Shown here: positions 1 to 64,000 of the stretch, piece after piece
Layout of the letters: each line of letters opens with the position of its first letter
How positions within the stretch are numbered: position 1 is the first letter of the stretch
DNA from: Auanema rhodensis
Taxonomy: Eukaryota > Animalia > Nematoda
Assembly: GCA_964057225.1 (NCBI GenBank)
Contig: OZ059898.1
Span: 13,888,001 to 13,952,000, forward strand
DNA: 64,000 bases
Direction: 5' to 3'
Notes under the pieces: model-generated
Databases searched by the model: none
The model's input: only the letters and a program-made list of their open reading frames with translations
What the model was told of the DNA's origin: nothing
Program-made: the position numbers and the translations under genes

Positions 1-1103
1 GTCAATAACTTTAAAGATTTGGGAGTTATTATAGACAAAAACCTTTCTTTTGGTTCTCACTTTCAATCAATTACCTCTACCGCTACCAAACGTTGTAAGC
101 TCATTCTGAGATGCTTCAACAGTTCTTGCCCCAAATTACTCTTCCGTTTGTTTTGTTGCTATGTTAGACCTATATTGGAGTATGCATCTGAGGTTTGGTC
201 TCCATACCTCAAAAAAGACATTCAATTTATAGAGAGTGTTCAAAAAAGGTTTGTTAACGCTATTTTTAAGCGTGCCAATCTTGAGATTCACGGCTACATG
301 AATAAGCTCGAGTTCCTCAAGGCAGATGAGCTGATAAACAGACGTGTTATCGCTGATTTTTGCCAATATTTCAGAATAGCAAAGGGTAACTCAATCCTTA
401 GTAAAACTTTGTTCAGACTAAAAGAGCATCAATATTCATTTCGTCAGCATGATTATCTTTTGGTAGCACCACAGTACTTCTCAAAAGCTGCATTATCAAG
501 TTTTGAATATCGCTGGATCCAAGATTGGAATGAACTTCATCCCATTTTTGTTAATATTGAGAAAACGTATAATTTTCGTAGCTATCTGAAAAACTGTAAA
601 TTTCGCAATTGTAAAAATTAATATGTATTGTTGCTATTGTTAACTACATATATATTTCACTATTTTTTTGTTTTTTCGTTTCTGTGAGCTTACTCTACCT
701 GTTTTCTTGTCTACTTTGTTTACCTGACTCAGTATTTCTCGCGCATCCGACCTATAGACATGAGTCATACGGTCAGAGCGTGGTTATCACTCATTGACAG
801 AACGGGCTTGACCTTTGTTTTCTTGGTATCACCGCACCTCGTCAACGGTAGAAGTGATAAGCTTTGAATTGTTTCTTATTTCAAAGCTGAGATCATTAAA
901 AGTCTTCTCACAACAATCGTCAAGAACATACGGTGTTTCAAGTTTCACAAATCGAACATTACGTTAGTGTTCTCTCTTTTTCTTATCTTTTTTCTCAACT
1001 ACCGAAAGGTTAATCTTTTTTTTCACACAACAATATACATTTTTCACTCATTTATTGTAACCTGTGGTATTGTTGAACTGAAATAAATAAATAAATAAAT
1101 AAT
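1..1103 (+). mobile_element. 3' end of a non-LTR retrotransposon (CR1/L2-like LINE): RT C-terminal coding region (1-621), 3' UTR and (AAAT)n tail
   Basis: Translation KDLGVIIDKNLSF..H...YVRPILEYASEVWSPYLKKDI..IESVQKRF is typical of the CR1/L2-clade ORF2 C-terminus. The tail AAATAAATAAATAAATAAATAA at 1081-1102 lies just before a truncated tRNA-Ser. Confidence 0.85.
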
Positions 1104-1116
1104 CGCGTTCGCGATA

Positions 1117-1181
1117 GTTAAGGAGATTGACTAGAAATCAATTGGGCTCTGCCCGCGTAGGTTCGAATCCCGCTGACTGCG
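1117..1181 (+). pseudogene. 5'-truncated tRNA-Ser(AGA), interrupted at the LINE 3' junction
   Basis: Matches the 3' 65 nt of the copy at 1289-1370; the acceptor 5' strand and part of the D-arm are missing. Confidence 0.85.
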
Positions 1182-1288
1182 AATATTTTGCACTAGAATA
1201 CACTTTTTTTATCCCTTTTGATCTAATTCCAATCAGTACGAGATCATTGCGTCTATCACTTTAACTGTAAAGTATATTCCTTCGATAA

Positions 1289-1370
1289 GCAGTCATGTCC
1301 GAGTGGTTAAGGAGATTGACTAGAAATCAATTGGGCTCTGCCCGCGTAGGTTCGAATCCTGCTGACTGCG
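1289..1370 (+). tRNA. tRNA-Ser(AGA), intact copy in a 189-bp tandem repeat
   Basis: GCAGTCATGTCCGAGTGGTTAAGGAGATTGACT-AGA-AATCAATTGGGCTCTGCCCGCGTAGGTTCGAATCCTGCTGACTGCG: cloverleaf with long variable arm, A and B boxes, T-run downstream. Confidence 0.95.
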
Positions 1371-1477
1371 AATATTTTGGACTAGAAAACAATTTTTCGA
1401 TCCCTTTTGATCTAATTTTCATAAGTACGAGATCATTCCGTCTATCACTTTAGCTGTAAAGTATATTCCTTCTACAA

Positions 1478-1534
1478 GCAGTCATGTCCGAGTGGTTGAG
1501 GAGATTGACTAGAAATCAATCTGGCTCTGCCCGC
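1478..1534 (+). pseudogene. 3'-truncated tRNA-Ser(AGA), broken by an LTR remnant
   Basis: Third 189-bp unit; stops at ...CTCTGCCCGC before the T-arm. Confidence 0.85.
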
Positions 1535-1555
1535 CGTTAAATTCGGACTCCCCAT
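1535..1555 (+). mobile_element. 21-bp remnant of the 5' end of an element-A-type LTR
   Basis: CGTTAAATTCGGACTCCCCAT versus the LTR A start CGTTCCATTCGGACTCCCCAT (19/21), beginning exactly at the LTR terminus. Confidence 0.75.
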
Positions 1556-3451
1556 GTATATGCGTGGACGAAGGATTACACGTCTATAAATTTTTGCAAA
1601 GATGAGCTGGGAATGTGTCCGCTATTGTTGATTATAACAACTATTTGAGGGAAGTTCGCGCGTTCATATTATTAAAAAACCCCATTAAAATAGGTGGACC
1701 TGGTAAAACAGCAGAGAAATAAAAAAAACCTATTTGATACCATTTTTGAAGATATTTTATTTTTTATGCGAGAGAGAGAGAATGAAGCTGATTTATAGGT
1801 TAAAAATTTTCATTAAAGTTACTTCTCCCCCCTGGGGGAATACCCCCCAGACCCCCGGAGTCTGGAAGTTGTGCGTGAGGGTGGTTTAGAGTCTATAGGG
1901 TGATTTAGAGTCTATTCTGTCCCCAGGTTGTAAAACTGCGCGCGTTTCGGCAGAAGGGGCGGAGCCTAGCGAGGGGGGGATAACAGAGAAGAGCCTAGGG
2001 TTTTCCCCAAAATGTTAAACAACGCCATATATGTGCTGAAGACCGAACACATTTGGATTGTGTTGGATAATTATATGATTCGAATTCAGAAATACGAGAG
2101 CGATGATTTATATTTTCACAAGTTTGATCACAAGATCCACAAGAACAGAAAATCAACTGTTGTTGTATTTATAATTATTTTAATAGTACGGAAAGCTGTG
2201 ATCCAGAAAAAATAAATGGCTGGAGTACAACCTAGGTATCCCAAAAAAAAGAATTCTTCAAGAAAAAGGTGTTATTCCTCTGGCTAAAATGAGTGATAAA
2301 TGCCAGAAAGAAATGAAGCTGTCCTTTGAGAAAGAAAGATGGAGATGTCCCACCAAAGTATGCAGGAAGGAAGAGCAAATCAGAAAACGGACTCTTTTGG
2401 AAGGTTGGGTTTAAGTTTTTTATTTGTGATTATTTTGTATGTAGGATCTCGTATGCCGTTCTCAAAGTTCATCACTTTTGTATATGCGTGGACGAAGGAT
2501 TACACGCCTATAAATTTTTGCAAAGATGAGCTGGGAATGTGTAGCTCCGTCGTTGTTGATTATAACAACTATTTGAGGGAAGTTTGCGCGTTTATCTTAT
2601 TAAAAAACCCCATTAAAATAGGTGGACCTGGTAAAACAGTAGAGATAGATGAGTCGTTTGTATCCAAGCGTAAATACAATGTAGGGAGAGCGAAGGAACA
2701 GCAGTGGGTGTTTGGAGGACTGTGTAGAGAGACAAAGGAATGCTTCATAAATGCAGTTCCTGATAGGTCAGCTATAACATTAAGTGAATCCAGAATTAAC
2801 TTTATTCTTCCCGGGACAACAATTATATTTGACTGTTGGCGTGCGTATGGTCGTACAGAAGCACTAAACCAAAACTATACGCAGCTAACAGTTAATCATC
2901 AAAATAATTTTGTGGACCCGGAGCGCATACCAATGGAATAGAAGGAATGTGGAATGTTGCGAAGTCGAAGTTCAAGAAGATGTGGGGAGTGCACGCAACG
3001 ATGTTGGATTCCTAGCTGTGCGAATTTATGTGGAGAAGACGAAACAATAAAAAAAACCTATTTGATACCATTTTTGAAGATATTGTATTTTTTATGCGAG
3101 AGAGAGAGAGAATGAAGCTGATTTATAGGGAATACAATGTAGGGAGAGCGAAGGAACAGCAGTGGGTGTTTGGAGGACTGTGTAGGGAGACAAAGGAATG
3201 CTTCATAAATGCAGTTCCTGATAGGTCAGCTATAACATTAAGTGAATCTAGAATTAACTCTATTCTTCCCGGGATAACAATTATATTTGACTGTTGGCGT
3301 GCGTATGGTGGTACAGAAGCACTAAACCAAAACTATACGCAGCTAACAGTTAATCATCAATATAATTTTGTGGACCCGGAAACAGAAGCGCATACCAATG
3401 GAATAGAAGGAATGTGGAATGTTGCGAAGTCGAAGTTCAAGAAGATGTGGG
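1556..3451 (+). pseudogene. Merlin/IS1595(ISXO2)-like DDE transposase, fragmented with internal duplications
   Basis: KIGGPGKTVEIDES..KRKYNVGR..QQWVFGG..VPDRSA.TL..ILPGTTII.DCWRAY..TVNH..NFVDPET.AHTNGIEGMW. Frameshifts and stops are present; duplicated pieces at ~1556-1800 and ~3129-3451. Confidence 0.85.
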
Positions 3452-3509
3452 TCAAGAAGAAGTTGCGTTAAACTTCACGCTTAGCGCAACTTTCTCAAAA
3501 CTATCAATT

Positions 3510-5800
3510 ATGAATGCTTTCGATCTTCTTTTTGATAACAGCATTGCTGTTCTTGATTGCATGCCTGATTTATTGGGCATGCATCAGGGTAAAAATTTTT
3601 TCAGGATTTCAAAAAGACAATTTATTGTCTACAAGGTAATCACTCGGGATATATTTGTTCCATGGAACAGAAAAGGTCAGTTTTATATTTTCAAGTTTCT
3701 ATATATAATTTGTTTCAGGAGGCAATGGTCTGCCTGCAATCAACAACAAGACCTCTTCCAGAGGTTGTAAACTGGTTGACGGGCAATACATCCTTTACTC
3801 GAAGGATGATTGCGCCGAATATTCTTACAGAACTATCCGCTGTAAGAAACCAGATATGGATCTCACTAAAGAGGTTTTTTGTTTATTTAAGATATGTAAT
3901 TAATTTTTGTTTTAGATTCATATGATTGTACAAGGCAAGGATAAAATTGTTGAGCCGGTGCTCATCATTTATAACGTGCAGGCAAGTTCTCTTATTTTGC
4001 TTTTTGCTCTATGTACTATATTTAGGAATCTTTGGAAAATTTTGTGCCCGCTAAACAGAGAATCCTGCCCCCTGTCAGCATGGAAGTTAAAAATGTTCTG
4101 GAAAACAGAACAACAGCTGCTGCTAAGGAAGTGTTTGGAAATATGGAAATTAGCTCCAGTCAGGTATGGGTCTCATTCACTTCTGCATATCAGCACAAAT
4201 TGTTTGCTATTTTTCTACATTTTTTTATTTCAGCTGACTAGTCTTGCCCGAAGTGTCAGCACCCACATCAAGTCGGGTACTGACAAAAGATCGCCAAGCG
4301 ATGTCAACAAACTTGCTGATAGATTCGCGAATGCGAGTATGAAAGTGGAGCACATGGAACCAATCAAAGTGGAAAGAACAGGTTAAATTAAGTTTTTATC
4401 AATTTAATAGTAATGATTTTTAGATCGTGGTATTGCTTTCTGCCAGATTGTCGGATACCCGACGGCTTTCAAACATTTTTGTGCTTGCTTGCCAACGGTT
4501 GAAGATATGAACGACCATCTTCGCTCTGTGGACAATCTCCAATACATGCCTAAACAGGAGGCAAAGGAAGCATTTGGTGAGTATTTTGTAATTGAGGCAT
4601 TGAAACTTTTTTAATCTTCCAGTGCTAATTTTGAATTAAGTGAATGCTTCCGGAGCTCTACCAACAATAGGAAGTATCATAATGATTGATACTACATTTT
4701 CAATCAGTAGTGGCGAATACGTCACTCTAGCCCATATTAGATACATCTTTTTTTATAGTGTTAATTTAGGTCAAAAAAATCTGGTAAAAACGCTGGCATA
4801 TTGCTTGCATGTATGGTACATAGTACCAAAAAGGCTGGCAATCATGAAGCATTTTCAGCATATTTGAACTAGATGCTATCTCAATATGGAAGGAACAAAA
4901 AATAGCTGGTTTGCGTCATGATGGTGAAGATGCTTTTAAAGCATACAACACTGTAAGAAATTTTTTTACATAAGGTTTAATTGTTCTTTATTTTAGGGCT
5001 CATTTTTTAAAGATGCTGTACCGCTAAGATGTTCCGTGCACCGAAAGGAGAATATCAAAAGCACATTCGGCAAATACCATGATGCTGAGAGAAAGGAACA
5101 CATCCTGCATAAAATATTCGGGTGAAAAAAAGAGGTATACTTGATAATGTTTTTAAACACTATTTTTATGTTTTAAGACTGAATATAGAACAATCATGAG
5201 GAAAGGGGCTCTATCGTCCTTAACTCGTGACGAATATGAGAAGAAAATGCAGGATGTTTAATGTTTTTTGGATTCAGGTTCATTGCTAATAAAGAAGATT
5301 TGTATAAAACGAATAGTTTGATTCAAAAATTAAGAGCTGGACAACGCGAGCAATTTTTTTCCACTAATTTGCTAGAGTCGAGAAACGCTCAGTTAAAAGC
5401 AAGAATGCCTCATCCAATTCCTGCTCACCACGTTTTAGAAAAAATGCTGCAATTACATGAAGGTAACTAATCTATTAAAAAAAAAATTAATTTCATTATA
5501 GGAGAAATAAAAGATCGAATTGGAGCCATTCATCATAAATAGGACAAACTGGCCACTCACTTTCATGTTGAGAACCATGAGTGGTTAGTAATGACACCTA
5601 TTGAAAAAATGAACAAACTGAAACTTTTTGGTTTGAATGACTTCATTTTTGAAAATACGTTGTCGAACTATCCCTCATGGATGAGTGAGCCAGTAGGAAC
5701 TAATAATGCTGACGTTTTTTTTGAAACTGTTCAGCGTTTGGAGGTATTTCCTGCTGCAAAAGCAGGTATATATTTTACCAAAGACAGTACTGGAGCGTAA
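3510..5800 (+). pseudogene. Intron-containing MULE/Mutator-like transposase, probably degenerate
   Basis: Exonic motifs in order: IMIDTTF (first D), HDGEDA (second D), LRCSVH (CxxH), TNLLESRNAQLK (E). Short GT..TTT(C/T)AG introns; apparent in-frame stops. Confidence 0.6.
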
Positions 5801-6075
5801 GCTGAGAAAATTCCTAAGTTTATTATTAATTTTTCCGATTGGGATGCGTCAATGAAATTAATACGGAATTATCAATTATCAATTTTTCATTTTTTGTGAA
5901 TGATTTAACGTTTTGCAATATGTTGCAAAGATTTTGAAAGTACTTTAGCTTGTCCATTTTTGAATTTTTGATGTGAAACGTTTGAAAAAAATATGTTACT
6001 GCTTTTCATTCGTAATTATCAATGAAGTCAAAGATGTGTCAACTCATCTAATCTAATAGTTCACAACCCATCGTA

Positions 6076-6147
6076 GCGTTCGTGGTGTAATGGTCAGCAT
6101 GGATGCCTTCCAAGCATTCGACGGGGGTTCGATTCCCCCCGAACGCA
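6076..6147 (+). tRNA. tRNA-Gly(TCC), representative array copy
   Basis: GCGTTCGTGGTGTAATGGTCAGCATGGATGCCT-TCC-AAGCATTCGACGGGGGTTCGATTCCCCCCGAACGCA, 72-nt cloverleaf. Confidence 0.97.
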
Positions 6148-7684
6148 TACATTTTTCATTTTTTGTGAACGATTTTACGTTTTGCAATATGTTGCAAAGA
6201 TTTTGAAAGTACTTTAGCTTGTCCATTTTTGAATTTTTGATGTGAAACGTTTAAAGAAATATGTTACTGCTTTTCATTCGTAATTATCAATGAAGTCAAA
6301 GATGTGTCAACTAATCTAATCTAATAGTTCACAACCCATCGTAGCGTTCGTGGTGTAATGGTCAGCATGGATGCCTTCCAAGCATTCGACGGGGGTTCGA
6401 TTCCCCCCGAACGCATACATTTTTCATTTTTTGTGAATGATTTAATGTTTTGCAATATGTTGCAAAGATTTTGAAAGTACTTTAGCTTGTCCATTTTTTA
6501 ACTTTTTACGTGAACTTTTAAAGAAATATGTTACTGCTTTTCATTCGTAATTATCAATGAAGGCAAAGATGTGTCAACTAATCTAATCTAATAGTTCACA
6601 ACCCATCGTAGCGTTCGTGGTGTAATGGTCAGCATGGATGCCTTCCAAGCATTCGACGGGGGTTCGATTCCCCCCCGAACGCATACATTTTTCATTTTTT
6701 GTGAACGATTTAACGTTTTGCAATATGTTGCAAAGATTTTGAAAGTACTTTAGCTTGTCCATTTTTGAATTTTTGATGTGAAACGTTTAAAGAAATATGT
6801 TACTGCTTTTCATTCGTAATTATCAATGAAGTCAAAGATGTGTCAACTCATCTAATCTTATAGTTCACAACCCATCGTAGCGTTCGTGGTGTAATGGTCA
6901 GCATGGATGCCTTCCAAGCATTCGACGGGGCTTCGATTCCCCCCGAACGCACACATTTTTCATTTTTTGTGAATGATTTAACGTTTTGCTATATGTTGCA
7001 AAGATTTTCAAAGTACTTTAGCTTGTCCATTTTTGAATTTTTGATGTGAAACGTTTGAAAAAAATATGTTACTGCTTTTCATTCGTAGTTATCAATGAAG
7101 TCAAAGATGTGTCAACTAATCTAATCTAATAGTTCACAACCCATCGTAGCGTTCGTGGTGTAATGGTCAGCATGGATGCCTTCCAAGCATTCGACGGGGG
7201 TTCGATTCCCCCCGAACGCATACATTTTTCATTTTTTGTGAATGATTTGACGTTTTGCAATATGTTGCAAAGATTTTGAAAGTACTTTAGCTTGTCCATT
7301 TTTTAACTTTTTACGTGAAACGTTTAAAGAAATATGTTACTGCTTTTCATTCGTAATTATCAATGAAGTCAAAGATGTGTCAACTCATCTAATCTAATAG
7401 TTCACAACCCATCGTAGCGTTCGTGGTGTAATGGTCAGCATGGATGCCTTCCAAGCATTCGACGGGGGTTCGATTCCCCCCGAACGCATACATTTTTCAT
7501 TTTTTGTGAATGATTTAACGTTTTGCAATATGTTGCAAAGATTTTGAAAGTACTTTAGCTTGTCCATTTTTTAACTTTTTACGTGAAACGTTTAAAGAAA
7601 TATATTACTGCTTTTCATTCGTAATTATCAATGAAGTCAAAGATGTGTCAACTCATCTAATCTTATAGTTCACAACCCATCGTA

Positions 7685-7756
7685 GCGTTCGTGGTGTAAT
7701 GGTCAGCATGGATGCCTTCAAAGCATTCGACGGGGGTTCGATTCCCCCCGAACGCA
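7685..7756 (+). tRNA. tRNA-Gly body with TCA anticodon (potential UGA reader)
   Basis: Loop CTTCAAA (C>A at 7720); the rest is identical to the consensus. Confidence 0.7.
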
Positions 7757-10700
7757 TACATTTTTCATTTTTTGTGAATGATTTAACGTTTTGCAATATG
7801 TTGCAAAGATTTTGAAAGTACTTTAGCTTGTCCATTTTTTAACTTTTTACGTGAAACCTTTAAAGAAATATGTTACTGCTTTTCATTCGTAATTATCAAT
7901 GAAGTCAAAGATGTGTCAACTCATCTAATCTAATAGTTCACAACCCATCGTAGCGTTCGTGGTGTAATGGTCAGCATGGATGCCTTCCAAGCATTCGACG
8001 GGGGTTCGATTCCCCCCGAACGCATACATTTTTCATTTTTTGTGAATGATTTAACGTTTTGCAATATGTTGCAAAGATTTTGAAAGTACTTTAGCTTGTC
8101 CATTTTTTAACTTTTTACGTGAAACCTTTAAAGAAATATGTTACTGCTTTTCATTCGTAATTATCAATGAAGTCAAAGATGTGTCAACTCATCTAATCTA
8201 ATAGTTCACAACCCATCGTAGCGTTCGTGGTGTAATGGTCAGCATGGATGCCTTCCAAGCATTCGACGGGGGTTCGATTCCCCCCGAACGCATACATTTT
8301 TCATTTTTTGTGAATGATTTAACGTTTTGCAATATGTTGCAAAGATTTTGAAAGTACTTTAGCTTGTCCATTTTTTAACTTTTTACGTGAAACGTTTAAA
8401 GAAATATGTTACTGCTTTTCATTCGTAATTATCAATGAAGTCAAAGATGTGTCAACTCATCTAATCTTATAGTTCACAACCCATCGTAGCGTTCGTGGTG
8501 TAATGGTCAGCATGGATGCCTTCCAAGCATTCGACGGGGGTTCGATTCCCCCCGAACGCATACATTTTTCATTTTTTGTGAATGATTTAACGTTTTGCAA
8601 TATGTTGCAAAGATTTTGAAAGTACTTTAGCTTGTCCATTTTTTAACTTTTTACGTGAAACCTTTAAAGAAATATGTTACTGCTTTTCATTCGTAATTAT
8701 CAATGAAGTCAAAGATGTGTCAACTCATCTAATCTTATAGTTCACAACCCATCGTAGCGTTCGTGGTATAATGGTCAGCATGGATGCCTTCCAAGCATTC
8801 GACGGGGGTTCGATTCCCCCCGAACGCATACATTTTTCATTTTTTGTGAATGATTTAACGTTTTGCAATATGTTGCAAAGATTTTGAAAGTACTTTAGCT
8901 TGTCCATTTTTTAACTTTTTACGTGAAACCTTTAAAGAAATATGTTACTGCTTTTCATTCGTAATTATCAATGAAGTCAAAGATGTGTCAACTCATCTAA
9001 TCTAATAGTTCACAACCCATCGTAGCGTTCGTGGTGTAATGGTCAGCATGGATGCCTTCCAAGCATTCGACGGGGGTTCGATTCCCCCCGAACGCATACA
9101 TTTTTCATTTTTTGTGAATGATTTAACGTTTTGCAATATGTTGCAAAGATTTTGAAAGTACTTTAGCTTGTCCATTTTTTAACTTTTTACGTGAAACGTT
9201 TAAAGAAATATGTTACTGCTTTTCATTCGTAATTATCAATGAAGTCAAAGATGTGTCAACTCATCTAATCTTATAGTTCACAACCCATCGTAGCGTTCGT
9301 GGTGTAATGGTCAGCATGGATGCCTTCCAAGCATTCGACGGGGGTTCGATTCCCCCCGAACGCATACATTTTTCATTTTTTGTGAATGATTTAACGTTTT
9401 GCAATATGTTGCAAAGATTTTGAAAGTACTTTAGCTTGTCCATTTTTTAACTTTTTACGTGAAACCTTTAAAGAAATATGTTACTGCTTTTCATTCGTAA
9501 TTATCAATGAAGTCAAAGATGTGTCAACTCATCTAATCTAATAGTTCACAACCCATCGTAGCGTTCGTGGTGTAATGGTCAGCATGGATGCCTTCCAAGC
9601 ATTCGACGGGGGTTTGATTCCCCCCGAACGCATACATTTTTCATTTTTTGTGAATGATTTAACGTTTTGCAATATGTTGCAAAGATTTTGAAAGTACTTT
9701 AGCCTGTCCATTTTTTAACTTTTTACGTGAAACCTTTGAAGAAATATGTTACTGCTTTTCATTCGTAATTATCAATGAAGTCAAAGATGTGTCAACTCAT
9801 CTAATCTTATAGTTCACAACCCATCGTAGCGTTCGTGGTGTAATGGTCAGCATGGATGCCTTCCAAGCATTCGACGGGGGTTCGATTCCCCCCGAACGCA
9901 TACATTTTTCATTTTTTGTGAATGATTTAACGTTTTGCAATATGTTGCAAAGATTTTGAAAGTACTTTAGCTTGTCCATTTTTTAACTTTTTACGTGAAA
10001 CCTTTAAAGAAATATGTTACTGCTTTTCATTCGTAATTATCAATGAAGTCAAAGATGTGTCAACTCATCTAATCTAATAGTTCACAACCCATCGTAGCGT
10101 TCGTGGTGTAATGGTCAGCATGGATGCCTTCCAAGCATTCGACGGGGGTTCGATTCCCCCCGAACGCATACATTTTTCATTTTTTGTGAATGATTTAACG
10201 TTTTGCAATATGTTGCAAAGATTTTGAAAGTACTTTAGCTTGTCCATTTTTTAACTTTTTACGTGAAACGTTTAAAGAAATATGTTACTGCTTTTCATTC
10301 GTAATTATCAATGAAGTCAAAGATGTGTCAACTCATCTAATCTTATAGTTCACAACCCATCGTAGCGTTCGTGGTGTAATGGTCAGCATGGATGCCTTCC
10401 AAGCATTCGACGGGGGTTCGATTCCCCCCGAACGCATACATTTTTCATTTTTTGTGAATGATTTAACGTTTTGCAATATGTTGCAAAGATTTTGAAAGTA
10501 CTTTAGCTTGTCCATTTTTTAACTTTTTACGTGAAACGTTTAAAGAAATATGTTACTGCTTTTCATTCGTAATTATCAATGAAGTCAAAGATGTGTCAAC
10601 TCATCTAATCTTATAGTTCACAACCCATCGTAGCGTTCGTGGTGTAATGGTCAGCATGGATGCCTTCCAAGCATTCGACGGGGGTTCGATTCCCCCCGAA

Positions 10701-13700
10701 CGCATACATTTTTCATTTTTTGTGAATGATTTAACGTTTTGCAATATGTTGCAAAGATTTTGAAAGTACTTTAGCTTGTCCATTTTTTAACTTTTTACGT
10801 GAAACCTTTAAAGAAATATGTTACTGCTTTTCATTCGTAATTATCAATGAAGTCAAAGATGTGTCAACTCATCTAATCTAATAGTTCACAACCCATCGTA
10901 GCGTTCGTGGTGTAATGGTCAGCATGGATGCCGTCCAAGCATTCGACGGGGGTTTGATTCCCCCCGAACGCATACATTTTTCATTTTTTGTGAATGATTT
11001 AACGTTTTGCAATATGTTGCAAAGATTTTGAAAGTACTTTAGCTTGTCCATTTTTTAACTTTTTACGTGAAACCTTTAAAGAAATATGTTACTGCTTTTC
11101 ATTCGTAATTATCAATGAAGTCAAAGATGTGTCAACTCATCTAATCTAATAGTTCACAACCCATCGTAGCGTTCGTGGTGTAATGGTCAGCATGGATGCC
11201 TTCCAAGCATTCGACGGGGGTTCGATTCCCCCCGAACGCATACATTTTTCGTTTTTTGTGAATGATTTAACGTTTTGCAATATGTTGCAAAGATTTTGAA
11301 AGTACTTTAGCTTGTCCATTTTTTAACTTTTTACGTGAAACCTTTAAAGAAATATGTTACTGCTTTTCATTCGTAATTATCAATGAAGTCAAAGATGTGT
11401 CAACTCATCTAATCTTATAGTTCACAACCCATCGTAGCGTTCGTGGTGTAATGGTCAGCATGGATGCCTTCCAAGCATTCGACGGGGGTTCGATTCCCCC
11501 CGAACGCATACATTTTTCATTTTTTGTGAATGATTTAACGTTTTGCAATATGTTGCAAAGATTTTGAAAGTACTTTAGCTTGTCCATTTTTTAACTTTTT
11601 ACGTGAAACCTTTAAAGAAATATGTTACTGCTTTTCATTCGTAATTATCAATGAAGTCAAAGATGTGTCAACTCATCTAATCTAATAGTTCACAACCCAT
11701 CGTAGCGTTCGTGGTGTAATGGTCAGCATGGATGCCTTCCAAGCATTCGACGGGGGTTTGATTCCCCCCGAACGCATACATTTTTCATTTTTTGTGAATG
11801 ATTTAACGTTTTGCAATATGTTGCAAAGATTTTGAAAGTACTTTAGCCTGTCCATTTTTTAACTTTTTACGTGAAACCTTTGAAGAAATATGTTACTGCT
11901 TTTCATTCGTAATTATCAATGAAGTCAAAGATGTGTCAACTCATCTAATCTTATAGTTCACAACCCATCGTAGCGTTCGTGGTGTAATGGTCAGCATGGA
12001 TGCCTTCCAAGCATTCGACGGGGGTTCGATTCCCCCCGAACGCATACATTTTTCATTTTTTGTGAATGATTTAACGTTTTGCAATATGTTGCAAAGATTT
12101 TGAAAGTACTTTAGCTTGTCCATTTTTTAACTTTTTACGTGAAACCTTTAAAGAAATATGTTACTGCTTTTCATTCGTAATTATCAATGAAGTCAAAGAT
12201 GTGTCAACTCATCTAATCTAATAGTTCACAACCCATCGTAGCGTTCGTGGTGTAATGGTCAGCATGGATGCCTTCCAAGCATTCGACGGGGGTTTGATTC
12301 CCCCCGAACGCATACATTTTTCATTTTTTGTGAATGATTTAACGTTTTGCAATATGTTGCAAAGATTTTGAAAGTACTTTAGCTTGTCCATTTTTTAACT
12401 TTTTACGTGAAACCTTTAAAGAAATATGTTACTGCTTTTCATTCGTAATTATCAATGAAGTCAAAGATGTGTCAACTCATCTAATCTAATAGTTCACAAC
12501 CCATCGTAGCGTTCGTGGTGTAATGGTCAGCATGGATGCCTTCCAAGCATTCGACGGGGGTTAGATTCCCCCCGAACGCATACATTTTTCATTTTTTGTG
12601 AATGATTTAACGTTTTGCAATATGTTGCAAAGATTTTGAAAGTACTTTAGCTTGTCCATTTTTTAACTTTTTACGTGAAACGTTTAAAGAAATATGTTAC
12701 TGCTTTTCATTCGTAATTATCAATGAAGTCAAAGATGTGTCAACTCATCTAATCTTATAGTTCACAACCCATCGTAGCGTTCGTGGTGTAATGGTCAGCA
12801 TGGATGCCTTCCAAGCATTCGACGGGGGTTCGATTCCCCCCGAACGCATACATTTTTCATTTTTTGTGAATGATTTAACGTTTTGCAATATGTTGCAAAG
12901 ATTTTGAAAGTACTTTAGCTTGTCCATTTTTTAACTTTTTACGTGAAACCTTTAAAGAAATATGTTACTGCTTTTCATTCGTAATTATCAATGAAGTCAA
13001 AGATGTGTCAACTCATCTAATCTAATAGTTCACAACCCATCGTAGCGTTCGTGGTGTAATGGTCAGCATGGATGCCTTCCAAGCATTCGACGGGGGTTTG
13101 ATTCCCCCCGAACGCATACATTTTTCATTTTTTGTGAATGATTTAACGTTTTGCAATATGTTGCAAAGATTTTGAAAGTACTTTAGCTTGTCCATTTTTT
13201 AACTTTTTACGTGAAACATTCAAAGAAATATGTTACTGCTTTTCATTCGTAATTATCAATGAAGTCAAAGATGTGTCAACTCATCTAATCTTATAGTTCA
13301 CAACCCATCGTAGCGTTCGTGGTGTAATGGTCAGCATGGATGCCTTCCAAGCATTCGACGGGGGTTCGATTCCCCCCGAACGCATACATTTTTCATTTTT
13401 TGTGAATGATTTAACGTTTTGCAATATGTTGCAAAGATTTTGAAAGTACTTTAGCTTGTCCATTTTTTAACTTTTTACGTGAAACGTTTAAAGAAATATG
13501 TTACTGCTTTTCATTCGTAATTATCAATGAAGTCAAAGATGTGTCAACTCATCTAATCTTATAGTTCACAACCCATCGTAGCGTTCGTGGTGTAATGGTC
13601 AGCATGGATGCCTTCCAAGCATTCGACGGGGGTTCGATTCCCCCCGAACGCATACATTTTTCATTTTTTGTGAATGATTTAACGTTTTGCAATATGTTGC

Positions 13701-14604
13701 AAAGATTTTGAAAGTACTTTAGCTTGTCCATTTTTTAACTTTTTACGTGAAACCTTTAAAGAAATATGTTACTGCTTTTCATTCGTAATTATCAATGAAG
13801 TCAAAGATGTGTCAACTCATCTAATCTAATAGTTCACAACCCATCGTAGCGTTCGTGGTGTAATGGTCAGCATGGATGCCTTCCAAGCATTCGACGGGGG
13901 TTTGATTCCCCCCGAACGCATACATTTTTCATTTTTTGTGAATGATTTAACGTTTTGCAATATGTTGCAAAGATTTTGAAAGTACTTTAGCTTGTCCATT
14001 TTTTAACTTTTTACGTGAAACATTCAAAGAAATATGTTACTGCTTTTCATTCGTAATTATCAATGAAGTCAAAGATGTGTCAACTCATCTAATCTTATAG
14101 TTCACAACCCATCGTAGCGTTCGTGGTGTAATGGTCAGCATGGATGCCTTCCAAGCATTCGACGGGGGTTCGATTCCCCCCGAACGCATACATTTTTCAT
14201 TTTTTGTGAATGATTTAACGTTTTGCAATATGTTGCAAAGATTTTGAAAGTACTTTAGCTTGTCCATTTTTTAACTTTTTACGTGAAACCTTTAAAGAAA
14301 TATGTTACTGCTTTTCATTCGTAATTATCAATGAAGTCAAAGATGTGTCAACTCATCTAATCTAATAGTTCACAACCCATCGTAGCGTTCGTGGTGTAAT
14401 GGTCAGCATGGATGCCTTCCAAGCATTCGACGGTGTTTGATTCCCCCCGAACGCATACATTTTTCATTTTTTGTGAATGATTTAACGTTTTGCAATATGT
14501 TGCAAAGATTTTGAAAGTACTTTAGCTTGTCCATTTTTTAACTTTTCACGTGAAACCTTTAAAGAAATATGTTACTGCTTTTCATTCGTAATTATCAATG
14601 AAGT

Positions 14605-14941
14605 CGTTCCGTTATGCTCTCACGTCGATCCTATAGACCAATAAAGTCTACAAGATGAGTGTGATAGTATTCCAGATGTAGCGGTAGATAAAGAGCATAA
14701 TGGATAAACATAAGACTCGAGAAAGAAAGGTTTATTATGTCTACATGATTACAATAAGTTATAAAAGTCTACATAAAGATATAAAGTGAAAGAGAGCTAA
14801 GAAAGGAAGACCAACCATCCATAGTCATTCCATAAGGCCAAGCTGAAGTCTGTGTTCCATATGAAGGGCGTGTCGTCCTCTCTCAGCCTCATGTGGTCTG
14901 ATTCTAACCCGCCTGCTACGTATTGATTTCCGAATGGAACG
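14605..14941 (-). repeat. 3' LTR of element C (337 bp)
   Basis: Ends CGTTCC...GGAACG; its first 183 bp are repeated at 17953-18135 with 2 differences seen. Confidence 0.9.
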
Positions 14942-15638
14942 TGCCATTTTTTCGAGTTTATGTCGCGTCCTCGCGAATAGCAAAATATGTGGCTTGTTCC
15001 AATCGTAGCAGAAGGTTTAGATTTAAAAATCAAAAATTACAATGTTAACATAAAAATAGTAAAGATAAATTACAATATAATGTTAAACAATATTATCTGC
15101 AAAGAATTTAATAAAAATTATTTGAAAATACATGAATATTAAGTAATAAAATAATCTTTTAGAATACCAGGGCTATATTTTGTCAGCGAGAGTGCGCAAA
15201 ATAGCTTTTTAGGCACGACGCTGCATGTCTAACTTGTTTGAGTATAGAGAAACGAGAGTCATGCTATATTATCGATGGATCTAGCATGTTTCTTCAGCGT
15301 ATTCAAAGCGAATTGTAATAATAATAAAAAATTAAATTAAATCCCATATAATTTCCGGAATTGAATCATTAACTACTTGATAAGGACTGTTGCTCAGATG
15401 AATATGCAATATAATGTCTCTTATCTTTCATTTCTTTTTTATTTACGGGAAATTATTTGAAATTGATGAAGTTTTATAATCATATATGCTTTGAAACTGA
15501 AATGCTTTTTGATTATTAGCTTACATCTCGTCTTACTCAAGTTTTTCAATGATATAATAATATTAATAGCTCTGGTTATTTAAAAGAGAGTTGATACAAA
15601 GTTTTACAATAATTTTATCAATCTCGAAATTATTTCTT

Positions 15639-16614
15639 TTATCGTCTTCTTCTTGGTGGTAGCCAATTTTGGTCCGATGGGTCTTCTGGTTCTGTTTCTT
15701 CAGTAGAGTCATAGTTATCGTTACCATTTATGACTTTTATGATCTCAATATCGCTGTCGTCGTCCGTGTCATAAGTCGTTGTATTTGATCGCGTGTTTTG
15801 AGCGATTGTATGGTCCATTTTGCGTTCAAAAAGTTTGAGATTGTCTTTGTGTACGTCTTGAATTTTTCCAAATTGATTCTTGAGTTGTACCATGTTTCCT
15901 TTTTAGCAGTAACTGGTGTTTGTTCTTTCACTATGACGGATGTTTCTTCTCCTCCTGGTGATACGTAATCCTTGTCGCTTAATCGTTCAGTAGGTGAATA
16001 AGTGCCTGCACGAGGAGTAAAGAATTTGTCGTGTTTGTGCTCGGCTTTCTGCTCGTCTTCGATTATAGCGGTGCTCTGTGCGCGAGATCGGCTTCTGGTG
16101 AGTGGAGCTGAGTCTCGCAGATCAAAATCAGTTCGTGTACTGAGAGGTACAGCTGATCGGAATCGCTTATCCACTTTGGTAGCCCTCTTGGTTTGGAAAA
16201 ACCTTGAGTGTTCAGTAACATGGGGGATTTTGAGACGTTAATGAGTGTTATGGATAAGGAGTTTTGGAAAAGGGGTGAGAAAGCTGTGAGTAACTGGTTT
16301 GTATAGTCGACGTTAAGGAATGAATCTAAGTTGTGGCCTTTAACAGGTGAATAAGTGCCTGCACGAGTAGGTGAATAAGTGCCTGCACGAGGAGTAAAGA
16401 ATTTGTCGTGTTTGTGCTCGGCTTTCTGCTCGTCTTCGATTATAGCGGTGCTCTGTGCGCGAGATCGGCTTCTGGTGAGTGGAGCTGAGTCTCGCAGATC
16501 AAAATCAGTTCGTGTACTGAGAGGTACAGCTGATCGGAATCGCTTATCCACTTTGGTAGCCCTCTTGGTTTGGAAAAACCTTGAGTGTTCAGTAACATGG
16601 GGGATTTTGAGACG
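15639..16614 (-). pseudogene. Fused remnants of gag N-terminus and integrase C-terminus of element C
   Basis: IPHVTEHSRFFQTK..KVDKRF...TPVTAKK is joined out of frame to GNMVQLKN..KIQDVHKDNLKLF..DSDIEIIKV..NWLP; homologous to both ends of the B polyprotein. Confidence 0.88.
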
Positions 16615-17149
16615 TTAATGAGTGTTATGGATAAGGAGTTTTGGAAAAGGGGTGAGAAAGCTGTGAGTAACTGGTTTGTATAGTCGACGTTAAGGAATGA
16701 ATCTAAGTTGTGGCCTTTAACAGAGATCCGCCTACTACCGTATGAAAATTTGGACTTTGTTCGCTTTCCAATTTAATATTCTTGAATGTATATAATTCAA
16801 CCAGTTTGTATATGTTCAAAAATGTTCAGTGCTCACTTGATTGGTGCCTGAGCAATCTCATTAGTCCTTATTCCCATTTTTTTTCTTTTTCTGACGATTC
16901 TGATCTCTCACGAGTGATCGAAAATGCCACGAAAATGGACTTTGGTAAATGTTCAAAGGATTTTAGCGGTTTTCGTAATGTACATTCGTAATAGCATTAC
17001 TCTTTAAGGAAGCAATTTGGAAAACGAATGAGTACCGTAGTCCCATCATGATCAGAAATCTAGTTTTGAAATTATGGCTAGGAATAGATGACTAAAGATT
17101 ACAATAACTATATTTAAAGAATTATGGTGTTTAGGAATGAGTCTTATGC

Positions 17150-17830
17150 TTCAAAACAACAATAACGGTATGAGGAAGGTGACATATAGTAAGGGGAGAA
17201 AATCCAAACTGATATGCTTAAGCCAACACGACCTGATAGACAATCACTAATAATAATTCAGTTCGTAAAATTGTACAGGATTTTTCGGACTATAGCGATC
17301 TTAAAATTCACTTTTCATAATATTCCTCCCATTTAGGTGAGGTTTCCCGTGTAATTTCAATGCGTTATCAAAATATTTTTGGATGTTAATGGCAAAAAGT
17401 TGTCTGAACAGAAATGTAACGCAAAATAAAATAGTCCTGATCGCAAAATATGAAATAATCTCAATTTGGTGCGCAAAATTGTTTCATCCACAAAAATAAA
17501 GAAATAACCGTGGCCATTCTTTCCTCGAAGCCAAAATCAATCCTTAAAAGGAGAAAGTGTGGGCATAAATCTCAATAAAAATTATCCTTGGGTGAATTTG
17601 TTCACTAATTCATCCTAGGGTCCTCAAAAAATGCTTCGAGTTCGGGTAACAGAGTATTCGATGTTAACAGCAAGGGTATAAAAATTGTTGGGTTCAGACA
17701 GACAGAAAATTGTGAACAAACGGGAAAATATAACTTCAGTTTCAAAAAATATAAAATATCCATCTCCAAAAGGAGTGGTCCTTGCATCTGTTCCCTTTTA
17801 AACGTTGTTGGCCCCACCGTATTGTTTTAA
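17150..17830 (-). ncRNA. Conserved structured leader RNA, copy C
   Basis: Same helices as copies A and B (see findings). Confidence 0.7.
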
Positions 17831-18135
17831 GACATGGAGTAGATGGTTTAGAGATATAAGAGAATTCAGATTCAATGAATTGTATTGAAAATAACGAAAT
17901 ATACGAGAAATAGTCAAGAAATCAAGATAAAATGTTCGAGGTGGAACCTCCACGTTCCGTTATGCTCTCACGTCGATCCTATAGACCAATAAAGCCTACA
18001 AGATGAGTGTGATAGTATTCCAGATGTAGCGGTAGATAAAGAGCATAATGGATAAACATAAGACTCGAGAAAGAAAGGTTTATTATGTCTACATGATTAC
18101 AATAAGTTATATAAGTCTACATAAAGATATAAAGT

Positions 18136-21100
18136 CTTTGCAACATATTGCAAAACGTTAAATCATTCACAAAAAATGAAAAATGTATGCGTTCGGGGGG
18201 AATCGAACCCCCGTCGAATGCTTGGAAGGCATCCATGCTGACCATTACACCACGAACGCTACGATGGGTTGTGAACTATTAGATTAGATGAGTTGACACA
18301 TCTTTGACTTCATTGATAATTAAGAATGAAAAGCAGTAACATGTTTCTTTAAACGTTTCACGTAAAAAGTTAAAAAATGGACAAGCTAAAGTACTTTCAA
18401 AATCTTTGCAACATATTGCAAAACGTCAAACCGTTCTTAAAAAATTAAAAATGTATGCGTTCGGGGGGAATCGAACCCCCGTCGAATGCTTGGAAGGCAT
18501 CCATGCTGACCATTACACCACGAACGCTACAATGGGTTGTGAACTATTAGATTAGATGAGTTGACACATCTTTGACTTCATTGATAATTACGAATGAAAA
18601 GCAGTAACATATTTCTTTAAAAGTTTCACGTAAAAAGTTAAAAAATGGACAAGCTAAAGTACTTTCAAAATCTTTGCAACATATTGCAAAACGTTAAATC
18701 ATTCACAAAAAATGAAAAATGTATGCGTTCGGGGGGAATCGAACCCCCGTCGAATGCTTGGAAGGCATCCATGCTGACCATTACACCACGAACGCTACGA
18801 TGGCTCTTGAACTATTAGATTAGATGAGTTGACACATCTTTGACTTCATATATAATTACGAATGAAAAGCAGTAATATATTTCTTTAAAAGTTTCACGTA
18901 AAAAGTTAAAAAATGGACAAGCTAAAGTACTTTCAAAATCTTTGCAACATATTGCAAAACGTTAAATCATTCACAAAAAATGAAAAATGTATGCGTTCGG
19001 GGGGAATCGAACCCCCGTCGAATGCTTGGAAGGCATCCATGCTGACCATTACACCACGAACGCTACGATGGCTCTTGAACTATTAGATTAGATGAGTTGA
19101 CACATCTTTGACTTCATTGATAATTACGAATGAAAAGCAGTAACATATTTCTTTAACGTTTCACATCAAAAAATCAAAAATGGACAAGCTCAAGTATTTT
19201 CAAAATCTTTGCAACATATTGCAAAACGTCAAACCAATCTTAAAAAATTAAAAATGTATGCGTTCGGGGGGAATCGAACCCCCGTCGAATGCTTGGAAGG
19301 CATCCATGCTGACCATTACACCACGAACGCTACGATGGCTCTTGAACTATTAGATTAGATGAGTTGACACATCTTTGACTTCATATATAATTACGAATGA
19401 AAAGCAGTAATATATTTTTTTCAAACGTTTCACATCAAAAATTCAAAAATGGACAAGCTCAAGTACTTTCAAAATCTTTGCAACATATTGCAAAACGTCA
19501 AACCGTTCTTAAAAAATTAAAAATGTATGCGTTCGGGGGGAATCGAACCCCCGTCGAATGCTTGGAAGGCATCCATGCTGACCATTACACCACGAACGCT
19601 ACGATGGCTCTTGAACTATTAGATTAGATGAGTTGACACATCTTTGACTTCATATATAATTACGAATGAAAAGCAGAAACATATTTTTTTTAACGTTTCA
19701 CATCAAAAAATCAAAAATGGACAAGCTCAAGTATTTTCAAAATCTTTGCTACATATTGCAATCAAATCATTCACAAAAAATGAAAAATGTATGCGTTCGG
19801 GGGGAATCGAACCCCCGTCGAATGCTTGGAAGGCATCCATGCTGACCATTACACCACGAACGCTACGATGGCTCTTGAACTATTAGATTAGATGAGTTGA
19901 CACATCTTTGACTTCATATATAATTACGAATGAAAAGCAGTAATATATTTTTTTCAAACGTTTCACATCAAAAATTCAAAAATGGACAAGCTCAAGTATT
20001 TTCAAAATCTTTGCAACATATTGCAAAACGTCAAACCGTTCTTAAAAAATTAAAAATGTATGCGTTCGGGGGGAATCGAACCCCCGTCGAATGCTTGGAA
20101 GGCATCCATGCTGACCATTACACCACGAACGCTACGATGGCTCTTGAACTATTAGATTAGATGAGTTGACACATCTTTGACTTCATATATAATTACGAAT
20201 GAAAAGCAGTAATATATTTTTTTCAAACGTTTCACATCAAAAATTCAAAAATGGACAAGCTCAAGTACTTTCAAAATCTTTGCAACATATTGCAAAACGT
20301 CAAACCGTTCTTAAAAAATTAAAAATGTATGCGTTCGGGGGGAATCGAACCCACGTCGAATGCTTGGAAGGCATCCATGCTGACCATTACACCACGAACG
20401 CTACGATGGCTCTTGAACTATTAGATTAGATGAGTTGACACATCTTTGACTTCATATATAATTACGAATGAAAAGCAGTAATATATTTTTTTCAAACGTT
20501 TCACATCAAAAATTCAAAAATGGACAAGCTCAAGTATTTTCAAAATCTTTGCTACATATTGCAATCAAATCATTCACAAAAAATGAAAAATGTATGCGTT
20601 CGGGGGGAATCGAACCCCCGTCGAAAGCTTGGAAGGCATCCATGCTGACCATTACACCACGAACGCTACGATGGCTCTTGAACTATTAGATTAGATGAGT
20701 TGACACATCTTTGACTTCATATATAATTACGAATGAAAAGCAGTAATATATTTTTTTCAAACGTTTCACATCAAAAATTCAAAAATGGACAAGCTCAAGT
20801 ATTTTCAAAATCTTTGCTACATATTGCAATCAAATCATTCACAAAAAATGAAAAATGTATGCGTTCGGGGGGAATCGAACCCCCGTCGAATGCTTGGAAG
20901 GCATCCATGCTGACCATTACACCACGAACGCTACGATGGCTCTTGAACTATTAGATTAGATGAGTTGACACATCTTTGACTTCATATATAATTACAGAAT
21001 GAAAAGCAGACACATATTTTTTTTAACGTTTCACATCAAAAAATCAAAAATGGACAAGCTCAAGTATTTTCAAAATCTTTGCAACATATTGCAAAAGGTC

Positions 21101-24100
21101 GAATGATTAACAAAAAATGAAAAATGTATGCGTTCGGGGGGAATCGAACCCCCGTCGAATGCTTGGAAGGCATCCATGCTGACCATTACACCACGAACGC
21201 TACGATGGCTCTTGAACTATTAGATTAGATGAGTTGACACATCTTTGCCTTCATATACAATTACAGAATGAAAAGCAGAAACATATTTTTTTTAACGTTT
21301 CACATCAAAAAATCAAAAATGGACAAGCTCAAGTATTTTCAAAATCTTTGCTACATATTGCAATCAAATCATTCACAAAAAATGAAAAATGTATGCGTTC
21401 GGGGGGAATCGAACCCCCGTCGAATGCTTGGAAGGCATCCATGCTGACCATTACACCACGAACGCTACGATGGCTCTTGAACTATTAGATTAGATGAGTT
21501 GACACATCTTTGACTTCATATATAATTACAGAATGAAAAGCAGACACATATTTTTTTTAACGTTTCACATCAAAAAATCAAAAATGGACAAGCTCAAGTA
21601 TTTTCAAAATCTTTGCAACATATTGCAAAAGGTCGAATGATTAACAAAAAATGAAAAATGTATGCGTTCGGGGGGAATCGAACCCCCGTCGAATGCTTGG
21701 AAGGCATCCATGCTGACCATTACACCACGAACGCTACGATGGCTCTTGAACTATTAGATTAGATGAGTTGACGCATCTTTGACTTCATATACAATTACAG
21801 AATGAAAAGCAGAAACATATTTTTTTTAACGTTCCACATCAAAAAATCAAAAATGGACAAGCTCAAGTATTTTCAAAATCTTTGCTACATATTGCAATCA
21901 AATCATTCACAAAAAATGAAAAATGTATGCGTTCGGGGGGAATCGAACCCCCGTCGAATGCTTGGAAGGCATCCATGCTGACCATTACACCACGAACGCT
22001 ACGATGGCTCTTGAACTATTAGATTAGATGAGTTGACACATCTTTGACTTCATATATAATTACAGAATTAAAAGCAGAAAAATATTTTTTCAACGTTTCA
22101 CATCAAAAAATCAAAAATGGACAAGCTCAAGTACTTTCAAAATCTTTGCTGTATATTGCAAAACGTCAAACCATTCTTAAAAAACATAAAATGTATGCGT
22201 TCGGGGGGAATCGAACCCCCGTCTAATGCTTGGAAGGCATCCATGCTGACCATTACACCACGAACGCTACGATGGCTCTTGAACTATTAGATTAGATGAG
22301 TTGACACATCTTTGCCTTCATATACAATTACAGAATGAAAAGCAGAAACATATTTTTTTTAACGTTTCACATCAAAAAATCAAAAATGGACAAGCTCAAG
22401 TATTTTCAAAATCTTTGCTACATATTGCAATCAAATCATTCACAAAAAATGAAAAATGTATGCGTTCGGGGGGAATCGAACCCCCGTCGAATGCTTGGAA
22501 GGCATCCATGCTGACCATTACACCACGAACGCTACGATGGCTCTTGAACTATTAGATTAGATGAGTTGACACATCTTTGACTTCATATATAATTACAAAA
22601 TGTAAAGCAGAAACATATTTTTTTAACGTTTCACATCAAAAAATCAAAAATGGACAAGCTCAAGTATTTTCAAAATCTTTGCTACATATTGCAATCAAAT
22701 CATTCACAAAAAATGAAAAATGTATGCGTTCGGGGGGAATCGAACCCCCGTCGAAAGCTTGGAAGGCATCCATGCTGACCATTACACCACGAACGCTACG
22801 ATGGCTCTTGAACTATTAGATTAGATGAGTTGACGCATCTTTGACTTCATATATAATTACAGAATGAAAAGCAGAAACATATTTTTTTCAACGTTTCACA
22901 TCAAAAAATCAAAAATGGACAAGCTCAAGTATTTTCAAAATCTTTGCAACATATTGCAAAAGGTCGAATGATTAACAAAAAATGAAAAATGTATGCGTTC
23001 GGGGGGAATCGAACCCCCGTCGAATGCTTGGAAGGCATCCATGCTGACCATTACACCACGAACGCTACGATGGCTCTTGAACTATTAGATTAGATGAGTT
23101 GACGCATCTTTGACTTCATATACAATTACAGAATGAAAAGCAGAAACATATTTTTTTTAACGTTTCACATCAAAAAATCAAAAATGGACAAGCTCAAGTA
23201 TTTTCAAAATCTTTGCTACATATTGCAATCAAATCATTCACAAAAAATGAAAAATGTATGCGTTCGGGGGGAATCGAACCCCCGTCGAATGCTTGGAAGG
23301 CATCCATGCTGACCATTACACCACGAACGCTACGATGGCTCTTGAACTATTAGATTAGATGAGTTGACACATCTTTGACTTCATATATAATTACAGAATT
23401 AAAAGCAGAAAAATATTTTTTCAACGTTTCACATCAAAAAATCAAAAATGGACAAGCTCAAGTACTTTCAAAATCTTTGCTGTATATTGCAAAACGTCAA
23501 ACCATTCTTAAAAAATATAAAATGTATGCGTTCGGGGGGAATCGAACCCCCGTCGAATGCTTGGAAGGCATCCATGCTGACCATTACACCACGAACGCTA
23601 CGATGGCTCTTGAACTATTAGATTAGATGAGTTGACACATCTTTGCCTTCATATACAATTACAGAATGAAAAGCAGAAACATATTTTTTTTAACGTTTCA
23701 CATCAAAAAATCAAAAATGGACAAGCTCAAGTATTTTCAAAATCTTTGCTACATATTGCAATCAAATCATTCACAAAAAATGAAAAATGTATGCGTTCGG
23801 GGGGAATCGAACCCCCGTCGAATGCTTGGAAGGCATCCATGCTGACCATTACACCACGAACGCTACGATGGCTCTTGAACTATTAGATTAGATGAGTTGA
23901 CACATCTTTGACTTCATATATAATTACAGAATGTAAAGCAGAAACATATTTTTTTAACGTTTCACATCAAAAAATCAAAAATGGACAAGCTCAAGTATTT
24001 TCAAAATCTTTGCAACATATTGCAATCAAATGATTCACAAAAAATGAAAAATGTATGCGTTCGGGGGGAATCGAACCCCGTCGAATGCTTGGAAGGCATC

Positions 24101-27100
24101 CATGCTGACCATTACACCACGAACGCTACAATAGGTTGTGAACTATTAGATTAGATGAGTTGACACATCTTTGACTTCATATATAATTACGAATGAAAAG
24201 CAGTAACATATTTTTTTCAAACGTTTCACATCAAAAATTCAAAAATAGACAAGCTCAAGTATTTTCAAAATCTTTGCAACATATTGCAATCAAATCATTC
24301 ACAAAAAATGAAAAATGTATGCGTTCGGGGGGAATCGAACCCCCGTCGAATGCTTGGAAGGCATCCATGCTGACCATTACACCACGAACGCTACGATGGC
24401 TCTTGAACTATTAGATTAGATGAGTTGACACATCTTTGACTTCATATATAATTACGAATGAAAAGCAGTAACATATTTTTTTCAAAAGTGACACATCAAA
24501 AATTCAAAAATGGACAAGCTCAAGTATTTTCAAAATCTTTGCTGTATATTGCAAAACGTCAAATGATTCACAAAAAATGAAAAATGTATGCGTTCGGGGG
24601 GAATCGAACCCCCGTCGAATGCTTGGAAGGCATCCATGCTGACCATTACACCACGAACGCTACGATGGCTCTTGAACTATTAGATTAGATGAGTTGACAC
24701 ATCTTTGACTTCATATATAATTACAGAATGAAAAGCAGTAACATATTTTTTTCAAACGTTTCACATCAAAAATTCAAAAATGGACAAGCTCAAGTATTTT
24801 CAAAATCTTTGCAACATATTGCAATCAAATCATTCACAAAAAATGAAAAATGTATGCGTTCGGGGGGAATCGAACCCCCGTCGAATGCTTGGAAGGCATC
24901 CATGCTGACCATTACACCACGAACGCTACAATAGGTTGTGAACTATTAGATTAGATGAGTTGACACATCTTTGACTTCATTGATAATTACGAATGAAAAG
25001 CAGTAACATATTTTTTTCAAACGTTTCACATCAAAAATTCAAAAATGGACAAGCTCAAGTATTTTCAAAATCTTTGCAACATATTGCAATCAAATCATTC
25101 ACAAAAAATGAAAAATGTATGCGTTCGGGGGGAATCGAACCCCCGTCGAATGCTTGGAAGGCATCCATGCTGACCATTACACCACGAACGCTACGATGGC
25201 TCTTGAACTATTAGATAAGATGAGTTGACACATCTTTGACTTCATTGAAAATTACGAATGAAAAGCAGTAACATATTTTTTTCAAACGTTTCACATCAAA
25301 AATTCAAAAATGGACAAGCTCAAGTATTTTCAAAATCTTTGCAACATATTGCAATCAAATCATTCACAAAAAATGAAAAATGTATGCGTTCGGGGGGAAT
25401 CGAACCCCCGTCGAATGCTTGGAAGGCATCCATGCTGACCATTACACCACGAACGCTACGATGGCTCTTGAACTATTAGATAAGATGAGTTGACACATCT
25501 TTGACTTCATTGATAATTACGAATGAAAAGCAGTAACATATTTTTTTCAAACGTTTCACATCAAAAATTCAAAAATGGACAAGCTCAAGTATTTTCAAAA
25601 TCTTTGCAACATATTGCAAAACGTCAAACCATTCTTAAAAAATGAAAAATGTATGCGTTCGGGGGGAATCGAACCCCCGTCGAATGCTTGGAAGGCATCC
25701 ATGCTGACCATTACACCACGAACGCTACGGTGGCTCTTGAACTATTAGATAAGATGAGTTGACACATCTTTGACTTCATTGATAATTACGAATGAAAAGC
25801 AGTAACATATTTTTTTCAAACGTTTCACATCGAAAATTCAAAAATGGACAAGCTCAAGTACTTTCAAAATCTTTGCAACATATTGCAAAACGTCAAACCA
25901 TTCTTAAAAAATGGTTTTTTTTTCGTTCGGGGGGAATCGAACCCCCGTCGAATGCTTGGAAGGCATCCATGCTGACCATTACACCACGAACGCTACGATA
26001 GCTCTTGAACTATTAGATAAGATGAGTTGACACATCTTTGACTTCATTGATAATTACGAATGAAAAGCAGTAACATATTTTTTTCAAACGTTTCACATCA
26101 AAAATTCAAAAATGGACAAGCTCAAGTATTTTCAAAATCTTTGCAACATATTGCAAAACGTCAAACCATTCTTAAAAAATGAAAAATGTATGCGTTCGGG
26201 GGGAATCGAACCCCCGTCGAATGCTTGGAAGGCATCCATGCTGACCATTACACCACGAACGCTACGATGGCTCTTGAACTATTAGATAAGATGAGTTGAC
26301 ACATCTTTGACTTCATTGATAATTACGAATGAAAAGCAGTAACATATTTTTTTCAAACGTTTCACATCGAAAATTCAAAAATGGACAAGCTCAAGTACTT
26401 TCAAAATCTTTGCAACATATTGCAAAACGTCAAACCATTCTTAAAAAATGAAAAATGTATGCGTTCGGGGGGAATCGAACCCCCGTCGAATGCTTGGAAG
26501 GCATCCATGCTGACCATTACACCACGAACGCTACGATGGCTCTTGAACTATTTGATTAGATGAGTTGACACATCTTTGACTTCATATATAATTACAGAAT
26601 GAAAAGCAGAAACATATTTTTTTCAAACGTTTCACATCAAAAAATCAAAAATGGACAAGCTCAAGTATTTTCAAAATCTTTGCAACATATTGCAAAACGT
26701 CAAACCATTCTTAAAAAATGGTTTTTTTTTCGTTCGGGGGGAATCGAACCCCCGTCGAATGCTTGGAAGGCATCCATGCTGACCATTACACCACGAACGC
26801 TACGATGGCTCTTGAACTATTTGATTAGATGAGTTGACACATCTTTGACTTCATATATAATTACAGAATGAAAAGCAGAAACATATTTTTTTCAAACGTT
26901 TCACATCGAAAATTCAAAAATGGACAAGCTCAAGTACTTTCAAAATCTTTGCAACATATTGCAAAACGTCAAACCATTCTTAAAAAATGAAAAATGTATG
27001 CGTTCCGGGGGAATCGAACCCCCCTCGAATGCTTGGAAGGCATCCATGCTGACCATTACACCACGAACGCTACGATGGCTCTTGAACTATTTGATTAGAT

Positions 27101-28083
27101 GAGTTGACACATCTTTGACTTCATTGATAATTACGAATGAAAAGCAGTAACATATTTTTTTCAAACGTTTCACATCGAAAATTCAAAAATGGACAAGCTC
27201 AAGTACTTTCAAAATCTTTGCAACATATTGCAAAACGTCAAACCATTCTTAAAAAATGAAAAATGTATGCGTTCGGGGGGAATCGAACCCCCGTCGAATG
27301 CTTGGAAGGCATCCATGCTGACCATTACACCACGAACGCTACGATGGCTCTTGAACTATTTGATTAGATGAGTTGACACATCTTTGACTTCATTGATAAT
27401 TACGAATGAAAAGCAGTAACATATTTTTTTCAAACGTTTCACATCAAAAAATCAAAAATGGACAAGCTCAAGTATTTTCAAAATCTTTGCAACATATTGC
27501 AATCAAATCGTTCACAAAAAATGAAAAATGTATGCGTTCGGGGGGAATCGAACCCCCGTCGAATGCTTGGAAGGCATCCATGCTGACCATTACACCACGA
27601 ACGCTACGATGGCTCTTGAACTATTAGATTAGATGAGTTGACACATCTTTGACTTCATTGATAATTACGAATGAAAAGCAGTAACATATTTTTTTCAAAC
27701 GTTTCACATCAAAAATTCAAAAATGGACAAGCTCAAGTATTTTCAAAATCTTTGCAACATATTGCAAAACGTCAAACCATTCTTAAAAAATGAAAAATGT
27801 ATGCGTTCGGGGGGAATCGAACCCCCGTCGAATGCTTGGAAGGCATCCATGCTGACCATTACACCACGAACGCTACGATGGCTCTTGAACTATTTGATTA
27901 GATGAGTTGACACATCTTTGACTTCATTGATAATTACGAATGAAAAGCAGTAACATATTTTTTTCAAACGTTTCACATCGAAAATTCAAAAATGGACAAG
28001 CTCAAGTACTTTCAAAATCTTTGCAACATATTGCAAAACGTCAAACCATTCTTAAAAAATGAAAAATGTATGCGTTCGGGGGG
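18136..28083 (-). repeat. Tandem tRNA-Gly(TCC) array, inverted orientation, ~37 complete genes, 264-270 bp units
   Basis: First gene 18188-18259; the last gene (from 28071) is split by element A. Confidence 0.96.
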
Positions 28084-28428
28084 CGTTCCATTCGGACTCC
28101 CCATATATGTAGCTGGAGGGTTAGAGCCAGACGACCAGAGGACCGAGGAATGGCTCCGCCTTCCCTCGTTCCCTTGGTCGGGAGTTCGCCTCTTAGCAAG
28201 CTCATGGACGGCTTGTAGTTTAGTCTTTATACTTATATTTATCTTATTGTATTGTATCTTTATCTTTGTATATTATTGTTGTAGTTTCATGCCAATAAAT
28301 CTTTCTCTCTTTCATCTTATGATTGACCTTATGCTCTTTATTCCTTACCGCTACACCAAGGAATACTATGCGCGTCATAGTATAAACTACAATGGTTTAT
28401 ATTATCGACGCAGGAGCATAACGGAACG
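28084..28428 (+). repeat. 5' LTR of element A
   Basis: Direct repeat of 39830-40174; ends CGTTCC/GGAACG; contains AATAAA. Confidence 0.96.
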
Positions 28429-28449
28429 TGGAGGTTCCACCTCGAACTC
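28429..28449 (+). promoter_or_regulatory. Primer-binding site for tRNA-Gln (bipartite)
   Basis: TGGAGGTTCCACC is complementary to the eukaryotic tRNA-Gln 3' end GGTGGAACCT-CCA; it is followed by TCGAACTC, complementary to the T-arm. Confidence 0.85.
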
Positions 28450-28525
28450 ATCTTTTGAAAAAAAAAAAAATTTTTTTTTTATTGTAAAAGTCCATTTTTG
28501 CATTCTAAATTATAAATTCCTCCAC

Positions 28526-29096
28526 TTGAAACAACAAAATGAAGGCGCCAATTTGTTTTAAGGTACAGATACAAGGGATCTCGCTTAAATGCGAGATAGG
28601 ACCAATAAAATTTTTGCCCGCCGTCCTCAATTTAAAACCGTCTGAATGTCCACCCTTTTCTTATCGTATCTTGTACCGCTTCTCATGCCATTTTGAGGAC
28701 GTTTGGTTTGAAATAGAGGACAATTTCGCCAAACGAGAAATTATAATTGTTCACATTTTTTTTGGGCATAGAGAAGTTTGATTATTGGAACAAAAATTTA
28801 TAAGACGCGCGCAATTGATTATAGTTTGTATATTTTGTGGTCAGGACTAGAATTTTGAAAAATTATTATATTCAGACGTAAAAGATCATTTTACATATTA
28901 TTTTGCGGGAAACCAAAAACGGTTACATAAATTGAATATAAAAAGAGACCACACTAGTCCGAAAAAGCCTGGTAAATCTGCATTAAGACTTCTCAGCTCT
29001 TATTTGACAGTCAGGTCAAGTTGGCGGAAGCATAACTGCTACGGATTTTATCCCCGTAGATTATGTCACCTTCCTCAAATCATTTCGTTGTTTCAA
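28526..29096 (+). ncRNA. Large multi-pseudoknot structured RNA in the 5' leader, copy A (function unknown)
   Basis: At least 9 helices are shared with B and C, most with compensatory changes. Confidence 0.75.
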
Positions 29097-30197
29097 CTCA
29101 TAAGATACCCCTTATCTTCTACAGTAATCCTAAGTAAATGGGAAATGTTTAAAAATAGACGTATTTTTCTCATTTTCAAAAAGAAATTCGCTTAGGAAAA
29201 CGCACTTTTGCTTATTTTGATCAAGAAAAAGGACAGCCTTTTCAATAACTCTCCTCAAACCTCATTAGCATGCACAATGTCGAAAACATTTTGAGCAAAA
29301 CATGTTATTTAAGGGAAAAGGAATGAGGAAAAGATTGAAAACATAAGTCCGTTTTCTTGACGAAAACAGAGCAAAGTGCACAAAAAAAAAAAAAAAATAA
29401 AAACACAGAGTACAAACTTTATTCAGTCAATACCCATATTTGATTTGCAACCGAGTTCGAAACTCAGAGGCAAGAAACATAGGAGTTTCGCTCGCAATTA
29501 AATCTTCACTATATTCTAAACCTCGCGAAACCCTAAGTTCCAAACCAAATAATGAGTCATCATAAACAATATAGATTTTAAACAATAATCTATATAATAA
29601 ATAATAATAAAAATGACTCTTTTCCTGGTACCAGGCCCAAGGACGTGCGGTTAATAAACCGGCCCTACCATTATATACATGAGCGCATAGATCAACTAAG
29701 CACCTTCGACCAACAAGCTCCACTTCGGGAGCTACATCTACGAAGGTGGCAAAGTTTATATGGCCCTGCCCCAAATAATACATTTGGAGATCTTCGATAA
29801 ACTAAAGTAATCAAATAATCAAACATAAAATGGAGATACACAAACCATCAAAATTATATCAGGATTTGGCCTATAAGCCAAAACTCCTTCTCCATCGTAT
29901 TCAACGATGGATTCGTATAATTTCCACAGGACATAAGTCAGGCCAGTGGGATTATAACGTTGGAAATCCATTTTTTTTTTCTTTCTTTCTTTTCTTTTCT
30001 TTTGTTTCTAACCTTAAAATAAATGTCCAAAGGCCGCAAAAGTACAAAGGGGACGACATGAATAAAGTTTTTTTGAAGATTCTAGAGCAGTAAGAAAACA
30101 AAATTAGAGGAAAGTGCAAGAGCGGATAAAAATAGTTTTTGAGAAGAGATAAACATCATTAACTATAATAAGCTTACGGTAGATAGGCGGAGTCAGA

Positions 30198-33100
30198 TTG
30201 GTGGCCACGATTTGGAAAACTCCCTCTCATTTACCCTCCGCATCGCCCAGCGAAGCACGACTATCCTATTGCTCCCGAATCTCTCTCTCTCCCAACACAC
30301 ATCTAAAAGAATCTTACGCACCTTACATCAACATCCCACACGTAGCTCACCATTCTCGGTTTTTCCAAACCAAAAGTCCTACAAAGGTGGCCAAAAGATT
30401 CTCATCGGCTTTCCCAGCCCTTTACCCGTCCGATATCAACAGTGACGCTACTGTCGCAAGTCGTACCCGAAGCCGCACCCGACTTCTCAGTGTTCAAATA
30501 GAAGAACCGCACCAACCAGACGAGAAGCCGAAGCCGCAAGTCGACAAGTTCTATACTCCCCGAGAAGGTACATATTCACCTTCTGACGACACCGACGAAG
30601 ACCCGGACTTCATCATAGCCGACGACAGCACTCAAACTCCAACTACAAATCCCAAGGTACGCTCAGTTGATACTAATAAAAATTTGCGAAAAATTCAAAA
30701 GAAAAAGCCGACAACCGCATCTGCCTCACCGGTAACCCCAGACCCAAACGCGTCGAACTTATCAGTTATCACTGATAACGCACCTTCCCCATCCCTCGGG
30801 TTAACACAAAGCCCGCAAGCGTCTTCCACGCCTATTAATCAACCACATTCGCTAACTTTAGAACCCACCCAACCTAGTGACAACCCTTCAACCTTATCAA
30901 AAATCACTGATAAGATCAAAAAGAATATCCCTAATAAGCGGAAGACAAAAACACCCAGTAAGCGCGCAACAGAAACTTTGTCAGCAGAAGCCAGCCTTGA
31001 AGGCATACAAGAAGCTTCACCCTTATCATTAACAACTGATAAGTTTAAAAACAAAAGATCTTTAACAAATCGACTGATAAAGATTTTAAACTTATCCCCA
31101 GGCGATAAAACAACACCCGGCGGAACAGCAAAACCCCGGTTTTCTTCACATAATCCTAATCTTAACAGATCAGATAGTGCGATCCCTAGCTCACGATCAA
31201 CTGATAGAACATCGCCTCAGGCACCTGGTAAAGTCATCCAGGTTCCAAGAGCCCGTTTCGCAACAACTACACCTATAATAGGCTCCTCTAGCAGAAACCC
31301 TAAGGCAATAGAAAACACTCATCAAGATCCAACAAGGAGCGAAGTGATAATATCACCTATCACATACCCTGAGGGCATCTCATCCGAAATGACCGAAACA
31401 TCACGGCTTCCAGGAGCGGGTAAATCTACCATTGCTCAGGCATTAAGCTCCCCATATTGCCCTATATACGACGGAAGTCGCAACTTTAGAGACTTCGTGG
31501 CCAAGTTTAACACCTTTGCAAACGCCTTAGGCTTAGTTATGCCCGAAAGATTAACAATCTTACCATTACTTCTCAAAAACGAACGAGCTGAAGAAGCTTA
31601 TACACAGCTTAGCGATACTATCAAGACATCTGGCTCGTGGAATACTCTCATCGAAGAACTTACCTCTAGGCTATGCCCAGAGTATAATCAAGATCCGGCG
31701 CTGATAACGCTACAGAATTCCACCCAAGGCGAGCTATCAGTAGATGGATTCGCACAAACGTTACGAAGCCTAAGCTTAAACGCTTTCTCCCATACAGACC
31801 CACACAAGGACCATATTCTTAGATCCACCTTTCTACGCGGTCTCAAAAACACAATACGCCCGGGGGTAATCAGAGCTAAACCAAAAACGTTTGCCGAGGC
31901 AATTGATAATGCCAGATGGGAAGAATCAATTGCTAACCAAGTATCCGACCCTCAGGCGCTACTGGTTAACGCAATCGATAGAACATTCCCTCCCAGGCGC
32001 GACACCGGAAGGCGAGGAATCGGCAGAGGCTATCAATCATTTAACAATAGAAACTACCAAAATTATCAAAATTATCAAAGTTATCAAAATTCATCAAATA
32101 ATCAGAAACCACAAAATCTGCAAAATTCTTTCGCAAGAAACCGCAATCTTGGTAATCGCGGTAGAAATCTCTCAAATCCAAATTGGTATCAAAGAAATAA
32201 CAACTTATCACGTAATCAGGAGAGTGATAACCGTCAACGCGGCAATAATCCCTTCAGGGGAAACAACAATAATAGAGGTAGAGGAAGGGGCTCAAGAGTC
32301 AATAATTTGACCTTGATATCCCCCTTAACACTAGCAGTAGCTTTATCAGTGATCTTATCACTAATCACTATAACTGATGCTTATCAGATGTGCACTAAAG
32401 CTACAGGTGGAGCCCTCCTTATACCCCCACCCCTGAGGAAATGCACAATACCACCTACCAAACATGTCCTCCGCACAAACATACATCTGTATACAAGAAA
32501 CCAGACGGCTCACGAATGGGATTCATGGCGATGTTCAAAAGAAATACATAAAATATGCATCAGGGATTTGCTATTTTTAAGAGATCATAACTCCTCCATT
32601 GTTCGAATTGAGCCAACAACAGAAAACGAATGTAGACTGGCTGTCCGCGACCGTAAATGGAAATCAGAAGATCTGATTAAATTGGATAGCTTGACATACG
32701 CGACAACCGAACCTACATTCTCTCCAGCGCGCTCATTCAATTACGAACAATGCGAAGAAAAAGAACGACTGGTTTTGGAAAGAGGCGTTATGACCAGGAT
32801 GCCAGACGACACCATATTGACAAATCTATTACTCAATACGGAAGGCTGTCTTGCACATCATGGCCAATGCGCATCCAATACTTCAATGATCATCTGGGAA
32901 ATCCAATCATACGAACAGAGATGCAACTATATAGACATGAGCGAATATGATGCCATCATTGGAGACAGCATAATACTGATTCCCAATACGCAGTCAGCCC
33001 TTGTTATCGACAATAAACAAATTCCAAAACAGATTACATCATGTTTTTCGCAACCTATATTTCAATCAACCACGGGCAATTATATACTCTTTCCCAAATA

Positions 33101-36100
33101 TCCAAATGACAGTAATATACACAACTTAATTGAAAGAGAATATAAAAAGTTGCCAGCTAAGCGTCAAAAAAGGGCTATAGCGCAATGCGCACTGCAATTG
33201 GACGAAAGCTGGATAAAAGAACAAGAAGACTACGAAACTTTAACATTGAACATATGCCCATACCCATTTTTACGTCCAGTAATGAGTAACCCTGGGATAT
33301 CACAAATAATTCCTATAATTCGAGCCAGACGGACGATAGATCCAACATATTCTATCGTTAAGTGGATCTCAGCACATCCCGAGCAGTTCAAATTCTTCCT
33401 ACGAAGCACTACTTCGGATAGATCAATAGAAAGATTCTTAAAAATATATGAATTCTACGACCCGGAAGAAGCAATGCTTCAATTCTTCGCCCAAAAAGAA
33501 CTGGCAGCTACCACAAGAGGAGCCGTTAAATACCTCACCTCCCTGCAACTTTTAGAGCAGATAGGCGACAGATTAACAGCAGAAGAATTTGACGAAAAAA
33601 TACTCACAAAAGAAGGAAGTTATCGAGAGCGAACCGAAAGTATAGCGCTCGAGTTGGCATTTACACCGACCATTTTCGCTCAAAATAACATGTCGGTGCC
33701 ATCAAAACAAGAAGTTTTGAAAGCATTTGTAAACATGCCGCCAATCAGGCCCGTATTATCAACTAATAACGAAAAGGAACAACTGATTATTAAAGAAACA
33801 ATTGACCTATATCACCAAGTCCTCAAACTACGTACAATAAAACCCAATCGAACAGCGGCCAGAGCAGACGATGAAAGATTTCGACATCTGCCTGTACCAA
33901 CTATTATCCTGCCAGATATAGAGAAATTATATCGAGATATGGAGAATAATTTTGGTATACCTGTTGGGCCCCATCAACAAACAAAAAGTCCTAACAAATA
34001 TACACGAAATCTTCTCATTCAAACCTTTCTACCGCTACTAGAGGATAAAAGAACACCTCCCTACTCAACCAGACGCCTGACAGACAAAACGGAATATATA
34101 ACGACAACAACGGAAGTAACAAAGCTAATCCAGGACCCTCAAACAACGCCAGAGATCGATACAACTCAAACCATAACATCCACGCGCGCGCCAACAACGG
34201 TTACATTAATATATGGTGTTCACAAAGAACAGCCTATTACTACGTTTGCAACGGTCACAGATATGTCTTTAAGATCGCAAAGAAAGCAGAGAACGTCATC
34301 ACCACCTTTGGAGATTGAAACGAAAGCAGTACAAGCGCAAGCACATTATATAGGCTCCAAAGTAAACAACGAGATACAATATAAACAGAATATATCTCAG
34401 AGAATAGCGCAAGATCATCTACAATATGCAACCACTCTTATACAGGAAGAATTGCAAAAGCATTTTATGGAATCTTACGAATCCATATGCGAGATACAAA
34501 ATAGATATCTCGAATTGTGGCGTTCAATTCTCCAAATAGAGCCAACCATAGCAATGAGAACAATCCTTGGCAGAGAAGACATAGCAGCGCGTTTCGTGGG
34601 CAGCGAAATAGTTCATGTTCATATATGCCTACCAATAGAGCCTAAAACCGTTCACCACTCTCATAAAATCAATGAAACATGTTACTTAGAGACACCAGTA
34701 ACAACCGAAGACAACAAATTATATTTCGCAGCACCGGGATCAAGAGATTTACTCTCGTACGGGAAAGAAATCGACTGCGAACACGTACCAACTGATATTT
34801 ATGAGAAAAACGGGGAATGGATGAACATTAATGGGTCTGCGGAAGTCAATCCCATCACACTTTTTGATGGAGCTCACCAACATAAAGTTACGCCTTTAAA
34901 ATTTACAGGTGCTCATCTTTATACTAATCTTTCATCAAGAGTCTATTCAATGACTACCGCAATAGCGTATGGAGCTAGTTTAGCTTCAATACGACAAAAT
35001 CACGTACTAAATACGATTCACAACGACCCAAAGATAACGTCAGCCTTTATTCTTTTGAAAAAGGGCAGCGATTATATTTCGAAAGCAACTGAGTTCACAA
35101 CTACAGCCTGGAATAGCATAAAACAATTCTTAATGGGGACAATTGAAAGAACCTTAATATTAATAGGATCTACTGTTCTAATCATTGCAGCAATCATAAT
35201 TACCATCTTTGCCGGAAAATTTTACTTTTTCAAAGCAATGCCACTACCAGTCATGCATATTCAAAGAGCAGACAACGAGCCCCCAGGCTACGAGGAAACA
35301 TTAGAACTCGTTAGCCGCCCAGACCAACCAATGCCAGAAAATATAATGAAGCAGTATTACCCGGCGCTCGTAACATTCATTCCACTAGCAATACCATTTA
35401 TTGCTTCTATTAAATCAAAAGAAACAAAGCTACCACTTATCTATATATCAGTAGAAGATAAGCTGATATTAGCTTTATGGGATTCAGGCTCGTCAGTCTC
35501 ATATGTCAGGCTATCGACATTAAAATACCTGAACATGGCTCAACACGTCAAAAAGCGACGATTAGTGGCAATGGCAGCAAACAAAACAACGTTTACATTA
35601 TACGGAAAAATAAATTTAAACATCGAAATTGCTGGCTATGAGATAGAACATACCTTTTTGGTCTCAAATGACTGTGATTGCCCAGCCCCTGCTCTTATTG
35701 GGATGGACTTTATGAGCACGCTCGACAGTGAAAACATTGATGTCAGTTTAAAACCATCGAAAAAGATGCTAGAGATCGGAAATTACGCACTCCCTTTAAT
35801 TGAACAGGACGCCATTAAACAAACGGCAATAACAGTAAATATCATCAATTTGAAGAAAAGAATCATACAACCCGATGAAGAGTCCACTATTCCAATCAAA
35901 GCTGATAGACCACTCAAATCAAACGAAGTGGTAATCTTAGGGGACAACGGAAATGCATTAGCTTCAAGTTATCCAACAGCTTTCCGTGAGACAAGTGGAG
36001 TATATGTAGTTTTCCGTAACAATACGGACAAAACATTAGCTATGGAAGCTAATTCAGTCATAGGGCAGGCAACAATAGGAGAAGTACCAAGCTGGCAAAC

Positions 36101-39100
36101 AATACAAGAAGACCCTATGCAACCATATATTCCACCAGAAGCAGATTGGGAGAATAAATTACCCCACTTTCCAAGAAATTTTATGAATGACCTTAATCTG
36201 GATAAAGCAGATTTGAATAATGAAGACAAGCACGAGCTCACAAACATAGTTAAGAACCATCGTGAGGCCTTTCTTAATGAAGATAGGAAGATAGGTCTAT
36301 TTAAAGGACCCATTGAGCATACAATCCCACTAAGATCGGATATGGACATGCCAAGGTCAAGAATAACGAGGATTCCACTTGGTAAACAGGAAGAAGTGGA
36401 AAAGCAAGTAAAAGAAATGCTAGAGCAAGGCATAATCGAACCCTCTACATCCCTCTTCAATAGCCCTGCTGTGCTAGTGAAGAAGAAGGATGAGACATAT
36501 AGGTTCGTGACAGATTTTCGAGCCCTCAATAGTGTCACGCGTAAACAAACATACGTTATACCAAGCATATCGGATATAGTTGACATGGCAGCTGGAGCTC
36601 AATTCTTCTCAAACTTTGATTTAGTATCAGGATTTTTTCAAATATCACTACGTAAATCTGATCGTCCTTTAACAGCATTTACAACAACATCAGGCACGTA
36701 TCAATATAAAAGAATGCCTATGGGTCTCTGTGGAGCCCCTCATACTTTTCAAACAGCAGTAAGATATTTGCAAAGTAAATGCTCTTGCAAATTATTTGTA
36801 TACTTGGACGATCTGCTGATAATCTCTGATACAAGAAAGCAACACCTTGAAGATATCGACGAATTATTACATGCGGTCGAAAGTTTGGGAATGAAAATTA
36901 AGTTAAAGAAATGTGCTTTTGCTCAACCAGAAGTGAAATTTCTCGGATTAATAATTGGAAGAGAAGGAATAAAACCGGACCCTCAAAAAGTGGCTGCGAT
37001 ACAAGAATATCCGGCACCAAAGAACGCAACAGGCGTTCGCGCATTCTTAGGAATGGTCGGATTTTTTCGCAAATTCATTAAAGATTTTGCAAGTATCGCA
37101 AGCCCATTGTACGATTTGACAAAGACGGATACCGAATTCGCTTGGGAAAAGCAACACCAGGAAGCTGTAGATCGATTAAAAAGAAGTCTCACCCAAGCGC
37201 CCGTATTAAGTCCACCAAAATCTGATCGATTATTCATTATCGAGAGTGACGGCAGCAACATAGCAGTGGGCGCAGTATTATTGCAACCAGAAGATCCCAC
37301 GCAACCATTGAAGCATCTTCATCCTATCGCATTTGCCAGCAGAAAACTGGTAAAAGCGGAACGCAATTACGCACCAATCGAAATTGAAGCCTTAGGGTTA
37401 GTATACGCACTGAATCAATTTCGCACATACATACTGGGAACGCATACTATATGTATCACTGACCATCGCCCTCTCACAAGTTTACTAACTCGCAGAGACC
37501 TATTTGGTCGTCTTGCTAAATTTCAGTTAGTAATACAAGAATACGACATTGAGATAAGGTACAGAGAGGGCCAGCTCAATAAAGTATGTGATGCATTGTC
37601 ACGTTATATAGGCGATGAAGCAAATGATGCAAAGCCGGAAAAGAAGAAAAAGAAAAACGTAGAATCGATCAGAATAAATACTATTGATACACCTGCCATA
37701 AAAGAAATTCAACAAAATACTCCATGGATAAAGAAAACAATCGCGGACATCGAATATAGAACGCAAAAGAAAATGGTCTCTAACGATAGATATTGCGTTA
37801 TAAATGGATTACTCTACACAAAACCAACAGACAAGAAACCACATCCTGCAATCGTTGTGCCACAAGATCATCCAATCAAGGACGAGATAATAGAATTATT
37901 TCACGAAGATCCTACAATCGCAGCGCATCAAGGAATTAATAAAACTAAAGAAGCTATCCTACGGAGATTTTATTGGACCAACATGCAAAATGATATCATG
38001 ATATATATCAAAAACTGCATTAAATGCGCACAAAGGAAGAAGGACCCACATTCTATGACAGTACAGCCAATAGGTCAATTTGAAATACCGACCAAGCCTT
38101 TTGAACGAGTTCATATGGATGTAATGGGACCTTTTCCCCCGTCAAAAAGGAATTGTACTTACGTTATTACCATCCAGGATGCTTTTACTAAATGGTCAAC
38201 AACGATAGCAGTACCGCAAATTACGACAGAAATAACAATTGACAGATTTCTACGCAACTTTGTATACATATACGGACCGCCTCATCGACTGATCACCGAT
38301 AGAGGATCTAATTTTGTATCTCAAAAGTTTGAAGAAATGTGTACAAAACTGGGAATTCAACATGAACCCACCCTTCCTCACCAAAAGAACTCAAACGGAC
38401 AAGTCGAAAGACTACACAGAACTCTTGAGGAAGGATTAACACACTACTTGAAGGAAGATCTAAGCGACTGGGATAGCGTATTGCCGAAAATTACATTCGC
38501 TATCAATAACATTCAGCATGCTACAACAGGCATAGCCCCATACGTAGCACTTTTTGGAAAAGAATGCAGAATGAAAATTGATGCCGAATTACCGGGAACC
38601 ATAACAAAAATCAAAGAGATTTCGGAAGAATTACTCACGAGAAGACCTCAAATGATGAAAATAGACCAAATAATACGTGAACGTATCGCCCAAAACCAAG
38701 AAAACGCCAGAAAGAAGAAGGATAGAACACAAAGGACGCACGAAAGGAACATTCAACCCGGCGACATGGTGATGACAACAATAAAGTCACATAAAATTGG
38801 TCAGAAACTGAGGAAAAGCTATGACGGACCTTACGAAGTTATTAACGTACAAGGATCCAAGGTGCAGATAAGGAATTCATCAGGAAAGATACAAGATATC
38901 CACAAGGATAATCTCAAACTCTTCTCAAACGCTACTCAAAATATCACTCACAATACCCGTTCTAATACACGCAACAATCACGAAGAAGAAGAAGAGGACA
39001 GCGATATAGAGATACTAAGAGTGATCAAAAGAAACGAGCAAGATAACACCGATAGCGAACCGGAATCAGAGAACGAAGATGGAGACGAATTATGGTTACC

Positions 39101-39131
39101 ACGGATGAAAAATCAAAAAGAGAAAGCATGA
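30198..39131 (+). CDS. Gag-Env-Pol polyprotein: disordered N-terminus, capsid-like domain, N/Q/R-rich NC-like region, signal peptide, gB-like fusion glycoprotein, TM, aspartic protease, RT, RNase H, integrase
   Basis: Signal ~32307-32381; CEIQN..LW..ARFVG..C..CY; TM ~35151-35230; LWDSGS (35481); YLDD (36801); RNase H ESDG..NYAPIEIEAL..TDH; integrase H-H-C-C, D-D-E and GPY. The true start is uncertain: the first ATG is at 31389. Confidence 0.95.
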   Translation: MVATIWKTPSHLPSASPSEARLSYCSRISLSPNTHLKESYAPYINIPHVAHHSRFFQTKSPTKVAKRFSSAFPALYPSDINSDATVASRTRSRTRLLSVQIEEPHQPDEKPKPQVDKFYTPREGTYSPSDDTDEDPDFIIADDSTQTPTTNPKVRSVDTNKNLRKIQKKKPTTASASPVTPDPNASNLSVITDNAPSPSLGLTQSPQASSTPINQPHSLTLEPTQPSDNPSTLSKITDKIKKNIPNKRKTKTPSKRATETLSAEASLEGIQEASPLSLTTDKFKNKRSLTNRLIKILNLSPGDKTTPGGTAKPRFSSHNPNLNRSDSAIPSSRSTDRTSPQAPGKVIQVPRARFATTTPIIGSSSRNPKAIENTHQDPTRSEVIISPITYPEGISSEMTETSRLPGAGKSTIAQALSSPYCPIYDGSRNFRDFVAKFNTFANALGLVMPERLTILPLLLKNERAEEAYTQLSDTIKTSGSWNTLIEELTSRLCPEYNQDPALITLQNSTQGELSVDGFAQTLRSLSLNAFSHTDPHKDHILRSTFLRGLKNTIRPGVIRAKPKTFAEAIDNARWEESIANQVSDPQALLVNAIDRTFPPRRDTGRRGIGRGYQSFNNRNYQNYQNYQSYQNSSNNQKPQNLQNSFARNRNLGNRGRNLSNPNWYQRNNNLSRNQESDNRQRGNNPFRGNNNNRGRGRGSRVNNLTLISPLTLAVALSVILSLITITDAYQMCTKATGGALLIPPPLRKCTIPPTKHVLRTNIHLYTRNQTAHEWDSWRCSKEIHKICIRDLLFLRDHNSSIVRIEPTTENECRLAVRDRKWKSEDLIKLDSLTYATTEPTFSPARSFNYEQCEEKERLVLERGVMTRMPDDTILTNLLLNTEGCLAHHGQCASNTSMIIWEIQSYEQRCNYIDMSEYDAIIGDSIILIPNTQSALVIDNKQIPKQITSCFSQPIFQSTTGNYILFPKYPNDSNIHNLIEREYKKLPAKRQKRAIAQCALQLDESWIKEQEDYETLTLNICPYPFLRPVMSNPGISQIIPIIRARRTIDPTYSIVKWISAHPEQFKFFLRSTTSDRSIERFLKIYEFYDPEEAMLQFFAQKELAATTRGAVKYLTSLQLLEQIGDRLTAEEFDEKILTKEGSYRERTESIALELAFTPTIFAQNNMSVPSKQEVLKAFVNMPPIRPVLSTNNEKEQLIIKETIDLYHQVLKLRTIKPNRTAARADDERFRHLPVPTIILPDIEKLYRDMENNFGIPVGPHQQTKSPNKYTRNLLIQTFLPLLEDKRTPPYSTRRLTDKTEYITTTTEVTKLIQDPQTTPEIDTTQTITSTRAPTTVTLIYGVHKEQPITTFATVTDMSLRSQRKQRTSSPPLEIETKAVQAQAHYIGSKVNNEIQYKQNISQRIAQDHLQYATTLIQEELQKHFMESYESICEIQNRYLELWRSILQIEPTIAMRTILGREDIAARFVGSEIVHVHICLPIEPKTVHHSHKINETCYLETPVTTEDNKLYFAAPGSRDLLSYGKEIDCEHVPTDIYEKNGEWMNINGSAEVNPITLFDGAHQHKVTPLKFTGAHLYTNLSSRVYSMTTAIAYGASLASIRQNHVLNTIHNDPKITSAFILLKKGSDYISKATEFTTTAWNSIKQFLMGTIERTLILIGSTVLIIAAIIITIFAGKFYFFKAMPLPVMHIQRADNEPPGYEETLELVSRPDQPMPENIMKQYYPALVTFIPLAIPFIASIKSKETKLPLIYISVEDKLILALWDSGSSVSYVRLSTLKYLNMAQHVKKRRLVAMAANKTTFTLYGKINLNIEIAGYEIEHTFLVSNDCDCPAPALIGMDFMSTLDSENIDVSLKPSKKMLEIGNYALPLIEQDAIKQTAITVNIINLKKRIIQPDEESTIPIKADRPLKSNEVVILGDNGNALASSYPTAFRETSGVYVVFRNNTDKTLAMEANSVIGQATIGEVPSWQTIQEDPMQPYIPPEADWENKLPHFPRNFMNDLNLDKADLNNEDKHELTNIVKNHREAFLNEDRKIGLFKGPIEHTIPLRSDMDMPRSRITRIPLGKQEEVEKQVKEMLEQGIIEPSTSLFNSPAVLVKKKDETYRFVTDFRALNSVTRKQTYVIPSISDIVDMAAGAQFFSNFDLVSGFFQISLRKSDRPLTAFTTTSGTYQYKRMPMGLCGAPHTFQTAVRYLQSKCSCKLFVYLDDLLIISDTRKQHLEDIDELLHAVESLGMKIKLKKCAFAQPEVKFLGLIIGREGIKPDPQKVAAIQEYPAPKNATGVRAFLGMVGFFRKFIKDFASIASPLYDLTKTDTEFAWEKQHQEAVDRLKRSLTQAPVLSPPKSDRLFIIESDGSNIAVGAVLLQPEDPTQPLKHLHPIAFASRKLVKAERNYAPIEIEALGLVYALNQFRTYILGTHTICITDHRPLTSLLTRRDLFGRLAKFQLVIQEYDIEIRYREGQLNKVCDALSRYIGDEANDAKPEKKKKKNVESIRINTIDTPAIKEIQQNTPWIKKTIADIEYRTQKKMVSNDRYCVINGLLYTKPTDKKPHPAIVVPQDHPIKDEIIELFHEDPTIAAHQGINKTKEAILRRFYWTNMQNDIMIYIKNCIKCAQRKKDPHSMTVQPIGQFEIPTKPFERVHMDVMGPFPPSKRNCTYVITIQDAFTKWSTTIAVPQITTEITIDRFLRNFVYIYGPPHRLITDRGSNFVSQKFEEMCTKLGIQHEPTLPHQKNSNGQVERLHRTLEEGLTHYLKEDLSDWDSVLPKITFAINNIQHATTGIAPYVALFGKECRMKIDAELPGTITKIKEISEELLTRRPQMMKIDQIIRERIAQNQENARKKKDRTQRTHERNIQPGDMVMTTIKSHKIGQKLRKSYDGPYEVINVQGSKVQIRNSSGKIQDIHKDNLKLFSNATQNITHNTRSNTRNNHEEEEEDSDIEILRVIKRNEQDNTDSEPESENEDGDELWLPRMKNQKEKA

Positions 39132-39795
39132 AAAGACGACAAGAAATAACTTTATATACATTCTTTTCTTCTCTGTAAATTGTAAAAATGGAAGTAACGG
39201 TGAATTAGAAAACTTTTTGATGAGAGATTAAGTGAGTAAACAACTAAAAATAAGGAATAAGCAAAAATATAATAGAAATAAATGGCTACCGTAATCCTAT
39301 ACGACCGATAGAGATAATATTTTGCGCTAAACTGAGCTCCATATGTATCTCCAAGAAGAGACGAACATTGGCAGGCGCCTAAGCCACACCCCATCTGAGT
39401 GGTAGCCTCCATTAGTACTCAAGGATTCATTTAGAGAGACATATGGAGACGAGTAAATTATTAACTAAAATTATCCCCATCATCATTAGGATACGAGTAA
39501 CCATGTACCCGAAATGTTTAATAATTCCTTATTGTCTCACATAAATCACACATTCATGAAACTAAGAAAATTTTTTTTTATTACAGTACTACAGTGACTA
39601 AATTTATTTTCTAATCCTCCGTTACAAAATAACGTAAAACCTATTATTGTATTCAAATTCTACCTTAATACCATAAAGAAACCTATTAAAACTATTTATA
39701 TATCTTTCTACATGTAGATTTTAAAACTTTTAATTTTATTTGTAAACTCCTAGACTCTAAAACTCAGCTACATATACACTAAAAATCTCTTTATA

Positions 39796-39829
39796 TCGCG
39801 CGGACGCGAAAAATCTTTGAAAAAGGGCA
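39796..39829 (+). promoter_or_regulatory. Conserved hairpin plus polypurine tract of element A
   Basis: TCGCG-CGGA-CGCGA, then GAAAAAGGGCA abutting the 3' LTR. Confidence 0.8.
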
Positions 39830-40174
39830 CGTTCCATTCGGACTCCCCATATATGTAGCTGGAGGGTTAGAGCCAGACGACCAGAGGACCGAGGAATGGC
39901 TCCGCCTTCCCTCGTTCCCTTGGTCGGGAGTTCGCCTCTTAGCAAGCTCATGGACGGCTTGTAGTTTAGTCTTTATACTTATATTTATCTTATTGTATTG
40001 TATCTTTATCTTTGTATATTATTGTTGTAGTTTCATGCCAATAAATCTTTCTCTCTTTCATCTTATGATTGACCTTATGCTCTTTATTCCTTACCGCTAC
40101 ACCAAGGAATACTATGCGCGTCATAGTATAAACTACAATGGTTTATATTATCGACGCAGGAGCATAACGGAACG
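39830..40174 (+). repeat. 3' LTR of element A
   Basis: Direct repeat of 28084-28428. Confidence 0.96.
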
Positions 40175-40237
40175 GGGGAATCGAACCCCCCTCGAATGCT
40201 TGGAAGGCATCCATGCTGACCATTACACCACGAACGC
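40175..40237 (-). pseudogene. 5' part of the tRNA-Gly gene split by element A (3' part at 28071-28083)
   Basis: Joining the flanks and removing the GGGG duplication restores the gene. Confidence 0.92.
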
Positions 40238-40357
40238 TACGATGGCTCTTGAACTATTTGATTAGATGAGTTGACACATCTTTGACTTCATTGATAATTA
40301 CGAATGAAAAGCAGTAACATATTTTTTTCAAACGTTTCACATCAAAAATTGAAAAAT

Positions 40358-40715
40358 CGTTCCGTTATGCTCCCGCGTCGATCTTACAGACCAATGGAGT
40401 CTACAAGATGAGCGTGGTAGTATTCCAGATGTAGCGGTTAAACATGGAGCATAAGGATAAACATAAGACTCGAGAAAGATTGGTTTATTATATCTACGTG
40501 ATTACAATAAGATACATATAACTAAGTAAAGGTTAAACTAATAGAGAACAGAGAGAGAACGACCAACCATCCATGATCGTCCCTGAGGCAAAGCTGAAGT
40601 GTTGTAATATGGAAAAGGGCGGGTCGTCTTCTCTCAGTCTCGCATTCTCTGACTCTAACCCGCCTGCTACAGCTTCGTCATATGAATGTAATGCATTGAT
40701 CATCCGAATGGAACG
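40358..40715 (-). repeat. 3' LTR of element B
   Basis: Direct repeat of 51624-51981; no difference seen. Confidence 0.96.
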
Positions 40716-41409
40716 TGCCCTTTTTCGAGTTTATGTCGCGTCCTCGCGACAATCAAAAGTTTTGACTTGATTAACTGTAGCAGAAGGGTTAATGTGTGTA
40801 TTAAAGTACATGTTACAATACAATATTTTACGTAAAATTCTTATAATATGAACATAATACAATATAAAACATCAGTATCTGAAAAGAATTAAAAAAAATT
40901 TTTTAACCAAATTATGAAAGTTTTAACCCTCTTTAACGAATACTAGACTATGTTTTATTGGCGAACGTGCTTATAAAATAATAAAAAAAAAAGTTTTTAA
41001 GCATAACGCTCCAACAAGTGTAGATAAAAAGTTAACTATTTTTTTTGCTAGAGCTCGGTTGTTTGTTTCAATTTGTGTGAGTTTAGAAAAAAAAGAAAAG
41101 TTTTGCGTAATACCAAATAACTTCCAAATTGAGTCATTGATTACTCAAGTGAAGACTGTTGCTCAGATATTGTTGCAAACTATGTCTTTCATTTTTCATC
41201 TCATCTAGTATGGGGAAGTTAGTTGAAATTAGGAAGGTTCGAACTATATGATAAAAGAATTATCTTCTCACATTTCCCGTGTTCATTATGCTCTAGTTTA
41301 CTTTTTGACTTAAGAGTGACTTGTTTTAGAGGAGTCGTTACAAAATTTGTGTTCTAGTATTACTTTAAAGAAAGTTATTACAAAACAATTTACAATAAAA
41401 TCTCATGAG

Positions 41410-44400
41410 TTAATGGTTTTTTCTTGATGGTAGCCAATTTGTATCCGAAAGGTCTTCTGGTTCGTCATAAGAGTCTTCCTCGTTGTTGTTTCCGTTGATA
41501 ACCTCTATGATTTCGATATCGCTGTCATCGTCTGAGCTGTCTGTACGTGTACTGGGCTTATGTGCGATTCCGTCATCTGTTTCTCGATTAAATAATTTGA
41601 GATTGTCCTTGTGAACGTCTTGAATCTTTCCGAAAAGGTTTTTGATTTGAACCATGTTTCCCTTCACATTTATAACTTCAAATGGTCCATCATAAGCTTT
41701 CCGAAGCTTTTGTCCTGGCTTGTGCATTTTCACAGCTAACATAACGCAGTCTCCTTCTTGTATATCTCTTTCGTGAGTGCGTAATCGAGCATCATGTTTC
41801 TTTTTTGCTAATTCTTGATGCTTTTCCAAATTTTCTTGAATGATTGTTTTCTGTTTGCTTCGGATTTTCTCAATATTTTCAATCTCCTTTGAAATTTCCT
41901 TTGGTTCAGTTGTTTCGGGGTATAAATCTTTATCCAATCTCAAACGGCTTTCTTTCCCGAATAGTACAACGTATGGTGATATTCCTGTGGTTGCATGCGT
42001 TGTGGTGTTCAATGCAAAGGTAATTTTTGGCAAAAACATGTCCCAATCAGTGACATCTTCGTTGAGATAATGTGTGAGTCCTTCTTCTAACGTTCTATGA
42101 AGTCTTTCTACTTGTCCATTGGAATTCTTCTGATGTGGGAGTGTTGATTCATGTTTGATACCGAGTTTTTCGCACATGTCTTCAAATTTCCTTGATAGGA
42201 AGTTGGAACCGCGGTCTGTTATTAAGCGATTCGGTGGTCCATAGACATATACAAAGTTTCTGAGGAATCTATCAATGACAACTTCACTAACAATTGTTGG
42301 TATGGCGATAGTTGTAGCCCATTTGGAGAAAGAGTCTTGTATTGTGAGGACATAGCTGTTGTTCCTTTTTGATGTTGGGAATGGTCCCATGATATCCATA
42401 TGTATTCTCTCAAATGGTTTTGATGGTATGTTAAATTGACCCATCGGTTGTACGGTCATAGCATGAGGATCTTTCTTTCGTTGTGCACATTTGATGCACT
42501 GTTTTACGTATTTTGCTATGTCGTTCTGCATGTTCGTCCAGGAAAATCTTCGTACTATGGCTTCTTTTGTTTTGTTGATTCCTTGATGCGCCCCGATTGT
42601 TGGGTCTTCATGAAATTCTTCAATGATTTTGTTAATTATATCACTATCCGATGGCAATATTAACGCTGGATGAGGTCTTTTGACGCTTGGTTTTGTGTAG
42701 AGTAAGTTGTTTATAACACAATAACGATCATTTTGAATCATATTTTTCTTCGTTCTGTATTCAATCTCAGCTATTGTTCTCTTGATCCAAGGAGTATTTT
42801 GTTGGATTGAGCTGAATTCTGGTAACTTCACAACATTTACTTGTTGTGTCTCAATTTTCTCTTTCGAATTCGTCTTTTGTTTCTTGTTCGACGTCTTTGG
42901 ATCGTTAGCTTCATCTCCAATGTATCTAGAGAGTGCGTCACAGACTTTGTTTAATCTGCCTTCTCGATATTTGATCTCAATATCGTATTCCTGTATGACC
43001 AATTGGAACTTTGCTAGTCTTCCAAATAGGTCTCTTCTAGTTAGTAAGCTTGTCAATGGGCGATGATCGGTGATGCAAATTGAATGTGATCCAAGTATGT
43101 ATGTTCGAAACTGTGCTAGAGCGTAAACTAAGCCTAAGGCTTCTATCTCTATGGGAGCATAGTTACGTTCTGCTTTTACTAATTTCCTACTTGCGAAAGC
43201 AATTGGATGTAAGTTCTTGAATGGTTCGTTTGGATCTTCGGGCTGCAGTAATACTGCGCCTATGGCGATGTTGCTGCCATCACTTTCAATGATGAAAGTT
43301 CGGTCTGATCGTGGTGGTTTCAGTACCGGTGCTTCGATTAGTCGTTCCTTTAGCTTATCTAGTGAACGTTGACATTCGCTAGTCCAATTGAAGTCTGCGT
43401 CTAGCTTAGTAAGGTCATACAGCGGACTTGCTATATGTGCAAAATCTTTAATAAATTTTCTAAAGAATCCGACCATTCCTAAGAATGCTCTTACTCCTGT
43501 GGGTGTTTGAGGAGCAGGGTAATCGCGGATGGCGGAAACTTTCTGTTGATCGGGCTTAACTCCGTCTCTTCCGACAATGAGTCCGAGAAATTTCACTTCT
43601 GGTCTTGCAAATGAACATTTCTTGATTTTAATCTTAAATCCTAGTCTTTCTACAGCGAGTAATACTTCTTTGATGTCTTCGAGGTGTTGTTCTGCGCTGT
43701 CTGATATGACTAGTAAATCGTCCAAATAGACAAATAGTCGGCATTTACATTTACTTTGGAGATATCTCACGGCTGTTTGAAAGGTATGTGGCGCACCACA
43801 TAATCCCATAGGCATTCTCCTGTATTGATAAGTCCCACTATTGGTGGTAAAGGATGTGAGTGGTCTATCCTTCTTCAATAATGGTATTTGGAAAAAGCCA
43901 GAAACAAGATCAAAATTAGAAAAGTATTGTGATCCAGCCGCTAAGTCAATGATATCAGAGATGTTAGGAATCACATATGTTTGTTTTCTTGTAACGTTAT
44001 TTAAGGCTCGGAAATCCGTAACGAAACGGAATGTTTCGTCTTTTTTCTTAACGAGAACGACAGGGCTGTTGAACAAAGATGTCGATCGTTCTATTATCCC
44101 TTGCTCGAGCATTTCTTGGACTTGTCTTTCTACCTCTTCTTGTCTCCCGAGAGGTATACGTGAAATTCGTGGCTTTGGCATATCCATATCCGTTCGTAGT
44201 GGTATCTTGTGTTCTACTGGTCCTTTGAACAATCCTATCTTTTTATCTTCATTGAGGAATGCCTTCTTACGTTGACGAATGATGTTTCGTAGTTCGTCTT
44301 TTTGTCGTTGCGTAAGATCAGCCTCTTTTAGGTCAAGTTCTTTCATGAAATCACCAGGGAAGTGAGGTAATTTGCCTTCCCAGTCTGCTTCTGGTGGGAT

Positions 44401-47400
44401 ATAGTCGTACTGTTGTTCTGTTGAGAAGATTTCATAGTCCGGTATAGATCCTATTTCGGCTTCTGCAATCACAGTGCCGGCCGGTATTTCTATGAATTCT
44501 TTAGAATTGTTCCGGAATTGGATATTGATGGAGTTAACATCGCGAAATGCTGTGTCGTATCGAGGTGAGAGAGGAGTATTGTCGTTTGGTTTAATCATAG
44601 CGATTAAGTCTTCTCCGATTGGGTTCTCTAACTGGACTTGGAAATTAAAAACTTGTCGAGGAAGTAGACTCCGCGGCTCCAAGGTTATCAAATTAACAGT
44701 TTTTGATATCCTGTTAATATCCCCGTTAATTCCGCTAGCCAAAGGTACTACATGATTTCCAATTTCCAGTGTTCTTTTGTATGGTCTTAGTTTCATGCCA
44801 ATGTTTTGACAGTCAAGTGTTTTCATGAAATCTAATCCAATCAACGCTGGCGATGGACAGTCTTTGTCGTCTGATATGAAGAATGTATGGTCGATTTCGT
44901 AACCGGCTATTTCGACGGTTAAGTCGATAGTACCAATGAATACAAATTCTGATCCGTTCGCTGTTGTTGCTCTTAATGTATTCTTCTTAACAAAGTCATT
45001 CAAAGCTAAGTAGTGTAGTGTCGATATTCTTATGTAACTGACGGACGAACCTGAGTCCCATAAAGTTAGGATCAGTCTATCATTAACAGTCATCCATAGA
45101 AGTGGTAGTGCTTGATCTTTCTTTTTGGAAATCGAGCAAACTAATGGTAGTGCGATTGGTATGAATGTGAGCATTGATGGATAGTATTGTTTCATTATGT
45201 GTCTTGGAATCGGTTGATCCGGATGACTAACTAATTCCAAAGTTTCTTCGTATGTTGGTAGATCACTGTCGTGATCTTTGAGTGCAATATGCATAACTGG
45301 TATGCCTACTGGTTTGAAGAAATAGATCTTTACAATGAAACCTATCACAAAGAGTATGATGGTAAATAATGTAATTGCACCGATCGTTATTAGTGTTCGC
45401 TCAATCGTTCCTGCAATTGTATCGATGAATGACTTCCATGTGCTCTTGGTGAATTCTTGAGCTTTCGATATGTAGTCGCTACTTTTCTTTAGTACACTGA
45501 ATGTAGCTGATATCTTTGGATCATTGTGAATTGTGTGAAGAACGTGATTCTGACGAATCGATGCTAAACTCGCACCGTAAGCTATGGCTGTGGTCATTGA
45601 GTATACACGAGACGATAAATTAGTGTATAAGTGAGCTCCGGTGAATTTTAATGGTGTTATTTTTTCGTGATGAAGTCCGTCCCACATTGATACAAGATTG
45701 ACGTCTGCAGTCCCATTAATTCCTTTCCATTCACCTTCGCTAGACCAGATATCTGTTGGTACGTGATCACAGCTTATTTCTTTACCATGAGGTAAAAGAT
45801 CCTTGGATCCGGGTGCTGCAAACAGTAACTGTCCGTCTTGTGTCCAGACTGGGGTTTCGAGATAGCATGTGCCATTTACGGTGTGATTGTGATAAATGGT
45901 TTTCTCTAGCACTGTAGGGCATACATGTATATGCAAAATTTCATTGCCTACAAACCGTGCGGCTATATCTTCTCTTCCCAGTATTGTTCGCATTGCGATT
46001 GTTGGTTCAATTTGTAGAATTGATTTCCATAATTCCAGATACCGATTTTGTATCTAGCAAATCGATTCGTATGATTCTTCAAAATGTTTCTGCAATTCCT
46101 CTTGGATCATTGTAGTAGCATACTGTAAATGATCTTGGGCTATTTTGTTCGATATATTTTGACGAAACTCTTGTACCGAGTCAATTTTCGTTGCTATGTA
46201 TCTCGCATTTGCTTCCACTAAATTTGAGGTTTCTACTGATGGTGTTGAGGAAGCTCGGTTTTTTCGAATCAATGTTGGAGAGGCTTCGGTTGTCTCTTGT
46301 ATTTTTGGAATCTGTGCGTCTTTGTATATGGCATAGCTTCTTGTTGTTGGTGGCGAACGAGCGGTTGATGTTGTTGTGCGTGCTGTTGTCGCAGCGGTCG
46401 TGTGAGGCGCCGTTGTTGATGGCTGTTGCCTCCATGATGGTGCTCTTGTGGTGGTTGTTGCATTTGTGTGAGGATTGTTCGTTATATGCGGCTGTATTGT
46501 GGTAACTGATTGGATTGTTCCCTTCTGTTCGATCAAAGGTTGGACTGGTGTCACAACCGCGCCGCTAGCCGCGCCGCCTGCCGCGACGCTGGATGTCCGC
46601 GTTGCGATTTGCCGAAAATTTGTTTCATTTTTCTCTGCCCTTAAGATTTGAAGTTGTTCTTGTGTTATCCTACTCGATGTATAAGGTGTTTTTACATTAT
46701 TGAGCAGGGGTAAAAATATTTCCAATAATAATTTCTTTGAAAGATTGCTGGGCTTGATCAGCTTAGGGTGTGGACCGATCGGTATTCCATAATTATTCTT
46801 CCTGTCATAAAATAGTTTATCTGTATTTGGCATGAATTGTCGTGATGCTGGCAATTTTATAAATTTTCTGTCATCAATAAATGCTGCAGTTTTATTCCAT
46901 CGTACTGTTGTGAGGGTTTTTAGTTCTCTTAGTAAATTGATCGTTGCCTTAATGAATTCGTATTTCTTCTCTTCCTCGTCAGTTAGTATACGTTTCCTTA
47001 TTGGTGGCATTTGTATGAACGTTTGTAGGACTTCTTGTCGTGATGGAACTGTCAGTCCTTCTTCAATTATAACTGGTGTATTGGTTAAATTGAGAGCTAT
47101 GCTTTCAATTCGTTCGCGATATGAACCTTCTTTCTTCCTTATGATTTCATCGAATTCGATTACTGTCAAACGATCTGATATTTGTTCGAGAAGCTGTTCA
47201 GATGTTAAGTATGATATTGCTGCCTTTGTAGTAATGGCTAATTCTCTTTGTGCTATATAATATAGCAGAGCTTCTTCTTTATCACTGAAATCGTATTGCT
47301 TGAGAAAATGTCGAACAGAATGTTCATTTATTTGAATTCTGAAGAAAAATTCGAATTTTTCTTTATGTGATGTTATCCATGCCTTTAGAGAGTATGTTGG

Positions 47401-50178
47401 ATCTACTAAACGTCTTCCTTTGATTATAGGAATAATTGAAGTAATACCGGGATTACTCATTAATGGTCTTAGGAAAGTATATGGACAGACGTGAAGCAAT
47501 ACTGTTTCATAATCTTCAACTTCGTTGATCCGATCTTGATCCAGTGGGAAAGAACATCCTTCGGTGACTGCACGTTTTGGTCTTTTAAACGGCAGCTTTT
47601 TGAACTCTCTTTCAATAAGGGTGGTTATATTGTTGTCGTTTGGAAATTTAGGAAGAATGATATAATTTCCTGATGTCGTATGGAACGCTGGCTGCCTGAA
47701 GCAAGAAGAAATAGGTTTCGGAGTTGGTTTGCTCGAAAGAATAAGTGCCGATTGTGTACTAGGGATTAAAATAGTATCTTGACTAATGATAGCGTCATAT
47801 GTATGCATATCGATGTAATTACAACGTGAAGCAGTGGTTTGTGGGTCCCATATTATTATTGATGTACTTGATTCACAATTACCATGATGTGCATTGCATC
47901 CTTCCGTGTTTAATATTAAGTTTGACAATATTGTATCGTCAGGCATACGGGTCATGACTCCGCGCTCTAATATTAGACGTGACCGCTCCTCGCACGCGTC
48001 GCGGTTGAACGCGCGCGCTGGGTCATAGGAGGGCTCCGGAGTTGCTTGGGTGATACTATCAATGCGTTGCAGTTCTATGTTATTCCACTTGCGATCGCGG
48101 ATCGCCTGTCTGCATTCGCGCTCTCCTATAGGCTGTATTCTATTTATTGTTCTGTTCGTATCGCGGAGGAATAGCAGGTCTCGTACGCATAACTTGTGTA
48201 CTTCCTCTGAACAACGCCACGCATCCCATTCGTGTGCTGTGTGATTTCTTGTGTACAGATGAACTTCTGTACGTAGCACATGGTTTTTCTCTGTTAATCT
48301 GCATTTTCTGATTGTTGGTGGCATAAGTAATGCGCCTCCTGTTGCTCTTGTACAGATTTGATATGTAGATGCACAGGGCAAGAATATTGCTGTTGTTATT
48401 GCCATGATAACTGTGAGCGTCAAAGGCGAAAGGGTGACAGAGTTTATTCTTGTTGAGCTTCTATCTCTTCCTCTTGAGTTGTCTCTTGGATTTTTGAATT
48501 GAACTCTTCTTTGTCCGTTGTTGTTATTGAATCTACCTCGTTGGTTGTTATGACGAAAATTATAATTTCTTTGATGCCAATCAGAACTCGATTGCCTATT
48601 ATCTTGTTCGTTATAATTTGTACGGCGATTATTATTAGCGAAAGAACCGTAACGGTTTCGATTATTATTGAAATTAGAAAAGTTTTTATTTTTTTGATAA
48701 TTTTGATAATTTTGATTATTTTGATAATTTTGATTATTTCTTATCATTTGGTTATCGCGTTGATAATTGCGATTAAATGTTTGGCTATCTCGTCTCTCAT
48801 CATTACGCGCAAAGGGTGCTAGTGCTTTGTTCACAGCGTTGACCAACATCGATTGCGTGTCTGTTGTTTGGTTCACTATCGATTCCTCCCAGCGAGCTGC
48901 TTCAATCGCTTCTGTGAAGGATTTTGGCTTTGCTCGGATCACAGCTGGTTTTAGAGAATTTTTAAGTCCTCTGAGGAATGTTGATCTCAGTATTTGATCT
49001 TTATGTGGGTCATCAGATGCAAATGCACTCAATGCCATTGTTCTTAATGCTTGGGCGTATGCATCAATTGTCAATTCCCCTTGCGTGGTGTTTTGAAGGT
49101 TAATAAGTGCAGGGTCTTGGTTATATTCAGGGCAGAGCTTCGATGTTAGTGCTCTAATCAGATCATTCCACGAACCAGTTGTTTTAAGTTGTTCAGGAAC
49201 TTGTCTGTAAGCTTCTTCTGCTGCTTCATTTTTGAGAAGCAAAGGAAGAAGTGCTAACCTTTCAGGGATAACAAGGCCAATGGCATTAGCAAACAAGTTG
49301 AATTTACCCGTAAAATCACGGAAGTTACGACTGCCGTCGTAAGTTGGACAGTAAGGCGAAAGTAAGGCTTGCGCGATTGTTGTTTTCCCTGCCCCAGGTA
49401 GTGAGGAAACAGCTTCCGTCATGATGTTATTCGTACGGGTAGATGGTATTTTGATCGTTCTACCTGTTATTGGTGGGGTCTCCAAAATAGGGGTTGTTTG
49501 CGTGGATGGAATAGGTCTATTGGGTGCCTTAGGAAGTGAGTCTGTTGTTGTTAAGATGGGAGTAGAAGTTTGATGAATACTGGTATTTGGTGCAGGTGGT
49601 TGAATTGGTGAGATATTAATGTTAGGGACTGATGAATATCTGCTTTTGCGCTTGGTGTTGAAAGTTTTATCTTTAGGCGAAAGGTTAAAAAGATCAGTAA
49701 CAATGTTTCTAAGAGAACTAAGCCCACCCGCGCTAGAAGTTTTTGAAAGTAAAGGGGAATCGGTTGGTTCGGTTAGTGAGAGAGAGAGAGAAACGTCGCT
49801 GATGTTTTGATTTTTCTTATTTTTATTAGAATTAGAGGAGCGTACCTTTTTAGGAGTGATCGGTGTTTGTTCCTCCACAATGATTGATAGTTCTTCTTCT
49901 ATAGTAGGTACGTAGTCCGGGTCGCCTAGTTGTTCAGTAGGTGAGACAGAATCAGTAGTAGGAATAAGGAAATTATCCGGCTTCTTGTCGACTTTCTGCT
50001 CCTCTTCTAATATAGCGACGTCTTGAGCTCGAGCTCGACTTCTGGTAAAGGGAGCTGAGTCTTGGGAATCGAAATGCGTACTTATAGGTACGGCTGAATG
50101 GAATCTCTTAGCCACCTTGCTAGAACTCTTGGTTTGAAAAAACCTTGAGTGCTTGGTAACGTGTGGGATGTTGAGACG
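41410..50178 (-). pseudogene. Gag-Env-Pol polyprotein of element B with one in-frame TAG (46054-46056)
   Basis: ORFs 46054-50115 and 41410-45993 are in frame. I-C-*-I-Q-N-R aligns to I-C-E-I-Q-N-R in A (GAG>TAG). All catalytic motifs are intact. Confidence 0.93.
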
Positions 50179-50871
50179 TTAAAGAATGCGGTGAATAAGG
50201 ATGAGGATGTAGGCAAAATGAGAAAGGCTTTGGAGAGCGACCGGTGTCGTATCGACAACTTGTGAGAATGAGGTCGATGCCTTGGCCAATGGCGATGGAT
50301 CCGCCTTCTACTGTGTGATATCGGGACTCTGGTGCTCTCCGTATTTTCTCTGTAGTTGAAAATCTGATTCACAAAACATCTGGGGTGACCAAGCTGTTAT
50401 TTTACAAAACGTTTAGTGTAATTCGTAATATTCGTTCAATTACAGCACATTTTACTGATTTGTATGCAACCATTTTCCTCATGCTGACTAAACTTATGTT
50501 TTGTTACACTAGTTTCTTGGCCATGTGGTGTGTCATCTTGCAACAAAACTTATGGTGTAATTCGTAACATGCTTTTGATAAAAGAGCAGTTTAACAATAA
50601 ATGTGCACCAATTTCTCTTTTGTCACCAAAAATAATTTTTGTTTCTTTACAATCTGGTTTTCAAATACATTTGGTGTAGCTCGCATGTTTCGTTGTAACA
50701 AAAGTCATGGGATTCGTAATATTAGTTTTACAAAAGAGCGTTTCGCAATGATGAATGTAGGTATTTCGTGATCAGAAATCGAATTTTGAAATAAAAGCAG
50801 AGTTAAATGGCTAAATATTACAAGAACTAGTATTAAAGTTGGAATAAGGTTCAATGCGTGAGTCTTATGCT

Positions 50872-51505
50872 TCTGAACAACAATAACGGTATGAGGAAGG
50901 TGACATTCAGTAAGGGGAGAAAATCCAAACCGATATGCTTTAGCCAACACGACCTGTGTTAATCATGATTCAAATTCGAGATAACATTTTTCAACAGGAT
51001 TTTTCGGACTATAGCGATCTATAAATTAACAATCCTCCCTTTTTGGTGAGGTTTCCCGTGTAATTTTTTTCATGCGTACTGATTATAAATTTAGGATGTT
51101 ATAAGCAAAATTTGTCTGAACGAAATCGTAACGCAAAATAAAATAGTCCTGATCGCAAAACAAACTTCATCCACGAAATATAAAGATATAACCGAAGTTA
51201 TTCTTTCCTTGAAGCCAAAATTAATCCTTAAAAAGGAGAAAGCGTGGGAAATACGAAATAACAATTACTTTAGGTGAATTTGTTCACTAATTCAGCCTAA
51301 AGCCCTCATCAAGCTTCAAGGTTGGGTAACAGAGCATTTCAGATGTTATAAGCAAGGATACGAAATTTAAAGGTTCAGACGAAAGAATTTTTGTGAACAA
51401 ACGGGAAAATAATAATCTCGAAACGTATAATCCTTCTTTAAAAAAAAAAAGGATTCCTTGCCTCTGTTCCCATTTAACGTTGTTGGCCCCTCCGTATTGT
51501 GTTAA
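50872..51505 (-). ncRNA. Conserved structured leader RNA, copy B
   Basis: Same helices as copies A and C. Confidence 0.72.
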
Positions 51506-51623
51506 GACATAGAGTAGATGGTATGAGAAAAAGAGAGATGAAAGAAATTTGAAAATGAATTAACAACACAAACATTAAAGAGAAGGAAAAAAAAATTGTG
51601 ATAAGTTCGAGGTGGAACCTCCA

Positions 51624-51981
51624 CGTTCCGTTATGCTCCCGCGTCGATCTTACAGACCAATGGAGTCTACAAGATGAGCGTGGTAGTATTCCAGATGTAG
51701 CGGTTAAACATGGAGCATAAGGATAAACATAAGACTCGAGAAAGATTGGTTTATTATATCTACGTGATTACAATAAGATACATATAACTAAGTAAAGGTT
51801 AAACTAATAGAGAACAGAGAGAGAACGACCAACCATCCATGATCGTCCCTGAGGCAAAGCTGAAGTGTTGTAATATGGAAAAGGGCGGGTCGTCTTCTCT
51901 CAGTCTCGCATTCTCTGACTCTAACCCGCCTGCTACAGCTTCGTCATATGAATGTAATGCATTGATCATCCGAATGGAACG
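51624..51981 (-). repeat. 5' LTR of element B
   Basis: Adjacent to the PBS (GTTCGA-GGTGGAACCTCCA on +). Confidence 0.96.
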
Positions 51982-54900
51982 AAATGGACAAGCTCAAGTA
52001 TTTTCAAAATCTTTGCAACATATTGCAATCAAATCATTCACAAAAAATGAAAAATGTGTGCGTTCGGGGGGAATCGAACCCCCGTCGAATGCTTGGAAGG
52101 CATCCATGCTGACCATTACACCACGAACGCTACGATGGCTCTTGAACTATTTGATTAGATGAGTTGACACATCTTTGACTTCATTGATAATTACGAATGA
52201 AAAGCAGTAACATATTTTTTTCAAACGTTTCACATCAAAAATTCAAAAATGGACAAGCTCAAGTATTTTCAAAATCTTTGCAACATATTGCAATCAAATC
52301 ATTCACAAAAAATGAAAAATGTGTGCGTTCGGGGGGAATCGAACCCCCGTCGAATGCTTGGAAGGCATCCATGCTGACCATTACACCACGAACGCTACGA
52401 TGGCTCTTGAACTATTTGATTAGATGAGTTGACACATCTTTGACTTCATATATAATTACAGAATAAAAGGAGAAACATATTTTTTTCAAACGTTTCACAT
52501 CAAAAATTCAAAAATGGACAAGCTCAAGTACTTTCAAAATCTTTGCAACATATTGCAAAACGTCAAACCATTCTTAAAAAATGAAAAATGTATGCGTTCG
52601 GGGGGAATCGAACCCCCGTCGAATGCTTGGAAGGCATCCATGCTGACCATTACACCACGAACGCTACAATAGGTTGTGAACTATTAGATTAGATGAGTTG
52701 ACACATCTTTGACTTCATTGATAATTACGAATGAAAAACAGTAACATATTTTTTTCAAACGTTTCACATCAAAAATTCAAAAATGGACAAGCTCAAGTAT
52801 TTTCAAAATCTTTGCAACATATTGCAATCAAATCATTCACAAAAAATGAAAAATGTATGCGTTCGGGGGGAATCGAACCCCCGTCGAATGCTTGGAAGGC
52901 ATCCATGCTGACCATTACACCACGAACGCTACGATGGCTCTTGAACTATTAGATTAGATGAGTTGACACATCTTTGACTTCATTGATAATTACGAATGAA
53001 AAGCAGTAACATATTTTTTTCAAACGTTTCACATCAAAAATTCAAAAATGGACAAGCTCAAGTATTTTCAAAATCTTTGCATCATATTGCAAAACGTCAA
53101 ACCATTCTTAAAAAATGAAAAATGTATGCGTTCGGGGGGAATCGAACCCCCGTCGAATGCTTGGAAGGCATCCATGCTGACCATTACACCACGAACGCTA
53201 CAATAGGTTGTGAACTATTAGATTAGATGAGTTGACACATCTTTGACTTCATTGATAATTACGAATGAAAAGCAGTAACATATTTTTTTCAAACGTTTCA
53301 CATCGAAAATTCAAAAATGGACAAGCTCAAGTACTTTCAAAATCTTTGCAACATATTGCAAAACGTCAAACCATTCTTAAAAAATGAAAAATGTATGCGT
53401 TCGGGGGGAATCGAACCCCCGTCGAATGCTTTGAAGGCATCCATGCTGACCATTACACCACGAACGCTACAATAGGTTGTGAACTATTAGATTAGATGAG
53501 TTGACACATCTTTGACTTCATTGATAATTACGAATGAAAAGCAGTAACATATTTTTTTCAAACGTTTCACATCAAAAATTCAAAAATGGACAAGCTCAAG
53601 TATTTTCAAAATCTTTGCAACATATTGCAATCAAATCATTCACAAAAAATGAAAAATGTATGCGTTCGGGGGGAATCGAACCCCCGTCGAATGCTTGGAA
53701 GGCATCCATGCTGACCATTACACCACGAACGCTACGATGGCTCTTGAACTATTAGATTAGATGAGTTGACACATCTTTGACTTCATTGATAATTACGAAT
53801 GAAAAGCAGTAACATATTTTTTTCAAACGTTTCACATCAAAAATTCAAAAATGGACAAGCTCAAGTATTTTCAAAATCTTTGCAACATATTGCAATCAAA
53901 TCATTCACAAAAAATGAAAAATGTATGCGTTCGGGGGGAATCGAACCCCCGTCGAATGCTTGGAAGGCATCCATGCTGACCATTACACCACGAACGCTAC
54001 GATGGCTCTTGAACTATTAGATTAGATGAGTTGACACATCTTTGACTTCATTGATAATTACGAATGAAAAGCAGTAACATATTTTTTTCAAACGTTTCAC
54101 ATCAAAAATTCAAAAATGGACAAGCTCAAGTATTTTCAAAATCTTTGCAACATATTGCAATCAAATCATTCACAAAAAATGAAAAATGTATGCGTTCGGG
54201 GGGAATCGAACCCCCGTCGAATGCTTGGAAGGCATCCATGCTGACCATTACACCACGAACGCTACGATGGCTCTTGAACTATTAGATTAGATGAGTTGAC
54301 ACATCTTTGACTTCATTGATAATTACGAATGAAAAGCAGTAACATATTTTTTTCAAACGTTTCACATCAAAAAATCAAAAATGGACAAGCTCAAGTATTT
54401 TCAAAATCTTTGCAACATATTGCAATCAAATCGTTCAGAAAAAATGAAAAATGTATGCGTTCGGGGGGAATCGAACCCCCGTCGAATGCTTGGAAGGCAT
54501 CCATGCTGACCATTACACCACGAACGCTACAATAGGTTGTGAACTATTAGATTAGATGAGTTGACACATCTTTGACTTCATTGATAATTACAAATGAAAA
54601 GCAGTAACATATTTTTTTCAAACGTTTCACATCAAAAAATCAAAAATGGACAAGCTCAAGTATTTTCAAAATCTTTGCAACATATTGCAAACAAATCGTT
54701 CACAAAAAATGAAAAATGTATGCGTTCGGGGGGAATCGAACCCCGTCGAATGCTTGGAAGGCATCCATGCTGACCATTACACCACGAACGCTACAATGGG
54801 TTGTGAACTATTAGATTAGATGAGTTGACACATCTTTGACTTCATATATAATTACAGAATGAAAAGCAGAAACATATTTTTTTCAAACGTTTCACATCAA

Positions 54901-57900
54901 AAATTCAAAAATGGACAAGCTCAAGTATTTTCAAGATCTTTGCAACATATAGCAAAACGTCAAACCATTCTTAAAAAATGAAAAATGTATGCGTTCGGGG
55001 GGAATCGAACCCCCGTCGAATGCTTGGAAGGCATCCATGCTGACCATTACACCACGAACGCTACAATAGGTTGTGAACTATTAGATTAGATGAGTTGACA
55101 CATCTTTGACTTCATATATAATTACGAATGAAAAGCAGTAACATATTTTTTTCAAACGTTTCACATCAAAAAATCAAAAATGGACAAGCTCAAGTATTTT
55201 CAAAATCTTTGCAACATATTGCAAACAAATCATTCACAAAAAATGAAAAATGTGTGCGTTCGGGGGGAATCGAACCCCCGTCGAATGCTTGGAAGGCATC
55301 CATGCTGACCATTACACCACGAACGCTACGATGGCTCTTGAACTATTTGATTAGATGAGTTGACACATCTTTGACTTCATATATAATTACAGAATGAAAA
55401 GCAGTAACATATTTTTTTCAAACGTTTCACATCAAAAATTCAAAAATGGACAAGCTCAAGTACTTTCAAAATCTTTGCAACATATTGCAAAACGTCAAAC
55501 CATTCTTAAAAAATGAAAAATGTATGCGTTCGGGGGGAATCGAACCCCCGTCGAATGCTTGGAAGGCATCCATGCTGACCATTACACCACGAACGCTACG
55601 ATGGCTCTTGAACTATTTGATTAGATGAGTTGACACATCTTTGACTTCATATATAATTACGAATGAAAAGCAGTAACATATTTTTTTCAAACGTTTCACA
55701 TCAAAAATTCTAAAATGGACAAGCTCAAGTATTTTCAAAATCTTTGCAACATATTGCAATCAAATCATTCACAAAAAATGAAAAATGTATGCGTTCGGGG
55801 GGAATCGAACCCCCGTCGAATGCTTGGAAGGCATCCATGCTGACCATTACACCACGAACGCTACGATGGCTCTTGAACTATTAGATTAGATGAGTTGACA
55901 CATCTTTGACTTCATTGATAATTACGAATGAAAAGCAGTAACATATTTTTTTCAAACGTTTCACATCAAAAATTCAAAAATGGACAAGCTCAAGTATTTT
56001 CAAAATCTTTGCAACATATTGCAATCAAATCATTCACAAAAAATGAAAAATGTATGCGTTCGGGGGGAATCGAACCCCCGTCGAATGCTTGGAAGGCATC
56101 CATGCTGACCATTACACCACGAACGCTACGATGGCTCTTGAACTATTAGATTAGATGAGTTGACACATCTTTGACTTCATTGATAATTACGAATGAAAAG
56201 CAGTAACATATTTTTTTCAAACGTTTCACATCAAAAAATCAAAAATGGACAAGCTCAAGTATTTTCAAAATCTTTGCAACATATTGCAATCAAATCGTTC
56301 AGAAAAAATGAAAAATGTGTGCGTTCGGGGGGAATCGAACCCCCGTCGAATGCTTGGAAGGCATCCATGCTGACCATTACACCACGAACGCTACAATACG
56401 TTGTGAACTATTAGATTAGATGAGTTGACACATCTTTGACTTCATATATAATTACGAATGAAAAGCAGTAACATATTTTTTTCAAACGTTTCACATCAAA
56501 AATTCAAAAATGGACAAGCTCAAGTATTTTCAAAATCTTTGCAACATATTGCAATCAAATCATTCACAAAAAATGAAAAATGTATGCGTTCGGGGGGAAT
56601 CGAACCCCCGTCGAATGCTTGGAAGGCATCCATGCTGACCATTACACCACGAACGCTACAATGGGTTGTGAACTATTAGATTAGATGAGTTGACACATCT
56701 TTGACTTCATATATAATTACAGAATGAAAAGCAGAAACATATTTTTTTCAAACGTTTCACATCAAAAATTCAAAAATGGACAAGCTCAAGTATTTTCAAG
56801 ATCTTTGCAACATATAGCAAAACGTCAAACCATTCTTAAAAAATGAAAAATGTATGCGTTCGGGGGGAATCGAACCCCCGTCGAATGCTTGGAAGGCATC
56901 CATGCTGACCATTACACCACGAACGCTACAATAGGTTGTGAACTATTAGATTAGATGAGTTGACACATCTTTGACTTCATTGATAATTACAAATGAAAAG
57001 CAGTAACATATTTTTTTCAAACGTTTCACATCAAAAAATCAAAAATGGACAAGCTCAAGTATTTTCAAAATCTTTGCAACATATTGCAAACAAATCGTTC
57101 ACAAAAAATGAAAAATGTATGCGTTCGGGGGGAATCGAACCCCCGTCAAATGCTTGGAAGGCATCCATGCTGACCATTACACCACGAACGCTACAATGGG
57201 TTGTGAACTATTAGATTAGATGAGTTGACACATCTTTGACTTCATATATAATTACAGAATGAAAAGCAGAAACATATTTTTTTCAAACGTTTCACATCAA
57301 AAATTCAAAAATGGACAAGCTCAAGTATTTTCAAGATCTTTGCAACATATAGCAAAACGTCAAACCATTCTTAAAAAATGAAAAATGTATGCGTTTGGGG
57401 GGAATCGAACCCCCGTCGAATGCTTGGAAGGCATCCATGCTGACCATTACACCACGAACGCTACAATAGGTTGTGAACTATTAGATTAGATGAGTTGACA
57501 CATCTTTGACTTCATATATAATTACGAATGAAAAGCAGTAACATATTTTTTTCAAACGTTTCACATCAAAAATTCAAAAATGGACAAGCTCAAGTATTTT
57601 CAAAATCTTTGCAACATATTGCAATCAAATCATTCACAAAAAATGAAAAATGTATGCGTTCGGGGGGAATCGAACCCCCGTCGAATGCTTGGAAGGCATC
57701 CATGCTGACCATTACACCACGAACGCTACGATGGCTCTTGAACTATTAGATTAGATGAGTTGACACATCTTTGACTTCATATATAATTACAGAATGAAAA
57801 GCAGAAACATATTTTTTCAAACGTTTCACATCAAAAAATCAAAAATGGACAAGCTCAAGTATTTTCAAAATCTTTGCAACATATTGCAAACAAATCGTTC

Positions 57901-60900
57901 ACAAAAAATGAAAAATGTATGCGTTCGGGGGGAATCGAACCCCCGTCGAATGCTTGGAAGGCATCCATGCTGACCATTACACCACGAACGCTACGATGGC
58001 CCTTGAACTATTAGATTAGATGAGTTGACACATCTTTGACTTCATTGATAATTACGAATGAAAAGCAGTAACATATTTTTTTCAAACGTTTCACATCAAA
58101 AATTCAAAAATGGACAAGCTCAAGTATTTTCAAAATCTTTGCAACATATTGCAAAACGTCAAATCATTCAGCATAAATGAAAAATGTATGCGTTCGGGGG
58201 GAATCGAACCCCCGTCGAATGCTTGGAAGGCATCCATGCTGACCATTACACCACGAACGCTACAATAGGTTGTGAACTATTAGATTAGATGAGTTGACAC
58301 ATCTTTGACTTCATTGATAATTACGAATGAAAAGCAGTAACATATTTTTTTCAAACGTTTCACATCGAAAATTCAAAAATGGACAAGCTCAAGTACTTTC
58401 AAAATCTTTGCAACATATTGCAAAACGTCAAACCATTCTTAAAAAATGAAAAATGTATGCGTTCGGGGGAAATCGAACCCCCGTCGAATGATTGGAAGGC
58501 ATCCATGCTGGCTATTACACCACGAACGCTACGATGGCTCTTGAACTATTAGATTAGATGAGTTGACACATCTTTGACTTCATATATAATTACAGAATGA
58601 AAAGCAGAAACATATTTTTTTAACGTTTCACATCAAAAAATCAAAAATGGACAAGCTCAAGTATTTTCAAGATCTTTGCAACATATTGCAAAACGTCAAA
58701 CCATTCTTAAAAAATGAAAAATGTATGCGTTCGGGGGGAATCGAACCCCCGTCGAATGCTTGGAAGGCATCCATGCTGACTATTACACCACGAACGCTAC
58801 GATGGCTCTTGAACTATTAGATTAGATGAGTTGACACATCTTTGACTTCATATATAATTACAGAATGAAAAGCAGAAACATATTTTTTTCAAACGTTTCA
58901 CATCAAAAATTCAAAAATGGACAAGCTCAAGTATTTTCAAGATCTTTGCAACATATAGCAAAACGTCAAACCATTCTTAAAAAATGAAAAATGTATGCGT
59001 TCGGGGGGAATCGAACCCCCGTCGAATGCTTGGAAGGCATCCATGCTGACCATTACACCACAAACGCTACAATAGGTTGTGAACTATTAGATTAGATGAG
59101 TTGACACATCTTTGACTTCATTGATAATTACGAATGAAAAGCAGTAACATATTTTTTTCAAACGTTTCACATCAAAAAATCAAAAATGGACAAGCTCAAG
59201 TATTTTCAAGATCTTTGCAACATATTGCAAAACGTCAAACCATTCTTAAAAAATGAAAAATGTATGCGTTCGGGGGGAATCGAACCCCCGTCGAATGCTT
59301 GGAAGGCATCCATGCTGACCATTACACCACGAACGCTACGATGGCTCTTGAACTATTAGATTAGATGAGTTGACACATCTTTGACTTCATTGATAATTAC
59401 GAATGAAAAGCAGAAACATATTTTTTTCAAACGTTTCACATCAAAAATTCAAAAATGGACAAGCTCAAGTATTTTCAAAATCTTTGCAACATATTGCAAA
59501 ACGTCAAACCATTCTTAAAAAATGAAAAATGTATGCGTTCGGGGGGAATCGAACCCCCGTCGAATGCTTGGAAGGCATCCATGCTGACCATTACACCACG
59601 AACGCTACAATAGGTTGTGAACTATTAGATTAGATGAGTTGACACATCTTTGACTTCATTGATAATTACGAATGAAAAGCAGTAACATATTTTTTTCAAA
59701 CGTTTCACATCAAAAATTCAAAAATGGACAAGCTCAAGTATTTTCAAAATCTTTGCAACATATTGCAATCAAATCATTCACAAAAAATGAAAAATGTATG
59801 CGTTCGGGGGGAATCGAACCCCCGTCGAATGCTTGGAAGGCTTCCATGCTGACCATTACACCACGAACGCTACGATGGCTCTTGAACTATTAGATTAGAT
59901 GAGTTGACACATCTTTGACTTCATTGATAACTACGAATGAAAAGCAGTAACATATTTTTTTCAAACGTTTCACATCAAAAATTCAAAAATGGACAAGCTC
60001 AAGTATTTTCAAAATCTTTGCAACATATTGCAATCAAATCGTTCACAAAAAATGAAAAATGTATGCGTTCGGGGGGAATCGAACCCCCGTCGAATGCTTG
60101 GAAGGCATCCATGCTGACCATTACACCACGAACGCTACGATGGCTCTTGAACTATTAGATTAGATGAGTTGACACATCTTTGACTTCATTGATAATTACG
60201 AATGAAAAGCAGTAACATATTTTTTTCAAACGTTTCACATCAAAAAATCAAAAATGGACAAGCTCAAGTATTTTCAAAATCTTTGCAACATATTGCAATC
60301 AAATCGTTCAGAAAAAATGAAAAATGTATGCGTTCGGGGGGAATCGAACCCCCGTCGAATGCTTGGAAGGCATCCATGCTGACCATTACACCACGAACGC
60401 TACGATGGCTCTTGAACTATTTGATTAGATGAGTTGACACATCTTTGACTTCATTGATAATTACGAATGAAAAGCAGTAACATATTTTTTTCAAACGTTC
60501 CACATCGAAAATTCAAAAATGGACAAGCTCAAGTATTTTCAAAATCTTTGCAACATATTGCAAAACGTCAAACCATTCTTAAAAAATGAAAAATGTATGC
60601 GTTCGGGGGGAATCGAACCCCCGTCGACTGCTTGGAAGGCATCCATGCTGACCATTACACCACGAACGCTACAATAGGTTGTGAACTATTAGATTAGATG
60701 AGTTGACACATCTTTGACTTCATTGATAATTACGAATGAAAAGCAGTAACATATTTTTTTCAAACGTTTCACATCAAAAATTCAAAAATGGACAAGCTCA
60801 AGTATTTTCAAAATCTTTGCAACATATTGCAAAACGTCAAACCATTCTTAAAAAATGAAAAATGTATGCGTTCGGGGGGAATCGAACCCCCGTCGACTGC

Positions 60901-63900
60901 TTGGAAGGCATCCATGCTGACCATTACACCTCGAACGCTACGATGGCTCTTGAACTATTAGATTAGATGAGTTGACACATCTTTGACTTCATTGATAATT
61001 ACGAATGAAAAGCAGTAACATATTTTTTTCAAACGTTCCACATCGAAAATTCAAAAATGGACAAGCTCAAGTACTTTCAAAATCTTTGCAACATATTGCA
61101 AAACGTCAAACCATTCTTAAAAAATGAAAAATGTATGCGTTCGGGGGGAATCGAACCCCCGTCGAATGCTTGGAAGGCATCCATGCTGACCATTACACCA
61201 CGAACGCTACAATAGGTTGTGAACTATTAGATTAGATGAGTTGACACATCTTTGACTTCATTGATAATTACGAATGAAAAGCAGTAACATATTTTTTTCA
61301 AACGTTTCACATCAAAAATTCAAAAATGGACAAGCTCAAGTATTTTCAAAATCTTTGCAACATATTGCAATCAAATCATTCACAAAAAATGAAAAATGTA
61401 TGCGTTCGGGGGGAATCGAACCCCCCTCGAATGCTTGGAAGGCATCCATGCTGACCATTACACCACGAACGCTACGATGGCTCTTGAACTATTAGATTAG
61501 ATGAGTTGACACATCTTTGACTTCATTGATAATTACGAATGAAAAGCAGTAACATATTTTTTTCAAACGTTTCACATCAAAAAATCAAAAATGGACAAGC
61601 TCAAGTATTTTCAAAATCTTTGCAACATATTGCAATCAAATCGTTCAGAAAAAATGAAAAATGTGTGCGTTCGGGGGGAATCGAACCCCCGTCGAATGCT
61701 TGGAAGGCATCCATGCTGACTATTACACCTCGAACGCTACGATGGCTCTTGAACTATTAGATTAGATGAGTTGACACATCTTTGACTTCATTGATAATTA
61801 CGAATGAAAAGCAGTAACATATTTTTTTCAAACGTTTCACATCAAAAATTCAAAAATGGACAAGCTCAAGTATTTTCAAAATCTCTGCAACATATTGCAA
61901 TCAAATCATTCACAAAAAATGAAAAATGTATGCGTTCGGGGGGAATCGAACCCCCGTCGAATGCTTGGAAGGCATCCATGCTGACCATTACACCACGAAC
62001 GCTACGATGGCTCTTGAACTATTTGATTAGATGAGTTGACACATCTTTGACTTCATTGATAATTACGAATGAAAAGCAGTAACATATTTTTTTCAAACGT
62101 TCCACATCGAAAATTCAAAAATGGACAAGCTCAAGTATTTTCAAAATCTTTGCAACATATTGCAAAACGTCAAACCATTCTTAAAAAATGAAAAATGTAT
62201 GCGTTCGGGGGGAATCGAACCCCCGTCGACTGCTTGGAAGGCATCCATGCTGACCATTACACCACGAACGCTACAATAGGTTGTGAACTATTAGATTAGA
62301 TGAGTTGACACATCTTTGACTTCATTGATAATTACGAATGAAAAGCAGTAACATATTTTTTTCAAACGTTTCACATCAAAAATTCAAAAATGGACAAGCT
62401 CAAGTATTTTCAAAATCTTTGCAACATATTGCAAAACGTCAAACCATTCTTAAAAAATGAAAAATGTATGCGTTCGGGGGGAATCGAACCCCCGTCGACT
62501 GCTTGGAAGGCATCCATGCTGACCATTACACCTCGAACGCTACGATGGCTCTTGAACTATTAGATTAGATGAGTTGACACATCTTTGACTTCATATATAA
62601 TTACAGAATGAGAAGCAGAAACATATTTTTTTTAACGTTTCACATCAAAAAATCAAAAATGGACAAGCTCAAGTATTTTCAAAATCTTTGCAACATATTG
62701 CAAAACGTCAAACCATTCTTAAAAAATGAAAAATGTATGCGTTCGGGGGGAATCGAACCCCCGTCGAATGCTTGGAAGGCATCCATGCTGACCATTACAC
62801 CACGAACGCTACGATGTCTCTTGAACTATTAGATTAGATGAGTTGACACATCTTTGACTTCATTGATAATTACGAATGAAAAGCAGTAACATATTTTTTT
62901 CAAACGTTTCACATCAAAAAATCAAAAATGGACAAGCTCAAGTATTTTCAAAATCTTTGCAACATATTGCAATCAAATCGTTCAGAAAAAATGAAAAATG
63001 TATGCGTTCGGGGGGAATCGAACCCCCGTCGAATGCTTGGAAGGCATCCATGCTGACCATTACACCACGAACGCTACAATAGGTTGTGAACTATTAGATT
63101 AGATGAGTTGACACATCTTTGACTTCATTGATAATTACGAATGAAAAGCAGTAACATATTTTTTTCAAACGTTTCACATCAAAAATTCAAAAATGGACAA
63201 GCTCAAGTATTTTCAAAATCTTTGCAACATATTGCAATCAAATCATTCACAAAAAATGAAAAATGTATGCGTTCGGGGGGAATCGAACCCCCGTCGAATG
63301 CTTGGAAGGCATCCATGCTGACCATTACACCACGAACGCTACGATGGCTCTTGAACTATTAGATTAGATGAGTTGACACATCTTTGACTTCATTGATAAT
63401 TACGAATGAAAAGCAGTAACATATTTTTTTCAAACGTTCCACATCAAAAAATCAAAAATGGACAAGCTCAAGTATTTTCAAAATCTTTGCAACATATTGC
63501 AAAACGTCAAACCATTCTTAAAAAATGAAAAATGTATGCGTTCGGGGGGAATAGAACCCCCGTCGAATGCTTGGAAGGCATCCATGCTGACCATTACACC
63601 ACGAACGCTACGATGGCTCTTGAACTATTTGATTAGATGAGTTGACACATCTTTGACTTCATTGATAATTACGAATGAAAAGCAGTAACATATTTTTTTC
63701 AAACGTTCCACATCGAAAATTCAAAAATGGACAAGCTCAAGTATTTTCAAAATCTTTGCAACATATTGCAATCAAATCGTTCACAAAAAATGAAAAATGT
63801 ATGCGTTCGGGGGGAATCGAACCCCCGTCGAATGCTTGGAAGGCATCCATGCTGACCATTACACCACGAACGCTACGATGGCTCTTGAACTATTTGATTA

Positions 63901-64000
63901 GATGAGTTGACACATCTTTGACTTCATTGATAATTACGAATGAAAAGCAGTAACATCTTTTTTTCAAACGTTTCACATCAAAAATTCAAAAATGGACAAG
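51982..64000 (-). repeat. Tandem tRNA-Gly(TCC) array, ~45 genes, continues past the window end
   Basis: First gene 52059-52130, last 63802-63873; 264-270 bp units. Confidence 0.96.
53396..53467 (-). tRNA. Second tRNA-Gly body with TCA anticodon
   Basis: + strand GCTTTGAAGGC corresponds to loop CTTCAAA; otherwise consensus. Confidence 0.7.

What the first reader, a model, noticed from the sequence alone, without database searches (positions are those of the whole stretch)
32307..35291. Herpesvirus gB-like class III fusion protein placed between Gag and protease in one ORF
Seen: after Gag come a hydrophobic signal ending TDA|YQMC (B: AST|YQIC), a Cys-rich ectodomain with N-glycan sequons, and a TM; the protease follows in frame. 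The segment ICEIQNRYLELWRSILQIEPTIAMRTILGREDIAARFVGSEIVHVHIC...TCYLETPV follows the herpesvirus gB domain III-IV pattern as I recall it (WCELQN..L.LW....K.NP...ARMLGD....C.PV...CYSRP.V), a fold shared by chuvirus glycoproteins. Established: env normally lies 3' of pol as a separate or spliced ORF, and gB/chuvirus-like envs are known from BEL/Pao elements such as Ascaris Tas. Inference: this is a Ty3/Gypsy element with capsid-signal-glycoprotein-enzyme topology like a flavivirus polyprotein. Signal peptidase would release Env and leave Pol on the cytosolic Env tail, making it a candidate infectious nematode retrovirus. I cannot confirm whether this order has been described.
Basis: partly seen in the sequence, partly recalled or inferred. 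Interest (0 to 1): 0.88.

Follow-up and report, generated by a model that had tools for sequence, protein, structure and literature searches.

The report
Nematode retrovirus-like element, envelope mid-polyprotein
This is a young virus-like jumping gene, likely of a nematode, that carries a herpes-gB-like envelope protein between its capsid and its enzymes in one long reading frame; that layout is already published for nematodes, and what is added here is a likely processing and budding scheme and an extra envelope domain with no structural match found.

Summary
One 2,982-codon frame (30183-39131) runs Gag - signal - gB-type glycoprotein - TM - protease - RT/RNase H - integrase. The glycoprotein matches herpesvirus gB by profile (E 3e-15) and by Foldseek. 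It lies in a complete LTR element (identical 345-bp LTRs, 4-bp TSD, tRNA-Gln PBS), beside a second, diverged element with one stop in env and a third, deleted one, all inside a tRNA-Gly tandem array. The RT sits in a nematode clade (SH-aLRT 100), next to Auanema and Caenorhabditis proteins with the same order. The order is known: Chary & Hayashi (PMC13524379) list 36 nematode gB-type elements and state that nematode elements are GAG-ENV-POL, citing Sacco 2022. This scan also noted the layout before in flatworm DNA. Verdict: new member of a known kind. Extras I did not find in print: a ~290-aa helical domain inserted after the furin site with no fold match; late-domain motifs in the Env tail (P[TS]AP in 13 of 62 tails, PPGY here); and an AUG-less, apparently coding N-terminal extension of Gag. 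Infectivity and expression are untested.

The parts
28084..28428 (+). Element A 5' LTR (345 bp, ends CGTTCC...GGAACG), inserted inside a tRNA-Gly gene; TSD GGGG
   Evidence: 0 mismatches to the 3' LTR
28429..28440 (+). Primer-binding site for tRNA-Gln
   Evidence: reverse complement equals the 12-nt tRNA end listed as Gln_UUG_CUG for two Caenorhabditis elements
30327..31388 (+). AUG-less in-frame N-terminal extension of Gag (S/T/P-rich, conserved first ~30 aa)
   Evidence: coding status inferred from third-position bias and a stop-free frame
31389..32297 (+). Gag: Ty3-like capsid, then an N/R/G-rich nucleocapsid region without a zinc knuckle
   Evidence: Retrotrans_gag E 8e-4, Ty3_capsid E 0.01; stronger in B; no CCHC
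32298..32381 (+). Internal signal sequence; predicted signal-peptidase site before Y734
32382..33173 (+). Env N-terminal beta-rich part (inferred fusion domains I/II), ending in furin site RQKR
33174..34052 (+). Inserted ~290-aa helical domain with no fold match found
34053..34307 (+). Thr-rich, low-confidence (mucin-like) linker
34308..35153 (+). gB domain III long helix, domain IV, domain V / membrane-proximal region
35154..35222 (+). Env transmembrane anchor
   Evidence: KD 2.9, Hessa sum -4.2
35223..35429 (+). Cytosolic tail/linker with PPGY (35280-35291) and a Pro-broken hydrophobic stretch before the protease
35430..35732 (+). Aspartic protease (WDSG)
36360..37547 (+). Reverse transcriptase (YLDD) and RNase H
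37860..39131 (+). Integrase (HHCC zinc finger, rve core) and acidic C-terminal tail to the stop
39830..40174 (+). Element A 3' LTR, preceded by a polypurine tract
40358..51981 (-). Element B: sister family (RT 82% aa identical), identical 358-bp LTRs, TSD ATTT, same gene order, one in-frame stop in env at 46054-46056
14605..18135 (-). Element C: internally deleted B-like copy with truncated 5' LTR, at the point where the tRNA array inverts

Best explanation
This is a recently inserted Ty3/gypsy LTR element of the known nematode GAG-ENV-POL, gB-envelope kind, whose single polyprotein is likely threaded into the ER membrane twice and would then be cut into capsid, fusogen and enzymes. Shown: one frame, the domain order, a gB-type envelope, intact catalytic motifs, identical LTRs. 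Inferred: Gag is made in the cytosol; the basic-then-hydrophobic stretch at aa 706-733 acts as an internal signal; signal peptidase frees Env at Y734 while Gag stays tethered by its C-terminal anchor (no myristoylation signal is needed or seen); the TM at 1658-1680 stops transfer, so tail, protease, RT and integrase are cytosolic; furin cuts at RQKR, exposing an inserted helical domain that may serve attachment; the viral protease, cutting hydrophobic-x/x-hydrophobic sites, would release NC from the anchor and Pol from the Env tail; a PPxY-type motif in the tail would recruit the host budding machinery. Gag, Env and Pol would be made 1:1:1 and co-packaged because they share a membrane.
For: Frame and order. 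gB: profile of alignment A2 hits 54 herpesvirus gB sequences (best E 2.9e-15) and, weakly, 4 entries named only 'Glycoprotein' (E 0.02-0.06), 58 hits in all. AF2 model mean pLDDT 76.7 with a 75-residue central helix. All listed Foldseek PDB rows are gB (best E 5e-10); BFVD top hits are nyami-, chu- and rhabdo-like glycoproteins and gB (best E 1e-14). Ty3 RT is the best solved match (E 1e-71 vs 3e-45 for the next family). RT tree: A+B sister to Auanema (97) inside a 21-row nematode clade (100). Signal-like stretch (KD >=1.3) before the Env start in 65 of 72 proteins; 4 K/R on its N side vs 1 on its C side. The third hydrophobic stretch is weak (KD 1.7, Hessa +5.3), followed by three Lys, and is hydrophilic in many relatives. 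[VI][NH]x[VIL] in 51 of 62 tails vs shuffle mean 11.9, max 21; P[TS]AP in 13 of 62 vs mean 0.2, max 2. Ty1 protease sites have V/I at P2 and P2' (PMC6952103, passages).
Against: No topology or signal-peptide predictor was available; hydropathy is a crude proxy. Global TM-scores to gB are low (TMq 0.14-0.17, rmsd mostly ~25 A) and model pTM is 0.53, so the match is domain-level. Pfam Glycoprotein_B is under its cutoff. Sequon conservation does not single out the ectodomain against B (7 of 10 vs 5 of 8 in Gag, 4 of 8 in Pol). PPxY is not enriched over shuffles (4 of 62 vs max 4), A and B lack P[TS]AP, and their tails do not match the strict protease motif. The tails are related sequences, and a few were mis-delimited (over 200 aa). 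The third hydrophobic stretch reaches KD 2.1 in one Caenorhabditis protein. Relatives are gene predictions, at least two of them chimeric.
Confidence: 0.8

Rival explanations
1. Same element, but Pol is mainly made from a spliced RNA that skips env; the full frame serves only to make Gag-Env, and its read-through into Pol is incidental.
For: A 1:1:1 ratio is unusual; an earlier scan note reports a spliced message in a flatworm element of this layout (e1-8573470, unchecked).
Against: The Env tail-to-protease linker is stop-free and 61% identical between A and B, and continuous in the 62 proteins that hold both Env C-part and protease. No spliced form was seen, but the runs barely cover the element.
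Confidence: 0.12
2. Env is kept for an intracellular role (budding into ER or endosomes, germline cell-to-cell passage) and the element has no free infectious phase.
For: No expression or particle data. Element C has lost env and pol yet kept LTRs, PBS and leader, consistent with copies that move in trans. PMC13524379 (discussion, part 1) says the route of transmission is unknown outside Drosophila.
Against: Env is under protein-level constraint (66-70% aa identity A vs B, with 57-62% of identical residues using different codons; 16 of 16 Cys kept) and keeps a furin site. This argues for function but does not separate the two routes.
Confidence: 0.35
3. The third hydrophobic stretch (aa 1725-1743) is a real TM, placing protease and RT in the lumen unless cut away first.
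For: KD 1.4-2.1 in the Caenorhabditis/Auanema subgroup.
Against: Three prolines, positive Hessa sum, Lys on its C side, absent in many relatives; luminal RT/IN would not work (established knowledge).
Confidence: 0.05
4. The order is an artefact: a nested insertion or mis-assembly of an env-bearing BEL/Pao piece into a gypsy element.
For: gB-like envs also occur in BEL/Pao elements (PMC13524379 methods passage), and some hits carry the same env at the C-terminus.
Against: Two diverged elements in the window and 22 of 22 scanned relatives share the order; single frame; no BEL-type Pfam family is listed for A or B.
Confidence: 0.01

Closest known systems
Nematode GAG-ENV-POL 'errantiviruses' with HSV/gB-type ENV (Chary & Hayashi, eLife 2026, PMC13524379; seen: abstract, section 5 part 1, section 6 part 2, section 9 part 1, word-search passages, all 36 Nematoda rows of Supplementary file 1)
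   Same: Ty3/gypsy Pol, gB-type Env between gag and pol, LTR-to-LTR length about 11-12 kb, tRNA-Gln PBS (8 of 36 nematode rows, all Caenorhabditis; 2 with the same 12-mer).
   Different: No Auanema row among the 36. In the parts read there is no account of processing, late domains, the post-furin insert or an AUG-less start. Figures and the other supplements were not read and may bear on this.
NERV clade, Sacco et al. 2022, J Gen Virol 103:1739 (reference seen; text not held; content recalled)
   Same: Recalled: continuous gag-env-pro-pol ORF, metavirus-like RT, glycoprotein like Nyamiviridae, chromadorean nematodes, young LTRs. Here a Nyavirus glycoprotein is BFVD rank 4 and a Meloidogyne protein is in the same RT clade.
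   Different: Recalled extra ORFs (Upf1-like helicase, small protein) are not evident here. No published NERV sequence was in hand for direct comparison.
Herpesvirus gB / class III fusogens
   Same: Domain III helix and domain IV by sequence profile, overall fold by Foldseek; furin site in the domain II-III linker region.
   Different: About 10% identity; carries a ~380-aa insert; made from inside a polyprotein; no gD/gH/gL partners encoded.
Atlas virus and other env-bearing nematode belpaoviruses (PMC9094657; search listing and start of abstract only)
   Same: Intact nematode endogenous virus with a captured RNA-virus-like glycoprotein.
   Different: Phlebovirus-like Gn-Gc envelope; BEL/Pao family and env after pol (recalled).
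Flavivirus/hepacivirus polyprotein topology (recalled)
   Same: Capsid anchored by the signal sequence of the following glycoprotein; enzymes downstream on the cytosolic side.
   Different: Analogy only; unrelated proteins.

Membership tests
Ty3/gypsy (Metaviridae) | LTRs, PBS, polypurine tract, target-site duplication | tested here: met
   identical LTRs, PBS, PPT, 4-bp TSD in A and B
Ty3/gypsy (Metaviridae) | Pol order PR-RT-RH-IN with Ty3-like RT and capsid | tested here: met
   order; Ty3 RT best (E 1e-71); Retrotrans_gag above cutoff in B, below in A
Ty3/gypsy (Metaviridae) | Placement against named reference clades (Cer1, Mag, Drosophila errantiviruses) | not tested
   Those sequences were not in hand; the trees use only search hits
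Nematode GAG-ENV-POL gB-type errantivirus / NERV | env between gag and protease | tested here: met
Nematode GAG-ENV-POL gB-type errantivirus / NERV | One continuous frame (recalled for NERV) | tested here: met
   A uninterrupted over 2,982 codons; B has one stop
Nematode GAG-ENV-POL gB-type errantivirus / NERV | HSV/gB-type Env | tested here: met
Nematode GAG-ENV-POL gB-type errantivirus / NERV | RT groups with nematode elements of this layout | tested here: met
   21-row clade, SH-aLRT 100, quick tree of 35 chosen rows; 72 rows, support 90-94; the one-clade test did not finish
Nematode GAG-ENV-POL gB-type errantivirus / NERV | Monophyly with the published NERV or errantivirus sequences themselves | tested here: inconclusive
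   Database proteins from the same species (C. remanei, C. nigoni, C. brenneri, M. enterolobii, P. davidi) were used, not the published copies
Nematode GAG-ENV-POL gB-type errantivirus / NERV | Chromadorean host; multiple near-identical copies | not testable with these tools
   No whole genome held; host inferred from nearest relatives
Class III viral fusogen | gB/G-like fold with long central helix and beta fusion domain | tested here: met
   domain-level, global TM low
Class III viral fusogen | Trimer and membrane-fusion activity | not tested
   No complex prediction run; activity needs experiment
BEL/Pao (Belpaoviridae) with gB-like env | env after pol and BEL-type Pol | tested here: not met
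   env precedes pol; RT closest to Ty3 and inside a gypsy tree

The most novel reading that the evidence does not exclude
These elements assemble 'upside down' relative to retroviruses: Gag is held at the membrane by its C-terminal signal anchor, budding is driven by late domains (P[TS]AP or PPxY) carried on the Env cytoplasmic tail rather than on Gag, the furin cut exposes a built-in, fast-changing attachment domain of undescribed fold that lets a lone gB-type fusogen work without gD/gH/gL, and a longer Gag starts at a non-AUG codon.
Probability: 0.25. Interest if true: 0.68.

Novelty: new member of a known kind. Interest (0 to 1): 0.36.

Why it matters
The gene order is not new, so the headline claim scores low. 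How such a polyprotein is processed and how a gB-like protein enters cells without herpesvirus partner proteins is stated as unknown in PMC13524379. The motifs found here (signal junction, protease-type sites, tail late domains, post-furin insert, AUG-less start) turn that question into specific tests on protein fragments.

Tried and rejected
Expression and splicing: no RNA holder listed; three small runs of the same species label, laid on A and B, covered only scattered pieces of related copies and showed no GT-AG joint. Inserted domain: no Pfam family for the query at E<=0.5, Atlas hits all under 0.9 (best 0.83), BFVD 0 matches at E<=0.001, VIA wide best Z 3.3 of 48,161 chains; this does not show that the fold is new. 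N-terminal extension: no homologue among 88 candidates, no Pfam family. Sequon conservation as topology evidence: not discriminating. PPxY enrichment: not above shuffles. Ty3-like position-specific tRNA targeting: rejected as unproven; the three insertions fall at three different places in the repeat unit, the array is about 30 of 36 kb of non-element DNA (my arithmetic; 3 of 3 by chance about 0.6), and related LTR ends in the runs join sequence unlike the array (table 7). VIA second look at the full Env model was not obtained. The careful tree and the one-clade test did not finish. No complex prediction was run. Literature: 'gag-env-pol' with retrotransposon and envelope found only PMC13524379; the late-domain search listed 10 papers, none on these elements by title or abstract start; the Sacco text is not held.
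Full report
Observation. A single stop-to-stop frame of 2,982 codons runs from 30183 to 39131 on the + strand; the first AUG is at 31389. The finding's coordinates are aa 709-1703 of that frame. Pfam gives the order Retrotrans_gag (468-555), Monjiviricetes_fusion (1361-1553, E 8e-17) with Glycoprotein_B (1410-1502, E 4.5e-9, under its cutoff), aspartic protease (1756), RT (2099), RNase H (2321), integrase (2564, 2637). Two strong hydrophobic stretches bracket the glycoprotein: 712-730 and 1658-1676. The quoted motifs are present as written.

The element. The frame lies in a complete LTR element, A: 345-bp LTRs at 28084-28428 and 39830-40174 with no mismatch, ends CGTTCC...GGAACG, a GGGG target duplication, a PBS and a polypurine tract. 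The PBS is the reverse complement of the tRNA-Gln end listed for two Caenorhabditis elements in the eLife supplement. A second element, B (40358-51981, minus strand), has identical 358-bp LTRs, an ATTT duplication, the same gene order, 82% RT and 66-70% Env core identity to A, and one in-frame stop in env at 46054-46056. A third, C (14605-18135), is a deleted B-like copy. All three sit in a tandem tRNA-Gly array. Protease, RT and integrase motifs of A are intact.

The envelope. A profile of 43 aligned Env sequences hits 58 PDB sequences at E<=1: 54 herpesvirus gB entries (best E 2.9e-15) and 4 weak 'Glycoprotein' entries. The AF2 model of the 922-aa ectodomain has mean pLDDT 76.7, pTM 0.53, a beta-rich N part, a 75-residue helix and a beta domain after it. 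Foldseek returns only gB among the listed PDB rows (best E 5e-10) and nyami-, chu- and rhabdo-like glycoproteins and gB in BFVD (best E 1e-14); TM-scores are low (0.11-0.24 by query), so the match is at domain level. All 16 ectodomain cysteines are kept in B and in an Auanema protein. After the furin site RQKR (994-997) comes a ~290-aa insert, 52% identical in B and 42% in Auanema, then a Thr-rich linker. Folded alone it is helical, pLDDT 77.4, pTM 0.77, and found no match in Pfam, the Atlas, BFVD or 48,161 PDB representatives. The same linker ranges from 72 to 568 aa across 96 relatives, so it is a variable module; a role in attachment is inference.

Relatives. The RT-RNase H region is closest to Ty3 among solved structures (E 1e-71). 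Of 58 long proteins found with the RT region, 26 carry a gB or Monjiviricetes Pfam tag. I scanned 22 chosen env-bearing proteins (20, 2), and all 22 have env before protease or RT, including proteins named from Auanema, five Caenorhabditis species, Diploscapter, Ancylostoma, Panagrolaimus and Meloidogyne. These are gene predictions and two are chimeric. In a quick tree of 35 chosen rows, A and B are sisters (99), next to Auanema (97), inside a 21-row nematode clade (100); a 72-row quick tree agrees with lower support, 90-94 (partial RTs, four redundant rows and P0001 left out). The host is therefore likely a rhabditid nematode; no genome is held.

What is known. Chary & Hayashi (PMC13524379; abstract, section 5 part 1, section 6 part 2, section 9 part 1, passages, and the 36 Nematoda rows of Supplementary file 1) state that elements of Nematoda, Bryozoa and Platyhelminthes carry only HSV/gB-type ENV, arranged GAG-ENV-POL, and credit Sacco et al. 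2022 for the nematode order. All 36 rows are ENV_HSV; 8 use tRNA-Gln. The Sacco text is not held; I recall that it describes a continuous gag-env-pro-pol frame. Earlier notes of this scan describe the layout in flatworm DNA.

How it likely works. Shown: frame, order, fold class, intact motifs. Inferred: the first hydrophobic stretch has 4 basic residues before it and 1 after, and a similar stretch precedes the Env start in 65 of 72 proteins, which fits an internal signal cleaved at Y734. The second stretch stops transfer. A third, weaker stretch before the protease (KD 1.7, three prolines, Lys after it) is absent from many relatives, so Pol is most likely cytosolic. A [VI][NH]x[VIL] motif occurs in 51 of 62 Env tails (shuffle mean 11.9, max 21) and in 25 of 72 pre-signal regions, including VNNL in A; Ty1 protease sites have V/I at P2 and P2' (PMC6952103, passages), so these are likely viral-protease sites. 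A and B have VMHI there, which fits the looser pattern only. P[TS]AP, a retroviral late-domain motif (label recalled), occurs in 13 of 62 tails (shuffle mean 0.2, max 2), in several branches of the tree. A, B and one Auanema protein instead share PPGY, LPTY and PPSY, a class not enriched over shuffles. The tails are related and some were mis-delimited, so these counts are leads, not probabilities.

The start. The frame is open 402 codons (A) and 252 codons (B) before the first AUG, and no AUG occurs in any frame for 1,331 and 957 nt, against longest gaps of 461 and 342 elsewhere in the ORFs (the stretch was defined after the fact). The first 27 codons of a shared peptide differ at 5, 2 and 13 sites by codon position; over about 105 codons all three pairwise comparisons of A, B and C are third-position biased, and the other frames hold many stops. 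This points to a translated, AUG-less extension. Against: C has an out-of-frame AUG in the motif, deleted copies keep this region as they would a packaging signal, and no homologue was found elsewhere.

Not shown. Expression, splicing, particles, fusion, copy number and tRNA targeting. The three available runs do not hold the elements beyond fragments.

Verdict. A real, young, intact member of a published kind. Interest 0.36: the headline is known; the processing model, tail late domains, inserted domain and AUG-less start are testable additions that I did not find in the searches, with the caveat that the Sacco text, the eLife figures and its other supplements were not seen.

Noticed in passing
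window 6076-14455 (+), 18188-27873 and 52058-63873 (-): Tandem array of ~267-bp units, each with a tRNA-Gly(TCC) gene: 111 Gly calls plus 2 with anticodon TCA among 114 tRNA calls. The array flips orientation at 14.5-18.1 kb.
   Followed up: partly
window 14605-18135 (-): Third family member C, lacking nearly all coding sequence but keeping leader, PBS, the first ~120 codons of the N-terminal extension (duplicated as a 358-bp exact repeat, 15989-16346 / 16366-16723) and the integrase tail. Its 5' LTR is cut at the array inversion. A contig of run X1 shows a similar deletion (30626 joined to 39142), so this region may also hold a packaging signal.
   Followed up: partly
window 40174-40358: Elements A and B, both with identical LTRs, lie tail to tail only ~180 bp apart in the same tRNA repeat unit: A inside the tRNA gene, B about 120 bp upstream of it.
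   Followed up: partly
window 30058-31389 (+) and 50379-49422 (-): No AUG in any frame for 1,331 nt (A; about 8 expected) and 957 nt (B; about 4 expected) before the first in-frame AUG. In B and C the conserved peptide starts 2 codons after a stop, leaving a shared ATC as a candidate start. C has an out-of-frame AUG inside the motif, which counts against.
   Followed up: partly
LTR ends of A, B, C: LTRs begin and end with CG (CGTTCC...GGAACG inverted repeat), not the usual TG...CA (usual form recalled).
   Followed up: no
window 2330-3471 (+): Two ORFs with an ISXO2/IS1595-like (Merlin-type, recalled) DDE transposase domain, E 7e-8 and 1e-10, inside a ~320-bp direct duplication.
   Followed up: no
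proteins: The Env linker between domains II and III varies from 72 to 568 aa across 96 proteins (median 120; 17 at 350 or more), often right after a furin site. Several unnamed proteins carry the same Env at the C-terminus instead.
   Followed up: partly
window 28432-30326: Long (~1.9 kb) leader between PBS and the coding region, with blocks conserved among A, B and C; structure not examined.
   Followed up: no
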